From: Candidatus Beckwithbacteria bacterium GW2011_GWC1_49_16
GTDB taxonomy: Bacteria > Patescibacteriota > Microgenomatia > UBA1400 > CG1-02-47-37
Direction: 5' to 3'
NCBI GenBank assembly: GCA_001029675.1
Contig: CP011210.1
Location: forward strand, 320,193 to 384,192
DNA: 64,000 nt
Below the pieces are notes generated by a model that worked only from the letters and a program-made list of their open reading frames with translations, was not told the origin of the DNA and searched no databases. This document shows positions 1 through 64,000 of the stretch, one piece after another. Every line of letters starts with the position of its first letter. Within the stretch, counting starts at the first letter, position 1. The translations under genes and the position numbers were made by a program.

Positions 1-8
1 GTAACGAT

Positions 9-464
9 ATGACCCAGCTGGTTTTGGGTACCGACAGAGACAACCAGAAGTTGGCAGCCACCTACGACGAGCACGACCCGGCGGTGGTCAAGGCTATTTT
101 GGCGACGATATTTGCCGGTTTAAAACAAGGCAAGAAAGTGGGTTTTTGCGGCCAAGGAGTGTCGGACAGCGTGATTATTGCCGGTTTGGTGTCGATCGCC
201 GGGATTACCTCGGCTTCGGTGGTGCCGGATCGGTACTTGAAAACTAAAGAATTGATCGCCAGCCTGGAAAAGCAAAAAATCAAGGTTAAAGACTTGGGTG
301 AGTGGTTGGCAGCTAGTTTCAAGAGAAAGTATCGAGCGAGCCAAAGCGCCAAAGACGCCCTCTACGTTAATGTCGACTGGCGGGGGGTGGTAGCTTCGGC
401 GTTAAACCTTGGAGGCATCAGCAGCTTTGCGGCAGCCCAAAAGCTGATTGATAAGAGGCGATGA
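9..464 (+). CDS. PEP-utilizing enzyme C-terminal domain (PEP synthase / PPDK family), 5'-truncated by the window edge
   Basis: Conserved C-terminal TIM-barrel motifs of PEP-utilizing enzymes (GTDRDN..., VGFCGQG..., SIAGITSASVVPD) are present. The ORF runs from the window start, so only the C-terminus is visible. Confidence 0.5.
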   Translation: MTQLVLGTDRDNQKLAATYDEHDPAVVKAILATIFAGLKQGKKVGFCGQGVSDSVIIAGLVSIAGITSASVVPDRYLKTKELIASLEKQKIKVKDLGEWLAASFKRKYRASQSAKDALYVNVDWRGVVASALNLGGISSFAAAQKLIDKRR

Positions 465-1645
465 TTTCTAGCCGCGCCGAAAACTTAGAGTTTTCGCCGA
501 TTCGCAAATTAGTGCCGCTGGCTCAAGTGGCCAAAAAGCGCGGGGTGACGATTTATCATCTTAACATCGGCCAGCCGGACATTGCCTCGCCGCCAATTTT
601 TTTAAAAGGAATTAGGAGTTTCAAAGAGAAGGTGGTGGCTTACGAAAAGTCGGACGGCAGTCAAGCCCTAAAAGAGAGTTTGGTCAAGTACTACCGGCGT
701 TTGGGGCTGTCGGTAGTAAGCGACGATTTGGTGGTGACCACCGGCGGCAGCGAGGCCCTGGCGATGGCTTTTTTTATTTTGTTTTCTTCGGGTGATGAGT
801 GTTTGACTCTGGACCCGACTTATACCAACTACCTGACTTTTGCCGCTTACGCCGGTGTCAAGCTCAAGGCGGTAGTGACTAAAATTGATAACAACTTTGC
901 TTTGCCCAAAACCGACAGCATCAAAAAAGCGGTGACCAAAAAAACCCGGGGAATTATCATTACCAACCCCTCTAATCCGACCGGGGCGGTTTATCCTCAA
1001 AGGGTTTTAAGCGAGTTGGTGGATTTTTGCGTCAGGCGAAAACTTTTTATCATCGCCGACGAGACTTACCGGGAGTTTGTTTACGGTAAAACTAAATTTG
1101 TCTCGCTTTTGAGTTTCAAAAAAGCCGCCGACTGGGTGGTGTTAACCGACAGCCTGTCCAAGCGCTATTCTTTGTGCGGGGCGCGTTTGGGGATGATTGT
1201 CACTAAAAACAGACAAGTGGTGGAAGCGGCGACCAAGCTGGCCCAGGCTAGGTTAGCCAGCCCGACGATAGAGCAGGCGGCGGCCAGCAAGCTTCATCGG
1301 GTGCCGCTTAAATATTTTTCCAGGGTAAAAAGAGAGTACCAAAAAAGGCGGGATACTTTAATCGCCGGCCTGGAAAAAATTCCGGGGCTGAAAGTGAGCC
1401 ATCCCGACGGGGCCTTTTATTTAATCGCCGAGCTACCGGTCAAAAACGCCGAGGACTTTTGTAAGTTTTTGCTGACCGATTTTAGTGACAAGCGGGAAAC
1501 GGTGATGCTGGCGCCGGCCGAGGGCTTTTACGTTACTCCCAGCCTGGGGGTGAACCAAGTCAGGATCGCTTATGTCTTAAAGACCAGAGACCTGACCCGG
1601 TCTTGTGAGCTTTTGAGGTTGGCTTTGGCGCGGTATAGGGGCTGA
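461..1645 (+). CDS. PLP-dependent aminotransferase, class I/II (aspartate aminotransferase-like)
   Basis: Fold-type I aminotransferase architecture of ~390 aa. The SKRYSLCGARLGM block carries the PLP-lysine-like SK..G.R.G signature. Start codon overlaps the upstream stop by 4 bp. Confidence 0.8.
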   Translation: MISSRAENLEFSPIRKLVPLAQVAKKRGVTIYHLNIGQPDIASPPIFLKGIRSFKEKVVAYEKSDGSQALKESLVKYYRRLGLSVVSDDLVVTTGGSEALAMAFFILFSSGDECLTLDPTYTNYLTFAAYAGVKLKAVVTKIDNNFALPKTDSIKKAVTKKTRGIIITNPSNPTGAVYPQRVLSELVDFCVRRKLFIIADETYREFVYGKTKFVSLLSFKKAADWVVLTDSLSKRYSLCGARLGMIVTKNRQVVEAATKLAQARLASPTIEQAAASKLHRVPLKYFSRVKREYQKRRDTLIAGLEKIPGLKVSHPDGAFYLIAELPVKNAEDFCKFLLTDFSDKRETVMLAPAEGFYVTPSLGVNQVRIAYVLKTRDLTRSCELLRLALARYRG

Positions 1646-1661
1646 AGATGTTACAATTACG

Positions 1662-2459
1662 CTAGTTGATTGGCAAAAATATCTCAAACCTTTGTTTGAT
1701 AGGGTTAGGGTTGATTTTCCAATACACCTCGTAATCTCGAATGCCCGCTCTCACCTTATATCCTTTTAATCGACAGTATTTCTCAAGCTCTTTCCAGAAA
1801 AGTGAGAGCATGTTACCAGAGCCACGATATGTGTAAGTTATTACCTTCCCAGGACTGAATGTCATTCGCTTAACGATGCTCTTGAATTCGTTTTTGACCT
1901 TCACCCCTTCATTAGCAAAAGCACAGATTTTGATACGGCTTTCTTTGGGTCGATATCCCTGGTCTTCAAAAATAGAGAGGGTTATAAAATTATTTCTTTT
2001 ATTGGTAAACATTTTACTAAGTTCCTGACAATAACTGTCAATTTTAGCGTATGGTCCGACTTTATTGATGTAATAAACTTCAAAAGGATCTATCGTCTTA
2101 ATTTCAGGATCTACTAATGTCCCATTGCTCTGAAGATTAGAAAGGTATTGTTCTATGTTATTAAGACTAAATTTAAGACGCTCGATCTCATTTTTGATAA
2201 GATGCTTTTTTTCACTGAACAGGTTTGATAAGTTTCCTTTGTTTTTCAAATATCTTTTAATTTCTTCCAGGGATATTCCTAAAGTTGAGAGGAGTAATAT
2301 CATTTGGTAGTCCAGGACTTGCCGCTCTTGATACAGACGATAGTTAGATTGGTTGATTTTGACAGGCTTAAGAACCCCTTTCTCGTCATAAAAGTGGATA
2401 GTCCTCTTAGTCGTGCTAGCTAGCTTGGCGAGTTCGCCTGTAGTGATTAAATTGTTCAT
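1662..2459 (-). CDS. MerR-family transcriptional regulator with C-terminal GyrI-like effector-binding domain (BmrR/AraC-E type)
   Basis: N-terminal MerR helix-turn-helix (TTGELAKLASTTKRTIHFYDEKGVL) followed by a coiled-coil linker and a GyrI-like small-molecule-binding C-terminal half. The gene is AT-rich relative to its flanks. Confidence 0.75.
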   Translation of the reverse strand: MNNLITTGELAKLASTTKRTIHFYDEKGVLKPVKINQSNYRLYQERQVLDYQMILLLSTLGISLEEIKRYLKNKGNLSNLFSEKKHLIKNEIERLKFSLNNIEQYLSNLQSNGTLVDPEIKTIDPFEVYYINKVGPYAKIDSYCQELSKMFTNKRNNFITLSIFEDQGYRPKESRIKICAFANEGVKVKNEFKSIVKRMTFSPGKVITYTYRGSGNMLSLFWKELEKYCRLKGYKVRAGIRDYEVYWKINPNPIKQRFEIFLPIN

Positions 2460-2462
2460 TAT

Positions 2463-2494
2463 TTGACAATAACGTAACGTTATACTTTATGATA
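2463..2494 (+). promoter_or_regulatory. MerR-type promoter/operator: TTGACA, long spacer containing perfect 7-1-7 inverted repeat ATAACGT-A-ACGTTAT (2469-2483), TATGAT
   Basis: The palindrome lies between the divergently transcribed MerR-like regulator and the UvrA-like gene. A -35 TTGACA (2463-2468) and a -10-like TATGAT (2489-2494) give a ~20-bp spacer typical of MerR-regulated promoters. Confidence 0.4.
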
Positions 2495-2510
2495 GCCTAT
2501 AACTTACTAA

Positions 2511-4772
2511 GTGTCAAATATGATGAACTCAATAAATATAAAAGGCGCTCGAGAGAATAATCTCAAAGGTATAGACGTCACCATTCCTAGAAACAAGATT
2601 GTATGTCTGGTAGGTGTATCTGGGTCGGGAAAGTCTACTATCGCTTTTGACATCATCGCCAGAGAGGGAGAAAGGCAGTATTTTGAATCCTTACCTTCCT
2701 ACGCTAGAAGATATCTCCATAAGAGCAATAGACCAGAAGTTGACGATATTAAGGGAGTTTCAGCTTCGATTGTGATAAGTCAAGATCGAGTAAGGGGTAA
2801 TCCGAGATCAACTGTTGGAACGCTTACGGAGGCTTATACCTATTTGCGCTTATTGTACTCGCGGGTCGGTTTGCCTTCGATGGACTCGTTCTACTATTCT
2901 TTTAATCACCCTTACGGTGCCTGTAAGAAATGCAAAGGTTTAGGTCGGGCGGTTGAAGCTAATGTCGATAAAATTTTGGACAAAAATAAAAGTCTTAACG
3001 AGGGCGCCTTAATCCCCAAAGAATGGTATGTGGGTGGTAGGCAATGGAGTATTATTAGGGCCAGTCGTTACTTTGACATGGACGAAAAATTGAAAGACTT
3101 CAGTGATTATGAGTTGGATAAACTGTTGTTTGCGCCGCCGGAAATGCTGGAATCGGACGGCGAGTATATTGTTGACCGATGGACCTTTCAGGGGATTGTC
3201 TACCGGATCCAACATAGAAATACCAAAGTCCACCGCGGACCATCCAAGCGGGACTTGCAGTATTTTGATTTTGTCGATTGCCCAGAATGCCATGGTGGTC
3301 GTCTTAATGAGAAGGCTTTAGCTGTTCGAATAAATGGCAAGAGTATAAGTGAGGCAGGCAACATGCCATTAGAGGAATGTTTTACATTTGTTAGAAGCAT
3401 TGATCATATAAATGCTAGAGTTATAAAGCCAAGATTGGAAGAGCAACTTCAAAGTTTGATCAACATTGGTGTTGGTTATTTGTCCTTAAATAGATCTGCA
3501 GACACATTATCAGGGGGTGAAGCTCAGAGAGTAAAAATGGCAAGGCAATTGAGCTGTGATTTGATTGAGAGTGTATATGTTCTTGATGAGCCAACAGCCG
3601 GTCTTCATCCGCGAGATGTAGCCAAAGTGGTTCAGAATCTAAAAAGACTACGAGACAATGGTAATAGTGTCATAGTGGTTGAACATGATGAAGCGGTAAT
3701 AAGAAACGCAGATCATTTAGTGGAAATTGGACCAGGCGGAGGCAAAAAAGGTGGGGAAATTGTAGCGGAAGGGAAAATTGGCAATTTGATAGCCAGCCCT
3801 AGGTCATTGACGGGAAAGTATCTAGAGGGAGATAAGAAAATTGAAGCAAAGAGAGGCTACAGAAAAGCTTTGGGCTACTTAAAAGTAACGAATGCGACTA
3901 GACACAATTTAAAGAATTTGAATATAGATATCCCTACAGGTGTCTTAGTAGCCCTGACGGGAGTATCAGGTTCGGGCAAGAGCTCACTGGTTGAAGAGGT
4001 TCTAAATCAGCACAGGAGTAAGGTCATTTTAATTGATCAGGGTCAAGTTGGAGCTAATAAGAGAGGTTGTATTGCCACTTATGTGGGAGGATTTGACAGA
4101 ATTAGAAAGTATTTTGCTGACGAGCACAGAATGCGCCCAAGTTTTTTTAGCTTTAACTCTCAGGGACGTTGTGAGCTCTGTAAAGGTTTAGGCTTTATCG
4201 AGATGGATATGAATTTTTTAGGAGACGTCAAGATAAGGTGCGAAAGTTGTGGTGGTTCAAGATATAAAGAAAAAGTTTTGAGATACAAATATAAGGGTAA
4301 GAACATAGCTGAAGTTTTGTCTATGACAGCTGCTGAAATAAGAGATTTTTTTGATAGCCAAGAAATAAAAGAACAAATGGGCTTGCTTGACGAAGTCGGG
4401 TTGGATTATATGGAGATGGGACAAACTCTAGACACTTTATCAGGAGGAGAATCGCAAAGGTTAAAATTAGCCAGCAAGTTGCAAGCAAAAGGAGAGTTTT
4501 ATATCTTAGACGAACCTACTTCTGGTTTACATTTTGCTGATGTTGAAAAATTGCTAAATCTTTTAAATAGGCTTGTTGATAGTGGCAACACTGTCTTGGT
4601 AGTTGAACACAATCTCGACGTGATTAAAAATGCCGATTGGGTTATTGATCTGGGTCCAGAAGGAGGGGAAAAAGGAGGTCGGGTTGTAGCCCAAGGGAAA
4701 CCGGTTAAGATAAGTGGTAGCAACCAATCTCACACCGGAACATGTTTGAAGGAAGTCTTGAAAAATGGTTAA
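2511..4772 (+). CDS. UvrA-like double ABC ATPase paralog (truncated, class II/III UvrA; DrrC/Ecm16-like)
   Basis: Two ABC modules carry Walker A GVSGSGKST/GVSGSGKSS and signatures LSGGEAQR/LSGGESQR. CxxC zinc modules are present (CKKCKGLG, CPECHGG, CELCKGLG, CESCGG). At 753 aa it is well short of canonical ~940-aa UvrA, implying loss of the UvrB-binding/insertion domains. AT-rich. Confidence 0.85.
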   Translation: MSNMMNSINIKGARENNLKGIDVTIPRNKIVCLVGVSGSGKSTIAFDIIAREGERQYFESLPSYARRYLHKSNRPEVDDIKGVSASIVISQDRVRGNPRSTVGTLTEAYTYLRLLYSRVGLPSMDSFYYSFNHPYGACKKCKGLGRAVEANVDKILDKNKSLNEGALIPKEWYVGGRQWSIIRASRYFDMDEKLKDFSDYELDKLLFAPPEMLESDGEYIVDRWTFQGIVYRIQHRNTKVHRGPSKRDLQYFDFVDCPECHGGRLNEKALAVRINGKSISEAGNMPLEECFTFVRSIDHINARVIKPRLEEQLQSLINIGVGYLSLNRSADTLSGGEAQRVKMARQLSCDLIESVYVLDEPTAGLHPRDVAKVVQNLKRLRDNGNSVIVVEHDEAVIRNADHLVEIGPGGGKKGGEIVAEGKIGNLIASPRSLTGKYLEGDKKIEAKRGYRKALGYLKVTNATRHNLKNLNIDIPTGVLVALTGVSGSGKSSLVEEVLNQHRSKVILIDQGQVGANKRGCIATYVGGFDRIRKYFADEHRMRPSFFSFNSQGRCELCKGLGFIEMDMNFLGDVKIRCESCGGSRYKEKVLRYKYKGKNIAEVLSMTAAEIRDFFDSQEIKEQMGLLDEVGLDYMEMGQTLDTLSGGESQRLKLASKLQAKGEFYILDEPTSGLHFADVEKLLNLLNRLVDSGNTVLVVEHNLDVIKNADWVIDLGPEGGEKGGRVVAQGKPVKISGSNQSHTGTCLKEVLKNG

Positions 4773-4825
4773 TACTTTTTCTGCATGGTTTTTAATATTG
4801 TTCAAGACTGCTAGAATAGTTTAGT

Positions 4826-5869
4826 ATGTCGCTATCGATTGGGATTGTCGGTTTGCCGAACGTGGGGAAATCCACGCTTTTCAACGCGCTTTTGAAAAGG
4901 GCGGTTGCCGACGTCGGGGACTACCCTTTTACCACGGTCGAGCCCAACACCGGCGTAGTGGAAGTGCCCGATGAAAGGCTAACTAAACTGGCAGATGCTT
5001 TGAAAATCGAGAAACGGGTGCCGGCGGCGGTGAAGTTTTATGACATTGCCGGTTTGGTCAAGGGAGCCCACGAGGGCGAAGGCCTGGGCAACCAGTTTTT
5101 GGGGCACATCAGGCAAGTGGACGCGATTTTGCACCTGGTGCGGGGATTTTCGGCGGAGAAAGTGCCCCACGTTTCCGGCCGGGTAGACCCGGTCCATGAC
5201 TTGGCCACGGTAAACTTGGAGTTGACTTTGGCAGATTTTGAAATCGTCTCTAGAGCGGTGAATGAAACCAGGGGGGACAAAGATAGACTGGCGGTTTTGG
5301 AAAAGCTTTACGGGGCATTAAAGCAAGGCAAGCTAGCCCGGGAGGCGGATTTAACCGACGAAGAGCAGGTTGCCGTAGCCGACCTGAATCTGTTAACCCT
5401 AAAGCCGGTGCTTTATGTTTTGAACCTCGACGAGGCAGCGGTAGAGGGCGGAGCGGAAGTTAAGGGTTTACCGGAGGTGATGCTGATTTCGGCTAAGCTT
5501 GAAGCGGAGATCAATGAATTAGCTGAGAAAGAGCGGGACGAGTATTTAAAAGAGCTGAAGCAAGACGAACCCTTTTTAGACAGGCTGATTAAGCGTTGCT
5601 ACAGTTTACTTGATTTAATCACCTTTTTTACGGTCAAAGGCGGTAAACAAGCCCAGGCCTGGCCCCTGAAGCGTGACGGGACGGCCCTGGAGGCGGCCGA
5701 GGTGGTGCACACTGATTTTGCCAAGAATTTTATCAAGGCCGGAGTGATTTTATGGCAGGATTTGGTCAGGTCCGGCGGTTGGGTGACTGCCAGAAAAAAA
5801 GGGCTGGTAAAAGCGGCGGGAAAAGGGTATATACTAAAAGACGGTGAAGTAGTAGAATTCTTTACATGA
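4826..5869 (+). CDS. ychF: Ribosome-binding ATPase YchF (Obg-family GTPase)
   Basis: G1 motif IVGLPNVGKSTLFNAL, YchF-type N-terminal G-domain and C-terminal TGS-like domain (KGYILKDGEVVEF). Confidence 0.9.
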   Translation: MSLSIGIVGLPNVGKSTLFNALLKRAVADVGDYPFTTVEPNTGVVEVPDERLTKLADALKIEKRVPAAVKFYDIAGLVKGAHEGEGLGNQFLGHIRQVDAILHLVRGFSAEKVPHVSGRVDPVHDLATVNLELTLADFEIVSRAVNETRGDKDRLAVLEKLYGALKQGKLAREADLTDEEQVAVADLNLLTLKPVLYVLNLDEAAVEGGAEVKGLPEVMLISAKLEAEINELAEKERDEYLKELKQDEPFLDRLIKRCYSLLDLITFFTVKGGKQAQAWPLKRDGTALEAAEVVHTDFAKNFIKAGVILWQDLVRSGGWVTARKKGLVKAAGKGYILKDGEVVEFFT

Positions 5870-6144
5870 GAAAGTATGAACTAGCCTTGGTGTTTAACGA
5901 CACGGCAGGGAGTCAAAGCAGTCGCAAAAAATTTCTCACCGAGCTTTTGACTCCAATAAAAGGCAAGCTAGAAAAATTCGAGGTGGTCGGTTTACGGGAC
6001 TTGGCTTATCCGATTAAAGGCAAGACCCGCGGCTGGTATGGCTTTGGGGAAATTTCAGTCGAAGAGGATAAAATAAATGAGCTTGATAAAGCGATTAAAT
6101 TGAAAGATGACATATTAAGATATTTACTAATAAGGAGGGACTAG
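5866..6144 (+). CDS. rpsF: 30S ribosomal protein S6
   Basis: MRKYELALVF start typical of S6, ~92 aa, and first gene of the conserved rpsF-ssb-rpsR arrangement. Confidence 0.85.
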   Translation: MRKYELALVFNDTAGSQSSRKKFLTELLTPIKGKLEKFEVVGLRDLAYPIKGKTRGWYGFGEISVEEDKINELDKAIKLKDDILRYLLIRRD

Positions 6145-6148
6145 GTTT

Positions 6149-6730
6149 ATGTCCTCAAGATCTTTAAATCGGGTGACGTTGATTGGTAATCTGACCCGAG
6201 ATCCAGAACTGCGATATACCCCCCAAGGGACGCCGGTGTGCACCTTTGGTTTGGCCACCAACAGAAGTTGGCAGCCGTCAAGCGGCGGCGAGCGACAGGA
6301 GGAGACAGAGTTTCACCGGATCGTGGCTTGGAACAAGCTGGCAGAACTCTGCGCCGAGTTGTTGTTTAAAGGCCGAAAAGTGTTTGTGGCCGGAAGATTA
6401 CAGACCAGAAACTGGCAGGCGGCCGACGGCACCGAGCGGACGACGGTGGAGATAGTCATCGACAACATGATTGTCTTGGACTCCAAGCGGAAAGACGGTC
6501 AGGGTTACGCCCAGGGTGACGGCGATTACGCCGACGAGCAGGCGGCGGCATCCAGCCCGCCCCAGGGTGACGACGTGCCCTACGACGACCTGGAACAGGG
6601 GGAGGCGGCGGCCGAGGAAAAGGCCAAACCGGCCCAGGGAAAGTCAGCTAAGCCACCGGTCAAAAAAGCCCAGCCAAAGGCTGATGATACCAAAGACGAG
6701 GAGGTCAACCCCGACGACATTCCTTTTTAA
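6149..6730 (+). CDS. ssb: Single-stranded DNA-binding protein
   Basis: OB-fold N-terminus (VTLIGNLTRDPELRYTPQGTPV), Gly/acidic-rich tail ending in the canonical DDIPF. Confidence 0.9.
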   Translation: MSSRSLNRVTLIGNLTRDPELRYTPQGTPVCTFGLATNRSWQPSSGGERQEETEFHRIVAWNKLAELCAELLFKGRKVFVAGRLQTRNWQAADGTERTTVEIVIDNMIVLDSKRKDGQGYAQGDGDYADEQAAASSPPQGDDVPYDDLEQGEAAAEEKAKPAQGKSAKPPVKKAQPKADDTKDEEVNPDDIPF

Positions 6731-6747
6731 AGGTAACTGATTAAGCC

Positions 6748-6954
6748 ATGCCGATTAAAAAATTAAAGTGCTATTTTTGCCAAAACAAGACGGCTCCCAA
6801 CTATCGGGAGTTTGAAGTTTTGGCAAAGTTTACCAGCGATCGAGGCAAGATTGTGGCTCGAATCCGAAGCGGAGCTTGCGCTAAGCATCAACGCCGGCTG
6901 GTCGCCGAGATTAAAAGGGCACGACATTTAGCCTTGTTACCGTTTGTGGTTTAA
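6748..6954 (+). CDS. rpsR: 30S ribosomal protein S18
   Basis: CYFCQ...YREFEVLAKFTSDRGKI...RITGLCAKHQR-like S18 signature, 68 aa, downstream of ssb. Confidence 0.9.
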   Translation: MPIKKLKCYFCQNKTAPNYREFEVLAKFTSDRGKIVARIRSGACAKHQRRLVAEIKRARHLALLPFVV

Positions 6955-8197
6955 GATGCGTTTTAGAGTACCTTTGACCAAGTTAAGAGGTTTGATTTTA
7001 GGCGTTGCCTTGGTGCTTTTGTCTTTCTGGTTAGGCTGGAGGGTGGGGAGCGTCGGGGGGAAGCCGAGCCTGCAAGGGGTCAAAGAGGTTTTGGTCGACC
7101 GGACGCAGCCAGAGAGTCGGGCCCAAATTGACATGCTGCTTTTCTGGCAGGTGTGGGACACGTTGGAACAAAAATACCTAAACGACGAGGATATCAAGCC
7201 GCAAGAGATGGTCTGGGGGGCAATCGCCGGCATGACTAAGGCTTTGGGTGATCCCTACACCGTATTTTTACCGCCCAAGGAACAGGAAGCCAGTCAAGAG
7301 GAATTAAACGGAACCTTTGAGGGTGTGGGGATTCAATTGGGTTTTAAAGATGAGGTGTTGGCAGTGATCGCACCCTTGTCGGGGATGCCGGCCGAGGCGG
7401 CGGGGGTTAAAGCGGGAGATTTGATTCTACACATTAAGGATGAAAATCGCGGAGTGGATACTGATACTCTGGATATGTCTTTACCCAAAGCAGTGGATAC
7501 GATTCGCGGCCCCAAGGGTACGGCGGTGATCTTGACGCTGCTTCATCAAGGTAAGGTTGATCCGGTGGAGATTGCCATCGTTAGAGACACAATTTTGATT
7601 GCCAGCGTCGAGCTTGATTGGCTTGAGGGCGAGTCGGTGGCTCATCTTAAACTGATGCGCTTTGGCGGCAATACCGACAGCGAGTGGGACGAGGTGGTGG
7701 CGCAAATTGCGGCGCGACAAAATCAAATCCGCGGAGTGGTTTTGGATTTGAGAAACAATCCGGGAGGATTTTTGGACGGAGCGATTCGCTATTCGGGGGA
7801 GTTTTTAGACAGAGGCTTGGTAGTGGTTAAACAAGAAGACGCTGCCGGTTCGATTGAAAGCTACAGCGTTCAGACTCAAGGAAAGCTTAGCGGTGTCCCT
7901 TTGGTGGTGTTGGTAAATGGAGGCAGCGCTTCGTCTTCCGAGATTATGGCGGGTGCTTTGCGAGACCATAACCGGGCGAAACTGGTAGGAGAAAACACTT
8001 TTGGCAAGGGGACGATTCAGGAAGCTTTGGAGTTGTCGGGAGGCGCGGGTTTACACGTCACCACGGCTCAATGGTTGTTGCCCTCTGGGGAAAACATTAG
8101 CCAGGAAGGGTTGGCGCCGCAAGTGGAAGCCAAAGACGATCCGGAAACAGAAGACGTTGACGAACAACTTAACCAGGCGGTGGGGGAATTAAAATGA
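6944..8197 (+). CDS. ctpA: Carboxyl-terminal processing protease (S41 family)
   Basis: N-terminal membrane anchor, PDZ region, and S41 catalytic block LVNGGSASSSEIMAGAL...GENTFGKGTIQ. True start may be the second Met (6956), because the first overlaps rpsR. Confidence 0.85.
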   Translation: MWFKMRFRVPLTKLRGLILGVALVLLSFWLGWRVGSVGGKPSLQGVKEVLVDRTQPESRAQIDMLLFWQVWDTLEQKYLNDEDIKPQEMVWGAIAGMTKALGDPYTVFLPPKEQEASQEELNGTFEGVGIQLGFKDEVLAVIAPLSGMPAEAAGVKAGDLILHIKDENRGVDTDTLDMSLPKAVDTIRGPKGTAVILTLLHQGKVDPVEIAIVRDTILIASVELDWLEGESVAHLKLMRFGGNTDSEWDEVVAQIAARQNQIRGVVLDLRNNPGGFLDGAIRYSGEFLDRGLVVVKQEDAAGSIESYSVQTQGKLSGVPLVVLVNGGSASSSEIMAGALRDHNRAKLVGENTFGKGTIQEALELSGGAGLHVTTAQWLLPSGENISQEGLAPQVEAKDDPETEDVDEQLNQAVGELK

Positions 8198-8568
8198 AAG
8201 TAATTATTAAAAAAACCGGCGAAGTCAAAGAGGTGTCGTTGGGTCATGCCGTTAATTTTCTGCTTCCTCAAGGGTTGGCGCTAGTGGCGACAAAAAAGAA
8301 ACTCAAAGAGCTTGAGTCGAACCGGGAAGCGGAAAGGAAAGCTAAGCAAGTTGACAAAGTTGACCTGCGTCGCCAGGCGGAAAAAATCGACGGCAAAGTG
8401 GTAGAGTTTGAACAGGGGAGTATTAGCAAAAAAGACATCGCCGATAAATTAAAGATTGATAAAAATTACGTGGTTTTAGGTAAAGCGATCAAGAAGCCAG
8501 GAGAGTATGAAGTTAAACTTGCCTTTGGAAAGTCAGTCGCTAAAGTAAAAGTCAAGGTAAAAGATTAA
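8194..8568 (+). CDS. rplI: 50S ribosomal protein L9
   Basis: MKVIIKKTGEVKEVSLGHAVNFLLPQGLA is a typical L9 N-domain; 124 aa. Confidence 0.85.
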   Translation: MKVIIKKTGEVKEVSLGHAVNFLLPQGLALVATKKKLKELESNREAERKAKQVDKVDLRRQAEKIDGKVVEFEQGSISKKDIADKLKIDKNYVVLGKAIKKPGEYEVKLAFGKSVAKVKVKVKD

Positions 8569-9630
8569 ATGAGAAGGAAACTTTTATGGTTGGCGGCAAT
8601 CGTAGTGGTGGCGGTGTCGATTTTGGGCGGGGCGATCGGCGACAGACTCTTGGGCTATAGCCTGCTTGATCGCTGGTTTCCCAGGCAAAAGCAAACCGAC
8701 CGTGAGGTAGTCAGGGAAGTGTTAAAAGAAGAAAACGCGGTGGTGGCGGTGGTGGATAAAGTGACGCCCTCGGTGGTGACGGTGCGGGTTAAACAAGATG
8801 TCGGTTCCGGCTTTATCATCGATGAGGCGGGTTTGGTGGTGACCAACCGCCACGTGGTGGACGACCCGACCGCCGAGTACCAAGTGGTTACCGCTGACGA
8901 TCGGGAACTCTCGGTGACGAAAATTTACCGAGACCCGGCTAACGATTTGGCGATTTTACAGGTAGACCCTTCGGCAGGGTTAAAGTCCGTCGAACTGGGG
9001 GATTCAGACCAACTTAGGGTCGGCCAAGTGGTGATTGCCATCGGTACGGCTCTGGGCGAGTTTCGTTCGACCGTGACCACAGGAGTGATTTCGGGTCTGG
9101 GCCGGGGAATTAACGCCGGATCGCCCTTAGGTAATTTAACCGAAAGGTTGGATAACGTCATCCAAACCGACGCGGCCATCAACCCGGGTAATTCCGGCGG
9201 GCCGCTTTTAAACTCTCTGGGGCAAGTCATCGGGGTCAACGTCGCCGTCTCCCAAGCCGGAGAGAATATCGGCTTTGCTTTGCCGATCAACGTGGTGCGC
9301 GACTCGATTGACAACTTTAACGCTACGGGTAAGTTTTCCCGGCCGTTTTTGGGGGTACGCTATCAGATGTTGTCTTCAAGGATGGCGATTTTAAACAACG
9401 TGCCCCAAGGAGCCTATGTCGTCGAAGTGGTGGTGGATTCACCGGCGGAAAAAGCCGGGGTAAAAGAGAATGACATTATTATTGAGATCAACGGCGAGAA
9501 TTTGACCGATGAAAGCACCTTGGCGACAGTGGTAAACGGGAAAAAAGTAGACGAAACGGTGGAGCTGACTGTTTATCGGGACGGGGAAACGTTTAAGCTG
9601 ACGGCGAAGCTGGCGGAAGCTGGCGAGTGA
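8569..9630 (+). CDS. HtrA/DegP-family serine protease (trypsin-like domain + PDZ)
   Basis: N-terminal TM segment, catalytic His/Asp/Ser blocks including GNSGGPLLNSLGQVIGVN, C-terminal PDZ. Confidence 0.85.
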   Translation: MRRKLLWLAAIVVVAVSILGGAIGDRLLGYSLLDRWFPRQKQTDREVVREVLKEENAVVAVVDKVTPSVVTVRVKQDVGSGFIIDEAGLVVTNRHVVDDPTAEYQVVTADDRELSVTKIYRDPANDLAILQVDPSAGLKSVELGDSDQLRVGQVVIAIGTALGEFRSTVTTGVISGLGRGINAGSPLGNLTERLDNVIQTDAAINPGNSGGPLLNSLGQVIGVNVAVSQAGENIGFALPINVVRDSIDNFNATGKFSRPFLGVRYQMLSSRMAILNNVPQGAYVVEVVVDSPAEKAGVKENDIIIEINGENLTDESTLATVVNGKKVDETVELTVYRDGETFKLTAKLAEAGE

Positions 9631-10501
9631 GGGTAGAGACGACTGGCTCAAGGTCGCCGGCGATAATTTTATCGAGAGCCTTCCAGGATTTGGCGATTCT
9701 ATGATCGGTAACCCGGTTTTGGGGAAAGTTGTAGGTCCTTATTTTTTCGGCCCGCATCCCCCGACCGATAATTGCCCTGGCGGCGGATTTTTGGGCGGCA
9801 ATTTTTTGTAGCTCACGTTGGTAGAGTTTGCTTCTCAACAAGTCCAAGGCAATTTTTCTATTTTGTTCCTGAAACCTTTGGGTTTGGCAGGAAGTAATAA
9901 TGCCGGTGGGCTTGTGGGTGATTCTGACAGCGGTGGAAACCTTTTGGACGTTTTGCCCGCCCTGGGAAGAGGCGTGGGTGAATTGAATGGTTAAGTCGCC
10001 CGGGTGGATGACGACCTCTTTTTCGCTTATTTCCGGCAGTACCGCTACCGTGGCGGTTGAGGTATGTAAGCGACCGTGGGCTTCGGTTTCCGGGATGCGT
10101 TGGACCCGGTGGACGCCGGCTTCAAACTGGAATAAAGTAGCGGTCTGTTTGCCTTTGATCTTGATGATGCCTTGATCAAGCTTGACTACGGCAAGACCCT
10201 GGGAGTTGGCAAAGCGGGTGTACATGTCTTCTAAATCAGCCGCCCAGATTTTAGCTTCTTCGCCGCCAGTACCGGGGCGGATTTCTATAATGACGTTGCC
10301 AGAGCGGGTAGTTGAGTCGATGGAATCTTCCTGGTTTATTTGAGGAGTTTGTTCGGCGGCAAGCAGGACTTGTTTTTGGGCCTGAAGTTTAGCCAGCTCT
10401 TCTTCAGCCAGAGGTGCCAGCTCTCGGTCGGCAAGTGACTTTTTGACGGCGGCAATTTTTTGATCGAGTCTGTCTATTTCCTGTTTTAGGTAGTCGGTCA
10501 T
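9593..10501 (-). CDS. prfA: Peptide chain release factor 1 (short N-domain)
   Basis: GGQ motif ([10 protein letters not shown]) and the RF1-type C-terminal block [16 protein letters not shown] (RF2 has IRSY...). At 302 aa it is shorter than the usual ~360 aa. Confidence 0.8.
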
Positions 10502-10806
10502 TTAGCTTTTTTTTGCTGCTCGATCATCTCTCTTAAGGTTTGAGGCCTTTCCTCTTTTTGAGGTTGGTTCTGGTTTTTGGCTTTTTTGGTGTAGCCGGAC
10601 TTGGCGGCTTTTTGGCGGAGTTTTTCAAAGCGTTCGACCCGGCCCATGGTGTCGACGTACTTCATCTGTCCGGTGAAAAAAGGATGGCAGGCGGCGCAGA
10701 TTTCCACACGGATTTCCGGCTTGGTGGAGCCGGTGGTAAACTCGTTGCCGCAGGCACAGGTGACCTTGGCGTCAGAATAGTATTTGGGGTGGATGGCTGA
10801 TTTCAT
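10498..10806 (-). CDS. rpmE: 50S ribosomal protein L31 with Lys-rich C-terminal extension
   Basis: [10 protein letters not shown]...CACGNEF...[11 protein letters not shown]31 zinc-ribbon core, plus a ~35-aa basic tail. Confidence 0.85.
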
Positions 10807-10823
10807 GAGCTATGATTATATCT

Positions 10824-11795
10824 TCAAGCCTTTGGTTTGGCAAGGCGGCGGGGGCGAGATTCGCCTAAGAACACCCCAAGAAAAATGATGACCATTGCTA
10901 GAATTTGGGGCCAGGTGACTGATTCTTTTAGAAGTAAGAATGAAACGGGGATGGCAAAGACTCCGGTGAGATAAATAAACAGAGAGGCTTCGGAAGCCTC
11001 AATTAAATCCTGGCCTTTGATGTAAAAGGTGAGGGCAATAATGGAGCCGAAAAGGGCCATGTAGCCTGAAGCCAAAGCCACCGAGGGGGCTTTGAGCAAA
11101 GTGACCGAAGTAGACAGGCCGGCTTGGTTGAGCATGAAAAACAAGACTATCGCCGAGGCCAAGTAGCCCAAGCCGGTGACCATGAATTTGGGCTTGCCCT
11201 GATAGAATTTCTTGGCCACAAGGTAGTAGACGGCGATAAGCAGGTTGTGAGCCAGCACCAAGAGGTTGCCTAAAAAAGAAAAATTAATTTTTCCTATCCT
11301 GTTAGTTAAAAGCGGCTCGACGACCAAAAGGCCGGTACCAATTAGGGCTAAAGCCAGGCCGAGCCACTCCCGTCTTTCCTGTTTCTCTTTGAGAAAATAG
11401 ATGCCGCCAACGGTGATCAGTAACGGATAAGTGGCGGCAATCAGCGACGCTTCGATGGCCGAAGTTTGTTTGAGGCCGGAGTAGAGTAGGCCCAAAGAGA
11501 TGGGGGTGGCCAGAAGCTCGAGGGCGACAGAATAAAGGATAGTTTTAAGTGATGGTCGATGTTTTACCAGGAGGATTATCAAAAAGGGGAAAATGAGGAT
11601 GGAGGCGATGAGGTAGCGAAGGTAAAGAAACTGAAATGGGGAGACGAAGTTAAGCGAGGGTTTGACCAGGGGTAAAGCCGCGCCCCAAATGACAGCGTTG
11701 ACCAAAAGGAGTAAGTAGGCTTTTTTCCGGGCAGGAGTCATGGGTTTATTTGAGCCTGACGACGACTTGATCCAGGGTGAGGCTTTGTTGTTCAC
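10824..11795 (-). CDS. EamA/DMT-family membrane transporter (10 TM)
   Basis: Two repeated 5-TM EamA-like halves, hydrophobic throughout. The real start is probably the internal Met (MTPARKK), since the first ~50 nt overlap hisS. Confidence 0.5.
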   Translation of the reverse strand: MNNKASPWIKSSSGSNKPMTPARKKAYLLLLVNAVIWGAALPLVKPSLNFVSPFQFLYLRYLIASILIFPFLIILLVKHRPSLKTILYSVALELLATPISLGLLYSGLKQTSAIEASLIAATYPLLITVGGIYFLKEKQERREWLGLALALIGTGLLVVEPLLTNRIGKINFSFLGNLLVLAHNLLIAVYYLVAKKFYQGKPKFMVTGLGYLASAIVLFFMLNQAGLSTSVTLLKAPSVALASGYMALFGSIIALTFYIKGQDLIEASEASLFIYLTGVFAIPVSFLLLKESVTWPQILAMVIIFLGVFLGESRPRRLAKPKA

Positions 11796-12987
11796 CGGTG
11801 GTCATGTCTTTGAGAGTAACTTTGTCGGCTTTAGCCTCGTCGGGGCCGATCATCAACACAAAAGGAATATTTTTGGCGGCAGCATATTTTAGTTGTTTAT
11901 CAAGATTTTCATCCTGAGGAAATATTTCCGTTTTAATGTCAGCAGTTCTCAATGTGTTGGCCAAGTTTAAAGATTTTCCTTCGTATCCCGGAAATATGGT
12001 AATCAGCGCTTTTATTACCGAAGTTGCTTTAGGGATTAGATTCATTTCAGAGGCGGCTTCAACCATTCGATCAAATCCGAAAGCAATACCTACCGCCGGC
12101 GTGTTTGTTCCACTTAGTTGATCAATCAGCTTATCGTAGCGACCGCCACCGCCTAGCGATCCCGATTCAAATTCCGGAATAATAACTTCAAAAATCATGC
12201 CGGTATAATAATCAAGTCCTCGGGCCAGATAGGGGATGAATTCGATTCTATCCTCAGGTACGCCAGAAGAGATGCTAAACCCAATAATTTTTTCTAGTTG
12301 TTTTGTCGGCCGAGCTTGTTTTAATAGGTTGTTTATTTTTTGAAACTGCTCTAGGGTTACTCCTTTCTTTTTTAACTCCATTTGTACCTGGTCAACAGTT
12401 TTTTTATCCAGTTTGTCAAGAGATTGAATCACTGAAAGTGATTTTTGTTCGGTTATCCCAGACTTTTTGATAACATCAAAAAGAATTTGCCGGTCGTTGA
12501 TACGTAGCGTCACGTTGGGAAAACCGACATTTTTAAAAGCGAAATAGGTACAAGCGATGATTTCGGTATCGGCCAACGGTGAAGTGGTGCCAAAGATATC
12601 AATGTCGCACTGAGTAAATTCCCGATATCTACCTTTTTGTGGTTTATCCGCCCGGTAAACATTTTGGAATTGATAGCGACGGAAATATTTGGGTAATTGA
12701 TTTTTGTACTGGGTTAAAACTCTGGCAGTGGGTACGGTTTGGTCATAACGGAGGCCAACTTCTCTGTTTCCCCGATCTTTAAAGATGTAAATCAACTTAT
12801 CAGCTTCCTTGCCATATTTTCCAAGTAATAAATCGGCGTATTCCAGAGTGGGAGTCTCTAGGGGTTCAAAGCCAAAAAGTTCAAAGGTTTGTTTAATTTT
12901 TTCCAGCACGAAATCCCGCTTTCTTTTTTCATTGGGTAAAAAGTCCCGAAAACCTTTTAGAGTCTGGGGCAGGTTTAGTTTAGCCAT
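11746..12987 (-). CDS. hisS: Histidyl-tRNA synthetase
   Basis: Class II aaRS motifs and the HisRS N-terminus (LPQTLKGFRDFLP), GGGRYD motif 3 region, C-terminal anticodon-binding domain. Confidence 0.9.
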   Translation of the reverse strand: MAKLNLPQTLKGFRDFLPNEKRKRDFVLEKIKQTFELFGFEPLETPTLEYADLLLGKYGKEADKLIYIFKDRGNREVGLRYDQTVPTARVLTQYKNQLPKYFRRYQFQNVYRADKPQKGRYREFTQCDIDIFGTTSPLADTEIIACTYFAFKNVGFPNVTLRINDRQILFDVIKKSGITEQKSLSVIQSLDKLDKKTVDQVQMELKKKGVTLEQFQKINNLLKQARPTKQLEKIIGFSISSGVPEDRIEFIPYLARGLDYYTGMIFEVIIPEFESGSLGGGGRYDKLIDQLSGTNTPAVGIAFGFDRMVEAASEMNLIPKATSVIKALITIFPGYEGKSLNLANTLRTADIKTEIFPQDENLDKQLKYAAAKNIPFVLMIGPDEAKADKVTLKDMTTGEQQSLTLDQVVVRLK

Positions 12988-13009
12988 AGAGTTATTTTAT
13001 CATTAAATT

Positions 13010-13690
13010 TTAAAAAGAGAGATCATTATTAAGTTTTTGCATCATGCAGCAGGCTATTCCTGGATAAAGTCCGGGAAACAAGGGGAAAAACTTGATGCCG
13101 TCAACGGAGGCTTCTTCAAAATCTTTGAATCCTTTGGGGTCAAGCCCTGATAATCTGCCGGTGACAATGAAAAACTGCTGAGGTTCTTGTCTGGTTTCTC
13201 CTTCAAAGAAAGAGTTTAAAACTTTTTCTAGATCTTGAGCCACTTGAGGTGAATTTTTTGGTCCGCATTGAATTTCTAAAGAGTTAGGGATGAATTGACA
13301 CAGTGGCCCGGTCGGTAAAAGCCCCGGCCACAAAACCACTTTACCGATATCAAGATTTTTTGCCAGTTCAATATTTTTCCAGTTAGGGTCGCCTAGAATG
13401 ATAAAAATACCACAGTCAGATTCCGCCCCATGAATGTCAATTACTTGCTGGTATTCACTGCCAGTTTGGATGAGGCGGAAAGCGAGTCTTTCTTCCAGTA
13501 ATTTAGAATCGGGATTGCCCGGACCAGATCGGTTAAGATCAGCCTCAAGGTAGCGCTGGTTTTCTGTCAGGGCTTGAGGATTGGCAACAATCGAATCGAA
13601 ATTAAATTTCGACTTTAACTTTTCCACGATTGGAATAGAAAAAGCTTCGTCGCCGTGTACGGCTGTTAAAATTAATGTTTCTTTTGTCAT
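13010..13690 (-). CDS. Succinylglutamate desuccinylase/aspartoacylase (AstE/AspA) family zinc deacylase
   Basis: Zinc-ligand-like motifs HGDE (N-terminus), DLNR and DIHGAE are in the order characteristic of the AstE/AspA (M14-like) family. Confidence 0.6.
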   Translation of the reverse strand: MTKETLILTAVHGDEAFSIPIVEKLKSKFNFDSIVANPQALTENQRYLEADLNRSGPGNPDSKLLEERLAFRLIQTGSEYQQVIDIHGAESDCGIFIILGDPNWKNIELAKNLDIGKVVLWPGLLPTGPLCQFIPNSLEIQCGPKNSPQVAQDLEKVLNSFFEGETRQEPQQFFIVTGRLSGLDPKGFKDFEEASVDGIKFFPLFPGLYPGIACCMMQKLNNDLSF

Positions 13691-13706
13691 ATTTGTTTTA
13701 TGTTTT

Positions 13707-14600
13707 CTAAAGGCGGGCTTGTTCTAGGATTAGAATATTTTTTTGGCAGGTAAGACCGGTGTTTTGGCGACTTTGGTAGCTGAAGCAAAAGATCATAGAG
13801 AGACCGTAGGTTTGTAATAGTGATAGAGATTGGTTAAAAGGGGTGAACCAACTTCCAGTTTCTGAATCGTCCTGTCCAAAGAAAGCATAACCCAGTCCCT
13901 CTGGCAGAATTTCCAAAATCGTATTCTTTATGCTTTGTAGCGCCTCAGAAGTTAGCCTATCTTTCAGTTCGGCCAGTCGGTAGACTTTCCGTAAATCATT
14001 TATTGATACTTTGTTATTAATTAAGTCGAGCAGCTCTTGGTATGGAATTAGTCTTAAGTCTGAGGTTTGGATGTTTTCACTTGAGGCTAGGGTGATTATG
14101 GCAATACCGCCTTTTCTTAAAATCGTGCTAGCTTCCTTGAGAATTAAGGGGCTGATAGCTAGAGGGTTATAGTTTAGTAGATAGTCTAAGACTACCAAGT
14201 CTTGACTATTATCTTTAATTTCGGTATTCGTCGCGTTTGTAAGAAGAGGAGTAATTGATGGAGATTTTCTTTCTCTTAAACTGGTGATTATCTGGTTATC
14301 AAAATCAACTACTCTTAGGTCTCGGCAGGGGACGTCTAGGCTGTTGGATATAAAACTGATCACTTGGTCTGGTTCTTCAGGCGTGCCGGTTCCTAACATG
14401 GTTACTGATATAGGGACTGTGAAGCGGTTTCTGAGTTTCTCAGACACCAGGGGTATGTTAGCAACGGTGGCCAAGCTGGCTCCGATGGGAGGATGATTGT
14501 TGAGCACCTCCTCGCTAGGGCCTTGTTGAAAAAAATCTTCTAAACCTTTTCGGTAAGTAATTCGAGTGAGTACCTCACGGCGAGACTCTGCTGGCAACAT
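13707..14600 (-). CDS. Hypothetical protein, possible class-I SAM-dependent methyltransferase fold
   Basis: Weak motif-I-like VTMLGTGTPEE, post-I acidic VVDFD, motif II-like DLVVLDYLL, motif III-like LRKGGIAIITL. This is a low-confidence fold guess only. Confidence 0.3.
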   Translation of the reverse strand: MLPAESRREVLTRITYRKGLEDFFQQGPSEEVLNNHPPIGASLATVANIPLVSEKLRNRFTVPISVTMLGTGTPEEPDQVISFISNSLDVPCRDLRVVDFDNQIITSLRERKSPSITPLLTNATNTEIKDNSQDLVVLDYLLNYNPLAISPLILKEASTILRKGGIAIITLASSENIQTSDLRLIPYQELLDLINNKVSINDLRKVYRLAELKDRLTSEALQSIKNTILEILPEGLGYAFFGQDDSETGSWFTPFNQSLSLLQTYGLSMIFCFSYQSRQNTGLTCQKNILILEQARL

Positions 14601-14601
14601 A

Positions 14602-15564
14602 CTAAGTTAACAGATTTAGTAGCAGGCGGTAGAACTTTTCTGCTTTTACTCCTGAAATAATTTTGACAGCTTTAGTTTTGGAGGGAATAAGTTTTGTTTG
14701 CCCTCTATTTTTACCAGCCAAGTTGACTTGAATTCTTCCCCGGTAGGTTTTAGTGACGATGTTTGGATCAATCATTGCGGCGCTGACTAAAGGGTCATAG
14801 TAACAGTTGAAGTCGTAGTTATTTTTAAGAATTAACTCTCTTATCACTAGGCTATTTTTTTTGGTCAGCCGTTTTTGTTTAAGGTTTTGATTAAACTGCT
14901 CTAATGTTTTTTTGAGTTGGTTTTTAACGAGGGGAACCATGGCTGGTACGTAAAGAGTGGCGTTTATTGGAATTATTGTGGTAGGTATTGATGAGTTAAA
15001 GATAATATCGGCAGCCTCTGGATCAAGGTAAAGATTATAGTCAAGAATGTCTTGGGAAAGCGGAGGGCCGGGCATGGATTTAAATGCGCCTCCCATTAAA
15101 ATTATTTGATCGACTTTAACAATTAATGTGTCACGGCACTTTTCTATAAGTGTGGCAATATTGGTGAGGGGGCCTAGGCAGACTAAGGTAATTTTCTGGC
15201 GTTCGCTTTTAATTAAGTCGGCAAGTTTATCGAGAGAGTTATAAACCAAGATTTTTGGAGAAGGGTCTTGAGGGAGGGGAATTTTTTCCAATAGTGTCAG
15301 CTTATTGGCTCTGACACGGTCGATTTTTGGAAATACAGCCTGCCAGTTTCTATTCATGGCTCTAGTTTTACCTTTTATGATAGGGATGGGGTTGTTTATA
15401 AAAGTGAGAATTCTGGCTAAGTTACTGGTACCCAAGTTGGTTTCAGAAACACCATAAACTGTACTAAATGCTTTTATGTTAAATTTTTTAGAAAGTTGTA
15501 GCATTAAGATAGCAATTAGATCGTCGTTGCCTACATCGGTGTCTATATAGATGGGTTTTTTCAT
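14602..15564 (-). CDS. Inosine-uridine-preferring nucleoside hydrolase family protein
   Basis: N-terminal calcium-binding aspartate cluster IDTDVGNDD (the DxDxxxDD IU-NH fingerprint); ~320 aa. Confidence 0.8.
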   Translation of the reverse strand: MKKPIYIDTDVGNDDLIAILMLQLSKKFNIKAFSTVYGVSETNLGTSNLARILTFINNPIPIIKGKTRAMNRNWQAVFPKIDRVRANKLTLLEKIPLPQDPSPKILVYNSLDKLADLIKSERQKITLVCLGPLTNIATLIEKCRDTLIVKVDQIILMGGAFKSMPGPPLSQDILDYNLYLDPEAADIIFNSSIPTTIIPINATLYVPAMVPLVKNQLKKTLEQFNQNLKQKRLTKKNSLVIRELILKNNYDFNCYYDPLVSAAMIDPNIVTKTYRGRIQVNLAGKNRGQTKLIPSKTKAVKIISGVKAEKFYRLLLNLLT

Positions 15565-17276
15565 ATTTTCTTCATTTGCTCAAATGGCTGATCGTTATTT
15601 TTTGAGGCCTGAATTATTAGAGATGCGGCTCTATCTGAGTTGTCGTTGACAACTACCATATCGATGATTCCAGCCTCAAGCATGGCTTGAGCTTTTGAGG
15701 TAGTTATGTCTAGTTCTTGAAGGGAACGCTTCAATCGTGTGTCAACGTTTCCTTGATTTCTAGTAATTAGTCTATTTTTGAGTTCTCTGAGTGATGGGGG
15801 GAGAACAAGTACCAGCTTGGCTTGAGGAAGGAGTTTTTTAAGCTGGATAGCGTTATCGGTGCCTTCAAAAACGCAGAAAGCGTCGTTCGGAGTATTAGTT
15901 AGTTGGGTGATGATTTCTCTTTTTGTAACTCCATAGAGTTCGCCATTGGCCCGGTAGATTCCAGCGGTAAGCATTTCTCCGTTTCTCACTTGTTTTAAGA
16001 AATACTCTTTGGTTGTCGGTTGAATTCCTAAAATTTCTGCAGTATTTCTAGAAGGTCGAGTAGTTACCCTTTTAATCTGAGTTGAACCTGGTGCCTGATT
16101 GATAACTATTTGGGTTAAGGTAGTTTTACCTACCCCAGAGCTACCGAAGAGAATAATGACTTGTCCGGCTTTTTGGTTAAGTTCTTCTGGGAGCTCTGTA
16201 GGCGTTTGCGGTAGTTGCTCAAAGCCCTCGAGACTGAAAAGAATTTCTGTGCCTGACTGGAGAGTGATTAATGCTTCTGTTAGATAGTCAATAACGTTTT
16301 CCTCTTTTTCAGCCGCCCTGATTTGATTTGTAATGCTGGCCAACAAACCGTAGCCGGCGTCGGAGATATCTTGAAAAGTAAGGATCCTGCCAGATTTTTT
16401 TTGGATAGATTCTAAGAGTTTGAGGTTTGCCCAGATCACGCCTCGACTGAAAGGAATTAATGTTTCTGGAGGGATACTAGCTCCCGAACCGTCAGAGAAA
16501 GGGGCAAAGTAGGGAATAGTATAGTAAATGGCTTTTTCGTTTTTTGTCTCTAGGAAAAGTTTGCCGCCATCAAATCTTAAATCTCGACAGCAGACCCAAT
16601 CGAATATGTTCCTAACGGGCATAACTGCTTGATAGCCGGGAGTAATACCTGGAGAGCCAGTTTCAGTTTCTCGGTCGTATGGTCCTATACCACCATAAAA
16701 GCCCACAACTTCTAGACTTTGATTCTGAAAGATTTGAAGATATGCATTAAGGCAGCCTGGCCACCAACCGTCGTCAACAAGGATAATTTTGCTGTCGGTA
16801 CCCGTTTGGGTTATTTCTTCTGCCAGTATCTTGATTTGTTTTTCTAAAGAGGGCTCGCCTGGTCGGGGGCCGATGACTTCTCCGGCTGAATTGATTATTC
16901 TACCGATGCTTAAAATAGAGTAATCTTTCCCAGACTGTTGGTTGGGAGAAGAGATGAACCTATCAAGAACAACAACTCTGGCGTTTTGTTGTTTAGCATC
17001 AGCGACAGCCTGGTCAAGCAAAAAGGAGAGTTGTTGGTAGAAGGGCTTCTCGGCAACAGACACAATGGGAACTTTTTGTTTTTGGAAGGCAGCGGTTAGG
17101 GCATCTAAGATAGATAGGTTGAAAGCTTCAATGGCATCGTTGGGAATGTCAGCTTCAGTTAAACTGGGTATTTTAGTAATGGCGCCAAGGGTATCTTGAG
17201 TAAGCACGAAAGCCCCACCGGCCCAAAGAGCTTCAGGAGTAGATGTTAACTTTGAATAGGTTTTTAACTTTTCCAT
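15561..17276 (-). CDS. Fusion protein: unknown ~370-aa N-terminal domain + C-terminal guanylate-kinase-like domain
   Basis: C-terminal half carries the GMP-kinase P-loop and NMP-binding blocks (LFGSSGVGKTTL...TTRPSRN...E..G..Y.F). The N-terminal half has no motif I can assign; the KIILVDDGWWPG segment faintly resembles a PRTase PRPP loop. Confidence 0.6.
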   Translation of the reverse strand: MEKLKTYSKLTSTPEALWAGGAFVLTQDTLGAITKIPSLTEADIPNDAIEAFNLSILDALTAAFQKQKVPIVSVAEKPFYQQLSFLLDQAVADAKQQNARVVVLDRFISSPNQQSGKDYSILSIGRIINSAGEVIGPRPGEPSLEKQIKILAEEITQTGTDSKIILVDDGWWPGCLNAYLQIFQNQSLEVVGFYGGIGPYDRETETGSPGITPGYQAVMPVRNIFDWVCCRDLRFDGGKLFLETKNEKAIYYTIPYFAPFSDGSGASIPPETLIPFSRGVIWANLKLLESIQKKSGRILTFQDISDAGYGLLASITNQIRAAEKEENVIDYLTEALITLQSGTEILFSLEGFEQLPQTPTELPEELNQKAGQVIILFGSSGVGKTTLTQIVINQAPGSTQIKRVTTRPSRNTAEILGIQPTTKEYFLKQVRNGEMLTAGIYRANGELYGVTKREIITQLTNTPNDAFCVFEGTDNAIQLKKLLPQAKLVLVLPPSLRELKNRLITRNQGNVDTRLKRSLQELDITTSKAQAMLEAGIIDMVVVNDNSDRAASLIIQASKNNDQPFEQMKKI

Positions 17277-17288
17277 ATTTTCTCCAGT

Positions 17289-17316
17289 AAAAAACCCCGC
17301 GGCTGCGGGGGAGGGG
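17289..17316 (-). terminator. Rho-independent terminator (minus strand): CCCCGCAGCCGCGGGG hairpin + U6, 14 nt upstream of the GMP-kinase-fusion start codon
   Basis: GC-rich perfect hairpin followed by TTTTTT on the minus strand, downstream of the TrpR-like gene and inside the leader of the next operon. Confidence 0.6.
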
Positions 17317-17458
17317 ATAACTATTTAATTATTAGGGAATTAGCTATACCGCCCACAGCCACAGTCGGGAGGGGCGTGATGAACTTTGGTAGAAAAACCT
17401 TGTTTTATCATGTTAACACGCTAATATACAGGAAAGTTTGGAGTTGTCAAGCGTCAAT

Positions 17459-17749
17459 TTATCTTTTGTTTGGGAAAAGACGGTTTAAGATGAGGCGGTA
17501 GCCGCCGCGACCACGGTGGAGCCAGTAGGCCACGCGGGTAACGGTAGTGGTGGAAGTTTTGGCAAGGCGAGCGATTTCTTGGTAAGGTTTACCTTGGTGC
17601 AGTAACCGGACAACCTTAAAACGGCTAGAGAAAGTGTCGATTTCCTGCGGGGTAAGAAGGTCCCTGAAAAAGGCTTTGGTCTCGGCGAGGTTTTTGAGCT
17701 TGAGAATTGCCTGGTAAAGAATTTTGGTGTCGGGCGATAAAGGATTCAT
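17459..17749 (-). CDS. TrpR-like / YerC-YecD family DNA-binding protein
   Basis: ~96 aa; helix-turn-helix region YQEIARLAKTSTTTVTRVAYWL typical of the Trp-repressor-like YerC/YecD family. Confidence 0.6.
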   Translation of the reverse strand: MNPLSPDTKILYQAILKLKNLAETKAFFRDLLTPQEIDTFSSRFKVVRLLHQGKPYQEIARLAKTSTTTVTRVAYWLHRGRGGYRLILNRLFPNKR

Positions 17750-18465
17750 AGTTTAATGGTAGCAGACCTAAGGTCTTTGGGGAATTTGGTTAAGAGTCGG
17801 TAACCGGAGCGGGTTTTTAAAACCGTGTCTTCAATGCGGATGCCGAAGCGGTTTTTAAAATAAAGACCGGGTTCGACGGTAATCACATCGCCTGGTTTGA
17901 CTACTTGGTGTTTGGCTTTAGGGTTTAAACGGGGGAATTGGTGAATGGCTCGGCCGATGCCGTGACCCAGACCATGGATAAAGTGGCGGTCAAGGTTAAG
18001 CTTTTTAAAATAATGCCTAACCGTTTGGTCGACTTCAGCCCCGTTCACTCCGGGAGAGTCCTTGCGGCCACTCCCGGAGTGTCGGAGGTGATTTAGGGCA
18101 ATTTGCTGAGCGTGGAGCACCTGGCGGTAGGCTATAGCCCAGCTTGGCTGGGTTTTGCCGGCAAAGAACATTCTGGTGGCGTCGCTACAATAGCCGCCTA
18201 CTTTGACGCCAATGTCGATCATGACAATTTGGTTTGTAGTGAGTTTGCGGTTGGTGGGGCGGTGGTGAATGTTAGCCGTGTGGTTTCCGAAAGCGACGAT
18301 GGTGGGAAAGGCAAAGCCTTGGGCGCCAGACTTTTTTAAAAAGCGATTGATTTGGCGTTTAATTTGTTGCTCGGTTTTACCTGGAGTAAGGAGTGGTTTG
18401 ATAAAGTAAAGCGCTTGGTCCAGAAGCCGACAGGAGGCGGCAATCGAAGTTAGCTTACTCGTCAT
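17746..18465 (-). CDS. M24-family metallopeptidase (pita-bread fold; MetAP/Xaa-Pro peptidase catalytic domain only)
   Basis: Metal-ligand blocks D..D (MIDIGVKVGGYCSD), HGLGHGIG, EPGLY and IEDTV; 239 aa, no N-terminal creatinase domain. Confidence 0.75.
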   Translation of the reverse strand: MTSKLTSIAASCRLLDQALYFIKPLLTPGKTEQQIKRQINRFLKKSGAQGFAFPTIVAFGNHTANIHHRPTNRKLTTNQIVMIDIGVKVGGYCSDATRMFFAGKTQPSWAIAYRQVLHAQQIALNHLRHSGSGRKDSPGVNGAEVDQTVRHYFKKLNLDRHFIHGLGHGIGRAIHQFPRLNPKAKHQVVKPGDVITVEPGLYFKNRFGIRIEDTVLKTRSGYRLLTKFPKDLRSATIKL

Positions 18466-19201
18466 CTTCGGCAGGGGGCTGGGCTGAGTCGGTGGCGGTG
18501 GGAGCGTTGGTGGGGGTAAGAGAGGCGGGGTTGTTTTTGCCGGGGATGACCAGGATGGAGTTAACTTCGTCGATGCCCCCGTTTTGGTCTAGGACGACGA
18601 TGGCAAAAAGTGAATCGTCCAGAGCTAAATCTTCGACTGCGGGGTCTTCTAAGCCGGGAACGGTAAAGTCGGTCGAGGAAGAGATGGTTAAAGTTTTGCC
18701 GTCGAGGCTGACGGTGTTGCCGTCGATTTCTTCGATCTTGCCGGAGATTAGTTGCCTGGCCGGCGGGGTCTTGGGGGCGGTGACTTGAGAGACGCGTTGG
18801 GCTTCTAAGTAATCTTTCTCTGGGTAGACATAGCCCATGGCGATGAGAAAGTCGTCGGTGGCGATCTTGGCAAAGCTGCCGGGATTCCCGGCATAATCGG
18901 TGTCGTCATTGACCGTAATTTTATTGGTTTGAGATTTGTATTCCAGGGTAAAGCCGGAGTCGGTGATGTCGGTAACTTTGCCGACAAAAGCTTTTTTCTG
19001 AGGCAAGTTGGATTGGGCTTCGAGCTCCAGTTTAATTTGTTGAAGTCCGGTTTCGGCGGTTTGCTGGAGGCGCTCTTTAATTTTTTGGGTCAGCTCGTCG
19101 TCAGGAGAAGGGGATGTCCCCTGGGCTGAAACCCAATTGAAAATTGAAAATTGAAAATTGAAAATTAGAGCGACGACAATCGCCGTGACGAGTTTTTTCA
19201 T
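18455..19201 (-). CDS. Secreted hypothetical protein with signal peptide
   Basis: N-terminal signal-like segment (MKKLVTAIVVALIFNFQFSIFNWVSAQG); no recognisable catalytic motif; Pro/Thr-rich C-terminus. Confidence 0.4.
   Translation of the reverse strand: MKKLVTAIVVALIFNFQFSIFNWVSAQGTSPSPDDELTQKIKERLQQTAETGLQQIKLELEAQSNLPQKKAFVGKVTDITDSGFTLEYKSQTNKITVNDDTDYAGNPGSFAKIATDDFLIAMGYVYPEKDYLEAQRVSQVTAPKTPPARQLISGKIEEIDGNTVSLDGKTLTISSSTDFTVPGLEDPAVEDLALDDSLFAIVVLDQNGGIDEVNSILVIPGKNNPASLTPTNAPTATDSAQPPAEDDE
19137..19164. repeat. Perfect 7-bp tandem repeat (TTGAAAA)x4 inside the signal-peptide coding region of the 18455-19201 gene
   Basis: Read directly: ttgaaaa ttgaaaa ttgaaaa ttgaaaa at 19137-19164, encoding FNFQFSIFN on the minus strand. 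Confidence 0.9.
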
Positions 19202-19674
19202 TGATCCTGGCTTTCTTCAGTTTGAGGCGGGATAAGTTCGGTAGTGGAGTAGGTGATAATTAAGTTTTGGGTTTGGGTGGTGTTGGTTTCGTCAGAGGCG
19301 ACTATGGTTAACTCGTTGAAGCCTTTGATTAGGGTGACGTCGGTGGCAAAGATGCCCTCCTCGTCCGCCTGAAGCAAGACCTGGTCGGTCTCGGAGATGA
19401 CGGCGATAATCGCCCCCGGCCAAGCGATCCCGGAAAGGGTAATGTCACTTTGATTAACTAAATCGTTGGTTTGGTGTGAGGTAATGGTGAGGGTTTTTTG
19501 AGACAAATCTGAGGAGGGCGGCGGGGTGACGCTGATTTCTCCCTGGGATTGTTTTAACTTTTGCTGCTCTAATGATTTGTTGGCGGTGTAGATGCCGAAA
19601 GTGATGATCAGGCCTAAAATTAACCCGGAAACGACCGCGATTAGAACTTCCTTTTTCATATGAGGTGCGGGCAC
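19198..19674 (-). CDS. Membrane-anchored hypothetical protein
   Basis: Single N-terminal TM helix (VLIAVVSGLILGLIITFGIY), then a Thr/Ser-rich extracytoplasmic region. The 4-bp overlap with the downstream gene suggests an operon. Confidence 0.35.
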   Translation of the reverse strand: MPAPHMKKEVLIAVVSGLILGLIITFGIYTANKSLEQQKLKQSQGEISVTPPPSSDLSQKTLTITSHQTNDLVNQSDITLSGIAWPGAIIAVISETDQVLLQADEEGIFATDVTLIKGFNELTIVASDETNTTQTQNLIITYSTTELIPPQTEESQDQ

Positions 19675-19695
19675 TATAGCATCAGGGGAGATTGA

Positions 19696-20379
19696 TTGTC
19701 AAGCAAAGCCGATTGTGTTACCATGAGGCCCATGGATATAATCTATTTGGGACATTCTTGCTTCCTTTTAAACTACAAACAGGTAAAATTGGTGACCGAT
19801 CCTTTTGGGGAAGCCGTGGGGTTTAAACAGCGTCAGGCGGCGGCGGATATCGTGACTATTTCTCATAATCATCGAGACCACAGCGATTTAAGTCGCATCA
19901 AAGGAGGCGGGCCGAGAGTAATCAATGGCCCGGGCGAGTACGAGGTTTCCGGGGTGAGTATTATCGGGGTGGCTGCTTGGCACGATGACAAAAATGGAGA
20001 AAATAGGGGTAAAAATACCATTTACGTTATCGACATGGGCGACGTCAGGTTGTGTCATTTGGGAGATTTGGGGCATAAACTGACCGACAAGCAATTGGAT
20101 CTTATCGACGGAGTGGACGTTTTATTGATACCGGTCGGCGGGGAGGTAACTATTGGTCCAGCGGAGGCCAGCGACGTGGTCAAGCAGGTGAGTCCGGGAT
20201 TGGTGATACCGATGCACTATAAAACCCGCGAGCACGGCAATGCTTTTGCCAAGTTTTTCGGAGTGAAAGAGTTTTTAGATGAGGTGGGCGGCAGTTTTAA
20301 AAAGGCAAGTAAAATAAAATTGACTAAGACGGATGTACCGGAAGAAACAGAATTCGTGGTGATGGAGAGGAAGAGTTAA
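19696..20379 (+). CDS. Metallo-beta-lactamase-fold hydrolase
   Basis: HxHxDH zinc motif (ISHNHRDHSD) and later His/Asp ligands; 227 aa. Confidence 0.75.
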   Translation: MSSKADCVTMRPMDIIYLGHSCFLLNYKQVKLVTDPFGEAVGFKQRQAAADIVTISHNHRDHSDLSRIKGGGPRVINGPGEYEVSGVSIIGVAAWHDDKNGENRGKNTIYVIDMGDVRLCHLGDLGHKLTDKQLDLIDGVDVLLIPVGGEVTIGPAEASDVVKQVSPGLVIPMHYKTREHGNAFAKFFGVKEFLDEVGGSFKKASKIKLTKTDVPEETEFVVMERKS

Positions 20380-20401
20380 AAAAGCCTGCCAGAAAAAACT
20401 T

Positions 20402-21718
20402 ATGGCGAAAGCGCCGCGAGTACCACCTCACAGCGACGAGGCCGAGAAATCGGTTCTGGGAGCGGTGTTGATTGATAAAGACGCAGTGGTGGCGGTGGCC
20501 CAGTTTTTAAAGCCGAACCATTTTTACCGGGAGAGTCACGGCCGGATTTTTGAAGCGGTGTTGGCGCTTTATGAACAAAGGGAGCCGGTGGACGTGGTGA
20601 CGGTGTCGGAAAAGCTCAAAAAAGCCAAGAGTTTAAAGCAAGCCGGCGGAGCGGCGTATTTGACCGAGCTGGTCAACCAGGTGCCGACCAGCGCCCACGC
20701 AGAAAACTACGGCCGGATTGTCAAAGATTTGTCGACCAAAAGGGATCTTATTTCCGAAGCGTCTAAGCTGGTAGAAGCCTCTTTTGACGAGGTTCAGTCG
20801 ACAGAAGAGGTCTTAAATCAAGCAGAAAAGATTATTTTTGGCCTAAGCCAGGAGCGATTAACCCGCCATTTTGTGCCGGTCAAAGACGCTTTGGCCGAGT
20901 CGTTTGACAGGCTTGACGAGCTGCACAAGCAAGCCGGAGGTTTGCGGGGAGTGCCGTCGGGTTTTTCTGACCTGGACGACGTTTTGGCGGGGCTGCAGCA
21001 GAGCAACTTACTGATTCTGGCGGCGCGGCCGGGGATAGGCAAGACCAGCTTGGCTTTAAACATTGCCCAATACGCTACGGTAGAGGAGAAGATCCCGACA
21101 GGATTTTTTTCTTTGGAGATGAGCCAAGAGGAATTGGTGGATAGACTCTTGGTGGCCCAAGCCGACATTGACGCCTGGAGGCTTAAAACCGGCAAGTTGA
21201 ATGAAAAAGACTTTTCCCAGTTGTCCGACGCCATGGGGGAGCTGGCAGAGGCGCCGTTTTATATCGACGACACGCCGGGAATGAGCATCAACGAGATGCG
21301 CACCAAAGCCAGGAGGCTTCAGGTGGAGCAAGGGGTCAAACTTTTGGTGGTTGACTATTTACAGCTGGCCCACAGCCGCAATTTGGAAAATCGGGTCCAG
21401 GAGATTTCCGAGGTATCGATGGGTTTAAAAAACCTGGCCCGGGAGCTTAAAGTGCCGATTTTGGCAATCTCGCAGCTGTCGCGGGCGGTAGAGCATCGGG
21501 GAAGCAGGCGGCCACAGCTGGCAGATTTAAGAGAATCGGGAGGAATCGAGCAGGACGCCGACGTGGTGATGTTTCTTTACCGGGAAGACGAGGAAGACCT
21601 GGAAAATTTAAAGCTATATGTCGCCAAACACAGAAACGGGCCGCTATCGACGATTGATTTGAGATTCCGCGGCGACCGGATTAGGTTTTATGGGGTGGAA
21701 AAAAGAAGGCAGAAATGA
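20402..21718 (+). CDS. dnaB: Replicative DNA helicase DnaB
   Basis: N-terminal DnaB domain (PHSDEAEKSVLGAVLID), RecA-like C-domain with Walker A (ARPGIGKTS) and Walker B; no intein. Confidence 0.9.
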   Translation: MAKAPRVPPHSDEAEKSVLGAVLIDKDAVVAVAQFLKPNHFYRESHGRIFEAVLALYEQREPVDVVTVSEKLKKAKSLKQAGGAAYLTELVNQVPTSAHAENYGRIVKDLSTKRDLISEASKLVEASFDEVQSTEEVLNQAEKIIFGLSQERLTRHFVPVKDALAESFDRLDELHKQAGGLRGVPSGFSDLDDVLAGLQQSNLLILAARPGIGKTSLALNIAQYATVEEKIPTGFFSLEMSQEELVDRLLVAQADIDAWRLKTGKLNEKDFSQLSDAMGELAEAPFYIDDTPGMSINEMRTKARRLQVEQGVKLLVVDYLQLAHSRNLENRVQEISEVSMGLKNLARELKVPILAISQLSRAVEHRGSRRPQLADLRESGGIEQDADVVMFLYREDEEDLENLKLYVAKHRNGPLSTIDLRFRGDRIRFYGVEKRRQK

Positions 21719-21951
21719 TCACCATGTACACCACTTCCTGGTGCGGGGATTGTAAGCGCTCCAAGGCATTTTTGGACGAGAAAGGGGTGGACTATGACGA
21801 GGTGGATATTGAGAAAGACGCTAGGGCGGCCAAGTTTGTCGAAAAAGTCAACCACGGTAATAGGAGCGTGCCGACGATAGTCTTTGACGACGGTTCGACT
21901 CTGGTCGAGCCGACTAACGAGGAGCTTGAAAAGAAGTTGGGGTTAAGTTAG
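21715..21951 (+). CDS. Glutaredoxin/NrdH-like small thioredoxin-fold protein
   Basis: 78 aa with a CGDC redox motif near the N-terminus (MYTTSWCGDCKRSKAFL) and thioredoxin-fold spacing. Confidence 0.6.
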   Translation: MITMYTTSWCGDCKRSKAFLDEKGVDYDEVDIEKDARAAKFVEKVNHGNRSVPTIVFDDGSTLVEPTNEELEKKLGLS

Positions 21952-22036
21952 TGCCAGGGGAGGGAATCGAACCCTCATGGGTCAATGGCCCACACGATTT
22001 TGAGTCGTGCTTGTCTACCGGTTCCAACACCCTGGC
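21952..22036 (-). tRNA. tRNA-Leu (anticodon CAA), class II with long variable arm
   Basis: Reverse complement reads GCCAGGG-UG-...-CACGA-CUCAAAA-UCGUG-(long variable arm)-GAGGGUUCGAUUCCCUC-CCCUGGC-A. It has a 7-bp acceptor stem, a T-loop GGTTCGATTCC, and anticodon loop CU-CAA-AA. No CCA is encoded. Confidence 0.85.
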
Positions 22037-22135
22037 TTATGTGTATAATTCTACCACAAAGAATTTTCCAAGTCTTGACAGGATTTAGTAATACTGATAG
22101 GATTAGTAATAATTAATAGTGATTATTACTTTAAT

Positions 22136-22369
22136 ATGCAGGCAATAACTACAGTAACTCAAAAAGGCCAAATAACCTTGCCCAAGTCGTTGAGAGAATT
22201 GGTTAATATCGATTTGTTCGACAAAGTCATAGTGAAACTTGGCAAAGGATATTTGAGGGTAGAGCCGACAAAGGATATTTTAGATTTGGCAGGAAAGTAC
22301 CGGGCTAAAAAGGGTCAGTCAGCCTTGAAAGCTAGAGAATTGATGGAGAGAGAGTACACCAGGGTTTAA
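22136..22369 (+). CDS. vapB: AbrB/MazE/SpoVT-family antitoxin (VapB-like)
   Basis: Swapped-hairpin AbrB-type N-terminus (TVTQKGQITLPKSLRE), 77 aa, directly upstream of the PIN gene. Confidence 0.65.
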   Translation: MQAITTVTQKGQITLPKSLRELVNIDLFDKVIVKLGKGYLRVEPTKDILDLAGKYRAKKGQSALKARELMEREYTRV

Positions 22370-22372
22370 GAA

Positions 22373-22789
22373 ATGAAACCTCATTTTATTGACGCGAATG
22401 TTTTTCTAAGGACAGTAGTAGTAGAAGACGATCAAGTGTCTCATGATTGTAAAAAATTTTTAGAAAAAGTAAAACTGAATAAAGTAAGAGGGTTAACATC
22501 AAGCGTAGTGGTGGCGGAAGTGGTTTGGGTACTTGCTTCTTACTATAAATTGACCAGGCCTAGCATCGCTGAAGTGGTCGAGGCTATCACCAGCTTAAGA
22601 GGATTAAAAATAGTCAGAACCGATAGTATTAAGCTAGCCGTGGATATTTACAGGGACTCGGGAGTTAAATACGTCGACGCTTTAATTGCGGCCACAGATA
22701 AAATTCAGGAAAAGAAATGGGTGGTGGTGTCTTACGATAAGGATTTTGATAAGTTGGGAGTGAGACGGGTGGAGCCGGGACAGATATGA
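22373..22789 (+). CDS. vapC: PIN-domain toxin (VapC-like ribonuclease)
   Basis: PIN acidic residues: D near the N-terminus (FIDANVF), later E and D (YVDALIAAT); 138 aa; gene pair 4 bp apart. Confidence 0.7.
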   Translation: MKPHFIDANVFLRTVVVEDDQVSHDCKKFLEKVKLNKVRGLTSSVVVAEVVWVLASYYKLTRPSIAEVVEAITSLRGLKIVRTDSIKLAVDIYRDSGVKYVDALIAATDKIQEKKWVVVSYDKDFDKLGVRRVEPGQI

Positions 22790-23349
22790 TTAACGTCAAC
22801 CAATTGCGAAACGGCACGGCTTTTGAAGTGGAGGGAACGCCGTTTCTGGTGCTAAAGTACGAGTTTACCAAGATGGGCCGCGGCACCGGCAACATCAAAG
22901 TCAAGGTAAAAAATCTTAACACCGGGGCGGTGACCACCAAGACCTTTATTACCGGCAACAAGGTGGAAGAGATTAATTTGACCAGAAAAAAAATGCAGTT
23001 TTTGTACCAAGCGGGAGACCAAGCGGTGTTTATGGATGCTACCACTTTTGACCAGGTGGAACTGGAGGCGGAACTGATTAAGGAAGAGAGGGCCTATCTG
23101 ACAGAGGGCTTGGTAGTAGAAGTGTTGTTTTGGGAAGAGAAGCCGTTGTCGATTCAACTGCCGGTTAAAATCGAGTACGAGATCAAAGAAACCGGCCCGG
23201 GAGAGAAGGGCGATAGCGCTACTAACCTTTACAAGCCGGCCGTGCTCGCCAACGGCTTTAAAGTCAAGGTGCCGCTGTTTGTCAAAACCGGAGACAAAAT
23301 TAGGGTGGATACCAGGACAGGGGAGTACATTGAGAGAATTTCTAATTGA
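22786..23349 (+). CDS. efp: Elongation factor P
   Basis: Three-domain EF-P, 187 aa. The conserved loop reads FTKMGRGTGNIKV, i.e. Arg rather than Lys at the modified tip position. Confidence 0.9.
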   Translation: MINVNQLRNGTAFEVEGTPFLVLKYEFTKMGRGTGNIKVKVKNLNTGAVTTKTFITGNKVEEINLTRKKMQFLYQAGDQAVFMDATTFDQVELEAELIKEERAYLTEGLVVEVLFWEEKPLSIQLPVKIEYEIKETGPGEKGDSATNLYKPAVLANGFKVKVPLFVKTGDKIRVDTRTGEYIERISN

Positions 23350-23354
23350 CCTAA

Positions 23355-23792
23355 TTAACCTAATGACCAAATGACGATTATCGCCACGATGACAACCTGC
23401 CACACCAGGCCCCAGGGAAGATCGAGTTTATTATGGAGGCGGCTTTGGAGGCGTTTAACCCACGAAAAAGGGGGAAAGTTGGCGTCAAAAACGTGGTAGG
23501 GGGCCTCGATCCAATCGGGCAGCTGGGCGGTAAACATCATCAGTACCAGGTAAGCCAGGGGGACTTGGTCGGCGAAGATGATGTAACCTAAGCTCATGCC
23601 GGCGGCGGCGTCGGACAGGGAGAGAAAGATAATTTTTGCTTTACTCCTTTTGACTTTTCTGGTCCTAAAGTCCCAGTGGGGAGTAAGGTCGGCTAAAAAA
23701 TGAACTGCCAGGCTTGCCGGCAAGCCCAAATAGGGATTGGGGATGAGTTTGGCCAGTGAGGCGCCGATTAAAGCGTGTGAGGCGTCGAGCAT
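23355..23792 (-). CDS. DUF457/YdjM-like membrane-bound metal-dependent hydrolase family protein
   Basis: Small multi-TM protein starting M..SHALIGASLAKL, reminiscent of the YdjM family. Low-to-moderate confidence. Confidence 0.45.
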   Translation of the reverse strand: MLDASHALIGASLAKLIPNPYLGLPASLAVHFLADLTPHWDFRTRKVKRSKAKIIFLSLSDAAAGMSLGYIIFADQVPLAYLVLMMFTAQLPDWIEAPYHVFDANFPPFSWVKRLQSRLHNKLDLPWGLVWQVVIVAIIVIWSLG

Positions 23793-23843
23793 AAAGGTAA
23801 GTATATAGTATCCAGTGGTGGGTATCTAGTATACTAATAGAGT

Positions 23844-24701
23844 ATGTGGCCGACTTTAGTTGCCATCGGACCGCTGGCATTCCATTCGTTTGGAGTGGTT
23901 TTGGGGTTGGGGGTGTTTTGGGGCGGTTTTGTTTTGTGGCAGAAGGGTAGGGAAGAAGGGTTTGAAGAAGTGGCCTTGATGGATGGTTGGCTGGTGGCGG
24001 GAATAGTGGGTTTGATTACCGGCAGAATCGGCGAGGTGCTTTTAAACTGGGGAGAGTTTAGCGGCAGTATCTACCGGATGCTGTTTTTTACCAAGTTTCC
24101 TGGTCTCGCCTACGAGGGAGTACTTTTGGGGGCGGTAATTACCTTGGCGGTTTTTGGCTTAAAGCAAAAATGGAACGTCTGGCGCTTTTTGGAGACGGCG
24201 GTACCAGCGCTTTTGGTGGTGGAGATGGCCGGTTGGCTGGGAGCATTTCTTGCCGGAAGCAACCTAGGGAAAGTGACCGAGTTTGCCTGGGGAATAAATT
24301 TCCCCGGAGTGGAAGGCGCCAGGTTTCCGGTCCAGCTGGCGGCGGTTTTGCTTTTATATATCTGGTATAGGTTGATGGCCCACTGGGAAAAGGAATACCG
24401 TAGTTTTGGCTGGTACCAAACGGACAAGGGTGAGGCGAGGCCGGGGTTTATGGTGGCGGCCTATTTAGCCGGTTTGGGCGGGATCCGCTTGGGGTTAGGG
24501 TTTTTGGCGGTGGAGAGACACTGGCAGTTTGACTTGGGTCTGTTAATTTTTTCTGGATTGCTTTTAATTTGGCGATCGGGTATAACGATACATGTCAAAA
24601 CTCAAACTGAAAAACTCAAAGTCGCTGCTGATCAAGGGGTAAAACGAGACAGAAAACGGGAGAGGCAATTTAGAAAAAAGCAGGGATTTGATTTTAAATA
24701 G
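23844..24701 (+). CDS. lgt: Prolipoprotein diacylglyceryl transferase
   Basis: 7-TM protein with Lgt-like N-terminus (IGPLAFHSFGVVLGLGVFWG) and conserved region GxxxGRxGN-like (GLITGRIGEVLLNWGEF). Confidence 0.7.
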   Translation: MWPTLVAIGPLAFHSFGVVLGLGVFWGGFVLWQKGREEGFEEVALMDGWLVAGIVGLITGRIGEVLLNWGEFSGSIYRMLFFTKFPGLAYEGVLLGAVITLAVFGLKQKWNVWRFLETAVPALLVVEMAGWLGAFLAGSNLGKVTEFAWGINFPGVEGARFPVQLAAVLLLYIWYRLMAHWEKEYRSFGWYQTDKGEARPGFMVAAYLAGLGGIRLGLGFLAVERHWQFDLGLLIFSGLLLIWRSGITIHVKTQTEKLKVAADQGVKRDRKRERQFRKKQGFDFK

Positions 24702-24709
24702 TAGGTTTT

Positions 24710-25087
24710 ATGAGCAAAATAAAATTTCCTTTGGCAGTCCTAAAACCGATTTTGGATCACTTGCATCTTGAAGAAAAAAAGCTGAAAAAGCGAAAGCAAG
24801 AGCTAAAGAAGGAAGATCCTTACGAAGACCAGGATCGAGTCAATGACAACGCCTCGATTGACACCGACGCGGCCGAGGAGGCCGGTCACGAACGGGTGAC
24901 GGCTTTAAAAAGCGAGATCGATCGGACGCTAATTCGGGTGAGAAAGACTTTAACCAGAATAAACTTGGGCAGATACGGCCAGTGTGAGTCTTGCGGCAAG
25001 ATGATTGATACCGATAGGTTGGCGGTGGACCCGACGGCAAGCCTGTGTATTGATTGTGCCAAAAAACTTCCAAACAAGAAGCAGTGA
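24710..25087 (+). CDS. DksA/TraR-family C4 zinc-finger protein
   Basis: Coiled-coil N-terminus and C-terminal CESCGKMID...CIDCAK four-Cys zinc finger. Confidence 0.7.
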   Translation: MSKIKFPLAVLKPILDHLHLEEKKLKKRKQELKKEDPYEDQDRVNDNASIDTDAAEEAGHERVTALKSEIDRTLIRVRKTLTRINLGRYGQCESCGKMIDTDRLAVDPTASLCIDCAKKLPNKKQ

Positions 25088-25803
25088 GTATTGTCTTTAG
25101 GCCAAAAGTGGTTTACGAGGACGGGCAGATTTTAGTGGTCGATAAGCCCTCGGGTTTAGTAGTGGACGAGTCGGCCACAAGCGGGGGCAGACCGACACTT
25201 GAAGCCTGGCTTGAGAGTAGGGGAATTAAGGCGGAAAGGAAGGGGATCGTTCACCGGCTGGACAAGGAGACCAGCGGGGTGTTGGCGGTGGGGAAAACCG
25301 GTAAGGCAGTGAGAAAGCTTAAAGAGCAGTTTAAAAAGCGGCGGGTTAAGAAAACCTATTTGACTTTGGTTCACGGTCAAACACTCAAAGAGGGGAGGGT
25401 AACGGCGCCGATAAAAAGAAGCCCGTTTAGTCGGCAAAAGTTTGGTGTCTTTGTCGGAGGAAGAAGAGCGGAGACTGGTTTTGTTCGGGTTGGCAGTTAT
25501 GTTTTGAAGTCAGGCAGAGGAGAAGAGAAGTTTTCTTTGCTTCGGGTTTATCCCAAGACGGGGCGGACTCACCAGATCCGGGTGCACTTGAAATTTTTGG
25601 GTCATCCGTTGGTTTCCGACACCAAGTACGGCGGCAGAAAAAGCGTCAAAAAAGATTTAAGCTGGTGCCCGAGGTTGTTTCTGCACGCGGAAAGGCTTGA
25701 GTTTAACCACCCGGAAAGCGGTAAGAGAATGGAATTTAGAGTTGAATTATCTAACGACCTTAAGGAGGCGGTAGAAAAATGCCTAAGAGAAGAAAATCAC
25801 TAA
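25054..25803 (+). CDS. RluA-family pseudouridine synthase (no S4 domain)
   Basis: Catalytic Asp motif HRLDKETSGVLAVGKT and RluA-family blocks (VVDKPSGLVV, YLTLVHG). Confidence 0.8.
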   Translation: MCQKTSKQEAVSIVFRPKVVYEDGQILVVDKPSGLVVDESATSGGRPTLEAWLESRGIKAERKGIVHRLDKETSGVLAVGKTGKAVRKLKEQFKKRRVKKTYLTLVHGQTLKEGRVTAPIKRSPFSRQKFGVFVGGRRAETGFVRVGSYVLKSGRGEEKFSLLRVYPKTGRTHQIRVHLKFLGHPLVSDTKYGGRKSVKKDLSWCPRLFLHAERLEFNHPESGKRMEFRVELSNDLKEAVEKCLREENH

Positions 25804-26633
25804 GCCTGTCAGTTTTTTGGGGGTTGGTTTTTTTGGTGTCGTTGGCAGGGTTGCTGGGATTAAGTTTTCTTATCAAGCTGAAAAAAAATAGCCTGTGGGA
25901 TGGGCGGCTGCCGATGAGCGTGGTGGAAAGCCAAGGGGAGCAGTTGTGGCTCAAAAGTTTTTTTCCGGAAGAAAACCGCTGGCTGGAGCTTAAACTACCG
26001 GGCAACACCCTGGTAGAGGTGCCCGGAGGCTTCGGCCAATATCAGTTGAGAAGCGTTTATAAATTAGGCGAGCTCGACGGAAGAGGGGGGCAACTTTTAG
26101 CCCGGTCGGTACAGGATTTGTTGGCGGTGCCGGTGGACGGCTGGCGGGTGGAAGGAAAAACCAACCTTAGTTGGTGGGACAGGTTGAGGCTGTGGTGGCA
26201 AGGAAATTTAAACGGCAGTCGAAAAAAAGAGATCAACTTGGGGCAGCTTGCGTCTTTTCAGCCGCTTGAGCTTAAAGACGGTAGTCGAATCTATCGGGTA
26301 AGCCAGATTTTGGTGGACGATCTAGTTAACCGGGAGTACTTTGACGATAGACTGGCTGAGGAAAACCTGACGGTGGCGATATTAAACGGCAGCGGGGTGA
26401 CTGGTATGGCTAAAACGGTGTCGCGTCTGGCGGCCAATTTAGGGGCGGAAGTGGTGAGCATCAAAAACTATCAGTCTATAGGAACCTCGATGCTGGTAGT
26501 GGCTGAAACGGGAGTGGTAGAGAGTCGAACTTACCAGAGGCTCTCCCAAGCCCTGGGGATAGCTAAAGTCGAAATCAGGCCGGGGAATGAGTTTAGGGCA
26601 GATTTGGCGGTAGTGGTGGGTGAGGATTTTTGA
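25779..26633 (+). CDS. LytR/CpsA/Psr (LCP)-family protein with LytR_C domain
   Basis: N-terminal TM anchor; the C-terminal segment LTVAILNGSGVTGMAKTVSRLAANLGAEVVSIKNY...VVV matches the LytR C-terminal domain pattern. Confidence 0.6.
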   Translation: MPKRRKSLSLSVFWGLVFLVSLAGLLGLSFLIKLKKNSLWDGRLPMSVVESQGEQLWLKSFFPEENRWLELKLPGNTLVEVPGGFGQYQLRSVYKLGELDGRGGQLLARSVQDLLAVPVDGWRVEGKTNLSWWDRLRLWWQGNLNGSRKKEINLGQLASFQPLELKDGSRIYRVSQILVDDLVNREYFDDRLAEENLTVAILNGSGVTGMAKTVSRLAANLGAEVVSIKNYQSIGTSMLVVAETGVVESRTYQRLSQALGIAKVEIRPGNEFRADLAVVVGEDF

Positions 26634-26657
26634 GCTTCAAGGTGATAAAATCTCTCT

Positions 26658-27365
26658 ATGTCAGGACATAGCAAGTGGGCGACGATAAAACACCAGAAAG
26701 GAGTGGCCGACGCGAGACGCGGCCAGTTGTTTACTAAGCTGGCGCGGGCGATTACCGTGGCGGCCAAAGACGGGGAGGACTCGGACTCAAACTTTAAGCT
26801 GAGGTTGGCGATGGATAAAGCCAGAGAGGCTAACATGCCCAAGGAAAATATTAAGCGGGCGATAGAAAAGGGGAGTGGGTCGGGCGGCGGCGGAGAGCTG
26901 ACAGAGGTGATTTATGAAGGTTATGGTCAGGAAAAAGTGGCGGTAATGGTCGAGGTGGTAACCGATAACAAAAACCGAACCGTGTCTGAGCTTAAAAAGA
27001 TATTTGAGATGAGTGGGGGAAACTTAGGTGAGCCTGGGTCGGTGGCTTTTCAGTTTAAAAGGAAGGGGAGGATAGAAGTAGAAGGCGGCGGTGAGGCAGA
27101 AATGCTTAAGCTTATCGATCTGGGGGTCGAGGAGGTGGAGCCGGTTGAAGGGGGGTTGGAGGTGGCGGTGGAGGCGGAGAAATTGACGGAGTCTAAGGGG
27201 AGAATCGAGGCGGCGGGGTTTAAGGTAAAGCTGGCAGAACTTATTTATGCGCCGCTTTCCTTGTTGCCGGTGGAGGATAAGGTCAAAGAGAGGGTGAAGG
27301 GTTTTTTGGCTAAACTGGTTGACCACGACGACGTCCAAAACGTATACACAAACGCCGACCTATGA
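26658..27365 (+). CDS. yebC: YebC/PmpR-family transcriptional regulator
   Basis: MSGHSKWATIKHQKGVADARRG N-terminus is diagnostic for the YebC/PmpR family; 235 aa. Confidence 0.9.
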   Translation: MSGHSKWATIKHQKGVADARRGQLFTKLARAITVAAKDGEDSDSNFKLRLAMDKAREANMPKENIKRAIEKGSGSGGGGELTEVIYEGYGQEKVAVMVEVVTDNKNRTVSELKKIFEMSGGNLGEPGSVAFQFKRKGRIEVEGGGEAEMLKLIDLGVEEVEPVEGGLEVAVEAEKLTESKGRIEAAGFKVKLAELIYAPLSLLPVEDKVKERVKGFLAKLVDHDDVQNVYTNADL

Positions 27366-28138
27366 GCAAAAGACAAAAGCTGGTGGCGGCTTCGCTGCTT
27401 TTAACCTTGGGGATTTTGAGTATCCAGTCGGTAGAGATAGAGGCCAGGTATCAAGCCATCGGCTTACTGGCCGGAGTGGCTTACGGGCTGTCGGCTTGGG
27501 CGATGTTTGAGGATTTGCGCGGGGTGGAATGGTTGACGGTTTTAATCTTGCCGGTGATGTACCCGGTGGCGGTAGCGCTTTTCTACTTTTTGTTGCCGGA
27601 GAGGTTTTTGACCCGGACGATGATTTTAGGTTTTTTTGGCATCGGTATGTATGCGCTACTTTTGACCGAAAACATTTTTAACGTGGCGGCAATCAGAACG
27701 ATTCAACTGTTGCGGGCGGCTCACGCGGTGGGGTTTTTACTGACTTTGATGGTGGCTTTTTTTCTCTGGGACACGATTTTTTCTTTCCGGCTTTACGGTT
27801 GGTGGAATGCTATCTTGGTTTTAGTCAGCTCGTTTCCATTGATTTTACAGGCGTTGTGGAGCGTAAATCTTGAGGAAAAGTTGACTGCCGAGGTGGTTTA
27901 TTACTCGGCGGCCTTGAGCTGGGCGCTTTTTGGATTGAGCCTGCTAGTTAGTTTTTGGCCGGTAACGATAACGGCGGCAGCCTTGTTCGTGGTAACGGCT
28001 CTATACGTTGGCTTGGGGCTGGTTCAGAACTATTTGAGCGGGCGGTTGTTCAAGAGAACCATAAGGGAATATCTTTGGGTGGGCCTGGCGGTGTTTTTGA
28101 TAACGTTTTGGTTGGCATCCTGGGGGGAAAAATTTTAG
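27362..28138 (+). CDS. Polytopic membrane protein, hypothetical
   Basis: ~7 predicted hydrophobic helices and no catalytic motif. Translationally coupled (4-bp overlap) to yebC. Confidence 0.4.
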   Translation: MSKRQKLVAASLLLTLGILSIQSVEIEARYQAIGLLAGVAYGLSAWAMFEDLRGVEWLTVLILPVMYPVAVALFYFLLPERFLTRTMILGFFGIGMYALLLTENIFNVAAIRTIQLLRAAHAVGFLLTLMVAFFLWDTIFSFRLYGWWNAILVLVSSFPLILQALWSVNLEEKLTAEVVYYSAALSWALFGLSLLVSFWPVTITAAALFVVTALYVGLGLVQNYLSGRLFKRTIREYLWVGLAVFLITFWLASWGEKF

Positions 28139-28320
28139 AGACACCAAGGCGAAGTAGAGGAGAGGGGAGCCTATAGTAATAGCAATACTTTTCACATAAT
28201 TATAGGACTCTTTTCACGAAATTTGTCAGACTTTAACTTCGAGTAATGAAGTAAAATAGATTAATATACCAACCCTTTTTGCTGTAAGGGTTTGATACAG
28301 TTTATTCAGAGGAGAGTAGG

Positions 28321-28329
28321 TGTGGATAA
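28321..28329 (-). promoter_or_regulatory. DnaA box, perfect consensus (TGTGGATAA = TTATCCACA reversed)
   Basis: Exact 9-mer read in the sequence. Confidence 0.6.
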
Positions 28330-28477
28330 CTATTTTTTAAGTAACTAATTGATAGAGTGATTAGTTTAGAGAGGGAAAGGGACGCGGTGGACGGTTAAAT
28401 AAACCGGAAGTGTTTGGCTTCTCTCTTTTTTAAAGACCCCCAAATTAGTAGGTAAGGGCTTTCTTCGGGTTGGCATT

Positions 28478-28505
28478 ACGTCGCACAATGTATCTTTTGC
28501 GACTA
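28478..28505. promoter_or_regulatory. dif-like imperfect palindrome GTCGCACAA-TGTATC-TTTTGCGAC (candidate Xer recombination site)
   Basis: Arms GTCGCACAA / GTCGCAAAA(rc) flank a 6-bp TGTATC centre, comparable to RGTGCGCATAA-TGTATA-TTATGTTAAAT. A half-site GTCGCACAAT recurs at 28805-28814. Confidence 0.3.
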
Positions 28506-28851
28506 TAGCCTTGGCGGCGGAGTGGAGGGGCGGAAGAAAAGCAAGATTTAAGCTTTGCCGGCGAAAAATTTTTTGGCAGCGGTTAAAGATGACAGGTTTA
28601 AGTTTAATTATTCCCCAACTAGCCCGCCTTGCCCTTTTTGGGCGGCGCGAACCTCTACCGAAAACATCAAACTCCCCTACACGTTATCATTGTAGGACAA
28701 CTACCTGCGGAAATAAGAAAAACTCGCGTTAGAGGCGATTTGGCGGCCTCGCCTTGAGTAAAAAAGGGTGGTTTAGGGTACAAAGTTCGGCCGACAATTT
28801 GAATGTCGCACAATATTGACTGGTTGGCGCTAGTTTGATAGAATAAACTAC

Positions 28852-28860
28852 TTATCCACA
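28852..28860 (+). promoter_or_regulatory. DnaA box, perfect consensus TTATCCACA (within 14-bp repeat ACTACTTATCCACA)
   Basis: Exact 9-mer; the 14-mer is repeated at 28920-28933. Confidence 0.6.
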
Positions 28861-28924
28861 CGTTTCCCTATAGTTTGAAATTCTAAGGTATTAAAAAAGC
28901 TTGTTATATTAACCCTTTTACTAC

Positions 28925-28933
28925 TTATCCACA
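28925..28933 (+). promoter_or_regulatory. DnaA box, perfect consensus TTATCCACA (second copy of ACTACTTATCCACA), 19 bp upstream of the xer start
   Basis: Exact 9-mer. Confidence 0.6.
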
Positions 28934-28951
28934 TCTTGGCACCTCAAGACT

Positions 28952-29920
28952 ATGGCTGCTAAAACAAAAAAACAAACAAAAAGCGAAAAAAGGCTGGTTC
29001 ATCAGCTGGTGGACTTTCTCAACTATCTGGCAGTGGAGCGGAATTGTTCTCCGTTGACCAGGCGAAACTACCGACATTATCTGACCAGATTTATCAAATT
29101 TATGGTTAAGCGCTACCCGTCTTTCAAAATCGAGCAGTTGACGCTTGGCCAGGTAGGAGACTATCGTTTGTTTTTGGCAAAACTGACAACAAAAGATGGT
29201 TTAACCTTGAGTCGGGTGACCCAAAGCTACCATATTATCGGCTTAAGATCTTTTTTAAAGTATTTGATCAAAAGAGACGTTGTCACCTTGGCGCCGGAGA
29301 AGATCGAGCTGCCCAAAACAGAGAGTCATAGCTTGAAGTTTTTGGACGAGGAGCAGGTTGAGCGACTTCTGGCCTCCCCGAGCGTGTCAACTTTGTCCGG
29401 CTTGCGGGACAAAGCGATTTTAGAGACTTTGTTTTCGACCGGTTTGCGCGTGAGCGAGATGGTCAGGTTAAATCGGGAGGAGATAAATCTTAAGCGGCGC
29501 GAATTTGGGGTGGTGGGCAAGGGGGGGAGGCCCAGGGTGGTGTTTTTATCTAACCAGGCGGCTGATTGGTTGAAGAAATACCTGAATAAACGGGAAGACG
29601 ACTGGGAGCCGTTGTTTGTCAGGTTATCTGGCAAGGCCGACGAAACCAGCCAGGGCAACAAAATGAGGCTGACGGTCCGGTCGGTGCAAAGGATCGTCAA
29701 AAAATACGCCAACCGGGCAAGGCTACCGGTTAAAATTACGCCGCATGGTCTGCGCCATAGCTACGCCACCGACTTACTCCGGGGAGGGGCTGACATCAGG
29801 GCGGTCCAGGAGATGCTGGGACACAAAAATATTGCCACCACCCAAATTTACACTCACGTTACCGACAGGCAACTGAAACAGATCTATCAGCGGGCTCACT
29901 CGGGAAATAAAGGGGAATAA
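28952..29920 (+). CDS. xerD: Tyrosine site-specific recombinase, XerC/XerD family
   Basis: Core-binding N-domain plus catalytic domain with R...HxxR...Y (LRHSYATDLLRGGADIRAVQEMLGH...TQIYTHV). Confidence 0.8.
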   Translation: MAAKTKKQTKSEKRLVHQLVDFLNYLAVERNCSPLTRRNYRHYLTRFIKFMVKRYPSFKIEQLTLGQVGDYRLFLAKLTTKDGLTLSRVTQSYHIIGLRSFLKYLIKRDVVTLAPEKIELPKTESHSLKFLDEEQVERLLASPSVSTLSGLRDKAILETLFSTGLRVSEMVRLNREEINLKRREFGVVGKGGRPRVVFLSNQAADWLKKYLNKREDDWEPLFVRLSGKADETSQGNKMRLTVRSVQRIVKKYANRARLPVKITPHGLRHSYATDLLRGGADIRAVQEMLGHKNIATTQIYTHVTDRQLKQIYQRAHSGNKGE

Positions 29921-29925
29921 ATAGG

Positions 29926-32505
29926 TTAAGCTTCGTCTTTGTCGACCAGAGCCACGGCGGCTACTTGGTCGGCCGCTTTGGCAAAACGCATCAGGATGAC
30001 GCCTTGAGTGGTGCGGCCCAGGCGTTTGATGTTTTTTAGAGGCAACCTGATCACCTGGGCTTTTTTGCTGGTTAAGATGGCGGCTTCGATTTTTTCGGTG
30101 ACCAAATGGGCGGAGACGATTTTGCCGGTTTTTTCGGTGAGGCGCGCCACCCTGACGCCTTTGCCGCCTCTTTTTTGAACGGGGAAACTGGCGATAGCGG
30201 TCCTTTTACCAATCCCCTTCTGGGTGACGACGAGCAAGTCGTGAAAGAATTTGCGTTTGCCTTTTTCTTTTTGGCGGCCAGTAGGATAGACGGCCATGCC
30301 CACGACAAAATCTTTAAGAGTGAGTCTGATGCCGCGGACCCCCTTGGCGGCCCGGCCCATGGGCCGGGCGTCGGTTTCTTTAAAGCGGATCGATTGACCC
30401 AGGTGAGAGATAAGAACGATGTCGTCTGAGCCTGAAGTTTGTTTGACCCAGACTAATTCGTCGCCGCGAGTGAGGTTTAAAGCGATGATGCCAGAAGAAC
30501 GGATGTTGGCGTAATCCAGCGTGGGGGTTTTTTTGATGGTTCCGCCTCTAGTGACCATAAGCAAAAAGCCTTGACTGGTTTTATTTTTGTCCAGGTTTAA
30601 TATCGACTGGATGGTTTCGTCGCTGTCGATACTGATCAGGTTGATGATGGCCTGGCCCTTAGCTTGGCGGGAGCCTTGGGGTAGTTCGAAGACTTTGAGT
30701 TTGAACACCCTGCCTTTATTGGTAAAGATGAGTAAGGTGTCGTGGGTGTTGGCCGAGAAAATGCGGCTGATTTCGTCCTGCTCTTTGGTGGTCATGCCGG
30801 AAACACCCTTGCCGCCGCGGCGCTGGGAACGATAGGTAGCCACCGGGATTCTTTTGATGTAGCCTGATTTGGTCATGGTGACCAGGCATTCTTCTTCGGG
30901 TTCGAGGTCTTCTTCGGAAAAGCTAATAAGCGAGGACTTGATTATTTTGGTGCGCCTATCGTCACCGTAGGTTTTGTCTAAGTGATCGATTTCAGCCTCG
31001 ATGGCGGAAAACACTTTTTGGGGGCTTAGAAGCAGGGCAACAAGCTGGTCGATAGCAATTTTCACTTCTTGGTATTCGTCTTCAATTTTTTTTCTTTCCA
31101 AGGCGGCCAAACGTCTCAACTGCATGTCTAAGATGGCCTGGGCTTGGATGTCAGAAAGCTTAAAATTTTTCATCAAGTTTAACTTGGCGGTGTCGGCGTC
31201 GCGGGACTTTTTGATGGTGCTAATCACCGCGTCTAAGTGGTCCAGGGCGATTTTCAGGCCCTCGAGGATGTGGGCCCTTAATTTGGCGGCCTTGAGATTG
31301 AATTGGCTGCGGCGGATTAAAACCAGCTGGCGGTGTTTTAAATACTCCAAAAGAATTTGTTTGAGGTTTAGAAGCTGTGGGGTGTCGTCTACCAAAGCGA
31401 CCATGTTGGCGGGAAAGTTGGTTTGCAGTTCGGTATGTTTGAAAAGGTTGTTTAAAACCGCTTTGGGTTTGGCGTCTCTTTTTAATTCGATCGCTATTTG
31501 GAGGCCGGTTCTGTCTGACTCGTCGCGGATGTCTCTGATGCCGTTCAATTTCTTGTTTTTGACCAGGTCGGCAATTTTGGCGATGAGTCTAGCTTTGTTG
31601 ACTTGGTAAGGAAGCTGAGTGACTAAGATTTTGTAGGCACCGCCTTTTGATTCGACGATGTTGGTTTTGGCCCGAGTGGTGATGCTGCCCTTACCGGTGG
31701 TGTAGAGTTCTTTCAAGTTTTCGGCGTTGTAGATGATGCCGCCGGTAGGAAAATCCGGTCCGGGAAGAACCTGCATCAATTCTTCTATTTCGGCTTGGCT
31801 GGTGAGACTGCCGGCCAAAACTTGGGGTTTGATTTCTTCTGGGGCGATATTTTGGGGAAATTTTTTGCCTTTAATCTCCGGGGCTTTGGGGTCGGGGGTG
31901 ACTTTAGTCTTTTTGATGAGAATTTTTATGGCGGTGATAACTTCTGATAAGTTGTGGGGAGGAATTTTGGTAGCCATACCGACGGCGATGCCATCGGCAC
32001 CCATCAGGAGTAAGTTGGGAAGGTTAGCCGGTAAGACCGTCGGCTCTTTTTGGGAGCCGTCGAAGTTGTCGATAAACTTGACTGTATCTTTGTCGATATC
32101 TTCTAACAGTTCCTGGGAAATTTTAGCCAGTCGGGCTTCGGTGTAGCGCATGGCGGCGGGAGAATCGCCGTCGACTGAACCGAAGTTGCCGTGGCCGTCG
32201 ATTAAAGGATAGCGCAGGGAAAAATCTTGGGCCATGCGCACCAGGGCGTCGTAGACAGCCATGTCGCCGTGGGGGTGGAATTTGCCTAAAACTTCGCCGA
32301 CGACCCGGGCCGATTTTTTATGGGGAGATTTATGGTTGATGCCTTGCTGGTCCATGGCGTAGAGGATGCGCCGGTGGACGGGTTTTAAGCCGTCGCGAAC
32401 GTCGGGCAAGGCCCGAGCGACGATAACAGACATAGCGTAATCCAGGTAAGACCTTTGCATTTCGTCCACGATTTTTACTGGTTTGATTTGACCGATTGAA
32501 TCCAT
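29926..32505 (-). CDS. gyrA: DNA gyrase subunit A
   Basis: N-terminus ...[33 protein letters not shown] with active-site Tyr region, C-terminal beta-pinwheel repeats; 859 aa. Confidence 0.95.
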
Positions 32506-32509
32506 ATCT

Positions 32510-34477
32510 TTAGGCTAGAAAGCCTGCCAAGAGTAAGGCAACCACGTTTAAGATCTTGATCATCGGATTAATGGCCGGCCCGGCGGTGTCTTTGTAGGGA
32601 TCACCGACGGTGTCGCCGGTGACGGCGGCCTGGTGGGCGGGGCTGCCTTTGCCGCCAAAGCGGCCTGCCTCGATGTATTTTTTGGCGTTGTCCCAGGCGG
32701 CGCCCCCGGTAGTCATGGATAGCCCGACGAAGATGCCGGTTAAAATGGAACCGATTAACATTCCCCCCAGAGCCGTTGGTCCCAGAGTAAAGCCGACGAC
32801 GATGGGGGCGACCACGGGAATTAAGGCAGGAACAACCATTTGCTTTAAGGCGGCGCGGGTGACGATGTCGACTGCCCGGCCGTATTCCGGCTGGGCGCGT
32901 CTTTCCATGATGCCTTTGATTTCTTTGAATTGGCGCCTGACCTCTTTGACTACGGCTTGGGCGGCGGTGCCGACCGCTTCCATGGACAAGGCGGCAAAAA
33001 GATAGCTCAAACTGCCGCCGATAAACAAGCCGGAGATAATATAAGGATTGTCCAGGCTAAAGTTGATGGCGTGACCAGCGGAACCCAATTCCTGGGTATA
33101 GGCGGCAAATAAAACCAGGGCAGCCAATCCGGCCGAACCGATGGCGTAGCCTTTGGTGACGGCCTTGGTGGTGTTACCGACGGCGTCCAAGCGATCGGTC
33201 ACCAGGCGGATTTTTTGTGGCTGGTGGGTCATCTCGACAATGCCGCCGGCGTTGTCGGTAATGGGACCGAAAGAGTCGATGGCGACGATAATGCCGGTTA
33301 AGCTCAGCATGCTGGTGGCGGCAATAGCCACGCCGAAAATCCCGGCGAGTAAATAGGCGGCCAGCGAAGCCAGAGCGATGACCAGAACCGGCAGAAAGGT
33401 GGCCTTGAGGGAAACGCTGAGCCCGGCGATGATGTTGGTGCCGTGGCCGGTGGTGGAAGCTGTCGCGATGGAGCGGACCGGGGAGAAGTTTCTTGAAGTA
33501 TAGTACTCGGTGATGATGACAAACAGGCCAGTGGTGACTAGGCCGACGACGGCAGTAAGATAAAGATTCAAAGAAGCCAAACCGACAGTCACCGGGTAAA
33601 ACAGGATCAGAGCTAAAACGCCGCTTGAAACCAGACCTTGGTAAAGAGCGGTCATGATGTTTTTGTTTTTAGGCAGGAAAACAAAGCGGCTGCCGATAAT
33701 GGAGCTTAAAATGGCGATGGCGCCTAACGCCAGTGGATAAGTGATAAAGCTTTCTTGGTTGAAGACGATTTTTGCCAGTAACATGGCGGCGATCAGGGTA
33801 ACGGCGTAGGTTTCAAAAAGGTCGGCGGCCATGCCGGCGCAGTCGCCGACGTTGTCCCCTACCAGATCGGCGATGACGCCGGGGTTTCTGAGATCGTCTT
33901 CGGGAATGCCTTTTTCGATTTTGCCGACCAGGTCGGCACCGACGTCGGCCCCCTTAGTATAGATGCCGCCGCCTAATCGAGCAAAAACAGAGATTAAAGA
34001 GCCACCGAAGCCGAGGCCGATTAAGGCATTAAGGTCTTGGGTAATAAAATAGAATAAGCTGACGACCAGTAAACCGAGACCGACTACCAGCATGCCGGTA
34101 ACGCTGCCGCCTTTGAAAGCGGTATCAAGCGCAGGTTTTAAACCTTTTTTGGCGGCTTGAGCAGTTCTGACGTTGGCGTGCACGGCGATGCTCATGCCTA
34201 AAAATCCCGCCAAAGCCGAGGCGGCGGCCCCGAGAAGGAAGCCGACGGCGGTGTTTAAACCAAGAAAATACCACAAGGCGGAAGCCAGGGGAAGGCTTAA
34301 AAAGGCGACGTTTTTGGTTTGACGGGCAAGATAGGCGTTTGAACCCTCGGCAATGGCTTGGGCGATGGCGGTCATCTTGGGAGTGCCTTGGGGTAAAGAA
34401 AGAACCCAACGGATTAAGTAGAGGCTGTAGAAGATAGCGGCCAGGGAGGACAGAATAATAAACCAAAGGCTGTTCAT
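32510..34477 (-). CDS. hppA: Membrane-bound H+-translocating pyrophosphatase (K+-independent type)
   Basis: 16-TM protein with PPase signatures [18 protein letters not shown] and DNAGGIVEM. The GNTTKA motif carries Lys, which indicates K+-independence. Confidence 0.9.
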
Positions 34478-36444
34478 ATATCGAGAGTTGCCATTTTGGC
34501 GTGGGTTTGGATAAAGCGTTTTCGGGGGGGAACTTCTTTGCCCATGAGCATGTTGAAGACCTCGTCGGCTTTTTGAGCGTCATCGACAGTCACTTGTTTT
34601 AAAATGCGATTTTTAGGATTCATGGTAGTTTCCCAGAGTTGATCGGGGTTCATTTCCCCCAAGCCCTTGTAGCGTTGGATGGAATATGATTTTGTTTTAA
34701 ACGATCGCAGGTGTTGATTTTTTTCTTGTTCGGTGTAGGCGTAGTTGTGGTCATTGCCGTGGGTGATTTTAAAAAGCGGCGGCAGGGCGATGTAGAGGTG
34801 GCCGCGGTCGATGATCGGTTTTAGGTGGCGATAAAAGAAAGTCAGAAGCAGAGTGGCGATGTGTTCGCCGTCGACGTCGGCGTCGCACATGATCACCACC
34901 CGGTTGTATCTTAGCTTTTCCGGGTTTAAGGTGTCACCGATGCCGATGCCTAAAGCGATAATTAGGTCTTTGAGTTCGGCAAACTCGATGATTTTGTCCA
35001 AGCGAGCCCTTTCGGTGTTTAAAATTTTCCCGCCTAAAGGCAAAATGGCTTGGAATTTACGGTCCCTGCCTTGCTTGGCGCTGCCGCCGGCCGAGTCGCC
35101 CTCGACGATAAAAAGCTCCGCCTTTTCCGGGTCTGACTCTTGGCAGTCGGCCAGTTTTCCCGGCAGGGTGGAACCTTCAAGCGCCCCTTTTCTGATGACG
35201 GCGTCTTTGGCGGCGCGGGCTGCCAGCCTGGCTTTGGCGGCCAACAGTACCTTTTCTAAGATTTTTCTTGATTCGGCCGGGTGTTCTTCGAAGTAGTTGG
35301 TCAAGCCGTTTTTGGCGGCAGTAAAGACGGCTGATTGGGCTTCGGGGTTGTTTAGCTTGGTTTTGGTCTGTGATTCGAATTGGATGTCGTTACTTGGCAT
35401 TTTGATAAAAATGACGGCGGTCAAACCTTCTTTGAGGTCATCGGAGGTAATTTTGTGGTTTTTGGCTTTTAAGTCTTTGAAATAGCCGTTTTTCTTGCCG
35501 TAACGTTTGACTACCCGGTTTAAGGCCATGCGAAAGCCGGTCAGGTGGGTACCGCCGTCGTGGGTGTTGATGACATTGGCAAAAGTAGACACGTTTTCGG
35601 CAAAGGAGTCGGTGTACTGGAGAGCCACTTCGACGCCAATGGGAAACTCAAACTCGTCGATTTGGCCGTCAAAGTAGATGATGGGGTGAAGGGGTTTTTT
35701 ATTTTTATTTAAGTGTTTGACGAGGGATTTGATGCCGCCGTCAAAGTAAAAGTGGGCTTCTTCGTCGGCCCTTTCGTCGTAAAGGTGAAAGGTTAGACCG
35801 CCGATTAAAAATGCCCTCTCGCGGCAGAGATTTTTGATGGTGTCAAAATTCCACTCGGTGGTTTTTTTGAAGATTTGGCTGTCGGGGATAAAGGAAGAGA
35901 TGGTGAAACTGGTGCTTTTGGGGACGGGAAAGTGGTTGGCGGGCAGGAGCTTTTTGAATTCGGTCTCTTTGAGGGGTTTAACTGTGGTGGTGGCTTGGCC
36001 GCGGACGTAGTCCTGATAGACGGTTTTGCCGTCTCTTCTGACGATGACCCGCATGAAGCTTGAGAGGGCGTTGACGGCCGAAGAGCCGACTCCGTGGAGG
36101 CCGGCTGAAGCCTGGTAGGCGGAGGAACCAAATTTGCCTCCGGCGTGGAGCTTGGTCATTGACACTTCGAGAGCCGACAGGCCTGATTTGTGTTTGTCTA
36201 TCGGGATACCGCGGCCGTCGTCGGCGACCGTTGCCCTGCCGTCGCGGGTCACGCTGATCCAGATGTTTTTAGCAAAACCGGGGATGGCTTCGTCGACGGA
36301 GTTGTCGATGATCTCGGTAACCAGGTGGTGGAGGCCTTTTTCATCGGTGGAGCCGATGTACATGCCGGGACGTTTTCTTACCGGCTCAAGTCCTTCGAGA
36401 ACGGTGATGTCTTTGGCGGTGTATTTAGATGTATTTTTGACCAT
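34474..36444 (-). CDS. gyrB: DNA gyrase subunit B
   Basis: GHKL ATPase N-domain, TOPRIM (EGDSAGG), C-terminal GyrA-interaction tail; 656 aa. Confidence 0.95.
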
Positions 36445-36476
36445 AGAAGGGTAAGGTTATACCTTAGCAGGGAGTC

Positions 36477-37166
36477 TTACCTGATGTCAATTTTAGCAGA
36501 AAAGTTGCTTTCAGGATAGTGTAAAAACAGGCTTTCTAAGGCTAGTTGGGGGTTGATGTTTTGGTCAATGGCGGCGCGGGTTTTGTCGATATTTTCCACC
36601 AGGCGAAAAAGTTTTACTGGGTCAAGACCGGTGTTGGCGGTTAAAAGTTGGCGCCAAAACACAAGTTGGTTGGTGAGGGTGGCCGAAGCCAAGTCTTTGC
36701 GATTGGAGTATTTTTGGGCTAGTTTTAGCCTTTGGGAGAGCGAAGCGCGGCAAACATCAAGAGCCAATTTTTTGGCGGTTTTTAAGTTTTCGGCGGAGGG
36801 TTTAAGGTTTGATCCTAAGTGGATCACTTGGCAGCGAGAGACGATGGTAGCAAGTAAACTTTGGGAGTTTGGGGCTGACAAAACGATGGTCGAGTGGGCC
36901 GGGGGTTCCTCGAGGGTTTTTAAGAGGGCGTTTTGGGCGGGCAGGGTGAGGCGGTCGGCGCTTAAAATAAAGACAGCTTTATTTTGGCCCAAGGCTTTAC
37001 GGGTTAAGAAACTGGTCAGCTGGCGGACTTTGGCGATGCCGATGACTGTTTCTGGTTCGATGATCATGATGTCCGGTCCGGAGACAAGAGGGAGTTTTAA
37101 AAGGTCTTTTATTCTTTTTTGCCTATCGGTAGGGGTGCCGCCGGTGACAAGAATCGAGTGGAGCAT
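36477..37166 (-). CDS. holB: DNA polymerase III delta' subunit-like clamp-loader protein (short)
   Basis: AAA+-like N-terminus (ILVTGGTP...) and the SRC-type motif LATIVSRCQVIHL of clamp-loader subunits; only 229 aa. Confidence 0.55.
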   Translation of the reverse strand: MLHSILVTGGTPTDRQKRIKDLLKLPLVSGPDIMIIEPETVIGIAKVRQLTSFLTRKALGQNKAVFILSADRLTLPAQNALLKTLEEPPAHSTIVLSAPNSQSLLATIVSRCQVIHLGSNLKPSAENLKTAKKLALDVCRASLSQRLKLAQKYSNRKDLASATLTNQLVFWRQLLTANTGLDPVKLFRLVENIDKTRAAIDQNINPQLALESLFLHYPESNFSAKIDIR

Positions 37167-37183
37167 GGTATACTGAATTTAAC

Positions 37184-38914
37184 ATGCCTGCCCAGGACAC
37201 TCAACTTCTAGACATACTTTTAAAGCTGAAGGCGATTGATGAAGCGGCGGCGGCTAAGGTTAAGAAAGAGGCTTTGAGCGCCAACTTGGCGGTTGAGGAG
37301 TTGCTTTTAAAGCATAACCTGGTGGATAAAGAGGCGTTGGCCCGCTCCAAAGCGGCGATGCTAAAAGTCCCTTACGTTGATGTAGCGGCTGCCAGCGCGT
37401 CGCCGGAGGCTTTGAACATTTTACCCGAAGCGGTGGCGACTAAGTATTTGGCCTTGCCGTTGTCGATAGACAAGGCGAACAACTTATTGAATTTGGCGAT
37501 GGCCAACCCGGCCGATCTTAACGCCTTGGAGTTTATCGAGAAAAAGACGGGCATGAAGGTAAAGCCACAACTGGCAGAAGCGGGCAGATTAAATCTTGAA
37601 ATTAAGGAACGCTATGCCCAAAGCTTATCAAGCGAGGTAACAGAAGCCCTAAAAGATAGCGGAGCCGCCAAGAAGAGTGACTTTAACAAAGTGACCGAAG
37701 AGGTCGGCGGAGTGATTCGGGAAGCGCCGATTGCCAAGATCGTGTCGACTATTTTAGAGTTTGCCATTAAGGCGAGAGCCTCGGACGTTCACATAGAACC
37801 TTTAGACAACAAAACCAGAGTCCGTTACCGGATCGACGGCATTTTGTACGAAAAGTTGGTGCTGCCCAAGAATGTCCACGATTCGGTGGTGAGTAGGATC
37901 AAGATTCTATGCCACATGAAGATCGACGAAAAAAGGCTGCCCCAGGACGGCCGGTTCAGTTTCCGGGCCGGCGAGGAAGAAGTTGATTTGCGGGTGTCGA
38001 GCCTGCCGTCGATCCATGGGGAGAAAATCGTCATGCGCCTGTTAAAAAAGGCCTTTAATGTGCCGGATTTGCCTGAGTTGGGTTTGCGGGGCAGGGCTTT
38101 GACTAACTTACAGCAATCAATCAGGGTGCCGCACGGAATTATTCTGGTGACCGGGCCGACGGGGTCGGGCAAGACGACGACGCTGTACTCGGTTTTGTCG
38201 AAGATCTCTACTCCGAAGGTAAACGTGATCACCCTGGAAGACCCGGTGGAGTATCAGATTGAAGGCATCAGCCAGGTTCAGGTCAACCCTCAAGCGGGGC
38301 TGACCTTTGCCTCGGGTTTGAGGAGCTTTTTGCGGCAAGACCCGGACATCATCATGGTGGGAGAAATTAGGGACAAGGAGACGGCGGAGTTGGCGGTACA
38401 AGCATCACTCACCGGCCACCTGGTGTTTTCGACGCTTCATACTAACTCTGCCTCCGGGGCTTTGCCGCGGCTGTTGGACATGGAAGCAGAGCCGTTTTTG
38501 CTGGCATCGACCATGACCTGTGTCGTGGGGCAAAGGGTGGTGAGAAAGATATGCCAACACTGCAAGACCAGCTACTCCCCTCCCCCGGAAATAATGGAGG
38601 ATATTAAAAAAGTGCTGGGGCCCTTGTATAATGGTTTTTTGACCAGCCAAAAAGCGACCGAACCCAAGCTTTATAAAGGGGAAAAGTGCGAGGAGTGTAA
38701 TGGAACAGGTTATTCCGGCAGGGTGGGTATTTTTGAGGTCTTGCCTATAAGCGAAAAAATCGGTAGGCTGATACTGGAACGATCGCCGGCAAGCCACGTC
38801 GAGGCAGCAGCGGTTGCTGAAGGAATGGTTTTAATGATGCAAGATGGTTATTTAAAAACCCTTGAGGGGACGACCACGCTCGAGGAAGTGTTGCGGGTGG
38901 CGGCGGAGGCTTGA
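37184..38914 (+). CDS. pilB: Type IV pilus assembly ATPase PilB (GspE family)
   Basis: N-terminal T2SSE_N domain, Walker A GPTGSGKTTT, Asp/His boxes, tetracysteine CQHCK...CEECNGTGYSGR. Confidence 0.9.
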   Translation: MPAQDTQLLDILLKLKAIDEAAAAKVKKEALSANLAVEELLLKHNLVDKEALARSKAAMLKVPYVDVAAASASPEALNILPEAVATKYLALPLSIDKANNLLNLAMANPADLNALEFIEKKTGMKVKPQLAEAGRLNLEIKERYAQSLSSEVTEALKDSGAAKKSDFNKVTEEVGGVIREAPIAKIVSTILEFAIKARASDVHIEPLDNKTRVRYRIDGILYEKLVLPKNVHDSVVSRIKILCHMKIDEKRLPQDGRFSFRAGEEEVDLRVSSLPSIHGEKIVMRLLKKAFNVPDLPELGLRGRALTNLQQSIRVPHGIILVTGPTGSGKTTTLYSVLSKISTPKVNVITLEDPVEYQIEGISQVQVNPQAGLTFASGLRSFLRQDPDIIMVGEIRDKETAELAVQASLTGHLVFSTLHTNSASGALPRLLDMEAEPFLLASTMTCVVGQRVVRKICQHCKTSYSPPPEIMEDIKKVLGPLYNGFLTSQKATEPKLYKGEKCEECNGTGYSGRVGIFEVLPISEKIGRLILERSPASHVEAAAVAEGMVLMMQDGYLKTLEGTTTLEEVLRVAAEA

Positions 38915-39975
38915 AATTTATGAATATTAAAGCTTGGCTCAATTTGGTGATTGCCAAGCAGGCTTCTGACCTGCATATTTTGGTGGGGGTACCGCCCCAT
39001 ATCAGGATCGACGGGAAGCTTGGCCCGGTTGAAGGCGAAGGAGTGGTCAATGAGGCTCAAGCTAAAGATTTAATTTTTCCCCTGTTAAACCCAGAGCAAA
39101 AAGACCAGCTTTTAGTCAATAAAGAAATTGACTTTTCTTTTGCTTTTGGCAATTTAGGGCGTTTCCGGGTAAACGCTTATTTTCAAAAAGGGGGCCTGTC
39201 GGCGGCGTTGCGATTGATTCCGGAGAGAATTAAAACCATCGAGGAATTAAACTTGCCCAAGATTTGCCATCAACTGGCGGAATTAAGGCAGGGTTTGGTA
39301 TTGGTGACCGGGCCGACGGGTCATGGCAAGAGCTCGACTCTGGCGGCGATTATTGAGGAGATCAACCAAAATCGGGCCGAACACGTGGTGACGATTGAGG
39401 ATCCGATTGAGTATGTTTATCAGGCGAAAAAGAGCATCATTTCCCAGCGGGAGATGCATCAGGATACTCACTCTTGGTCGGTGGCCTTAAGGTCGGTTTT
39501 AAGAGAAGACCCGGACGTGGTTTTAGTAGGAGAGATGCGGGATTACGAAACGATTGCGGCGGTTTTGACCGTAGCCGAGACGGGACACTTGGTTTTGGCG
39601 ACGCTACATACTAACAACGCCTCCCAGACGGTTGACCGGGTGGTGGATGTTTTTCCCGAACACCAGCAGGCTCAAATCAGAATGCAGCTATCTAATACCT
39701 TGGAGGCGGTGATCGCCCAGAGGCTGATCCCGGCCGTGGGCGGAGGAAGGGTGCCGGCGGTGGAAGTTTTGGTCGGGACGGCGGCGGTGAAAACTTCGAT
39801 TCGCGAAGGCAAATCGCACCTAATTAACAACGTAATTCAGACTTCGGCGGAGCTGGGAATGCAGACTCTGGAAAGAGATTTAGCCCGGTTGGTCAACAGC
39901 GGCACGGTGGAGCTTAACACTGCTCGGGGGTTTGCTTTGGCTCCCGACGAACTCAATCGGCTAGTCAAAGGCTAA
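38911..39975 (+). CDS. pilT: Twitching-motility/retraction ATPase PilT
   Basis: Walker A GPTGHGKSST, PilT-type length (354 aa) and AIRNLIRE-like C-terminal block (SIREGKSHLINNV). Confidence 0.9.
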   Translation: MKFMNIKAWLNLVIAKQASDLHILVGVPPHIRIDGKLGPVEGEGVVNEAQAKDLIFPLLNPEQKDQLLVNKEIDFSFAFGNLGRFRVNAYFQKGGLSAALRLIPERIKTIEELNLPKICHQLAELRQGLVLVTGPTGHGKSSTLAAIIEEINQNRAEHVVTIEDPIEYVYQAKKSIISQREMHQDTHSWSVALRSVLREDPDVVLVGEMRDYETIAAVLTVAETGHLVLATLHTNNASQTVDRVVDVFPEHQQAQIRMQLSNTLEAVIAQRLIPAVGGGRVPAVEVLVGTAAVKTSIREGKSHLINNVIQTSAELGMQTLERDLARLVNSGTVELNTARGFALAPDELNRLVKG

Positions 39976-39982
39976 ACCAGAA

Positions 39983-41188
39983 ATGGATAAATTTGATTAT
40001 CAAGCGACCACTAAAGAAGGAAAGAAGGTAAAAGGCCAGATTGAGGCGGTAAGTGAGACTCAGGCGGCGAGCATCTTAAGAAGTAAAAAGCTTTATATCG
40101 TCAAATTAACCCGTATAGAAGTGATGCCGGGCTGGATGAAGCTTTTTTCCGGTTTTGCCCGAGTCAAGCGCGAGGACGTGGTTCATTTTACCCGCCAACT
40201 GGCGACGATGATCAATGCTGGTTTGCCTTTGACGACGTCTTTGTCGATCCTCAAATTCCAGTCGAAACTGCCGGTGGCCAAGATGGTGGATGAGATCTTG
40301 ACCGACGTTGAAGGAGGCGGGTCGTTTTACAAGTCTTTGCAAAAATATGAGAAGGTGTTTAGTCCGGTTTACCTGTCTTTGATTGAGTCGGGTGAGGCGG
40401 CGGGGGTGCTGGAGAAGGTCTTGGAGCGCCTGGCAGTCAACTTGGAAAAGCAGGCCGAGTTTAGAAGCAAGACCAAAAACGCGCTCATCTACCCGGCGAT
40501 AATTACCATTGCCATGATCGTGGTGGCAGTGATCATGATGGTGTTTGTGATTCCGAAATTAACCACCCTTTATGAAGAGTTTGACGCCGAGCTGCCGTTT
40601 ATGACCCGGGCTTTGATCGGCATATCCAATTTTGTCGCCAAGACCTGGTATCTGATGGGGTTGTTGTTGGTGGCGGGGGGGTATAGTTTTTGGCGGTGGA
40701 AAAAAACACCCTCGGGCCGGGCGACGGTGGATAAGTATGTTTTAAAAATGCCGATTATGGGGAAACTTAAAACCCGCGTGATCCTGACCGAGCTGACCAG
40801 AACTTTGGCTTTATTGATTCAGTCGGGCATCCCGATTATCGAGGCTTTAAACATCGTAGCCGGGGCGGCGGACAACGTAGTTTTCTCCCGGTCGATAAAG
40901 CAGGGGGCCAAGGAGGTGGAGAAAGGGATACCTTTGGCGGCGGCTATCGGCCGCTACGAGCACTTTCCGCCGATCGTGTCGCAAATGATTGCCGTGGGCG
41001 AGGAGACGGGTAAGATGGACGATGTTTTGTACAACCTTTCCGGCTACTTTGAGTCCGAGGCCGAGCAGGAGATCAAAGGCTTGACAACGGCGATAGAGCC
41101 ACTTATGATGATTTTATTAGGCGTGGGGGTGGCCTTTTTGGTAATTGCCATCATCCTGCCCATTTATAATTTAACCGCTCAGTTTTAG
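39983..41188 (+). CDS. pilC: Type IV pilus platform protein PilC (GspF family)
   Basis: Duplicated T2SSF domains with 3 TM segments; 401 aa. Confidence 0.85.
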   Translation: MDKFDYQATTKEGKKVKGQIEAVSETQAASILRSKKLYIVKLTRIEVMPGWMKLFSGFARVKREDVVHFTRQLATMINAGLPLTTSLSILKFQSKLPVAKMVDEILTDVEGGGSFYKSLQKYEKVFSPVYLSLIESGEAAGVLEKVLERLAVNLEKQAEFRSKTKNALIYPAIITIAMIVVAVIMMVFVIPKLTTLYEEFDAELPFMTRALIGISNFVAKTWYLMGLLLVAGGYSFWRWKKTPSGRATVDKYVLKMPIMGKLKTRVILTELTRTLALLIQSGIPIIEALNIVAGAADNVVFSRSIKQGAKEVEKGIPLAAAIGRYEHFPPIVSQMIAVGEETGKMDDVLYNLSGYFESEAEQEIKGLTTAIEPLMMILLGVGVAFLVIAIILPIYNLTAQF

Positions 41189-41192
41189 GAGG

Positions 41193-41858
41193 GTGATGAA
41201 AAAAGGCTTTACCTTGATCGAACTTTTGGTAGTAATTACTTTGATTGGGATTTTGGCGGTAGCGGTGCTTTCTGCCTTAAATCCGATCGAGCAGATCAAC
41301 AAAGCCAGAGACGCCAGCAAAAGAGCCGATGCTTCCCAACTACTGGCGGCGATGGACCGCTACTTTGCTTCTAACGAAAAGTTTCCCTGGAATAACTTTA
41401 CCGGAACGAGCGAAGACTATACTACGAGCGTCGATTTGGCTTTTGCCGGTACGGCCGACCTTTTGGGGGTAGGCGTTTGCGGCGACGGGACGACCACCGA
41501 CGCCAATTCGTCCGGGGCTGGGGCAGGAGGCTGTGATAGCCTGTCCACTACTCCGGGATATCTCATTTCGAGTCAAGAATTAAAGTCTCAATTTGGCAAG
41601 CGCGACTATTTCGACGCCACTACGGTGGCGGCTGATCTTTTGTATGTTTATAAGGCGGTCAACGACCCGTCGGTATCGATTTGCTTTATCCCCTCCTCCA
41701 AGGCCACCAGAGACACCTGGGAGGCTGCCGACACGGCCTTGAAGGATTTGGCGGTGACGGGCGGGATTCCGACCCAGGTGGCGGTGTGTGATAGCGCTAC
41801 TGAACCAGATTGGTCTGATATCACCGACGCCTGTTTTGTGTGTATTCCCGAAGAGTAA
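41193..41858 (+). CDS. pilA: Type IV pilin (probable major pilin), prepilin N-terminus
   Basis: Class III signal: MMKKG-FTLIELLVVITLIGILA (cleavage after G, Glu at +5); Cys-containing C-terminal region. Confidence 0.75.
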   Translation: MMKKGFTLIELLVVITLIGILAVAVLSALNPIEQINKARDASKRADASQLLAAMDRYFASNEKFPWNNFTGTSEDYTTSVDLAFAGTADLLGVGVCGDGTTTDANSSGAGAGGCDSLSTTPGYLISSQELKSQFGKRDYFDATTVAADLLYVYKAVNDPSVSICFIPSSKATRDTWEAADTALKDLAVTGGIPTQVAVCDSATEPDWSDITDACFVCIPEE

Positions 41859-41871
41859 ACCTCGCTAGCCT

Positions 41872-42648
41872 ATGATTTATGGGTGGCTTTTTTTGTTGGG
41901 GCTTACTGTTGGCAGCTTTCTTAACGTCGTTATTTTCCGGCTCCGGTTTGGCGACTCGCCTTTTCGCGGCCGGTCTTATTGTGACCATTGTCATAAAAAA
42001 ATTCCCTGGTATGACAACATTCCCCTCCTCTCTTTTGTTCTTTTAGGCGGCAAGTGCCGGAATTGTCAAAAGAAAATCTCGGCCGCTTACCCGGCGATAG
42101 AGTTTTTGGTGGGGCTGGAGTTTGTTTGGGTTTATTGGCTACTGACTACCAACTTTAATTTTTTTGGCCAGGTGGAAGGATTTTATAGCTTGGGATTACT
42201 TGCCTACTGGTTGATACTTTTTTCCGGTCTTATCGCCATGGCGGTTTATGACTTAAAGTATATGATCATTCCGGACGAGATCTTGTGGCCGGTGACACTG
42301 GTCGCCTTTTTACGCTTGTTTTTTTCTCATCAGTGGCAGGTGGTGCCGGCGGGGCTGGTCAGCAGCGCTTTTTTGGGGGCTTTGTATCTTATTACCCGGG
42401 GCCGGGGCATGGGCCTAGGAGACGTCAAGCTGGCGTTTTTGATGGGGCTGGTTTTGGGCTGGCCTTTGGTAGCTTTGGCTTACTTTGTGGCTTTCTTGAC
42501 AGGGGCAGCGGCGGGTGTAATACTGATTATAACAGGCAAGAAAAAGCTTAAATCAAAAATTGCCTTTGGGCCGTTTTTGATTTTGGGCACGATTATCGCC
42601 AAGCTTTGGGGCCTGAATATCATTAAGTGGTACATCGGCTTTTTATGA
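41872..42648 (+). CDS. pilD: Prepilin peptidase (A24 family)
   Basis: N-terminal CxxC...CxxC zinc cluster (CDHCHKK...CRNCQKK), multi-TM body with catalytic Asp residues. Confidence 0.85.
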   Translation: MIYGWLFLLGLTVGSFLNVVIFRLRFGDSPFRGRSYCDHCHKKIPWYDNIPLLSFVLLGGKCRNCQKKISAAYPAIEFLVGLEFVWVYWLLTTNFNFFGQVEGFYSLGLLAYWLILFSGLIAMAVYDLKYMIIPDEILWPVTLVAFLRLFFSHQWQVVPAGLVSSAFLGALYLITRGRGMGLGDVKLAFLMGLVLGWPLVALAYFVAFLTGAAAGVILIITGKKKLKSKIAFGPFLILGTIIAKLWGLNIIKWYIGFL

Positions 42649-43085
42649 AAAAAGGCTTCACCTTGCTTGAGCTTTTGGTAACTATTTCGATCATCGGCAT
42701 TTTACTGGCAGTCGGGTCGGTGAGTTTCACCACGGCGCAAAAACGGGGCCGGGATTCAAGAAGAGAGGCGGACATGAAAGGGATTGGCCAGGCCCTGGAG
42801 CAGTGTTATGCGGTGGACAGCGAGTACCCGGCGGTTTCTTTTGGCAGTTCTCTTGATTGTGGAGGGGGGCAAACGACCATGGAGCTAGTGCCAGAGGATC
42901 CCCTCCCCTCGCAAAGCTACACTTATACTCCCGACGGGGCAACTATTTTAAGTTACTGCCTCTGTGCCGAGTTGGAAACTGTCGACAGCGGCAACGCTTA
43001 TAGCGACGGCTCCGCTGGCGGCGGGGATTGCAGTTTTTCCGGCTCGGGGACTAAAGATTACTTTTGTGTTAGTAACCAACAATGA
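42627..43085 (+). CDS. Prepilin-type N-terminal cleavage/methylation domain protein (pilin/pseudopilin)
   Basis: MKKG-FTLLELLVTISIIGIL class III signal; 152 aa. Confidence 0.7.
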   Translation: MVHRLFMKKGFTLLELLVTISIIGILLAVGSVSFTTAQKRGRDSRREADMKGIGQALEQCYAVDSEYPAVSFGSSLDCGGGQTTMELVPEDPLPSQSYTYTPDGATILSYCLCAELETVDSGNAYSDGSAGGGDCSFSGSGTKDYFCVSNQQ

Positions 43086-43513
43086 AGAAAAATAGTTTAC
43101 CCCGAGCTAGTCGAGGGGGCTTCACTTTTATCGAAATTTTGGTGGTAACGACGATCATCGCGGTGTTGATGGCGGTGGGGGCGGTCAACTTCAGGACCGC
43201 CAACCAGAAGGCCAGAGACGGCAAGCGCCAGGGAGACTTGGAGGAGGTGAGAGCCGCCTTGGAACTTTATCGCACCGAAGTCGGCTCTTACCCTTTAAGC
43301 TTAACCTTTGGCGGCAGTTTGAGCCAGGGGGGCACGACCTATATGGAAGAGGTGCCCAACGACCCGTTGGATGATTATACTTATTATTATTCTTCTGACG
43401 GGGCAAGCTATGGCCTGTGCGCCTCACTTGAACTTGACACTACGGGCACGTGTGCCGGCGCCAGTTGTGGAACGGGGATAACGTGTAATTACCAGGTAGA
43501 AAATCCCTTGTAG
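43082..43513 (+). CDS. Prepilin-type pilin/pseudopilin
   Basis: G-FTFIEILVVTTIIAVL class III signal; 143 aa. Confidence 0.7.
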   Translation: MKKNSLPRASRGGFTFIEILVVTTIIAVLMAVGAVNFRTANQKARDGKRQGDLEEVRAALELYRTEVGSYPLSLTFGGSLSQGGTTYMEEVPNDPLDDYTYYYSSDGASYGLCASLELDTTGTCAGASCGTGITCNYQVENPL

Positions 43514-43517
43514 CCTA

Positions 43518-43997
43518 ATGCCTGCCCAAAATAAATTTCTCGGTTTTACTTTGATAGAGCTTTTGGTGGCGGTGGCGATCGGGGCGATATTGACTTCAGT
43601 GTCTCTGGCCGCCTTTAGGGGTTACGGCGACAGAGAACAGTTGAGGCAGGCCGGGAGTACACTGGTGACCAACTTGCGCTCGGTCCAACAGAAGTCTTTG
43701 GCGGGAGAAAAGCCGGCCGCTTGTGACGCCGACGACAAGCTTGCCGGATACAAAGTCAGCTACGTTGACGAATCAAGCTATCAAATAGAGGCAGAGTGTT
43801 TGGTAGGGACGCCGGAGGCCAAGGCGATGACTCTTCCCGACCGAGTGACCTTTAGCGGCAGTTTCAGTCAGTTTTCTTTTCCGGTGTTAAAAAGCGGCGT
43901 ATCTGGGGCGCCGGTGACTATCAGTTTGACCGCTGGGGCTAATACCTATCAGGTGACGGTGGACACCAGCGGTTTGATTCGCGGAGAGATGCTGTGA
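43518..43997 (+). CDS. Prepilin-type minor pilin (GspH/FimT-like)
   Basis: G-FTLIELLVAVAIGAIL class III signal; 159 aa. Confidence 0.65.
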   Translation: MPAQNKFLGFTLIELLVAVAIGAILTSVSLAAFRGYGDREQLRQAGSTLVTNLRSVQQKSLAGEKPAACDADDKLAGYKVSYVDESSYQIEAECLVGTPEAKAMTLPDRVTFSGSFSQFSFPVLKSGVSGAPVTISLTAGANTYQVTVDTSGLIRGEML

Positions 43998-44440
43998 AAA
44001 AGACAAGTGCCGGACAATCGTTGGTGGAAGTGGTGGTGGCTATCGGGGTGATGAGTTTGTTACTCATGGCCTTACTCGCCTTGGTGAGTCTGTCGGTGAA
44101 AAACAGCCGGGTGGCAAGGGACAGGAGCAAGGCGGTGGCTTTAGCCCAGCAAGGGGTAGAGTTGATGAGGACCTATCGAGATTACAGCTACACTTTACTG
44201 GCCGCGGCGGCCGGAGAAACTTACGTACTTGCCGCCAACTGGGCGGTGGAGGATGGTTTGGTGACTGCCGGTTGCGACGAGACAAGTTTTATGGACGAAA
44301 CCGATTACTTTAGTCGTTGTGTTAGGGTAATTATGGTGGAACCAAGCCAGGTAGAGGTGGCGGTGACGGTTTATTGGCAGGAAGGTAATAAGCTTAACGC
44401 AACGGAGCAAACTACCAGGTTATCCTCGTGGCAGATATGA
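43994..44440 (+). CDS. Minor pilin, PilV-like
   Basis: G-QSLVEVVVAIGVMSLL prepilin-like N-terminus (Glu at +5); 148 aa. Confidence 0.55.
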   Translation: MKKTSAGQSLVEVVVAIGVMSLLLMALLALVSLSVKNSRVARDRSKAVALAQQGVELMRTYRDYSYTLLAAAAGETYVLAANWAVEDGLVTAGCDETSFMDETDYFSRCVRVIMVEPSQVEVAVTVYWQEGNKLNATEQTTRLSSWQI

Positions 44441-44925
44441 GGAGTAAAGGCTTCACTCTGATTGAAGTGTTGACGGTGTCGGGAATCATGGCCCTGTTTT
44501 CCTTGACGATAATCAGCGTTTTTTTGGCTTCGGTCAGGGGCGGGACTAAAGCAAGAGTGGTTCAGAGGGTGAGGCAAAACGGCGATTTTGCCCAGGAAAC
44601 GATGGCCCGGATGGTGCGGGCGGCAGAGACGGTTACTTGCGGGGCGGGCAGCTTGACTTTGGAAAACCCAGACGGGGGTGAAAGCGTTTTTTCGCAAGTT
44701 AGCGACGGCGGGGTAAACCGGGTGGCTTCAAACAGCAGCCAGTTTTTGACCGCTTCGACTATGGAGGCCTCGGGGCTGACGTTTGCTTGTTATCAAGGGG
44801 AGTTAGGCAACCAAGTGGTGACGATTAATTTTACTCTGGCGATTGGGACCGAGGCGGGAGCCCAGGTTCAAGAAAAAGCCAGCCAAACATTTACTACCTC
44901 GGTAGCCACTCGGCAGTACAAATGA
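44428..44925 (+). CDS. Minor pilin, PilW-like
   Basis: KG-FTLIEVLTVSGIMALF class III signal; 165 aa. Confidence 0.55.
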   Translation: MADMRSKGFTLIEVLTVSGIMALFSLTIISVFLASVRGGTKARVVQRVRQNGDFAQETMARMVRAAETVTCGAGSLTLENPDGGESVFSQVSDGGVNRVASNSSQFLTASTMEASGLTFACYQGELGNQVVTINFTLAIGTEAGAQVQEKASQTFTTSVATRQYK

Positions 44926-44937
44926 TAGAATAATTTT

Positions 44938-45726
44938 ATGAAGAACTCAGGTCAAGCCCTTCGGAACTCAGGCCAAGCCGTTTTGTTGGTGTTGGTGGTA
45001 GTGGCGGTGGCCTTGGCTTTCGGCTTGTCGATTATTTCCCAATCGAATACCGAACTGAAAATTTCCTTTCAGGATCAAGAAGCAGCCAGGGCTTTTAACG
45101 CGGCCGAAGCCGGAATAGAAGAAGCTTTAAAAAATATTGCCGTGGGTGACTATAGCTTAAACGTTGATGACCTGAATGTGAATTACTCGGTCGCTTCCCA
45201 GTCGACGCTTGAAGGGGTGTTTGCCGAAAACGAGTCGGCTCAAGTGTCGCTTTCCGGAGCCTCCGGAGGGCTGACTCAATTGACGGTGGAGTGGGTCGAC
45301 AGCGACAGTAGTTTAGAAAACCCCGGCAGTTGTCTAAACCAAAGCGGTGGGGCGCCGGCGAGCCTGGAGATTACTCTTACCGATTCTGCCAACCAGATCA
45401 GGCGTTTGGGCTATAACGCCTGCGATCTTAGCGCGGAAAACAATTTAACTAATGTGACTGATTCAGGGTCGGGAAATTACCTTCGGCAAGTAAGTTTTGC
45501 CGTCGACGGCGGGACAGATATTTTGGTGAGAATTAGGCCGCTTTACAACCAGACAAGCTTGCGCATTTTTGGTAATGTAGATTTGCCTACCCAGGCTTAT
45601 AAAATTGATTCTGAAGCGCAGGCGCCGACTCTGGAGGCCAGAGCAATTAAGGTGACTCGAACCGAGCCGGCCACACCAGCCATATTCGATTATGTCTTGT
45701 TCTCCGGTTCAAGTATTAGTAAATAA
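44938..45726 (+). CDS. PilX-like pilus tip/minor component
   Basis: N-terminal hydrophobic helix followed by PilX_N-like segment (AARAFNAAEAGIEEAL); 262 aa. Confidence 0.5.
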   Translation: MKNSGQALRNSGQAVLLVLVVVAVALAFGLSIISQSNTELKISFQDQEAARAFNAAEAGIEEALKNIAVGDYSLNVDDLNVNYSVASQSTLEGVFAENESAQVSLSGASGGLTQLTVEWVDSDSSLENPGSCLNQSGGAPASLEITLTDSANQIRRLGYNACDLSAENNLTNVTDSGSGNYLRQVSFAVDGGTDILVRIRPLYNQTSLRIFGNVDLPTQAYKIDSEAQAPTLEARAIKVTRTEPATPAIFDYVLFSGSSISK

Positions 45727-45738
45727 GAAGGCCTGCCC

Positions 45739-46734
45739 ATGCATAACTTTTTTGGTTTAGACTTGGGAACGTCGGAGGTCAGGGTGCTCCAGGCAGAAAA
45801 GGAGAAAACCGGCTTTAAAATCAAACATTTTGCCAGAACGGGGGTGTCTTCCGGGGTCGAGCCGGAGGCGATCAAGGCGGCGATGAAAGAGGCGAAGATA
45901 AAAGGCAGTGTCGAAGTCAACGTGGCTTTGCCGGAGAGTGATGTTTATGCCAGGATTATTACTACGCCCAAGCTGTCGACGACGGAGCTGTCCAGCTCGA
46001 TCCAATTTGAGGCGGAGCAGTATGTGCCGGTGCCTTTGGAAGAAGTAGAGCTTTACCACCAGATAATTTCGGGCGGCGATGAGCCAGATCAGACCAGCAT
46101 GGACGTACTTTTAATCGCGGTCACCAAAACCAGGTTAAAGCAATTGACCAGCCTGCTTGACGTTGCCGGTTTGATTCCCAGAAGCCTGGAGACGGAGCTT
46201 TTTTCCCTGCACCGGGTGGTGGGCAACCCAGGAAAAAGCCAATTGGTGGTGTCTTTTGGATACAAGACGACTGACATGATGGTTTTAAACAAAAGCCGGC
46301 CGGTGTTTTTACACTCTTTTTCCAGTGGCGGTTTGGCCCTGACCCGCGCCTTGGTGAATGAATTATCTTTGAGTGACGAGCAGGCGGAGCAATATAAAAG
46401 AACTTATGGTTTAAGAGAAGAGCTTTTGGAAGGCAAGGTAGCCAAAGCCTTGGTTCCTTTGATCGATGAGGTGGTGACCCAAATTAACAAAGCTTTGGTT
46501 TACGTCCAGCAGCAGGGTAAGTATAGTCAACCCGAGCAGGTGGTAATGGCCGGGGGTGGAGCCTTATTGCCTGGACTCACCGGTTATCTGGTAGAAAAGC
46601 TCAATCTTGAAGTAGTGGTGGCTGATCCGTTTATCGGTTTTGTCAAGGATGATGATTTTAGCAAGCTGGTTACCTCTGAAGCCAACCCGGACCTGGCGAC
46701 GGTGGTGGGTTTGGCCATCAAGGGTTTGGTATGA
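45739..46734 (+). CDS. pilM: Type IV pilus assembly protein PilM (actin-like ATPase)
   Basis: FGLDLGTSEVRV N-terminus and actin/FtsA-like fold length (331 aa); start of the pilMNO block. Confidence 0.8.
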   Translation: MHNFFGLDLGTSEVRVLQAEKEKTGFKIKHFARTGVSSGVEPEAIKAAMKEAKIKGSVEVNVALPESDVYARIITTPKLSTTELSSSIQFEAEQYVPVPLEEVELYHQIISGGDEPDQTSMDVLLIAVTKTRLKQLTSLLDVAGLIPRSLETELFSLHRVVGNPGKSQLVVSFGYKTTDMMVLNKSRPVFLHSFSSGGLALTRALVNELSLSDEQAEQYKRTYGLREELLEGKVAKALVPLIDEVVTQINKALVYVQQQGKYSQPEQVVMAGGGALLPGLTGYLVEKLNLEVVVADPFIGFVKDDDFSKLVTSEANPDLATVVGLAIKGLV

Positions 46735-47285
46735 GCGCGGAGATAAACCTATTTCCCCGGTTTATCGCCCGCGTTCGCCGGAGTCAGCGGTGGAAGTATT
46801 TTACTTGGGAAAGCTTAATATTTTTAGTGGCGGTTTTAGGAGGGACGATGATTGGTTTATCGAGCTACTCGATTTATCTAAATCGGCTCAACACCAAATT
46901 AGACCAGCAAGTTAAAAAGGTAACGTCCCAAATTGAGGATTTGCGGGAGATTGAGACCAAGCAGGTGTATCTTTTGGGAAAGCTAGAGTCGTTTGAGGGG
47001 TTGCTTTTAACCCACGAACGCCACCAGGCAATTACCGAAACGGTGTTTGCGATTTTACCTGACGGGACTTCGCTTAAAGGTTTTGAGGTGGATGAGGGCG
47101 GGGTGATTAACTTGAACGGGTCGGTGCCGGACTTTTTTGTCTTAAATCAACTTTTTGATCGAGTGAGACAGGGAAGGGATTACCGGTTGCCGATCGTGTC
47201 GGCGACGATAGCCCAAGTGAGTTTCGGAGAAGATGGTGAGGTTAATTTTAAGTTGGCGTTAAATTTAGGGGGTGGAGGAAAATAG
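46731..47285 (+). CDS. pilN: PilN-like fimbrial assembly protein
   Basis: Single TM helix after a short cytoplasmic N-terminus; coiled-coil periplasmic region; translationally coupled to pilM. Confidence 0.6.
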   Translation: MSAEINLFPRFIARVRRSQRWKYFTWESLIFLVAVLGGTMIGLSSYSIYLNRLNTKLDQQVKKVTSQIEDLREIETKQVYLLGKLESFEGLLLTHERHQAITETVFAILPDGTSLKGFEVDEGGVINLNGSVPDFFVLNQLFDRVRQGRDYRLPIVSATIAQVSFGEDGEVNFKLALNLGGGGK

Positions 47286-47288
47286 CCA

Positions 47289-54673: not shown

Positions 54674-55224
54674 TTAAGCAGCCAATATGGCCAGATAAGA
54701 GAGAGAATGAAAGTAAAGTTGTCAGGGGCGTAAAAGGCTAAAAACATAAAAATAGTGGTGTCAAACAACTGGCCTGAAAAGTTTGACAGATTGTTTCTAA
54801 GCCAGAGGCGCTTTTTGCCCAGTTTTTGACGAATTTTTGAAAAGATGTAGATGTCGAGTTGCTCTGAAATGAAAAAAGCGGTGAGGGAGGCGAAGATGAT
54901 GCGTAGAGATTTGCCGAAAATCAGCCGGTAGGGATCATTGTCGTGGTAGCGACTGGCGGGTGGTAGGAGAATAGCCAGTAAGGTAAAAGCGGCCAAGCCC
55001 AAAAGCACATAAAAGGTGGAGCGGACAAAGCTTCTGGCTCGAGCTTTGCCGTAGACCTCGGAAACGACGTCATTGATGGAAAAGGTTAAGGGAAAAACAA
55101 AGATAGCTACGGAGGCGTTGATGACGTCAGCCACGGTGAAGATTTTGCTGCCTAAAAGTTCGGCGGCAATCACCGCAGCGACATAAATTGCCAGTAACAG
55201 ATCGAGTTTTTGGGTTTTACCCAT
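54610..55224 (-). CDS. YhhQ/DUF165-family queuosine-precursor transporter-like membrane protein
   Basis: 6-TM protein whose conserved segment VFPLTFSINDVVSEVYGKARARSFV resembles the YhhQ signature (FP.TF...D...E.YGK..AR). Confidence 0.65.
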   Translation of the reverse strand: MGKTQKLDLLLAIYVAAVIAAELLGSKIFTVADVINASVAIFVFPLTFSINDVVSEVYGKARARSFVRSTFYVLLGLAAFTLLAILLPPASRYHDNDPYRLIFGKSLRIIFASLTAFFISEQLDIYIFSKIRQKLGKKRLWLRNNLSNFSGQLFDTTIFMFLAFYAPDNFTFILSLIWPYWLLKCFMSVVETPLTYLGVKWLKQ

Positions 55225-55279
55225 GAGGGGTATTATAGCAGGTTTGCTTTTCTTTGCCAGGGTTTGCTAGACTTTTACT

Positions 55280-57859
55280 ATGGCAGGTTGGAACAGAACT
55301 TGGCGAAGAAGGCTTTTAAAGCTTAAAGCTTTTTCTAAAAACTATCGGGTGAGAAGCCGGGCGGATTTGCTGCGGCTGGTGGCTTTTCTGGGGTTTTTTG
55401 GGCTGTTGGGGGCTTTTTTGATTGGTTCGCTGCTTTTTGCCTGGTACGCCAAGGATTTGCCCCGGCCGGACCGGGTGGTCAGAAGAGAAGGTTTTTCTAC
55501 TAAGATTTATGACCGGGAGGAAGAGCTACTCTACGACGTTTTTGCCGACCAGAGGCGGACGCCGGTGACTCTGGATCAGGTGCCGGATATCTTGGAAAAA
55601 GCCACCGTTGCCATCGAGGATAAAAATTTCTACAAGCATGGCGGTTTTGACCCGACCGGATACGTTCGGGCGGTTTTTAACACCATCTTCCGCGGTCGGC
55701 TCCAAGGAGGGTCGACCTTAACCCAACAGTTGGTCAAAAATGTGCTGCTGACCCCGCAACGGACCATCGGCCGGAAAATCAAAGAGTTTGTTTTGGCGGT
55801 GCAAATTGAAAACAAGTACTCCAAAGACGAGATTTTACAGATGTATCTTAATGAGGCCCCTTACGGCGGGACGGCTTGGGGGGTCGAGGCGGCGGCAGAA
55901 ACTTATTTTGGCAAAAAAGTAGCCGAGCTTAATTTAATCGAGTCGGCGGTACTAGCCGGGCTGCCCCAGTCACCCTCGCGCTACTCCCCCTTTATTGGTG
56001 GCGACGCCTACAAGACCAGGACTTTGGACGTGTTGCGGCGGATGCGCGAGGATGGCTATATCACCCGCGACCAGGAAGAGACGGCAGTCAAAGACCTGGA
56101 AGCGGTCGAGTTTATCCCCGAAGGAGCCAGTTTCAAGGCGCCCCACTTTGTTTTGTACGTCAAGCAGCAACTAATTGAGCGCTATGGCGAGCGGCTGGTG
56201 GAGCAAGGGGGGCTTAAAGTGACGACGACTCTTGATTGGGATTTGCAAAGTCAGGCCCAGGAAATTGTCGGCAGCGAAATTGCCAGGGTGGAGAGCATCG
56301 ACATTACCAACGGGGCGGCGATGGCGATGGACACGACCACGGGCGAGATTTTGGCTATGGTCGGGTCGAAAAACTACGAGGCCGAAGACTATGACGGCAA
56401 GGTGAACGTGACTTTGTCCTTAAGGCAACCTGGGTCGGCGATCAAGCCGGTCAATTACGTCACTGCCCTCAAGCAGGGTTATACGGCGTCGACGATGATT
56501 GTGGACGCGGTCACCGAGTTTCCCGGCGGGGCCAACAATCCGGTCTACAAACCGCTAAACTATGACAACAAAGTTTCCGGGCCGGTGCAATTGAGGTTTG
56601 CTTTGGGCAACTCTTTGAACATTGCCTCGGTGAAACTTTTACAGCTGGTAGGAGTAAAAAACATGCTGGAAACGGCCTACGACATGGGTTTTGACAGCCT
56701 TGAGCCGACGACGGCCAACGTCAACCGTTTAGGGCTATCGGTGACTTTGGGCGGCGGCGAGGTACGCTTAATTGACATGGCGGCGGCCTACTCGGCGTTT
56801 GCCAACGGGGGTTTGAAAGTGGAGCCAGTGAGCATTTTGAAGGTGGAGGATAAAGACGGTAAGGTTTTGGAAGAGTTTAGGCCAGTAAAAGGCCCCCGGG
56901 TATTGTCAGAGGAAGAGGCGTTTATGATTTCTGACATTTTGTCGGACAGCCAAGCGCGTTTGAGGACGTTCGGCGAGAACAGCTTGCTTAACATCTCCGG
57001 CAGGCAGGTGGCGGTTAAAACCGGTACTACCAACGACCAACGGGACAACTGGGCCGTGGGTTGGAGCCCGGGGGTGATCGTCGGGGCCTGGGTGGGAAAT
57101 AATGATAACAGCCCGATGAAACAGGTAGCTTCGGGAGTGTCCGGGGCGACGCCGATCTGGAGGCGGATAATGCTTGAGGCTTTGAGTCAGCAGCCGATCA
57201 AAGAATGGGCGGTGCCCAATGGAATCACCACGGTTGAAGTAGATACCATATCCGGCTACAAAGCCCACGATGGTTTTCCTTCAAGGATAGAGTACTTTAT
57301 CAAGGGAACAGAGCCGGTGGGCGAAGATCCGATCCACCCGATGCTTGAAGTGTGTAAAGGCGAACCAGGGAAGCTCGCGACCGACGCCATGGTGGCCAGA
57401 GGCGACTACGACAAGAAGGAGTACATCGTGCTTAAAGCTGACGATCCGGCCGGAGGGGGAAGAAATCGGTGGCAGGAAGCGATTGACGCCTGGATTGCGG
57501 GGCAGGCTGATGAGCGCTACCGAGCTCCAACCGAGTACTGCCGCGAGGGAGAAGCAATTTACGTCGAAATTGACAGCCCGGGTGACAAGAGCCAAGTCAA
57601 CTCAAACGAGGTGACGGTCAAGGCAAAAGTGGTGGCGGATAATCAGGTTTCTAAAGTTGAGTTCTTTGTCGACGGGTCAAAGAAGAAAACCCTAACCGAT
57701 AAACCTTACGAGGTAACTTTGAGCCTTGATGACGGTCCGCACACGATCAAAGTTCGGGCCGAGGACAACAAAGGCAACGCGGCCGACCGGGAAATAAAAA
57801 TAGGCATCAACACCCCTTGGGATTTTGAAGCCTCCCCGACCCCCTCACCTAGTCCGTAA
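55280..57859 (+). CDS. Class A penicillin-binding protein (PBP1A-type: glycosyltransferase + transpeptidase) with extra C-terminal Ig-like domain
   Basis: GT51 motifs (EDKNFYKHGGFD, GGSTLTQQLVKN), transpeptidase SxxK/SxN/KTG blocks (KTGTTND), TM anchor; 859 aa with ~150-aa C-terminal extension. Confidence 0.9.
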   Translation: MAGWNRTWRRRLLKLKAFSKNYRVRSRADLLRLVAFLGFFGLLGAFLIGSLLFAWYAKDLPRPDRVVRREGFSTKIYDREEELLYDVFADQRRTPVTLDQVPDILEKATVAIEDKNFYKHGGFDPTGYVRAVFNTIFRGRLQGGSTLTQQLVKNVLLTPQRTIGRKIKEFVLAVQIENKYSKDEILQMYLNEAPYGGTAWGVEAAAETYFGKKVAELNLIESAVLAGLPQSPSRYSPFIGGDAYKTRTLDVLRRMREDGYITRDQEETAVKDLEAVEFIPEGASFKAPHFVLYVKQQLIERYGERLVEQGGLKVTTTLDWDLQSQAQEIVGSEIARVESIDITNGAAMAMDTTTGEILAMVGSKNYEAEDYDGKVNVTLSLRQPGSAIKPVNYVTALKQGYTASTMIVDAVTEFPGGANNPVYKPLNYDNKVSGPVQLRFALGNSLNIASVKLLQLVGVKNMLETAYDMGFDSLEPTTANVNRLGLSVTLGGGEVRLIDMAAAYSAFANGGLKVEPVSILKVEDKDGKVLEEFRPVKGPRVLSEEEAFMISDILSDSQARLRTFGENSLLNISGRQVAVKTGTTNDQRDNWAVGWSPGVIVGAWVGNNDNSPMKQVASGVSGATPIWRRIMLEALSQQPIKEWAVPNGITTVEVDTISGYKAHDGFPSRIEYFIKGTEPVGEDPIHPMLEVCKGEPGKLATDAMVARGDYDKKEYIVLKADDPAGGGRNRWQEAIDAWIAGQADERYRAPTEYCREGEAIYVEIDSPGDKSQVNSNEVTVKAKVVADNQVSKVEFFVDGSKKKTLTDKPYEVTLSLDDGPHTIKVRAEDNKGNAADREIKIGINTPWDFEASPTPSPSP

Positions 57860-57874
57860 ATCGCCCCCGGAGCG

Positions 57875-59875
57875 CTATCGGAGATTGCCTACCAGGTCGG
57901 CGGAGAATTTTTGTTTGAGGCTGACGACGATTTTCTTTCTTACCGGGGCGACGGCTTTGTCAGTTAGGGGTTGGGTTGGCGATTGATAAGTGACGTTAAA
58001 AGTGTAGTTTTGCCGGTAGGTTTTGGTGAGGGCGACTGCTTTTACCAGCCGGTGGCAGGAGGCAATGGCGGCAATCACCGGTCCGAGGTAGGTTTTTTCA
58101 GGCAAGGTAAAGGTGAGGTCTTCGATGATCGGCGGGTGGGGAGACAGCGGTTGGTAGGCCGGGTAGGCGCGGGAGGCTTGGCTTAAAGCTCTAAAGTCAA
58201 ATAGGGCAACGTTGACTTGTTTATGGGGAAAGCCTTCGGGGGTGAGGACTTGGCCTAGGCAGCCCAGGGTTTGATTTTTTAAGATGATAGCGGCGGTGTG
58301 GCCGTCGAGCCAGGGGGTTTTGACGGCGTTTTGGGGTTTGAAGGTAGGGGCAAGATGGAGTTTTTGCAAAGTCAAGTCAACGACGCCTTTTAGATAGCGA
58401 AAATCGTTGGTGGTGGAAAGCAAAAGCGTCAGCTTCTCCTCCGGCAGTTTGCCTGGTCTTAGCTGATAGGTATTGGCCAGCTCAAAAAAGGAGACGCTTT
58501 TGGCCTGGGGATTTTGGCCGATTGCCTCAAGATGCGAGGGAATCAACGAGCGTCTTAAATATTGCCAGTCTGCCGACAAGGCGTTTTTGATCTTGAGGTG
58601 ATTATTAATGGAAAAACCGGATTGGCTGGTCAGGGCTCGACTAACCATGGAGTTAGTGTAGATTTCGTTTAAGCCGGAGTCGGCTAAAATGTTTTTTAAG
58701 CGGTACTCGAGGTGAAAGTTTTCGTCGGGGTAATTGGTAGGAATTTGGGTTAAGGGTAGTTTAGACGGCAGTTTGTGGTAGCCGTAAATTCGGGCCACTT
58801 CTTCGACTATGTCCTCGGGAATGGCAATGTCTTTTGTTCTAAACGACGCTGGTTTGACGCTAAGTTGCTCGTTTTTGTCGATTGAAAAGAAAAAGCCTAA
58901 ATTTTCAAGAATTTGTTTGACCTTTCTGCCGGAAATGTCAACGCCAAGGCGATCTTTAATTAATTGAAGAGGTAGTTTAATTGTTTGAATTGTGGGTTTT
59001 TGGGGATACAAATCAAAGATTTTGGAAGCGACTTTAGCTCCGGTTAACTCTTTGAGAAGCATGACTCCCCTTTTCAAGGCGGTTGAGCCGAGTTCCGGGT
59101 CGACGCCTTTTTCGTTTAAGGTAGCGGCGACGGTTCTTATTCCTAAGGTCATTGAGGTGCGGCGGATCTTAACCGGGTTGTTGGCTTCAAGGAAGAAGAT
59201 AATTCTTTTAGTGTCGGGGGTGACGACACTGTTGGCTGTACCGATGATACCGGGCAGATCGATGATTTCGCCCGAGCCGTCGTCAATAACGATATCTCCC
59301 CCGGGCAAGGCGTAGGTTTTGTCTTCCAGAGAAGTAATCTTTTCCCCCGGTTTGGCCTTTCTTAAAAGGAGGCTGTGGGAGCTTACCCGGTCGTAGTCGA
59401 AAACGTGGGTGGGGTGGCCGACTTCGGTCATGACATAGTTGGTGACGTCGACGACGTTGTTTAGCGATCTTAAACCAGCGGCCTCGAGGCGTGATTTAAT
59501 TTTTTGGGGTGACGGGCCTAAGCTTACCTGGTCTAAAACCACGGCTAAAATTCTGGGACAAAGCCCATTAGGGTCTTTGACCGTAAGGGGAAGCGGGGTT
59601 TGGGGCGGAGAAATGGGATCAAGTTTTGGGGGTAAAAAAGCGGCCTTGAAGCCAAATTGGGGCAAAATGGCGGCGGCTTCCCGGGCGATGCCCAAGACAG
59701 ACATCATATCGACCCGATTGGTGGTGACCTCGATATCGTAAATGGCGTCGCCGGCGACGGATCTTATCTTTTCCACCGACGGGCCGCACAGGGACAGAAG
59801 CTCACCAATTTTTTCGGAACCGGCCGAAGTCTTGAGGTATTCTTTGAGCCAGGAGTGGGGAATGGAAATGTTCAT
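57875..59875 (-). CDS. pheT: Phenylalanyl-tRNA synthetase beta subunit (short form lacking the N-terminal tRNA-binding domain)
   Basis: B1 start MNISIPHSWLKEYL, B3/4 block (TTNRVDMMSVLGIAREAAA), B5, catalytic-like and C-terminal anticodon-binding domains; 666 aa. Confidence 0.9.
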   Translation of the reverse strand: MNISIPHSWLKEYLKTSAGSEKIGELLSLCGPSVEKIRSVAGDAIYDIEVTTNRVDMMSVLGIAREAAAILPQFGFKAAFLPPKLDPISPPQTPLPLTVKDPNGLCPRILAVVLDQVSLGPSPQKIKSRLEAAGLRSLNNVVDVTNYVMTEVGHPTHVFDYDRVSSHSLLLRKAKPGEKITSLEDKTYALPGGDIVIDDGSGEIIDLPGIIGTANSVVTPDTKRIIFFLEANNPVKIRRTSMTLGIRTVAATLNEKGVDPELGSTALKRGVMLLKELTGAKVASKIFDLYPQKPTIQTIKLPLQLIKDRLGVDISGRKVKQILENLGFFFSIDKNEQLSVKPASFRTKDIAIPEDIVEEVARIYGYHKLPSKLPLTQIPTNYPDENFHLEYRLKNILADSGLNEIYTNSMVSRALTSQSGFSINNHLKIKNALSADWQYLRRSLIPSHLEAIGQNPQAKSVSFFELANTYQLRPGKLPEEKLTLLLSTTNDFRYLKGVVDLTLQKLHLAPTFKPQNAVKTPWLDGHTAAIILKNQTLGCLGQVLTPEGFPHKQVNVALFDFRALSQASRAYPAYQPLSPHPPIIEDLTFTLPEKTYLGPVIAAIASCHRLVKAVALTKTYRQNYTFNVTYQSPTQPLTDKAVAPVRKKIVVSLKQKFSADLVGNLR

Positions 59876-59880
59876 GAAAT

Positions 59881-60933
59881 TTAAAATTGATTCAAAAATT
59901 CTAAGTTGCTGGAGTAAAGCAGGCGGATGTCGTCAAGATTGAGGCCCGGTTTTAAGGTGTAGCAGCGTTCGATACCCCAGCCAAAAGCAAAGCCGGAGTA
60001 AACCTTAGGATTTAGTCCTCCGGCCTTCAAAACGTTGGGGTGGACCAGGCCGGCACCGCCGACTTCGTGCCAGCCTGATTTGCAAAACCGGCAGCCGCGG
60101 CCCAAGCAGTGGACGCAGGAGAAGTCGACCTCGAAAGACGGTTCGGTAAATCTAAAGTTAAAGGGGCGGATGCGGGAGCGGGCTTTTGGCCCGTAAAACT
60201 CGCGGGCAAAGTGGTTTAAGGTGCCTTTAAGGTCGGGAATGCCGATGTGACGATCGACCACCAGGCCTTCAAACTGGTGGAACATGACGGTGTGGGTTCG
60301 GTCTTGCTGACGCCGATAACATTTACCGATGTTGAGCATCCTGATGGGCGTCTTTCCGGGCAGGGTTTTTCCCGCCCGCTCCATTTCCCTGACTTGGCCG
60401 TTTGAGGTGTGGGTAGTCAGGACCATTTTGCCCATTTTTTTATTTTCTTCAGCGTCGATAAAAATGGTTTCCCATTCATCCCGGGCGGGGTGGTCTTCGG
60501 GCATGTTTAAAGCCTCAAAAACGTACCAGTCCCAGTCGACTTCGGGGTAGCGGACTCGGGTGAAACCGAGACGTTCAAAGATGCGGCTGACTTCTTCGAT
60601 AGCCTGGGTGATGGGGTGTAAATGACCTGAAGGAAAGGTTTTGCCCGGGGCGGTGACGTCGAGCCAATCTCTGGGAGCGGGAGAGAGCTTCAGGGTTTTT
60701 TGTCTTAAAGCCTGGGTGATGGCGGTTTTGGCCTCGTTTAGTAGTCTGCCGGTTTGGGCTTTTTGGTCCGGATCCAAATCCGAGAGGTTTTTTAACAGTT
60801 GGTTAACCTCGCCTTTTCTGCCTAAAAACTTGACTTTAAGCTCACTAAGCTCCTTTTTGGTTTCGGCCTCGCTGATAACGGCCAGGGCTTGGTTTTTGAG
60901 GTTTAAAAGGTTACCGGCGTCCATCAGTGTCAC
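59881..60933 (-). CDS. pheS: Phenylalanyl-tRNA synthetase alpha subunit
   Basis: Class II motifs 1-3 ([11 protein letters not shown]..., [10 protein letters not shown]...[10 protein letters not shown]); 350 aa, directly upstream of pheT. Confidence 0.9.
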
Positions 60934-61274
60934 TTTTTGACCTTGTCAACTACGGCTTTGAAAGTGTCGGGGTCGGAGACGGCCAGCTCTGCCAAAATTT
61001 TGCGATTGAGGTCGATTTTAGCCTTTTTTAAGCCGGAGATGAAGCGAGAGTAGGAAAGATCAGAGTCGGTCAAGGCGGCGTTTATTCTTTGGATCCAAAG
61101 GCGGCGAAAATCGCGCTTTCTTAGTTTCCGGCCGTGATAGGCGTACTGGCCGGCGTGGAGGGTGGCTTCCTTGGCGACTTTATAAAGCCGCGAGCGGGTC
61201 ATCCGATAACCTTTAGTCTGTTTCAAGATTTTCTTGTGGCGGGCGCGTCTTACGGTGCCGGTTTTGACTCTCAT
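60930..61274 (-). CDS. rplT: 50S ribosomal protein L20
   Basis: [23 protein letters not shown] is a canonical L20 N-terminus. Confidence 0.9.
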
Positions 61275-61483
61275 ACTCCGAGCATGATTTTTATTTTTTT
61301 GGCGGTTTTGCCGGAAACTTTTTGGGGGACTTTACCGCGGCGAATGTTTCTTTTGCTGCGGTTGGCCTTAAGGTGGCGGTTTTGGGCGCCACGGCGGATG
61401 ACTTTGCCGGTCCTGGTGACCCGGAAGCGTTTGACTACGGACTTTCTGGTTTTGAGCTTGACCCGCTTATTTTTTTTAGCCAT
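61271..61483 (-). CDS. rpmI: 50S ribosomal protein L35
   Basis: Basic 70-aa protein [23 protein letters not shown]...; infC-rpmI-rplT operon position. Confidence 0.9.
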
Positions 61484-62006
61484 TTTTGTCGTTGTCTTTC
61501 TTTCTGGGAGCCATGGTGGTCCAGAGGAGTTTTCCCTGGAGTTTCGGTGGTGACTCCTGGGTGCCGTATTCGGAAAGGCCGGCGATGGCGCGATTTAAGA
61601 TTTTGTCACCAAAATCTTTCCTGGTGATTTGGCGGCCGGTGAATTTGACGGTGAGTTTGACCTTGTGACCCAACTCCAAAAATTCTTTTAAGCGCTCGAT
61701 CCTGGTGTCAAAATCGTTTTGGGCGATAAAGGGGGTGAAGCGAATTTCTTTTTGGTCGGTGGCTTTGGTTTTTTTCTTGCTGCCTTTTTCTTTTTGAGTT
61801 TGTTGGTATTTGAATTTGTTAAAGTCGATGATTTTGACTACCGGGGGCTTGGCTGTTTCGGCCACCAGGACTAAGTCGCTGCCGGCTTTTTGGGCCAAAG
61901 CCAAGGCCTCGGCTTTGGTCATGACGCCGACCTGGCCTTCGTCGGCGCCGATGACGCGGACTTGGTCGTAAGGGATATAGTGGTTAACTTTGTAGAACTT
62001 TCTCAT
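61476..62006 (-). CDS. infC: Translation initiation factor IF-3
   Basis: IF-3 N-terminus (YDQVRVIGADEGQVGVMTKAEALALAQKAGSDLVLV) and C-domain. The true start may be a non-AUG codon upstream, as is usual for infC. Confidence 0.85.
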   Translation of the reverse strand: MRKFYKVNHYIPYDQVRVIGADEGQVGVMTKAEALALAQKAGSDLVLVAETAKPPVVKIIDFNKFKYQQTQKEKGSKKKTKATDQKEIRFTPFIAQNDFDTRIERLKEFLELGHKVKLTVKFTGRQITRKDFGDKILNRAIAGLSEYGTQESPPKLQGKLLWTTMAPRKKDNDKNG

Positions 62007-62024
62007 CTCTTTTCGGCTATTCTA

Positions 62025-63791
62025 TCAGCTGAGGCTTTTTTCTTCAATCGCGCGAACTACTTGGGCAGAAAACTTAGCCAGAGGCATAGGGCCCAAGTTT
62101 TGGTTGTTTCTGGTTCTGACTGCCACCGAGTTGGCTTGTTTCTCTTTGTCGCCGACGACTAAGATATAGGGAATTTTTTGGCCCGATGCGTCTCTGACTT
62201 TGGCGTTGAGGGTGGCGTTTCTGTCGTCGAGTTCGACCCTGATGCCGGCTTGAGTCAGGCCGGCGGCGACCTTTTGAGCGTAAGCTTGGTGGTCGCGGCC
62301 TACGGGCAAAACCACGGCCTGGATAGGCGCGAGCCAGACGGGAAAAGCGCCGGCGTAGTGCTCGATTAAGAAGCCGATTGATCTTTCCATGGCGCCGACA
62401 GATGAGCGGTGGATGACTACGGGTTGTTCGCTTTCCCCTTTTTCGTTGGTGTATTCAAGGTTAAAGCGAGCCGGCAGGCAAAAATCATACTGGACGGTAA
62501 AGGCGGTGTCTTCTTTGCCGGAGACGTTTTTCATCTGGACGTCCACCTTGGGGCCGTAGAAGGCGGCTTCGTCCAGGGCGGTTTCGTAGGGGGCGTGTCT
62601 GTCGTCAAGGACCTTTTTTAAAAGTTTTTCCGCCTCGTCCCAGTCCTGGGGTGAGTCAAAGTACTTGGTTTTGTTTTTTCTGTCGCCCAAGGAAAGGCGG
62701 TAGTAGAAGTCTTGGCCCTTTTTTAAGCCGAGGGTTTGGGAGATGAATTCGATCAGGTCTAAAACCAGGTTGACTTCGTCTTCGGCCTGGGACTTTCTGA
62801 CGAAGTTGTGCGAGTCGGCTAAGGTAAATTCGCGCACCCGGATTAAACCGGTGAGCTCGCCTGATTTTTCGTAGCGGTAGAGTGAGGCCATTTCGGCAAA
62901 CCTCAAGGGTAAGTCTTTGTAGCTTCGGGGTTTTGATTGGTAGAGGGCGAAGTGGTGGGGGCAGGTCATGGGGCGGAGAATCAGCTCTTCGTGGTCGATG
63001 ACCATGGGCGGATACATAGTGTCTTTGTAGTAGGGGTAGTGGCCGGATTTTTTATAAAGGTCGGTTTTGGCTAAATTGGGGGTTCTGACGTGCTGGTAGC
63101 CGCGACTAATTTCCTCGTCGACGACAAATCTTTCTAACACCCGCCAAATGGTGGCGCCCTTTTGGGTAAAAAGAGGCAGGCCTTTACCGACCAGGTCGGA
63201 AAAGGCAAAAAGGCCAAGCTCTTGACCGAGGATGCGGTGGTCTCTCTTTTTGGCCTCCTCTTGTTGTTCAAGATAGTCGTCGAGTTCTTTTTGAGTCGGG
63301 AAGATGGTGCCGTAGATGCGGGTTAACATGGGATTTTTCTCATCGCCGCGCCAGTAGGCGCCGGCGACGGATAAAAGCTTAAAGTGTTTAAGCTGGCTGG
63401 CGGGATTGTCGACGTGGCCGCCGCGGCAAAGGTCGGCAAAGTCACCAGCTTGATAAAAGCTGACTTTTTTCTTACCGCCCTGGGAAAACTCGTCGATTAG
63501 TTCGTGTTTGTAGGGGTTTTGGGGGTGCTGTTTTTTAGCCTCGGCGGCAGTCAACATTTTCTTGGCAAACTTGTCCCACCCGGCGACGATCCGGCGCATT
63601 TTGGCTTCGATTTTGGGCAGCTCTTCTTTGGAGATTTTTATTTGACCGAAGTCAAAGTCGTAGTAAAAGCCGTCTTTGATCGCCGGGCCGATGGCCCGTT
63701 TGGCCTTTGGGTAAAGTTCTATCACCGCCGCCGCCAACAAATGCGCCGCCGAGTGGCGGAGTTTGTCTAGGTCTTCTTGGTTTTTAGCCAT
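62025..63791 (-). CDS. thrS: Threonyl-tRNA synthetase (no N-terminal TGS domain)
   Basis: Editing-domain HxxxH (LRHSAAHLLAAAV), class II catalytic core and C-terminal anticodon-binding domain; 588 aa. Confidence 0.9.
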   Translation of the reverse strand: MAKNQEDLDKLRHSAAHLLAAAVIELYPKAKRAIGPAIKDGFYYDFDFGQIKISKEELPKIEAKMRRIVAGWDKFAKKMLTAAEAKKQHPQNPYKHELIDEFSQGGKKKVSFYQAGDFADLCRGGHVDNPASQLKHFKLLSVAGAYWRGDEKNPMLTRIYGTIFPTQKELDDYLEQQEEAKKRDHRILGQELGLFAFSDLVGKGLPLFTQKGATIWRVLERFVVDEEISRGYQHVRTPNLAKTDLYKKSGHYPYYKDTMYPPMVIDHEELILRPMTCPHHFALYQSKPRSYKDLPLRFAEMASLYRYEKSGELTGLIRVREFTLADSHNFVRKSQAEDEVNLVLDLIEFISQTLGLKKGQDFYYRLSLGDRKNKTKYFDSPQDWDEAEKLLKKVLDDRHAPYETALDEAAFYGPKVDVQMKNVSGKEDTAFTVQYDFCLPARFNLEYTNEKGESEQPVVIHRSSVGAMERSIGFLIEHYAGAFPVWLAPIQAVVLPVGRDHQAYAQKVAAGLTQAGIRVELDDRNATLNAKVRDASGQKIPYILVVGDKEKQANSVAVRTRNNQNLGPMPLAKFSAQVVRAIEEKSLS

Positions 63792-63794
63792 GGT

Positions 63795-64000
63795 TTAAGT
63801 ATAGCTGATTAAGAACCGGGTGAGAATTTTTTGGTAAGTGTTCAGGCTTTTAATATCCACCCATTCTTGATCGGAGTGGAGTCCACCGCCGATGGGGCCA
63901 AAGGTAATGCCGCCGATGCCCCTGGCGTTGAAGAGGCGAATATCAGAGCCGCCGTGGGTAGAGTAAATTTTTGGTTTTTTGCCGGTTATTTTATGAGTTG
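63795..64000 (-). CDS. M20-family metallopeptidase/deacylase (ArgE/DapE-like), C-terminal fragment truncated by the window edge
   Basis: C-terminal translation ...THGGSDIRLFNARGIGGITFGPIGGGLHSDQEWVDIKSL... matches the GG(T/S)D...FGPG...H..NE..V M20 C-terminal signature. Confidence 0.5.
   Translation of the reverse strand, partial: THKITGKKPKIYSTHGGSDIRLFNARGIGGITFGPIGGGLHSDQEWVDIKSLNTYQKILTRFLISYT

Follow-up and report, generated by a model that had tools for sequence, protein, structure and literature searches.

Promoters activated by MerR proteins typically have 19 bp between the -35 and -10 boxes, a longer spacing than suits sigma-70; the mer control region, used here for comparison, has divergent overlapping promoters and a single dyad in such a 19-bp spacer. 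In multidrug sensors, lipophilic cations are bound in a hydrophobic or aromatic pocket by an acidic residue buried there. Concerning the class II UvrA proteins, Ecm16 gives resistance to echinomycin without UvrB, UvrC or UvrD, and this resistance requires both the ATPase activity and the insertion domain of the protein (PMC9328131, PMC10192343). For D. radiodurans UvrA2 and other class II UvrAs, no clear phenotype has been described (PMC9328131).

We examined a two-gene cassette at positions 1662-4772 of the window (the whole 64-kb stretch of DNA that was analysed), consisting of a MerR-HTH/GyrI-like regulator on the minus strand and a UvrA-like ABC ATPase on the plus strand, with a short control region between them (Table 1). 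The ORF coordinates bore out the divergent arrangement described in an earlier note on this DNA. Both parts of the cassette belong to known protein families. With moderate confidence, we regard the pair as a mobile xenobiotic-response cassette that circulates among Microgenomates (CPR) and would provide an inducible defence against DNA-binding toxins; homology and gene linkage are what point to the presumed induction by a drug and to the presumed resistance at the drug-DNA level. The UvrA-like ORF extends from a GTG at 2511 to 4772 (753 aa), and the earlier note had accepted this length together with a 51-bp gap between the genes. However, the start codon is probably ATG 2520 or 2523, because the homologues and the gene callers begin there and the GTG overlaps the -35 box of the opposing promoter. 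This would give a protein of 750 or 749 aa and an intergenic distance of 60-63 bp rather than the 51 bp counted from the GTG.

Table 1 Features of the cassette (window positions; amino acid numbers refer to the respective protein)
Feature	Position	Strand	Description	Basis
Regulator gene	1662..2459	-	265 aa	ORF list
Regulator domains			MerR winged-HTH aa 6-73; long coiled-coil helix aa 77-112; GyrI-like effector-binding domain aa 117-264	
UvrA-like gene	2520..4772	+	class II UvrA-like ABC ATPase, 750 aa; alternative starts GTG 2511, ATG 2523	
Left junction	1646..1661	.	cassette/aminotransferase gene, 16 bp	ORF list and composition
Right junction	4773..4825	.	cassette/ychF, 53 bp	ORF list and composition
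Divergent control region	2460..2519	.	between start codons; two face-to-face promoters with overlapping -10 boxes	sequence, 14-locus comparison, promoter scan
-35 box, uvrA-like promoter	2463..2468	+	TTGACA	TTGAC[A/T] in 14/14 loci, fixed 19 bp from -10
Putative operator	2469..2483	.	perfect 7-1-7 palindrome ATAACGT-A-ACGTTAT in the 19-bp spacer	sequence and conservation
-10 box, uvrA-like promoter	2488..2493	+	TATGAT; TATTAT or TATAAT in relatives	sequence, 14-locus comparison
-10 box, regulator promoter	2489..2494	-	TATCAT; 5-bp overlap with plus-strand -10	promoter scan; relatives TATAAT
-35 box, regulator promoter	2512..2517	-	TTGACA; overlaps GTG 2511, just upstream of ATG 2520	promoter scan
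Deletion junction	2874..2879	+	aa 119/120; E. coli UvrA 119-261 missing	MAFFT against E. coli UvrA
Zinc module 2	2922..3290	+	C135, C138, C254, C257, enclosing insertion domain aa 139-253	aligns with E. coli C277, C280, C406, C409

The Pfam search assigned the N-terminal part of the regulator (residues 6-73) to MerR_1 (PF13411; 55.4 bits against a cut-off of 21.6), with a further match to PF00376 (44.9 bits against 28.2), and aa 117-264 to the GyrI-like family (PF06445; 46.3 bits against 26). The AlphaFold model, computed as a monomer, had a pLDDT of 91 and showed a single helix at 77-112 (pLDDT ~90-97). Judged by sequence and model, the protein has the architecture of the MerR family, with an N-terminal winged HTH followed by a long predicted coiled-coil dimerisation helix. 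EcmrR was its best PDB sequence match, in an alignment spanning both domains, and the fold search gave BrlR, EcmrR and BmrR as the best matches over the full length; together with the Pfam domains, these results agree with the BmrR-type MerR/GyrI architecture that had been claimed. The C-terminal domain matched the drug-binding GyrI-like proteins CTR107, CtaZ, SAV2435 and STM3175, and the matches to BmrR-C, EcmrR-C, CTR107 and CtaZ had target-normalised TM-scores of 0.64-0.79. The fold matches also included Lin2189 hydrolases. STM3175 is an albicidin-binding MerR-like protein, and CtaZ binds closthioamide. The invariant aromatic residues in the regulator family include Y137, F164, Y169, W222, Y228, Y246 and F258, and E224, E226 and E244 are among the invariant acidic ones.

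The intergenic spacer reads tatTTGACAATAACGTAACGTTATACTTTATGATagc. The pattern TTGAC[A/T]-19 bp-TAnnnT with a dyad in the spacer was present in 14/14 loci (the window and 13 related loci containing the upstream region), and such an over-long 19-bp spacer containing a dyad is a MerR-type promoter geometry. The MerR layout claimed earlier holds in its geometry, although the spacer is exactly 19 bp and not ~20 bp, and the perfect 7-1-7 palindrome was read between TTGACA and TATGAT as had been reported. Its dyad centre (2476) lies 2 bp off the centre of the spacer, towards the -35 box, and the repeat is extended to 8-1-8 in most relatives. The position of the palindrome is conserved in all 13 related loci: the exact operator sequence occurs once in each of seven GTDB loci (L001-L006 and L009), and variants with 1-3 differences occur in the remaining six. 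The exact sequence was also found in L023/L024, which are two copies of this same locus. Within the window the operator sequence is unique, with 0.07 matches expected when up to 2 mismatches are allowed. Bare perfect 7-1-7 repeats as such number 11 in the window against ~3.6 expected, and the palindrome alone is thus not statistically remarkable. On the minus strand, the promoter scan detected the putative regulator promoter TTGACA-17-TATCAT (2517..2489, 11/12 matches), and a conserved TGTCAA element stands at its -35 position in 9/14 loci.

We propose that the regulator is a BmrR/EcmrR-type MerR activator, which would sit as a dimer on the palindrome within the 19-bp spacer of the uvrA-like promoter and keep this promoter off when no ligand is bound. 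The operator also covers the start region of the regulator's promoter, which points the opposite way, and the regulator would thereby limit its own synthesis as well. Binding of a small molecule, probably planar or aromatic, to the GyrI-like domain would cause the dimer to under-twist and kink the spacer, and this kink may realign the -35 and -10 boxes and thereby switch on the UvrA-like gene. An improbable alternative is that resistance comes mainly from the regulator, with a GyrI-like domain that sequesters the toxin like the STM3175/AlbA-type binders or hydrolyses it like the Lin2189/YtkR7-type cyclopropanoid hydrolases, and that the UvrA-like protein is a co-regulated helper. The fold matches to STM3175, CtaZ and the Lin2189 hydrolases are consistent with such a role; however, the protein has a single GyrI-like domain together with a complete MerR-type module for DNA binding and coiled-coil formation, and it seems to restrain its own promoter, whereas stoichiometric sequestration needs high expression. 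Furthermore, the ATPase (68-87% identity) is more strongly conserved than the regulator, whose family identity is 58-82% across the best 120 clusters listed.

In the ATPase, the motif map placed Walker A at aa 32-39 and 481-488, LSGGE at 330 and 640, and Walker B at 354 and 662; zinc module 3 (C551, C554, C574 and C577) aligned to E. coli C740/743/763/766. The stretch missing at the deletion junction is the UvrB-binding domain with the zinc-module-1 cysteines C120, C253 and C256. The HMMER alignments likewise jump from residue 117 to 256 of the T. maritima protein and from residue 139 to 278 of the B. stearothermophilus chain, and a 24-residue loop (E. coli UvrA 656-679) is also absent. The clean loss of the UvrB-binding domain and zinc module 1 is shared by 45/45 aligned family members, in which the catalytic residues (Walker A, signature, Walker B and H-loop of both sites) and all eight zinc cysteines are invariant. 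Of the architecture expected beforehand, both ABC modules and the loss of the UvrB-binding domain (seen by MAFFT and as the HMMER gaps) were recovered, but the protein has just two zinc modules where UvrA has three, and the insertion domain, which had been thought absent, was found and modelled with a pLDDT of mostly 80-90. The PDB sequence matches were UvrA proteins, and the model reached a TM-score of 0.89 to B. stearothermophilus UvrA (2r6f) and 0.90 when normalised to Ecm16. By sequence and model, this is a class II UvrA architecture, without the UvrB-binding domain and zinc module 1 and with two ABC sites kept. Because these two elements are absent, the protein is predicted to be unable to recruit UvrB in the known way.

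These data bear on whether the gene encodes a sole, degenerate housekeeping UvrA that still serves nucleotide excision repair, with the adjoining regulator being incidental. The protein does pass the cut-off of TIGR00630, an older model (799 against 729.8 bits), and its shared core is slightly nearer to class I than to Ecm16 or D. radiodurans UvrA2. In contrast, it fails the class I equivalog NF001503 (820 against 1147 bits), and for this reason, together with the missing UvrB-binding domain, membership in class I UvrA (excinuclease ABC subunit A) was rejected. A 'second copy of uvrA' was reported in most Parcubacteria genomes (PMC4508563), and the gene is always linked to the regulator, both of which speak against a housekeeping role. 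No uvrA, uvrB or uvrC was found among the annotated genes of the 64-kb window, in which a subset of the ORFs was scanned. Overall, we consider the housekeeping role very improbable, and the phylogeny and the genomic context described below weigh against it further.

The PADLOC search raised yet another reading, namely that the two genes represent a fragmentary or related form of the MADS anti-phage system, since the regulator matched mad1 (4e-11) and the N- and C-terminal halves of the ATPase matched mad3 (273 bits) and mad8 (120 bits), respectively. However, the MADS HMMs were built from HHpred matches to PDB proteins, and the MADS model counts mad1 among the widespread regulators and requires mad6-8 (10.1101/2023.03.30.534895). 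Neither in the window nor in any of the 13 loci does the pair have a methylase, kinase, nuclease or further mad gene beside it. Moreover, the ATPase is one fused UvrA protein that carries the zinc modules specific to UvrA, and no relative appeared in the viral-contig scan. Only the generic mad1, mad3 and mad8 HMMs match, and the gene content effectively refutes a MADS identity, which we regard as hardly credible.

A neighbour-joining tree was then constructed from 22 sequences, a set without DrrC or D. radiodurans UvrA2. In this tree, the CPR proteins formed a separate clade (100% bootstrap), sister to the other UBD-less proteins, and all single UBD-less proteins were split from class I with 83.5% bootstrap. 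The grouping of the CPR proteins with class I received 0% bootstrap, which argues against the housekeeping role; grouping with the Ecm16 clade also received 0%. In pairwise comparison, the UvrA-like protein scored 586 bits (~43% identity) against Ecm16 and 649-663 bits (47-48% identity in the shared core) against class I UvrA. By comparison, proteins that clearly side with Ecm16 reach 805-1086 bits when matched to it (S. clavuligerus, 1086; D. radiophilus, 805). Membership in the Ecm16/DrrC subclade (class IIa, antibiotic producers) was rejected on the basis of the 586 bits and the 0% bootstrap, in a tree holding no DrrC. The DrrC/Ecm16-type assignment of the earlier note thus stands as to the class II side of the tree and fails as to a place inside that subclade. 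Because the protein lies outside the subclade, shares ~43% identity with Ecm16 and is slightly nearer to class I, a transfer of function from Ecm16 to the CPR protein spans a long evolutionary distance.

We also compared the cassette with its surroundings. Its GC content is 0.37/0.41 and its GC3 0.41/0.37, against ~0.50-0.52 and ~0.6 in the flanking genes. The syntenic relative L034 has the order PPDK-aminotransferase-[other ORF]-ychF-rpsF-ssb without the cassette, a different 340-aa ORF lying between the aminotransferase gene and ychF. Throughout the 120 clusters listed, which include Roizman-, Ames-, Gottesman- and Dojkabacteria, the UvrA-like protein shows at least 67% and up to 87% identity, while the best non-self match of YchF shows 68%. 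Because of the foreign composition, the relative without the cassette and an identity to other lineages far above that of YchF, horizontal acquisition of the cassette, as the earlier note had supposed from its AT-richness, is well supported. In 13 species-level loci, only the regulator and the UvrA-like gene were common and the flanks were otherwise unrelated; 28 contigs, matched by size, coincided between the best-120 match lists of the two proteins. The empty syntenic slot, the foreign composition and the unrelated contexts elsewhere are further points against a housekeeping UvrA. Near the junctions, no repeats, tRNA gene or integrase were found. Candidatus Beckwithbacteria GW2011_GWB1_47_15 (contig ~1.05 Mb) encodes proteins with 100% identity to the regulator and to YchF, which supports the reduced-genome host suspected before, an ultra-small (CPR) bacterium.

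As to the effector in the proposed xenobiotic-response cassette, the induced product would be an ATPase of the class II UvrA type, with two ABC modules, which scans DNA but is unable to recruit UvrB. By analogy with Ecm16/DrrC, its insertion domain may recognise drug-distorted DNA, and the use of ATP would relieve toxicity without excision repair. A ligand-inducible cassette could also have a non-drug role: the UvrA-like protein might help the cell to tolerate endogenous or oxidative DNA lesions, clear stalled protein-DNA complexes or, as has been proposed for P. putida UvrA2, contribute to stationary-phase mutagenesis, with the GyrI-like domain sensing a metabolite or stress signal. The very diverse ligands of GyrI-like domains, the distinctness of the CPR clade from the Ecm16/DrrC subclade and the unclear or mutagenesis/UV-linked roles of class II UvrAs outside antibiotic producers (PMC9328131) would fit such a role. 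On the other hand, every one of the regulator's closest structural relatives over the full length (BmrR, EcmrR, BrlR and STM3175) is a sensor of multiple drugs or of toxins, and horizontal spread as a self-contained sensor and effector pair is typical of resistance determinants. We therefore consider a non-drug role unlikely.

Compared with known systems, the ATPase resembles Ecm16 (Streptomyces lasalocidi) and DrrC (S. peucetius), which have ~750-800 aa and show the same pattern of missing parts (UvrB-binding domain, zinc module 1) and retained ones (insertion domain, zinc modules 2 and 3, two ABC sites). In contrast to these, the gene here does not lie in a biosynthetic gene cluster, has a dedicated MerR/GyrI sensor and belongs to a CPR host. 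The highest raw similarity in the shared core is to class I UvrA (E. coli, B. stearothermophilus and T. maritima), and class-I-like N-terminal motifs (EGxRxYxESL and FSFNxPxGAC) are present, but the cassette gene would not be a housekeeping gene here, given its composition and the syntenic relative without it. The plasmid or chromosomal class II uvrA genes of Firmicutes, Deinococcus and Streptomyces, often plasmid-borne, also encode UBD-less proteins, which align contiguously over 97-100% of the UvrA-like protein at 40-45% identity. Because none of the six such genes inspected (0/6) has an annotated MerR neighbour, the pairing of a MerR/GyrI regulator with a class II uvrA appears to be without characterised precedent. 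The control region resembles that of Tn21/Tn501 mer (MerR, PmerT/PmerR), in which the promoters are also divergent and overlapping, a single dyad in the 19-bp spacer is slightly offset towards the -35 box and transcription of the regulator gene proceeds through its own operator in the opposite direction; the differences are a GyrI-like organic-ligand sensor domain here instead of a metal-binding cysteine site, and a single target gene instead of an operon. BmrR (B. subtilis, bmr) and EcmrR (E. coli) share with our regulator the order of MerR winged-HTH, coiled coil and GyrI-like domain as well as an operator dyad inside the 19-bp -35/-10 spacer. The identity to them is only ~20%, however, and here the regulator and its target are divergent, with overlapping promoters, the predicted target being not an efflux pump but a UvrA-like ATPase that binds DNA.

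The cassette lies in a reduced-genome host, as the earlier note had supposed from the sequence: the regulator and the adjoining YchF have 100% identical counterparts in Candidatus Beckwithbacteria bacterium GW2011_GWB1_47_15 (CPR/Microgenomates), on a contig of about 1.05 Mb. The genes around the cassette are housekeeping genes (PPDK, an aminotransferase, ychF, rpsF, ssb, rpsR and a CtpB-like protease), with gyrB and gyrA farther off. The gyrBA pair is unusually interrupted, a membrane H+-pyrophosphatase gene (32510-34477) being placed between gyrB (34474-36444) and gyrA (29926-32505), all on the minus strand, with ends that overlap or nearly abut both neighbours. The ORF list places the two cassette genes where they had been read, and both proteins belong to known families that public annotation already names correctly at the family level, as 'MerR family transcriptional regulator' and as 'excinuclease ABC subunit UvrA' or 'daunorubicin resistance protein DrrC'. 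The novelty thus lies in linkage, regulatory logic and clade, not in a new kind of molecule. Three things are new: a BmrR-type sensor obligately paired with a class II UvrA (the type without the UvrB-binding domain, UBD, that repair-type class I UvrA carries), the textbook MerR promoter of this pair, which is conserved across CPR lineages, and a distinct, horizontally spreading CPR clade of class II UvrA. No description of such a sensor-UvrA pairing was found in the searchable literature.

The regulator had been read as a MerR helix-turn-helix (HTH) joined to a GyrI-like domain, and both domains score over the Pfam cut-offs. Its top sequence match in the PDB is EcmrR, with both domains aligned, and its AlphaFold model (pLDDT 91) consists of the HTH, a single long helix (aa 77-112) and an α/β domain. 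BrlR, EcmrR and BmrR lead the full-length fold matches, and next comes STM3175, a MerR-like protein that binds albicidin. The C-terminal domain by itself matches small-molecule binders, among them CTR107 (rhodamine), CtaZ (closthioamide), SAV2435, Rob and SbmC. That the regulator is itself a resistance protein, sequestering or hydrolysing a compound, seems improbable to us. The family-invariant residues of the GyrI-like domain include many aromatic and acidic side chains, which is compatible with, and no proof of, a BmrR-like pocket.

Regulator gene and elements of the control region (window positions)
Feature	Position	Strand	Basis and remarks
Regulator gene, 265 aa	1662-2459	-	Pfam: MerR HTH aa 6-73, GyrI-like aa 117-264
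-35 TTGACA of ATPase promoter	2463-2468	+	Sequence reading
Perfect palindrome ATAACGT-A-ACGTTAT, inside the 19-bp spacer	2469-2483		Sequence reading
-10 TATGAT of ATPase promoter, 19 bp from -35	2488-2493	+	Sequence reading
-10 TATCAT of opposing (regulator) promoter, 17 bp from -35	2494-2489	-	Consensus scan
-35 TTGACA of opposing (regulator) promoter	2517-2512	-	Consensus scan

The divergent gene encodes a UvrA-like ATPase with two ABC modules, as first described, and matches UvrA models as well as every UvrA structure in the PDB. Its alignment to E. coli UvrA contains a single large gap, E. coli residues 119-261, which corresponds to the UvrB-binding domain plus three zinc module 1 cysteines; an equivalent jump is present in the alignments to the T. 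maritima and B. stearothermophilus proteins. The predicted loss of the UvrB-binding domain is thus confirmed, but the insertion domain, which the earlier note had also expected to be missing, is in fact kept: its ~115 residues lie between the halves of zinc module 2 (C135, C138, C254, C257). Zinc module 3 (C551, C554, C574, C577) is retained too, as are the Walker A, signature, Walker B and H-loop residues at both ATPase sites, and all of these features are invariant among 45 aligned family members. Superposition of the AlphaFold model (pLDDT 81) gives a TM-score of 0.89 on B. stearothermophilus UvrA, and the model covers Ecm16 with 0.90. Published class II(a) UvrAs lack the UvrB-binding domain and zinc module 1, and their insertion domain is present and functionally essential (PMC9328131, PMC10192343); judged by its sequence, the ATPase matches this definition. 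Two longer homologue entries, P0079 (912 aa) and P0084 (817 aa), were considered as UBD-retaining members and rejected, no such domain being found in either; one is longer because of a fusion or read-through at its C-terminus, the other because its N-terminus was mis-called.

Bit scores place the ATPase closer to class I UvrA structures (663 and 649) than to Ecm16 (586) and D. radiodurans UvrA2 (517). UBD-less proteins from a Streptomyces and a Deinococcus plasmid score 1086 and 805 bits, respectively, against Ecm16 and only about 530-620 bits against the class I structures. In a small, distance-based tree (bootstrapped neighbour-joining, 721 shared columns) of class I UvrAs (E. coli, B. stearothermophilus, T. 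maritima), Ecm16, six other UBD-less proteins, tandem halves and eight CPR sequences, the CPR family is monophyletic with 100% bootstrap; DrrC and D. radiodurans UvrA2 lie outside this sampling, the latter being represented by its 517-bit score alone. The CPR family falls on the UBD-less side, a split with 83.5% support, whereas its grouping with class I and a specific grouping with the Ecm16 clade both receive 0%. The expected separation from repair UvrA thus held, but membership of the Ecm16 clade did not. The ATPase is best described as belonging to a CPR-specific branch of its own within class II UvrA, one whose sequence motifs are conservative and class-I-like.

A search of the representative library is uninformative about the nearest single-copy relatives, because its best 150 matches are nearly all tandem UvrAs (about 1600-1900 aa), each of which scores twice; the only family member among the best 150 matches listed is P0258, a 749-aa homologue with 64% identity. 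The tandem clusters in this library number well over a hundred and outscore all single-copy proteins (phmmer). The ~1600-aa proteins seem to be built from two UBD-less units and the longer ones, of about 1800-1900 aa, from two full-length units. For uvrA and nucleotide excision repair in CPR bacteria, the only relevant remark found in the literature is that most Parcubacteria genomes have 'a second copy of uvrA' (PMC4508563).

With each GTDB species represented by one genome, a scan revealed 15 loci that code for proteins closely related to the ATPase (61-81% identity). A MerR/GyrI gene, 53-64% identical to the regulator, is divergently adjacent in all loci with enough upstream DNA (12/12), and TTGAC[A/T]-19 bp-TAnnnT with a dyad in the spacer is present in each of the 13 loci covering the upstream region, always with the same spacer length. 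In most loci the dyad is extended to 8-1-8 (TATAACGTAACGTTATA). When flanking ORFs were compared all-against-all, the regulator and ATPase genes were the only ones common across loci, so the unit of inheritance is these two genes together with their common control region. No annotated MerR neighbour was seen at six class II uvrA genes from Clostridium, Listeria, Staphylococcus, B. cereus, Deinococcus and Streptomyces, the plasmid gene tables among these being incomplete. A scan of viral contigs yielded no relatives of the ATPase, and plasmids yielded no close homologue of the regulator, only generic MerR-HTH similarity covering at most 79% of the query. Because it lacks the UvrB-binding domain, has an accessory distribution and is constantly linked to the regulator, the ATPase is unlikely to be a degenerate housekeeping UvrA. 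PADLOC matches the cassette proteins (1662-4772) to mad1, mad3 and mad8 (up to 273 bits), components of the anti-phage defence system MADS, since these models were built from PDB homologues; a MADS fragment was rejected, as the mandatory partner genes are all missing from the window and the related loci. Wherever a MerR gene is paired with a UvrA gene, the same three models can wrongly call a partial MADS system.

Horizontal acquisition of the cassette is well supported, with four independent lines in agreement. First, the compositional difference noticed earlier is borne out: GC3 is 0.41 and 0.37 in the two genes versus ~0.6 in most genes of the window. Second, the syntenic relative L034 shares the gene order CysRS, PPDK, aminotransferase, [slot], ychF, rpsF, ssb, rpsR, protease and rplI onwards, and its YchF is 68% identical to that of the window, but it lacks the cassette; between its aminotransferase gene and ychF there is a 340-aa ORF (6949-7971, plus strand) with no Pfam match. 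Third, among 5.8 billion proteins the best non-self match of YchF has 68% identity, followed by a quick drop to ~50%; the ATPase has a best match of 87% and at least 67% throughout the best 120 clusters listed, which carry the labels Roizman-, Ames-, Gottesman-, Beckwith- and Dojkabacteria, and it is ~80% identical to Roizmanbacteria/Amesbacteria proteins versus 68-75% to those of other Beckwithbacteria. Fourth, the cassette elsewhere occupies unrelated contexts, where its GC equals the lower GC of the host, which points to a lower-GC Microgenomates donor. Neither tRNA genes nor Rfam RNAs were found at the cassette borders, and the ORF list and gene calls contain no integrase near them. In a second relative, ychF is preceded by other genes, and the position between the aminotransferase gene and ychF looks like a variable insertion point.

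Two further low-GC islands, both on the minus strand, occur in the window. One (11746-17276; GC3 0.38-0.42 versus ~0.6) encodes HisRS, an AstE/AspA-like protein, a 297-aa ORF without a Pfam match, an inosine-uridine nucleoside hydrolase and a 571-aa protein with a guanylate-kinase-like C-terminus; for its HisRS, allelic replacement is more likely than insertion, because relatives have HisRS at the equivalent syntenic position, adjoining EamA. The other (51818-54673; GC3 0.34-0.36) contains TyrRS, a 276-aa ORF without a Pfam match, tRNA-Tyr(GTA) (53833-53919) and a GNAT acetyltransferase, a notable case of a synthetase and its cognate tRNA in one compositionally foreign block.

These findings bear on the function of class II UvrAs beyond antibiotic-producing actinomycetes. 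Here, members of a distinct class II clade are hard-wired to a BmrR-type sensor in over a dozen genomes at species level, and in a larger number of metagenome contigs, and this linkage to a dedicated sensor with a MerR promoter argues that the proteins of the clade answer to xenobiotics and not to UV-type damage. A role unrelated to drugs is possible, given how poorly class II UvrAs are understood outside antibiotic producers. If the ATPase does act on xenobiotics, the ligand of the regulator should reveal its substrate, giving an experimental route to class II UvrA substrates. The cassette is probably a self-contained defence against DNA-targeting toxins, which genome-reduced CPR bacteria acquire and exchange although they have lost much of their metabolism.

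The control region contains more elements than the earlier note described. The perfect palindrome reported inside a promoter spacer is confirmed, the spacer of ~20 bp now being measured at 19 bp. As evidence by itself the palindrome was set aside, because the window has many bare 7-1-7 repeats (11, versus ~3.6 expected); its statistical weight comes from position and conservation. The opposing promoter agrees with the consensus at 11 of 12 positions, and the -10 boxes of the two promoters share 5 bp, so that minus-strand transcripts would start within the palindrome and continue into the regulator gene. The minus-strand -35 box overlaps a GTG at 2511. The true start of the ATPase is probably ATG 2520 or 2523, as indicated by the N-termini of homologues (MNxIxIKGARENNLK), a database cluster of 750 aa and a gene callers' product of 749 aa. 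In four loci (L005, L006, L011 and L012), the ATPase ATG lies 6-8 nt 3' of the -10 box, which implies that their mRNAs would be leaderless. The feature noted in these four lies about 25-35 nt 5' of the ATPase ATG. The window and nine other loci have an extra stretch of ~15-30 nt instead; the stretch carries the opposing TTGACA in the window and in eight of the nine loci, L008 being without it.

Following the MerR paradigm, a regulator dimer would bind the dyad and, without ligand, repress both promoters, while ligand binding would make the dimer under-twist the 19-bp spacer and activate the ATPase gene. By analogy with Ecm16 and DrrC, the ATPase would recognise drug-loaded DNA via its insertion domain and spend ATP to relieve toxicity without UvrB, UvrC and UvrD. 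The operator core ACGT-A-ACGT comprises two CpG steps, and such steps are favoured by quinoxaline-type bis-intercalators and anthracyclines. It is a very long shot that the cassette is a 'sense-and-clear' module, specific to CPR bacteria and traded horizontally, whose spacer twist is set jointly by drug bound to the operator and/or the GyrI-like domain. The promoter DNA would then be part of the sensor, the cell would detect the DNA-bound toxin directly, and the UBD-less UvrA would strip it; if true, such a module would protect episymbiotic ultra-small bacteria from DNA-intercalating antibiotics of neighbours or hosts. The proposed control by the regulator finds its counterpart in the classical mer control region, where one dyad in a 19-bp spacer serves to activate one promoter while the bound regulator hinders its own, oppositely oriented promoter. 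The cassette has the same arrangement, a likeness that rests on established knowledge of mer.

Follow-up and report, generated by a model that had tools for sequence, protein, structure and literature searches.

A putative histidine-regulon operon in Candidatus Beckwithbacteria that couples a PRTase-like fusion, a nucleoside hydrolase and a deacylase to hisS

Pairs of a phosphoribosyltransferase (PRTase) and a phosphatase are known to make ribosides, as in CobT/CobC and in C-nucleoside pathways that employ HAD phosphatases. Leader-peptide attenuators of his genes occur in Enterobacteria and also in the B. cereus group, Peptostreptococcaceae and Erysipelotrichales, while the TrpR-family repressor HisR, which is YerC, requires L-histidine for DNA binding and has published regulons made up of his biosynthesis and transporter genes only (PMC9413887). 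His T-box leaders (Rfam RF00230) are known from Firmicutes and Actinobacteria, where they precede hisS and his operons. In the literature searched, we found neither a report of a His leader-peptide attenuator in CPR bacteria nor a prior description of a module composed of a PRTase-like gene, a nucleoside hydrolase, a deacylase and hisS.

A 64-kb stretch of DNA from Candidatus Beckwithbacteria (Microgenomates, CPR), hereafter the window, was analysed together with related loci (L numbers). Since its context of hisS and a His leader recurs in relatives, one clade of which has a His T-box-like leader and a tRNA-His gene instead, the operon described here is read as a histidine-regulon operon and not as a defence system, with a cassette for histidine acquisition or economy; we assign this reading a probability of roughly 0.55. 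Such an operon, which looks built to switch on at histidine shortage, would connect the histidine supply of tiny CPR bacteria with a PRTase-like enzyme family as well as with a nucleoside hydrolase and a deacylase. The features of the locus are the following.

17459-17749, minus strand: hisR, homolog of the YerC/TrpR-family histidine repressor (PF01371, E 4e-22; TIGR02531 YerC/YecD, 74.8 bits)
17423-17450, minus strand: sigma-70-like promoter TTGACA-16-TATATT, 11 of 12 consensus positions matched
17340-17411, minus strand: leader peptide ORF MIKQGFSTKVHHAPPDCGCGRYS, 23 codons, tandem His codons CAT CAC at 17381-17376
17352-17364, minus strand: predicted antiterminator 5' strand, pairing with 17309-17297 (ViennaRNA; pairing also present in the whole-leader MFE structure)
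17289-17310, minus strand: intrinsic terminator CCCCGC-AGCC-GCGGGG plus T6, hairpin at 17310-17295, 18 nt before the fusion ATG
16227-17219, minus strand: PRTase-like domain of the fusion, approximately aa 20-350, PRPP-loop VDDG at aa 167-170
15609-16166, minus strand: guanylate-kinase-derived P-loop domain of the fusion, aa 371-556 (PF00625, E 2.4e-11, residues 372-551)
14602-15564, minus strand: IU-family nucleoside hydrolase (PF01156, 164.8 bits)
13707-14600, minus strand: 297-aa orphan, borderline class I methyltransferase match (PF08241, Methyltransf_11, 22.2 bits, cut-off 21.2)
13010-13690, minus strand: short AstE/AspA-family zinc deacylase, 226 aa (PF24827, AstE_AspA_cat, 42.1 bits)
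11746-12987, minus strand: hisS, histidyl-tRNA synthetase (TIGR00442, 384 bits, cut-off 287; GC3 0.39)
10824-11795, minus strand: EamA/DMT-family transporter, overlapping the hisS end (PF00892, E 2.7e-40; GC3 0.60, native-like)

The structure of the operon was established by computation. Four minus-strand ORFs at 17276-15561 (571 aa), 15564-14602 (320 aa), 14600-13707 (297 aa) and 13690-13010 (226 aa), with successive spacings of -4, +1 and +16 nt, had been named in an earlier, sequence-only reading of this DNA; all of them were found, as was every sequence feature described there. That reading ended the operon at the fourth gene, which is too short, because the 22 nt between the deacylase gene and hisS hold no terminator and eamA overlaps the end of hisS. 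The transcription unit runs in the order promoter, leader peptide, antiterminator/terminator, PRTase~kinase fusion, nucleoside hydrolase, 297-aa orphan, AstE-type deacylase, hisS and eamA. The AT-rich block claimed previously is real and sharply bounded (GC3 0.38-0.42 compared to 0.55-0.63 in the flanks) and extends exactly from the fusion to hisS. It comprises five genes and not four, as hisS shares the low GC3, and hisS and the cassette form a single block of foreign composition. A nucleotide-depleting or nucleotide-modifying defence module had also been suggested. A foreign-looking, AT-rich block and nucleotide-acting enzymes would fit an anti-phage defence island, but we find this barely credible. 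No significant PADLOC family was matched and no mobile-element genes occur at the window locus, while the block is predicted to be controlled by His-tRNA charging and encloses a housekeeping hisS whose synteny with translation genes is conserved.

The attenuator logic was evaluated by folding the leader with a ribosome placed at alternative positions. With the ribosome stalled at the His codons, the free RNA folded as the antiterminator at -30.8 kcal/mol and no terminator hairpin formed (ViennaRNA). With the ribosome at the leader stop codon, the terminator alone formed (-11.9 kcal/mol). This switch was reproduced in 9 out of 12 leaders, while L004 and L006 did not show it in this simple fold test and L003 was not evaluable. 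A leader and a terminator had been claimed at 17277-17458 and both exist, but the hairpin precedes the first gene and is an attenuator instead of an end-of-operon terminator. The His codons and the upstream hisR had been missed. The promoter is followed by the palindrome TGTTAACA (17418-17411), both being kept in L004, L006, L007 and L097, and the leader ORF begins some 5 nt downstream of the predicted start of transcription, with no obvious Shine-Dalgarno sequence. Equivalent His-containing leader ORFs were observed in L003, L004, L006, L007, L097, L095 and L096 and at approximately 25 hisS loci. Among Microgenomates genomes, 14 have a similar His leader and terminator immediately in front of hisS, and in 11 others leader and terminator precede cargo genes together with hisS. 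HHH was found in 7 of 76 loci at a His content of 3.5% of small-ORF residues, compared to LLL in 9 at a Leu content of 10.9%.

As in the described his operon attenuators, His codons stand next to each other in a short leader ORF, antiterminator and terminator structures are mutually exclusive, and in L059, L060 and L064 the leader precedes his genes. The window leader differs in having 2 His codons, compared to 7 in E. coli and 3-5 in Firmicutes examples, in being almost leaderless and in controlling hisS together with non-biosynthetic cargo. In the proposed mechanism, transcription would start at the strong promoter adjoining hisR and cross the 23-codon leader with its two His codons. Under a shortage of His-tRNA(His) the ribosome would stall at these codons, 17364-17352 would pair with 17309-17297 and RNA polymerase would read through, allowing expression of the PRTase~kinase fusion, IU hydrolase, orphan, AstE/AspA deacylase, hisS and EamA transporter. 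When His-tRNA is plentiful the ribosome would reach the leader stop and mask 17364-17352, and the terminator at 17310-17295 would form.

The hisR gene is located directly upstream of the operon promoter, has a native-like GC3 of 0.58, and also stands ahead of the leader in L004, L006, L086, L093 and L097. This placement resembles that of known HisR regulons, and the operons of L093 and L086 are headed by two canonical HisR boxes (ACTTTA-N6-TAAAGT). In the window, however, only a degenerate match to the box was observed (GTGTTAACATGATAAAAC), and the operon holds hisS, the PRTase-like gene, a nucleoside hydrolase and a deacylase.

Association with hisS was conserved among relatives. The gene lies 3' of the module in every contig that reaches far enough (L001, L003, L006, L007, L010, L093, L095 and L096), and hisS-eamA adjacency is common in Microgenomates loci. 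A gene-neighbourhood check, suggested with the earlier reading, found the fusion, nucleoside hydrolase and deacylase to be co-conserved, the latter two as a single fused protein in L007. Distant PRTase-like relatives of about 22-25% identity, mostly HAD-fused, again occur with a nucleoside hydrolase (IUNH), hisS and His leaders. L093 encodes a HAD/PRTase-like fusion, a 74-aa ORF, IUNH, hisS and eamA; L095 a His leader, a PRTase-like/HAD fusion, IUNH and hisS; and L096 an HHHH leader, a PRTase-like gene, an M20 deacylase, GNAT, hisS and tRNA-His, with IUNH, HAD and EamA genes adjacent. In clade B relatives the leader is replaced by a T-box-like element and a tRNA-His gene that ends about 15 nt before the fusion ATG. 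A CAC-containing loop replaces Stem I in this element, a UGGG bulge fits discriminator C73, and a covarying stem is present. Like RF00230 T-boxes, the leader is driven by a promoter, aligns to the T-box model over its full length, and carries a terminator and a UGGG-ACC bulge for C73. It differs in that Stem I is a 5-bp hairpin, the tRNA-His gene lies inside the transcription unit and the score of 25-26.5 bits falls far under the Rfam gathering score of 93; the element is absent from the window itself.

In related Microgenomates the slot between attenuator and hisS is occupied by hisG/D/C/B/I/E, a His-racemase-like gene or other deacylases. The slot holds hisG-C-D-B-I-E followed by hisS in L060, a hisG-like gene and hisD in L059, hisG and hisC in L064, the His-racemase-like gene in L061 and an ArgE/DapE deacylase in L086, while L077 and L087 hold genes without obvious relevance to histidine. 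As the cassette takes the slot of the relatives' his biosynthesis genes it is read as a module for histidine acquisition or economy, and the cell that bears it is probably a histidine auxotroph.

For every histidine synthesised, a cell spends the purine ring of one ATP and one PRPP molecule and sets AICAR free. The cassette could keep purines, PRPP and AICAR in balance for histidine biosynthesis, with starvation-induced enzymes replacing adenine nucleotides in a purine auxotroph without PurH and perhaps disposing of or recycling AICAR via phosphatase and hydrolase, or regenerating PRPP by a reverse PRTase reaction. The adenine drain and AICAR link are established biochemistry, and hisG and the other his genes in the relatives' slot mean that his biosynthesis exists in the lineage, as also seen in L019 and L070. 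HAD and IUNH pairs lie under His leaders in L058 and L086, and the standalone family member L094 adjoins aminoimidazole-ribotide enzymes. We nevertheless consider this account quite improbable, as neither the 64-kb window nor any contig that bears the cassette has a his biosynthesis gene, the his genes of the lineage occupy the very slot of the cassette, suggesting replacement over cooperation, and the deacylase is left unexplained.

No Pfam or NCBIfam family was matched by residues 1-360 of the fusion, in line with the lack of a recognised match reported before, and PF00156 was not reached by the window protein. In a family of 423 representative relatives, the profile matched type I PRTases in the PDB at the PRPP loop (OPRT, E 3.5e-5). 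The AF2 model (pLDDT 90.8) gave Foldseek matches solely to APRT, XPRT, HGPRT and OPRT folds, weakly, and PF00156 detected 21 of 37 remote multi-domain relatives. Profile and model together indicate that the N-terminal ~360 aa are a very divergent type I PRTase-like domain, and the earlier hint of a PRPP loop is borne out since the domain is PRTase-like. With type I PRTases (APRT, HGPRT, XPRT, OPRT, UPRT; PF00156) it shares a PRTase-like fold core and, in the PRPP loop, an aligned acidic VDD motif, and remote members reach PF00156. It is however twice as large (~340 aa), has a TM score to solved PRTases of at most 0.45, and carries the additional invariant motifs DWxCxRD, GGK and PYFxPFS. The kinase-fused clade, the window protein included, has other residues in place of the loop's distal G-x-T. 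Across family alignments A3 and A6, conservation is complete or no lower than 90% at R126, R138, Q147, D168, D169, D232, G238, P255, Y256 and P259. The standalone member L094, which is not from the CPR, is not near hisS and adjoins purN, purL, purQ and purK.

The C-terminal domain of the fusion is derived from guanylate kinase without being a true Gmk. The earlier call of a guanylate-kinase-like domain was upheld, and the Gmk equivalog model TIGR03263 scored 69 bits against a cut-off of 160. The domain retains a P-loop NMP-kinase fold, with a Foldseek TM of 0.77 to Gmk, and like Gmk it carries the TTRxxRxxxE phosphate-binding block and conserved LID arginines. In the alignments, on the other hand, the GMP-contacting Tyr, Glu and Ser/Thr positions are substituted, and the domain differs from Gmk in being fused to a PRTase-like one. 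The Walker-A Lys, kept in the window protein, is Arg in the 9 other members of the 10-member family, and the domain may bind a nucleotide rather than catalyse transfer. The Gmk relative PhnN (ribose-1,5-bisphosphate phosphokinase) matched at only 28.5 bits.

The enzymes could also perform ordinary purine/pyrimidine salvage inside a hisS operon, the attenuator link being an accidental insertion into a permissive, well-expressed slot. Hydrolase, PRTase-like domain and kinase would then convert nucleoside to base and ribose, base and PRPP to NMP, and NMP to NDP in a CPR cell without de novo nucleotides, which is the classical salvage chain. CPR operons often combine functions, the slots of L077 and L087 hold cargo of no obvious His relevance, and L094 has its pur neighbours. 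This explanation is unlikely in our view, as the link to hisS, His leader or tRNA-His survives ~22-25% identity, altered gene orders and fusions, and cassette and hisS lie in one block of foreign composition. In addition, L001 and L093 already have a normal ~177-aa PF00156 PRTase nearby, the GMP contacts are substituted, and the partner domain in the 37 remote multi-domain relatives is a HAD phosphatase in 26 and a kinase in 4, which does not follow salvage logic. Co-conservation of the deacylase and its fusion to the hydrolase in L007 are not accounted for either. The hisS and eamA membership, the His leader, hisR and the his-gene slot, none of which the earlier reading had noted, move the pathway from the modified-nucleoside salvage proposed there to the histidine regulon.

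The PF00625, PF01156 and PF24827 matches confirmed the domain calls made previously, the methyltransferase match being borderline. Across 12 module orthologs of the nucleoside hydrolase, D8, T9, D10, G12, D14, D15 and Y256-D257 are invariant. Its gene immediately follows the one for the PRTase-like protein in the window as well as in L001, L003, L004, L006, L007, L010, L012, L095 and L097; in L093 a small ORF separates the two, and in L096 they are divergent neighbours. H12, E15, H87 and D51-L-N-R54 are invariant across 6 deacylase orthologs, and L086 and L096 have an ArgE/DapE or M20 deacylase instead of the AstE enzyme. The 297-aa gene, by contrast, had been counted as a methyltransferase-like member of the module and is not part of the conserved module. 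It had no PDB match and one other cluster only among 5.8e9, and its position is taken in relatives by a radical SAM/SPASM gene (L006, L012), another gene of 349 aa (L004) or nothing.

Under the histidine-regulon reading, we infer that the hydrolase would convert a riboside to heterocyclic base and ribose, the PRTase-like domain would convert base and PRPP to a ribotide, and the kinase-like domain, or the HAD phosphatase of most relatives, would act on the ribotide 5'-phosphate. The deacylase would strip an N-acyl group from a free-carboxylate amino acid, most plausibly freeing L-histidine. The prevalence of PRTase-like/HAD fusions (26/37) resembles CobT/CobC-type pairs and implies a path from base via ribotide to riboside. 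The constant partners here are instead a nucleoside hydrolase and an N-acyl-amino-acid deacylase, under histidine control beside hisS. As PRTase, HAD and nucleoside hydrolase acting in turn on one base would constitute a futile cycle, the simple chain must be wrong about either the order of steps or the substrates.

Inducible resistance to a HisRS-directed aminoacyl-nucleoside or histidine antimetabolite was considered as well. Inhibited charging would stall the leader ribosome and so raise HisRS (and tRNA-His in relatives), the toxin would be cleaved or acetylated by deacylase and GNAT, the nucleoside part degraded by phosphatase, hydrolase and PRTase, and the product exported by EamA. Uncharged tRNA-His, the signal of this sensor, is exactly what such a toxin yields, the GNAT and peptidase-type hydrolase pairs of L031 and L096 are reminiscent of MccE/MccF detoxification, and EamA-family proteins are often exporters. 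AstE and ArgE/DapE enzymes, however, remove N-acyl groups from free-carboxylate amino acids and do not cleave aminoacyl-N-nucleotide bonds, and the DLNR arginine is conserved. With hisS the syntenic housekeeping copy, plain his biosynthesis genes in the slot elsewhere and no toxin gene nearby, we judge resistance very unlikely.

Still less probable is salvage of queuosine or 7-deazaguanine for tRNA-His, in which the hydrolase would be a QueK-like queuosine hydrolase, the radical SAM enzyme a QueL-like lyase, and the PRTase~kinase would act on a deazaguanine base, with the CAU/CAC codons of the leader reporting how Q-modified tRNA-His decodes them. In favour of this, tRNA-His is a Q-tRNA, L006 and L012 have IUNH beside a radical-SAM gene, the window encodes a YhhQ/Vut_1 transporter, and AsxRS and TyrRS lie near the module in L096. 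Against this, the module is always with hisS, and tyrS, aspS and asnS were never seen as operon partners; the deacylase is again unexplained and no tgt gene was seen nearby. The GMP-contact positions are substituted, and some of them read the hydrogen-bonding face of guanine, which deazaguanines retain. The radical SAM protein best matches SPASM/AhbD-type maturases.

ORF analysis recovered the four minus-strand genes claimed in the sequence-only reading at the same coordinates, and searches with Pfam and NCBIfam profiles returned the domain content proposed there, that is PF00625, an IU hydrolase, a borderline Methyltransf_11 match and an AstE/AspA catalytic domain.

Features of the operon and its leader in reading order
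17749-17459, minus strand, hisR (YerC/TrpR family), upstream of the leader
17450-17423, minus strand, strong promoter upstream of the leader ORF
17411-17340, minus strand, 23-codon leader ORF MIKQGFSTKVHHAPPDCGCGRYS containing His codons
17310-17289, minus strand, G+C-rich hairpin and T6, 18 nt before the fusion ATG
17276-15561, minus strand, ORF, fusion gene
15564-14602, minus strand, ORF, nucleoside hydrolase gene
14600-13707, minus strand, ORF, 297-aa gene
13690-13010, minus strand, ORF, AstE/AspA deacylase gene

The assignment to a four-gene operon held for the genes themselves but not for its end at 13010, as the operon continues with hisS, which starts 22 nt past the deacylase gene, and eamA, which overlaps the hisS end. 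Among the Candidatus Beckwithbacteria proteins AKM79131-AKM79136 (GW2011_GWB1_47_15 / GWC1_49_16) the fusion is labelled hypothetical or 'guanylate kinase-like domain-containing'. The AT-richness ascribed to the block was confirmed, and per-gene analysis of GC3 sets sharper limits to it: 0.38-0.42 for the fusion, hydrolase, 297-aa and deacylase genes and hisS, and 0.55-0.63 for hisR, the M24 peptidase gene, eamA and all genes further out. The compositional edge is abrupt (11746-17276), with the five genes including hisS at a GC3 of ~0.39 and both flanks at ~0.6. This sharp boundary suggests that the cassette and hisS were replaced together, as a single unit, from a low-GC Microgenomates donor; loci L001, L003 and L006, related loci in other genomes, have 33-35% GC.

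The leader was evaluated by RNA folding. With the ribosome halted on the His codons, a -30.8 kcal/mol antiterminator was predicted in which 17364-17352 pairs with 17309-17297 and the terminator is destroyed, while with the ribosome at the leader stop codon the terminator alone remained. The same switch was obtained in 9 of the 12 leaders tested; two gave no switch in a simple fold test and one was not evaluable. Adjacent His codons, a terminator, an overlapping antiterminator, a position upstream of his genes or hisS and conservation in relatives were all found, which marks the leader as a predicted His leader-peptide transcription attenuator. Leader peptides of related loci read MVNLSITHLHHHIA (L003), ...NINHHNL... 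(L004), ...TNHHTHL... (L007) and ...SVHHTHL... (L097), and that of L006 has a single His. The window leader ORF is near-leaderless, with no clear Shine-Dalgarno sequence. No Rfam family was matched by the leader, T-box (RF00230) included. A known riboswitch was rejected, since the best-scoring Rfam model, Trp_leader (16.4 bits, E 0.85), shares only the attenuator shape.

Two further kinds of histidine signal were observed. YerC has been described as HisR, a repressor that needs L-histidine for DNA binding, with the common motif cacTTTAnnnnnnTAAAgtg, a 20-bp palindrome (PMC9413887). Two perfect tandem ACTTTA-N6-TAAAGT boxes lie directly upstream of hisR in L093 (6339-6390) and L086 (3273-3325), implying that autoregulated hisR-cargo-hisS operons probably exist in Patescibacteria; the window promoter has a degenerate HisR-box match only, GTGTTAACATGATAAAAC. 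In a second fusion clade (L001/2, L008/9, L010/11, L099) the leader peptide is absent and a promoter-driven T-box-like RNA is found instead, at 1770-1935 in L008 and 9417-9597 in L001. The whole RF00230 model was matched end to end in both, at 26.5 and 25 bits respectively. These scores fall well short of the gathering score (93), as Stem I is shortened to a 5-bp hairpin. The hairpin stands in for the specifier loop: its 7-nt loop, GUCACGA, contains the His codon CAC, and its stem shows covariation when L008 is compared with L001. UGGG in the T-box bulge fits pairing with discriminator C73 of tRNA-His, and two terminators follow, along with a tRNA-His(GUG) gene ending ~15 nt before the fusion ATG. 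Leader peptide, T-box-like RNA and HisR boxes appear as independent histidine signals, and control of the operon by His-tRNA charging is well supported by computation. Sensors specific for one amino acid (attenuators, T-boxes, repressors) give some of the most dependable clues to gene function, and in other bacteria they nearly always control transporters, biosynthesis genes or the synthetase for that amino acid.

The closest 80 hisS loci in GTDB genomes, all from Patescibacteria or Microgenomates, were inspected for what lies ahead of hisS. Many share the synteny M24 ... (hisR) ... hisS-eamA. A His leader and terminator are located immediately upstream of hisS in 14 of the 80 and ahead of intervening genes in 11 more. 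Tandem His is enriched, HHH occurring in 7 of 76 loci (His being 3.5% of residues) versus LLL in 9 (10.9%).

Cargo between attenuator and hisS in loci from other genomes
L060, hisG-hisC-hisD-hisB-hisI-hisE
L059, hisG-like and hisD
L064, hisG and hisC
L061 (6283-6975) and L063 (6286-7002), a 230/238-aa protein
L086, nucleoside hydrolase, HAD protein and ArgE/DapE deacylase
L031, GNAT and AstE
L028, M42 peptidase and two unknown genes

Judged by the cargo of L060, L059, L064, L061, L086 and others, the window cassette fills a slot that in other genomes carries enzymes for making or releasing histidine. A rival account is that the cassette confers resistance to a HisRS-directed toxin. The top NCBIfam matches of the L061 protein are the histidine racemases CntK (52 bits) and HisR(Fuso) (48 bits), both under their cut-offs. 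His biosynthesis genes were found neither in the 64-kb window nor in any cassette-bearing contig, and a role in histidine acquisition or economy, in a probable auxotroph, is favoured. A further rival is that the module does purine, PRPP or AICAR bookkeeping for histidine biosynthesis; the lack of his genes on these contigs counts against it, and the one non-CPR member of the PRTase-like family (L094), which lies near purN, purL, purQ and purK instead of hisS, counts in its favour. Adjacent to hisS, his genes were also seen in Woesebacteria and Paceibacterota MAGs (L019, 738-6665; L070, 8299-14620), with hisD, hisC, hisI and hisE in both and hisB added in L070, so that some CPR lineages, at least, encode histidine biosynthesis genes.

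Residues 1-360 of the fusion matched no Pfam or NCBIfam family, and PF00156 was not matched by the window protein by itself. A profile of this N-terminal domain gathered 423 representative proteins, many of them standalone and 300-360 aa long. Among the longer relatives (n=37), 26 carry a HAD phosphatase and 4 a guanylate-kinase-like domain, and Pfam Pribosyltran (PF00156) recognises 21. The resemblance to a PRPP-binding loop suspected earlier gained support, as the family profile matches solved type I PRTases exactly at that loop (OPRT at 3.5e-5, then APRT, HGPRT, UPRT and PurF). The domain was modelled separately with AlphaFold (62 sequences, pLDDT 90.8), since Foldseek with the full-length model gave Gmk matches only. 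The structure comparison agreed with the profile: the best 39 Foldseek matches were all PRTases, and weak (E ~0.01, TM <=0.45). Since its structural neighbours are all PRTases yet weak, the modelled domain appears to be an elaborated new offshoot of the PRTase fold to which no solved structure comes close. In alignments of the family, conservation is complete or >=90% at R126, R138, Q147, D168, D169, D232, G238, P255, Y256 and P259. A type I PRPP loop consists of a hydrophobic strand, two acidic residues and small residues, then G-x-T. The window protein has ILVDDG at this place, with D168/D169 invariant throughout the family, and the tail varies from VDDGxFxGxT in the broad family consensus to VDDGLFDxxC in the kinase-fused clade and VDDGWWPGC in the window.

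Plain nucleotide salvage, hitch-hiking in a hisS operon, is another rival. An ordinary ~177-aa PRTase is also encoded near the module in L001 and L093, and the new family is therefore not simply the cell's purine PRTase. Replacement of HisG by the PRTase-like domain was considered because its gene comes first after the leader, the place taken by hisG in L059, L060 and L064; no further support was obtained, and the hydrolase and deacylase would be left unexplained. Using the PRTase-like HMM, no relatives were detected among the other cargo proteins of the 80 hisS loci.

The C-terminal domain of the fusion is matched by PF00625 (E 2.4e-11; 44.1 bits against a cut-off of 25.2, domain-level model) and superposes on Gmk with a TM of 0.77 (Foldseek). 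A standard Gmk was ruled out by a TIGR03263 (Gmk equivalog) score of 69 bits, below the cut-off of 160, and by replacement of GMP-contact residues. These contacts we take, from yeast and E. coli Gmk-GMP structures, to be Tyr of D/N-Y, Glu of L-E and Ser/Thr of Y-G-S/T. In alignments to 3tau and 7u5f the Tyr is a gap or Q, the Glu is Thr and the Thr is Val; the second acidic residue is ambiguous (E471), and the family consensus has the same losses as the window protein. The LID arginines R502, R506 and R514 are invariant. Kinase activity is plausible in the window protein and not assured for the family, as the Walker-A lysine of the window (GSSGVGKTT, K384) is Arg in the other nine of ten members (GxxGxGR[ST], family alignment A1). 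A PhnN-like PRPP-forming kinase feeding the PRTase (PhnN, 28.5 bits) would be less parsimonious, because most relatives have a HAD phosphatase at the same position. Few proteins have the full-length fusion: of 5.8 billion clusters ten contain it, each with both domains, a scan of 185,579 GTDB species genomes returned none, and a metagenome scan with family alignment A2 added two new loci.

Gene order was compared across the ten distinct arrangements recovered for the fusion clade, about 14 independent arrangements overall. Co-conservation of the operon had been named as one check, and the nucleoside hydrolase was found to follow the fusion in 9 of the 10; only L008/9 departs from this, with a HAD phosphatase and an unknown 349-aa gene instead. 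An AstE-type deacylase is present in half of the ten and is fused to the hydrolase in L007 as one 529-aa protein. The 297-aa gene, previously counted in the module, does not belong to it, its position being held by radical SAM/SPASM (L006, L012), a 349-aa family (L004) or nothing. This unannotated ~349-aa family, located downstream of the module (L009, 3718-4767; L004, 7739-8197; 29% identity between clades), matched nothing in Pfam or NCBIfam. Downstream lies hisS, usually with eamA, in each of the six contigs of sufficient length.

More distant members of the PRTase-like family occur in similar company.

Gene order around distant family members (loci from other genomes)
L093, hisR, [HAD+PRTase-like], 74-aa ORF, hydrolase, hisS, eamA
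L095, leader MKIKTTIYKTHHNN and terminator, tRNA-like element, [PRTase-like+HAD], hydrolase, hisS
L096, leader MTYQSSIHHHHPLIFSPGGC and terminator, standalone PRTase-like, M20 deacylase, GNAT, hisS, tRNA-His
L096, divergently adjacent, hydrolase, HAD, EamA

These proteins have only ~22-25% identity to the window domain. Recurrence of the partnership at this distance, with differing orders and fusions, argues for a predicted link between PRTase-like genes and hisS that exceeds inherited synteny. A conserved core of a PRTase-like protein (with kinase or phosphatase), a nucleoside hydrolase, an N-acyl-amino-acid deacylase, hisS and eamA is well supported by computation. The tRNA-like element of L095 (2963-3063) is 101 nt long, carries insertions and separates the His leader/terminator from the PRTase-HAD gene. 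It is classed as tRNA-Gln(ctg) by ARAGORN, yet its acceptor end resembles that of tRNA-His and it has a CUUGUGG loop; Rfam makes no call at gathering score.

The hydrolase scores 164.8 bits against PF01156 (cut-off 34.2) and lies far under every cut-off of the NCBIfam Rih equivalogs. The aspartates of its N-terminal DxDxxxDD Ca2+/ribose motif are invariant in 12 orthologs (D8, D10, D14, D15), from which we infer that the enzyme is active. The group I catalytic His ahead of the Ca-binding Asp is missing; an invariant Tyr256-Asp257 takes the place of the classical IU-NH His-Asp pair, so that base preference is not readable, and LHDP of plant NRH1 aligns to YY-DP. The AstE/AspA catalytic domain (PF24827) matches residues 3-115 of the 226-aa deacylase at 42.1 bits against 25, with no C-terminal domain family and no PDB sequence matched. 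The zinc ligands (HxxE...H; H12, E15, H87) are invariant, as is R54, the DLNR arginine, which we take to bind the substrate carboxylate in this family. With these residues kept, the enzyme probably strips the acyl group off an N-acyl amino acid, and membership of a histidine regulon makes histidine the most plausible product. The 297-aa protein is an orphan; it barely passes PF08241 (22.2 bits, cut-off 21.2), the match begins at profile position 19, past motif I, and nothing was matched in NCBIfam or PDB. A defence role against phage, raised in the sequence-only reading, is effectively excluded, with no significant match to any PADLOC-DB component; the best matches (E 0.0015-0.007) were to P-loop or methyltransferase fragments only.

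As to mechanism, the PRTase-like domain would presumably ribosylate a heterocycle using PRPP and its partner domain would presumably act on the 5'-phosphate. If PRTase, phosphatase and hydrolase all worked on a single base, the result would be a futile cycle, which means that other substrates or another order must apply. With a probability of roughly one in four, the PRTase-like enzyme with its kinase or phosphatase partner, the Tyr-Asp hydrolase and the N-acyl-amino-acid deacylase constitute an unrecognised CPR pathway of histidine salvage or precursor supply that replaces the his operon behind the attenuator; the new PRTase family would then use an imidazole-type substrate, either a histidine derivative or an aminoimidazole, and not a standard nucleobase. 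The regulatory devices themselves are of known kinds. The literature searched contained nothing relevant on CPR his regulation, nor was the combination of sensors and enzyme set, the PRTase-like family or CPR hisS-operon attenuation found there. Three predicted histidine sensors, together with hisS and tRNA-His genes, meet at a single enzyme set whose centre is an unannotated PRTase-like family, giving a testable functional anchor for 423 representatives without a known role. Nutrient acquisition of ultra-small, host-dependent bacteria is poorly understood, and the module points to a link in them between histidine supply and ribosyl/nucleoside chemistry. With the predicted leaders, ribosome-mediated attenuation of the classical type would also be documented for an aminoacyl-tRNA synthetase operon of CPR bacteria.

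Further AT-rich stretches of the window (38-43% GC versus ~50%) are located at 2001-5000, 22001-23000, 28001-29000 and 52001-55000. Queuosine salvage is a last rival for the module, and Vut_1/YhhQ-family proteins are importers of queuosine precursors. A 204-aa member of this family (PF02592, E 5e-44) is encoded at 54610-55224 on the minus strand, in the separate AT-rich island at 52-55 kb, adjoining tRNA-Tyr (53833-53919).
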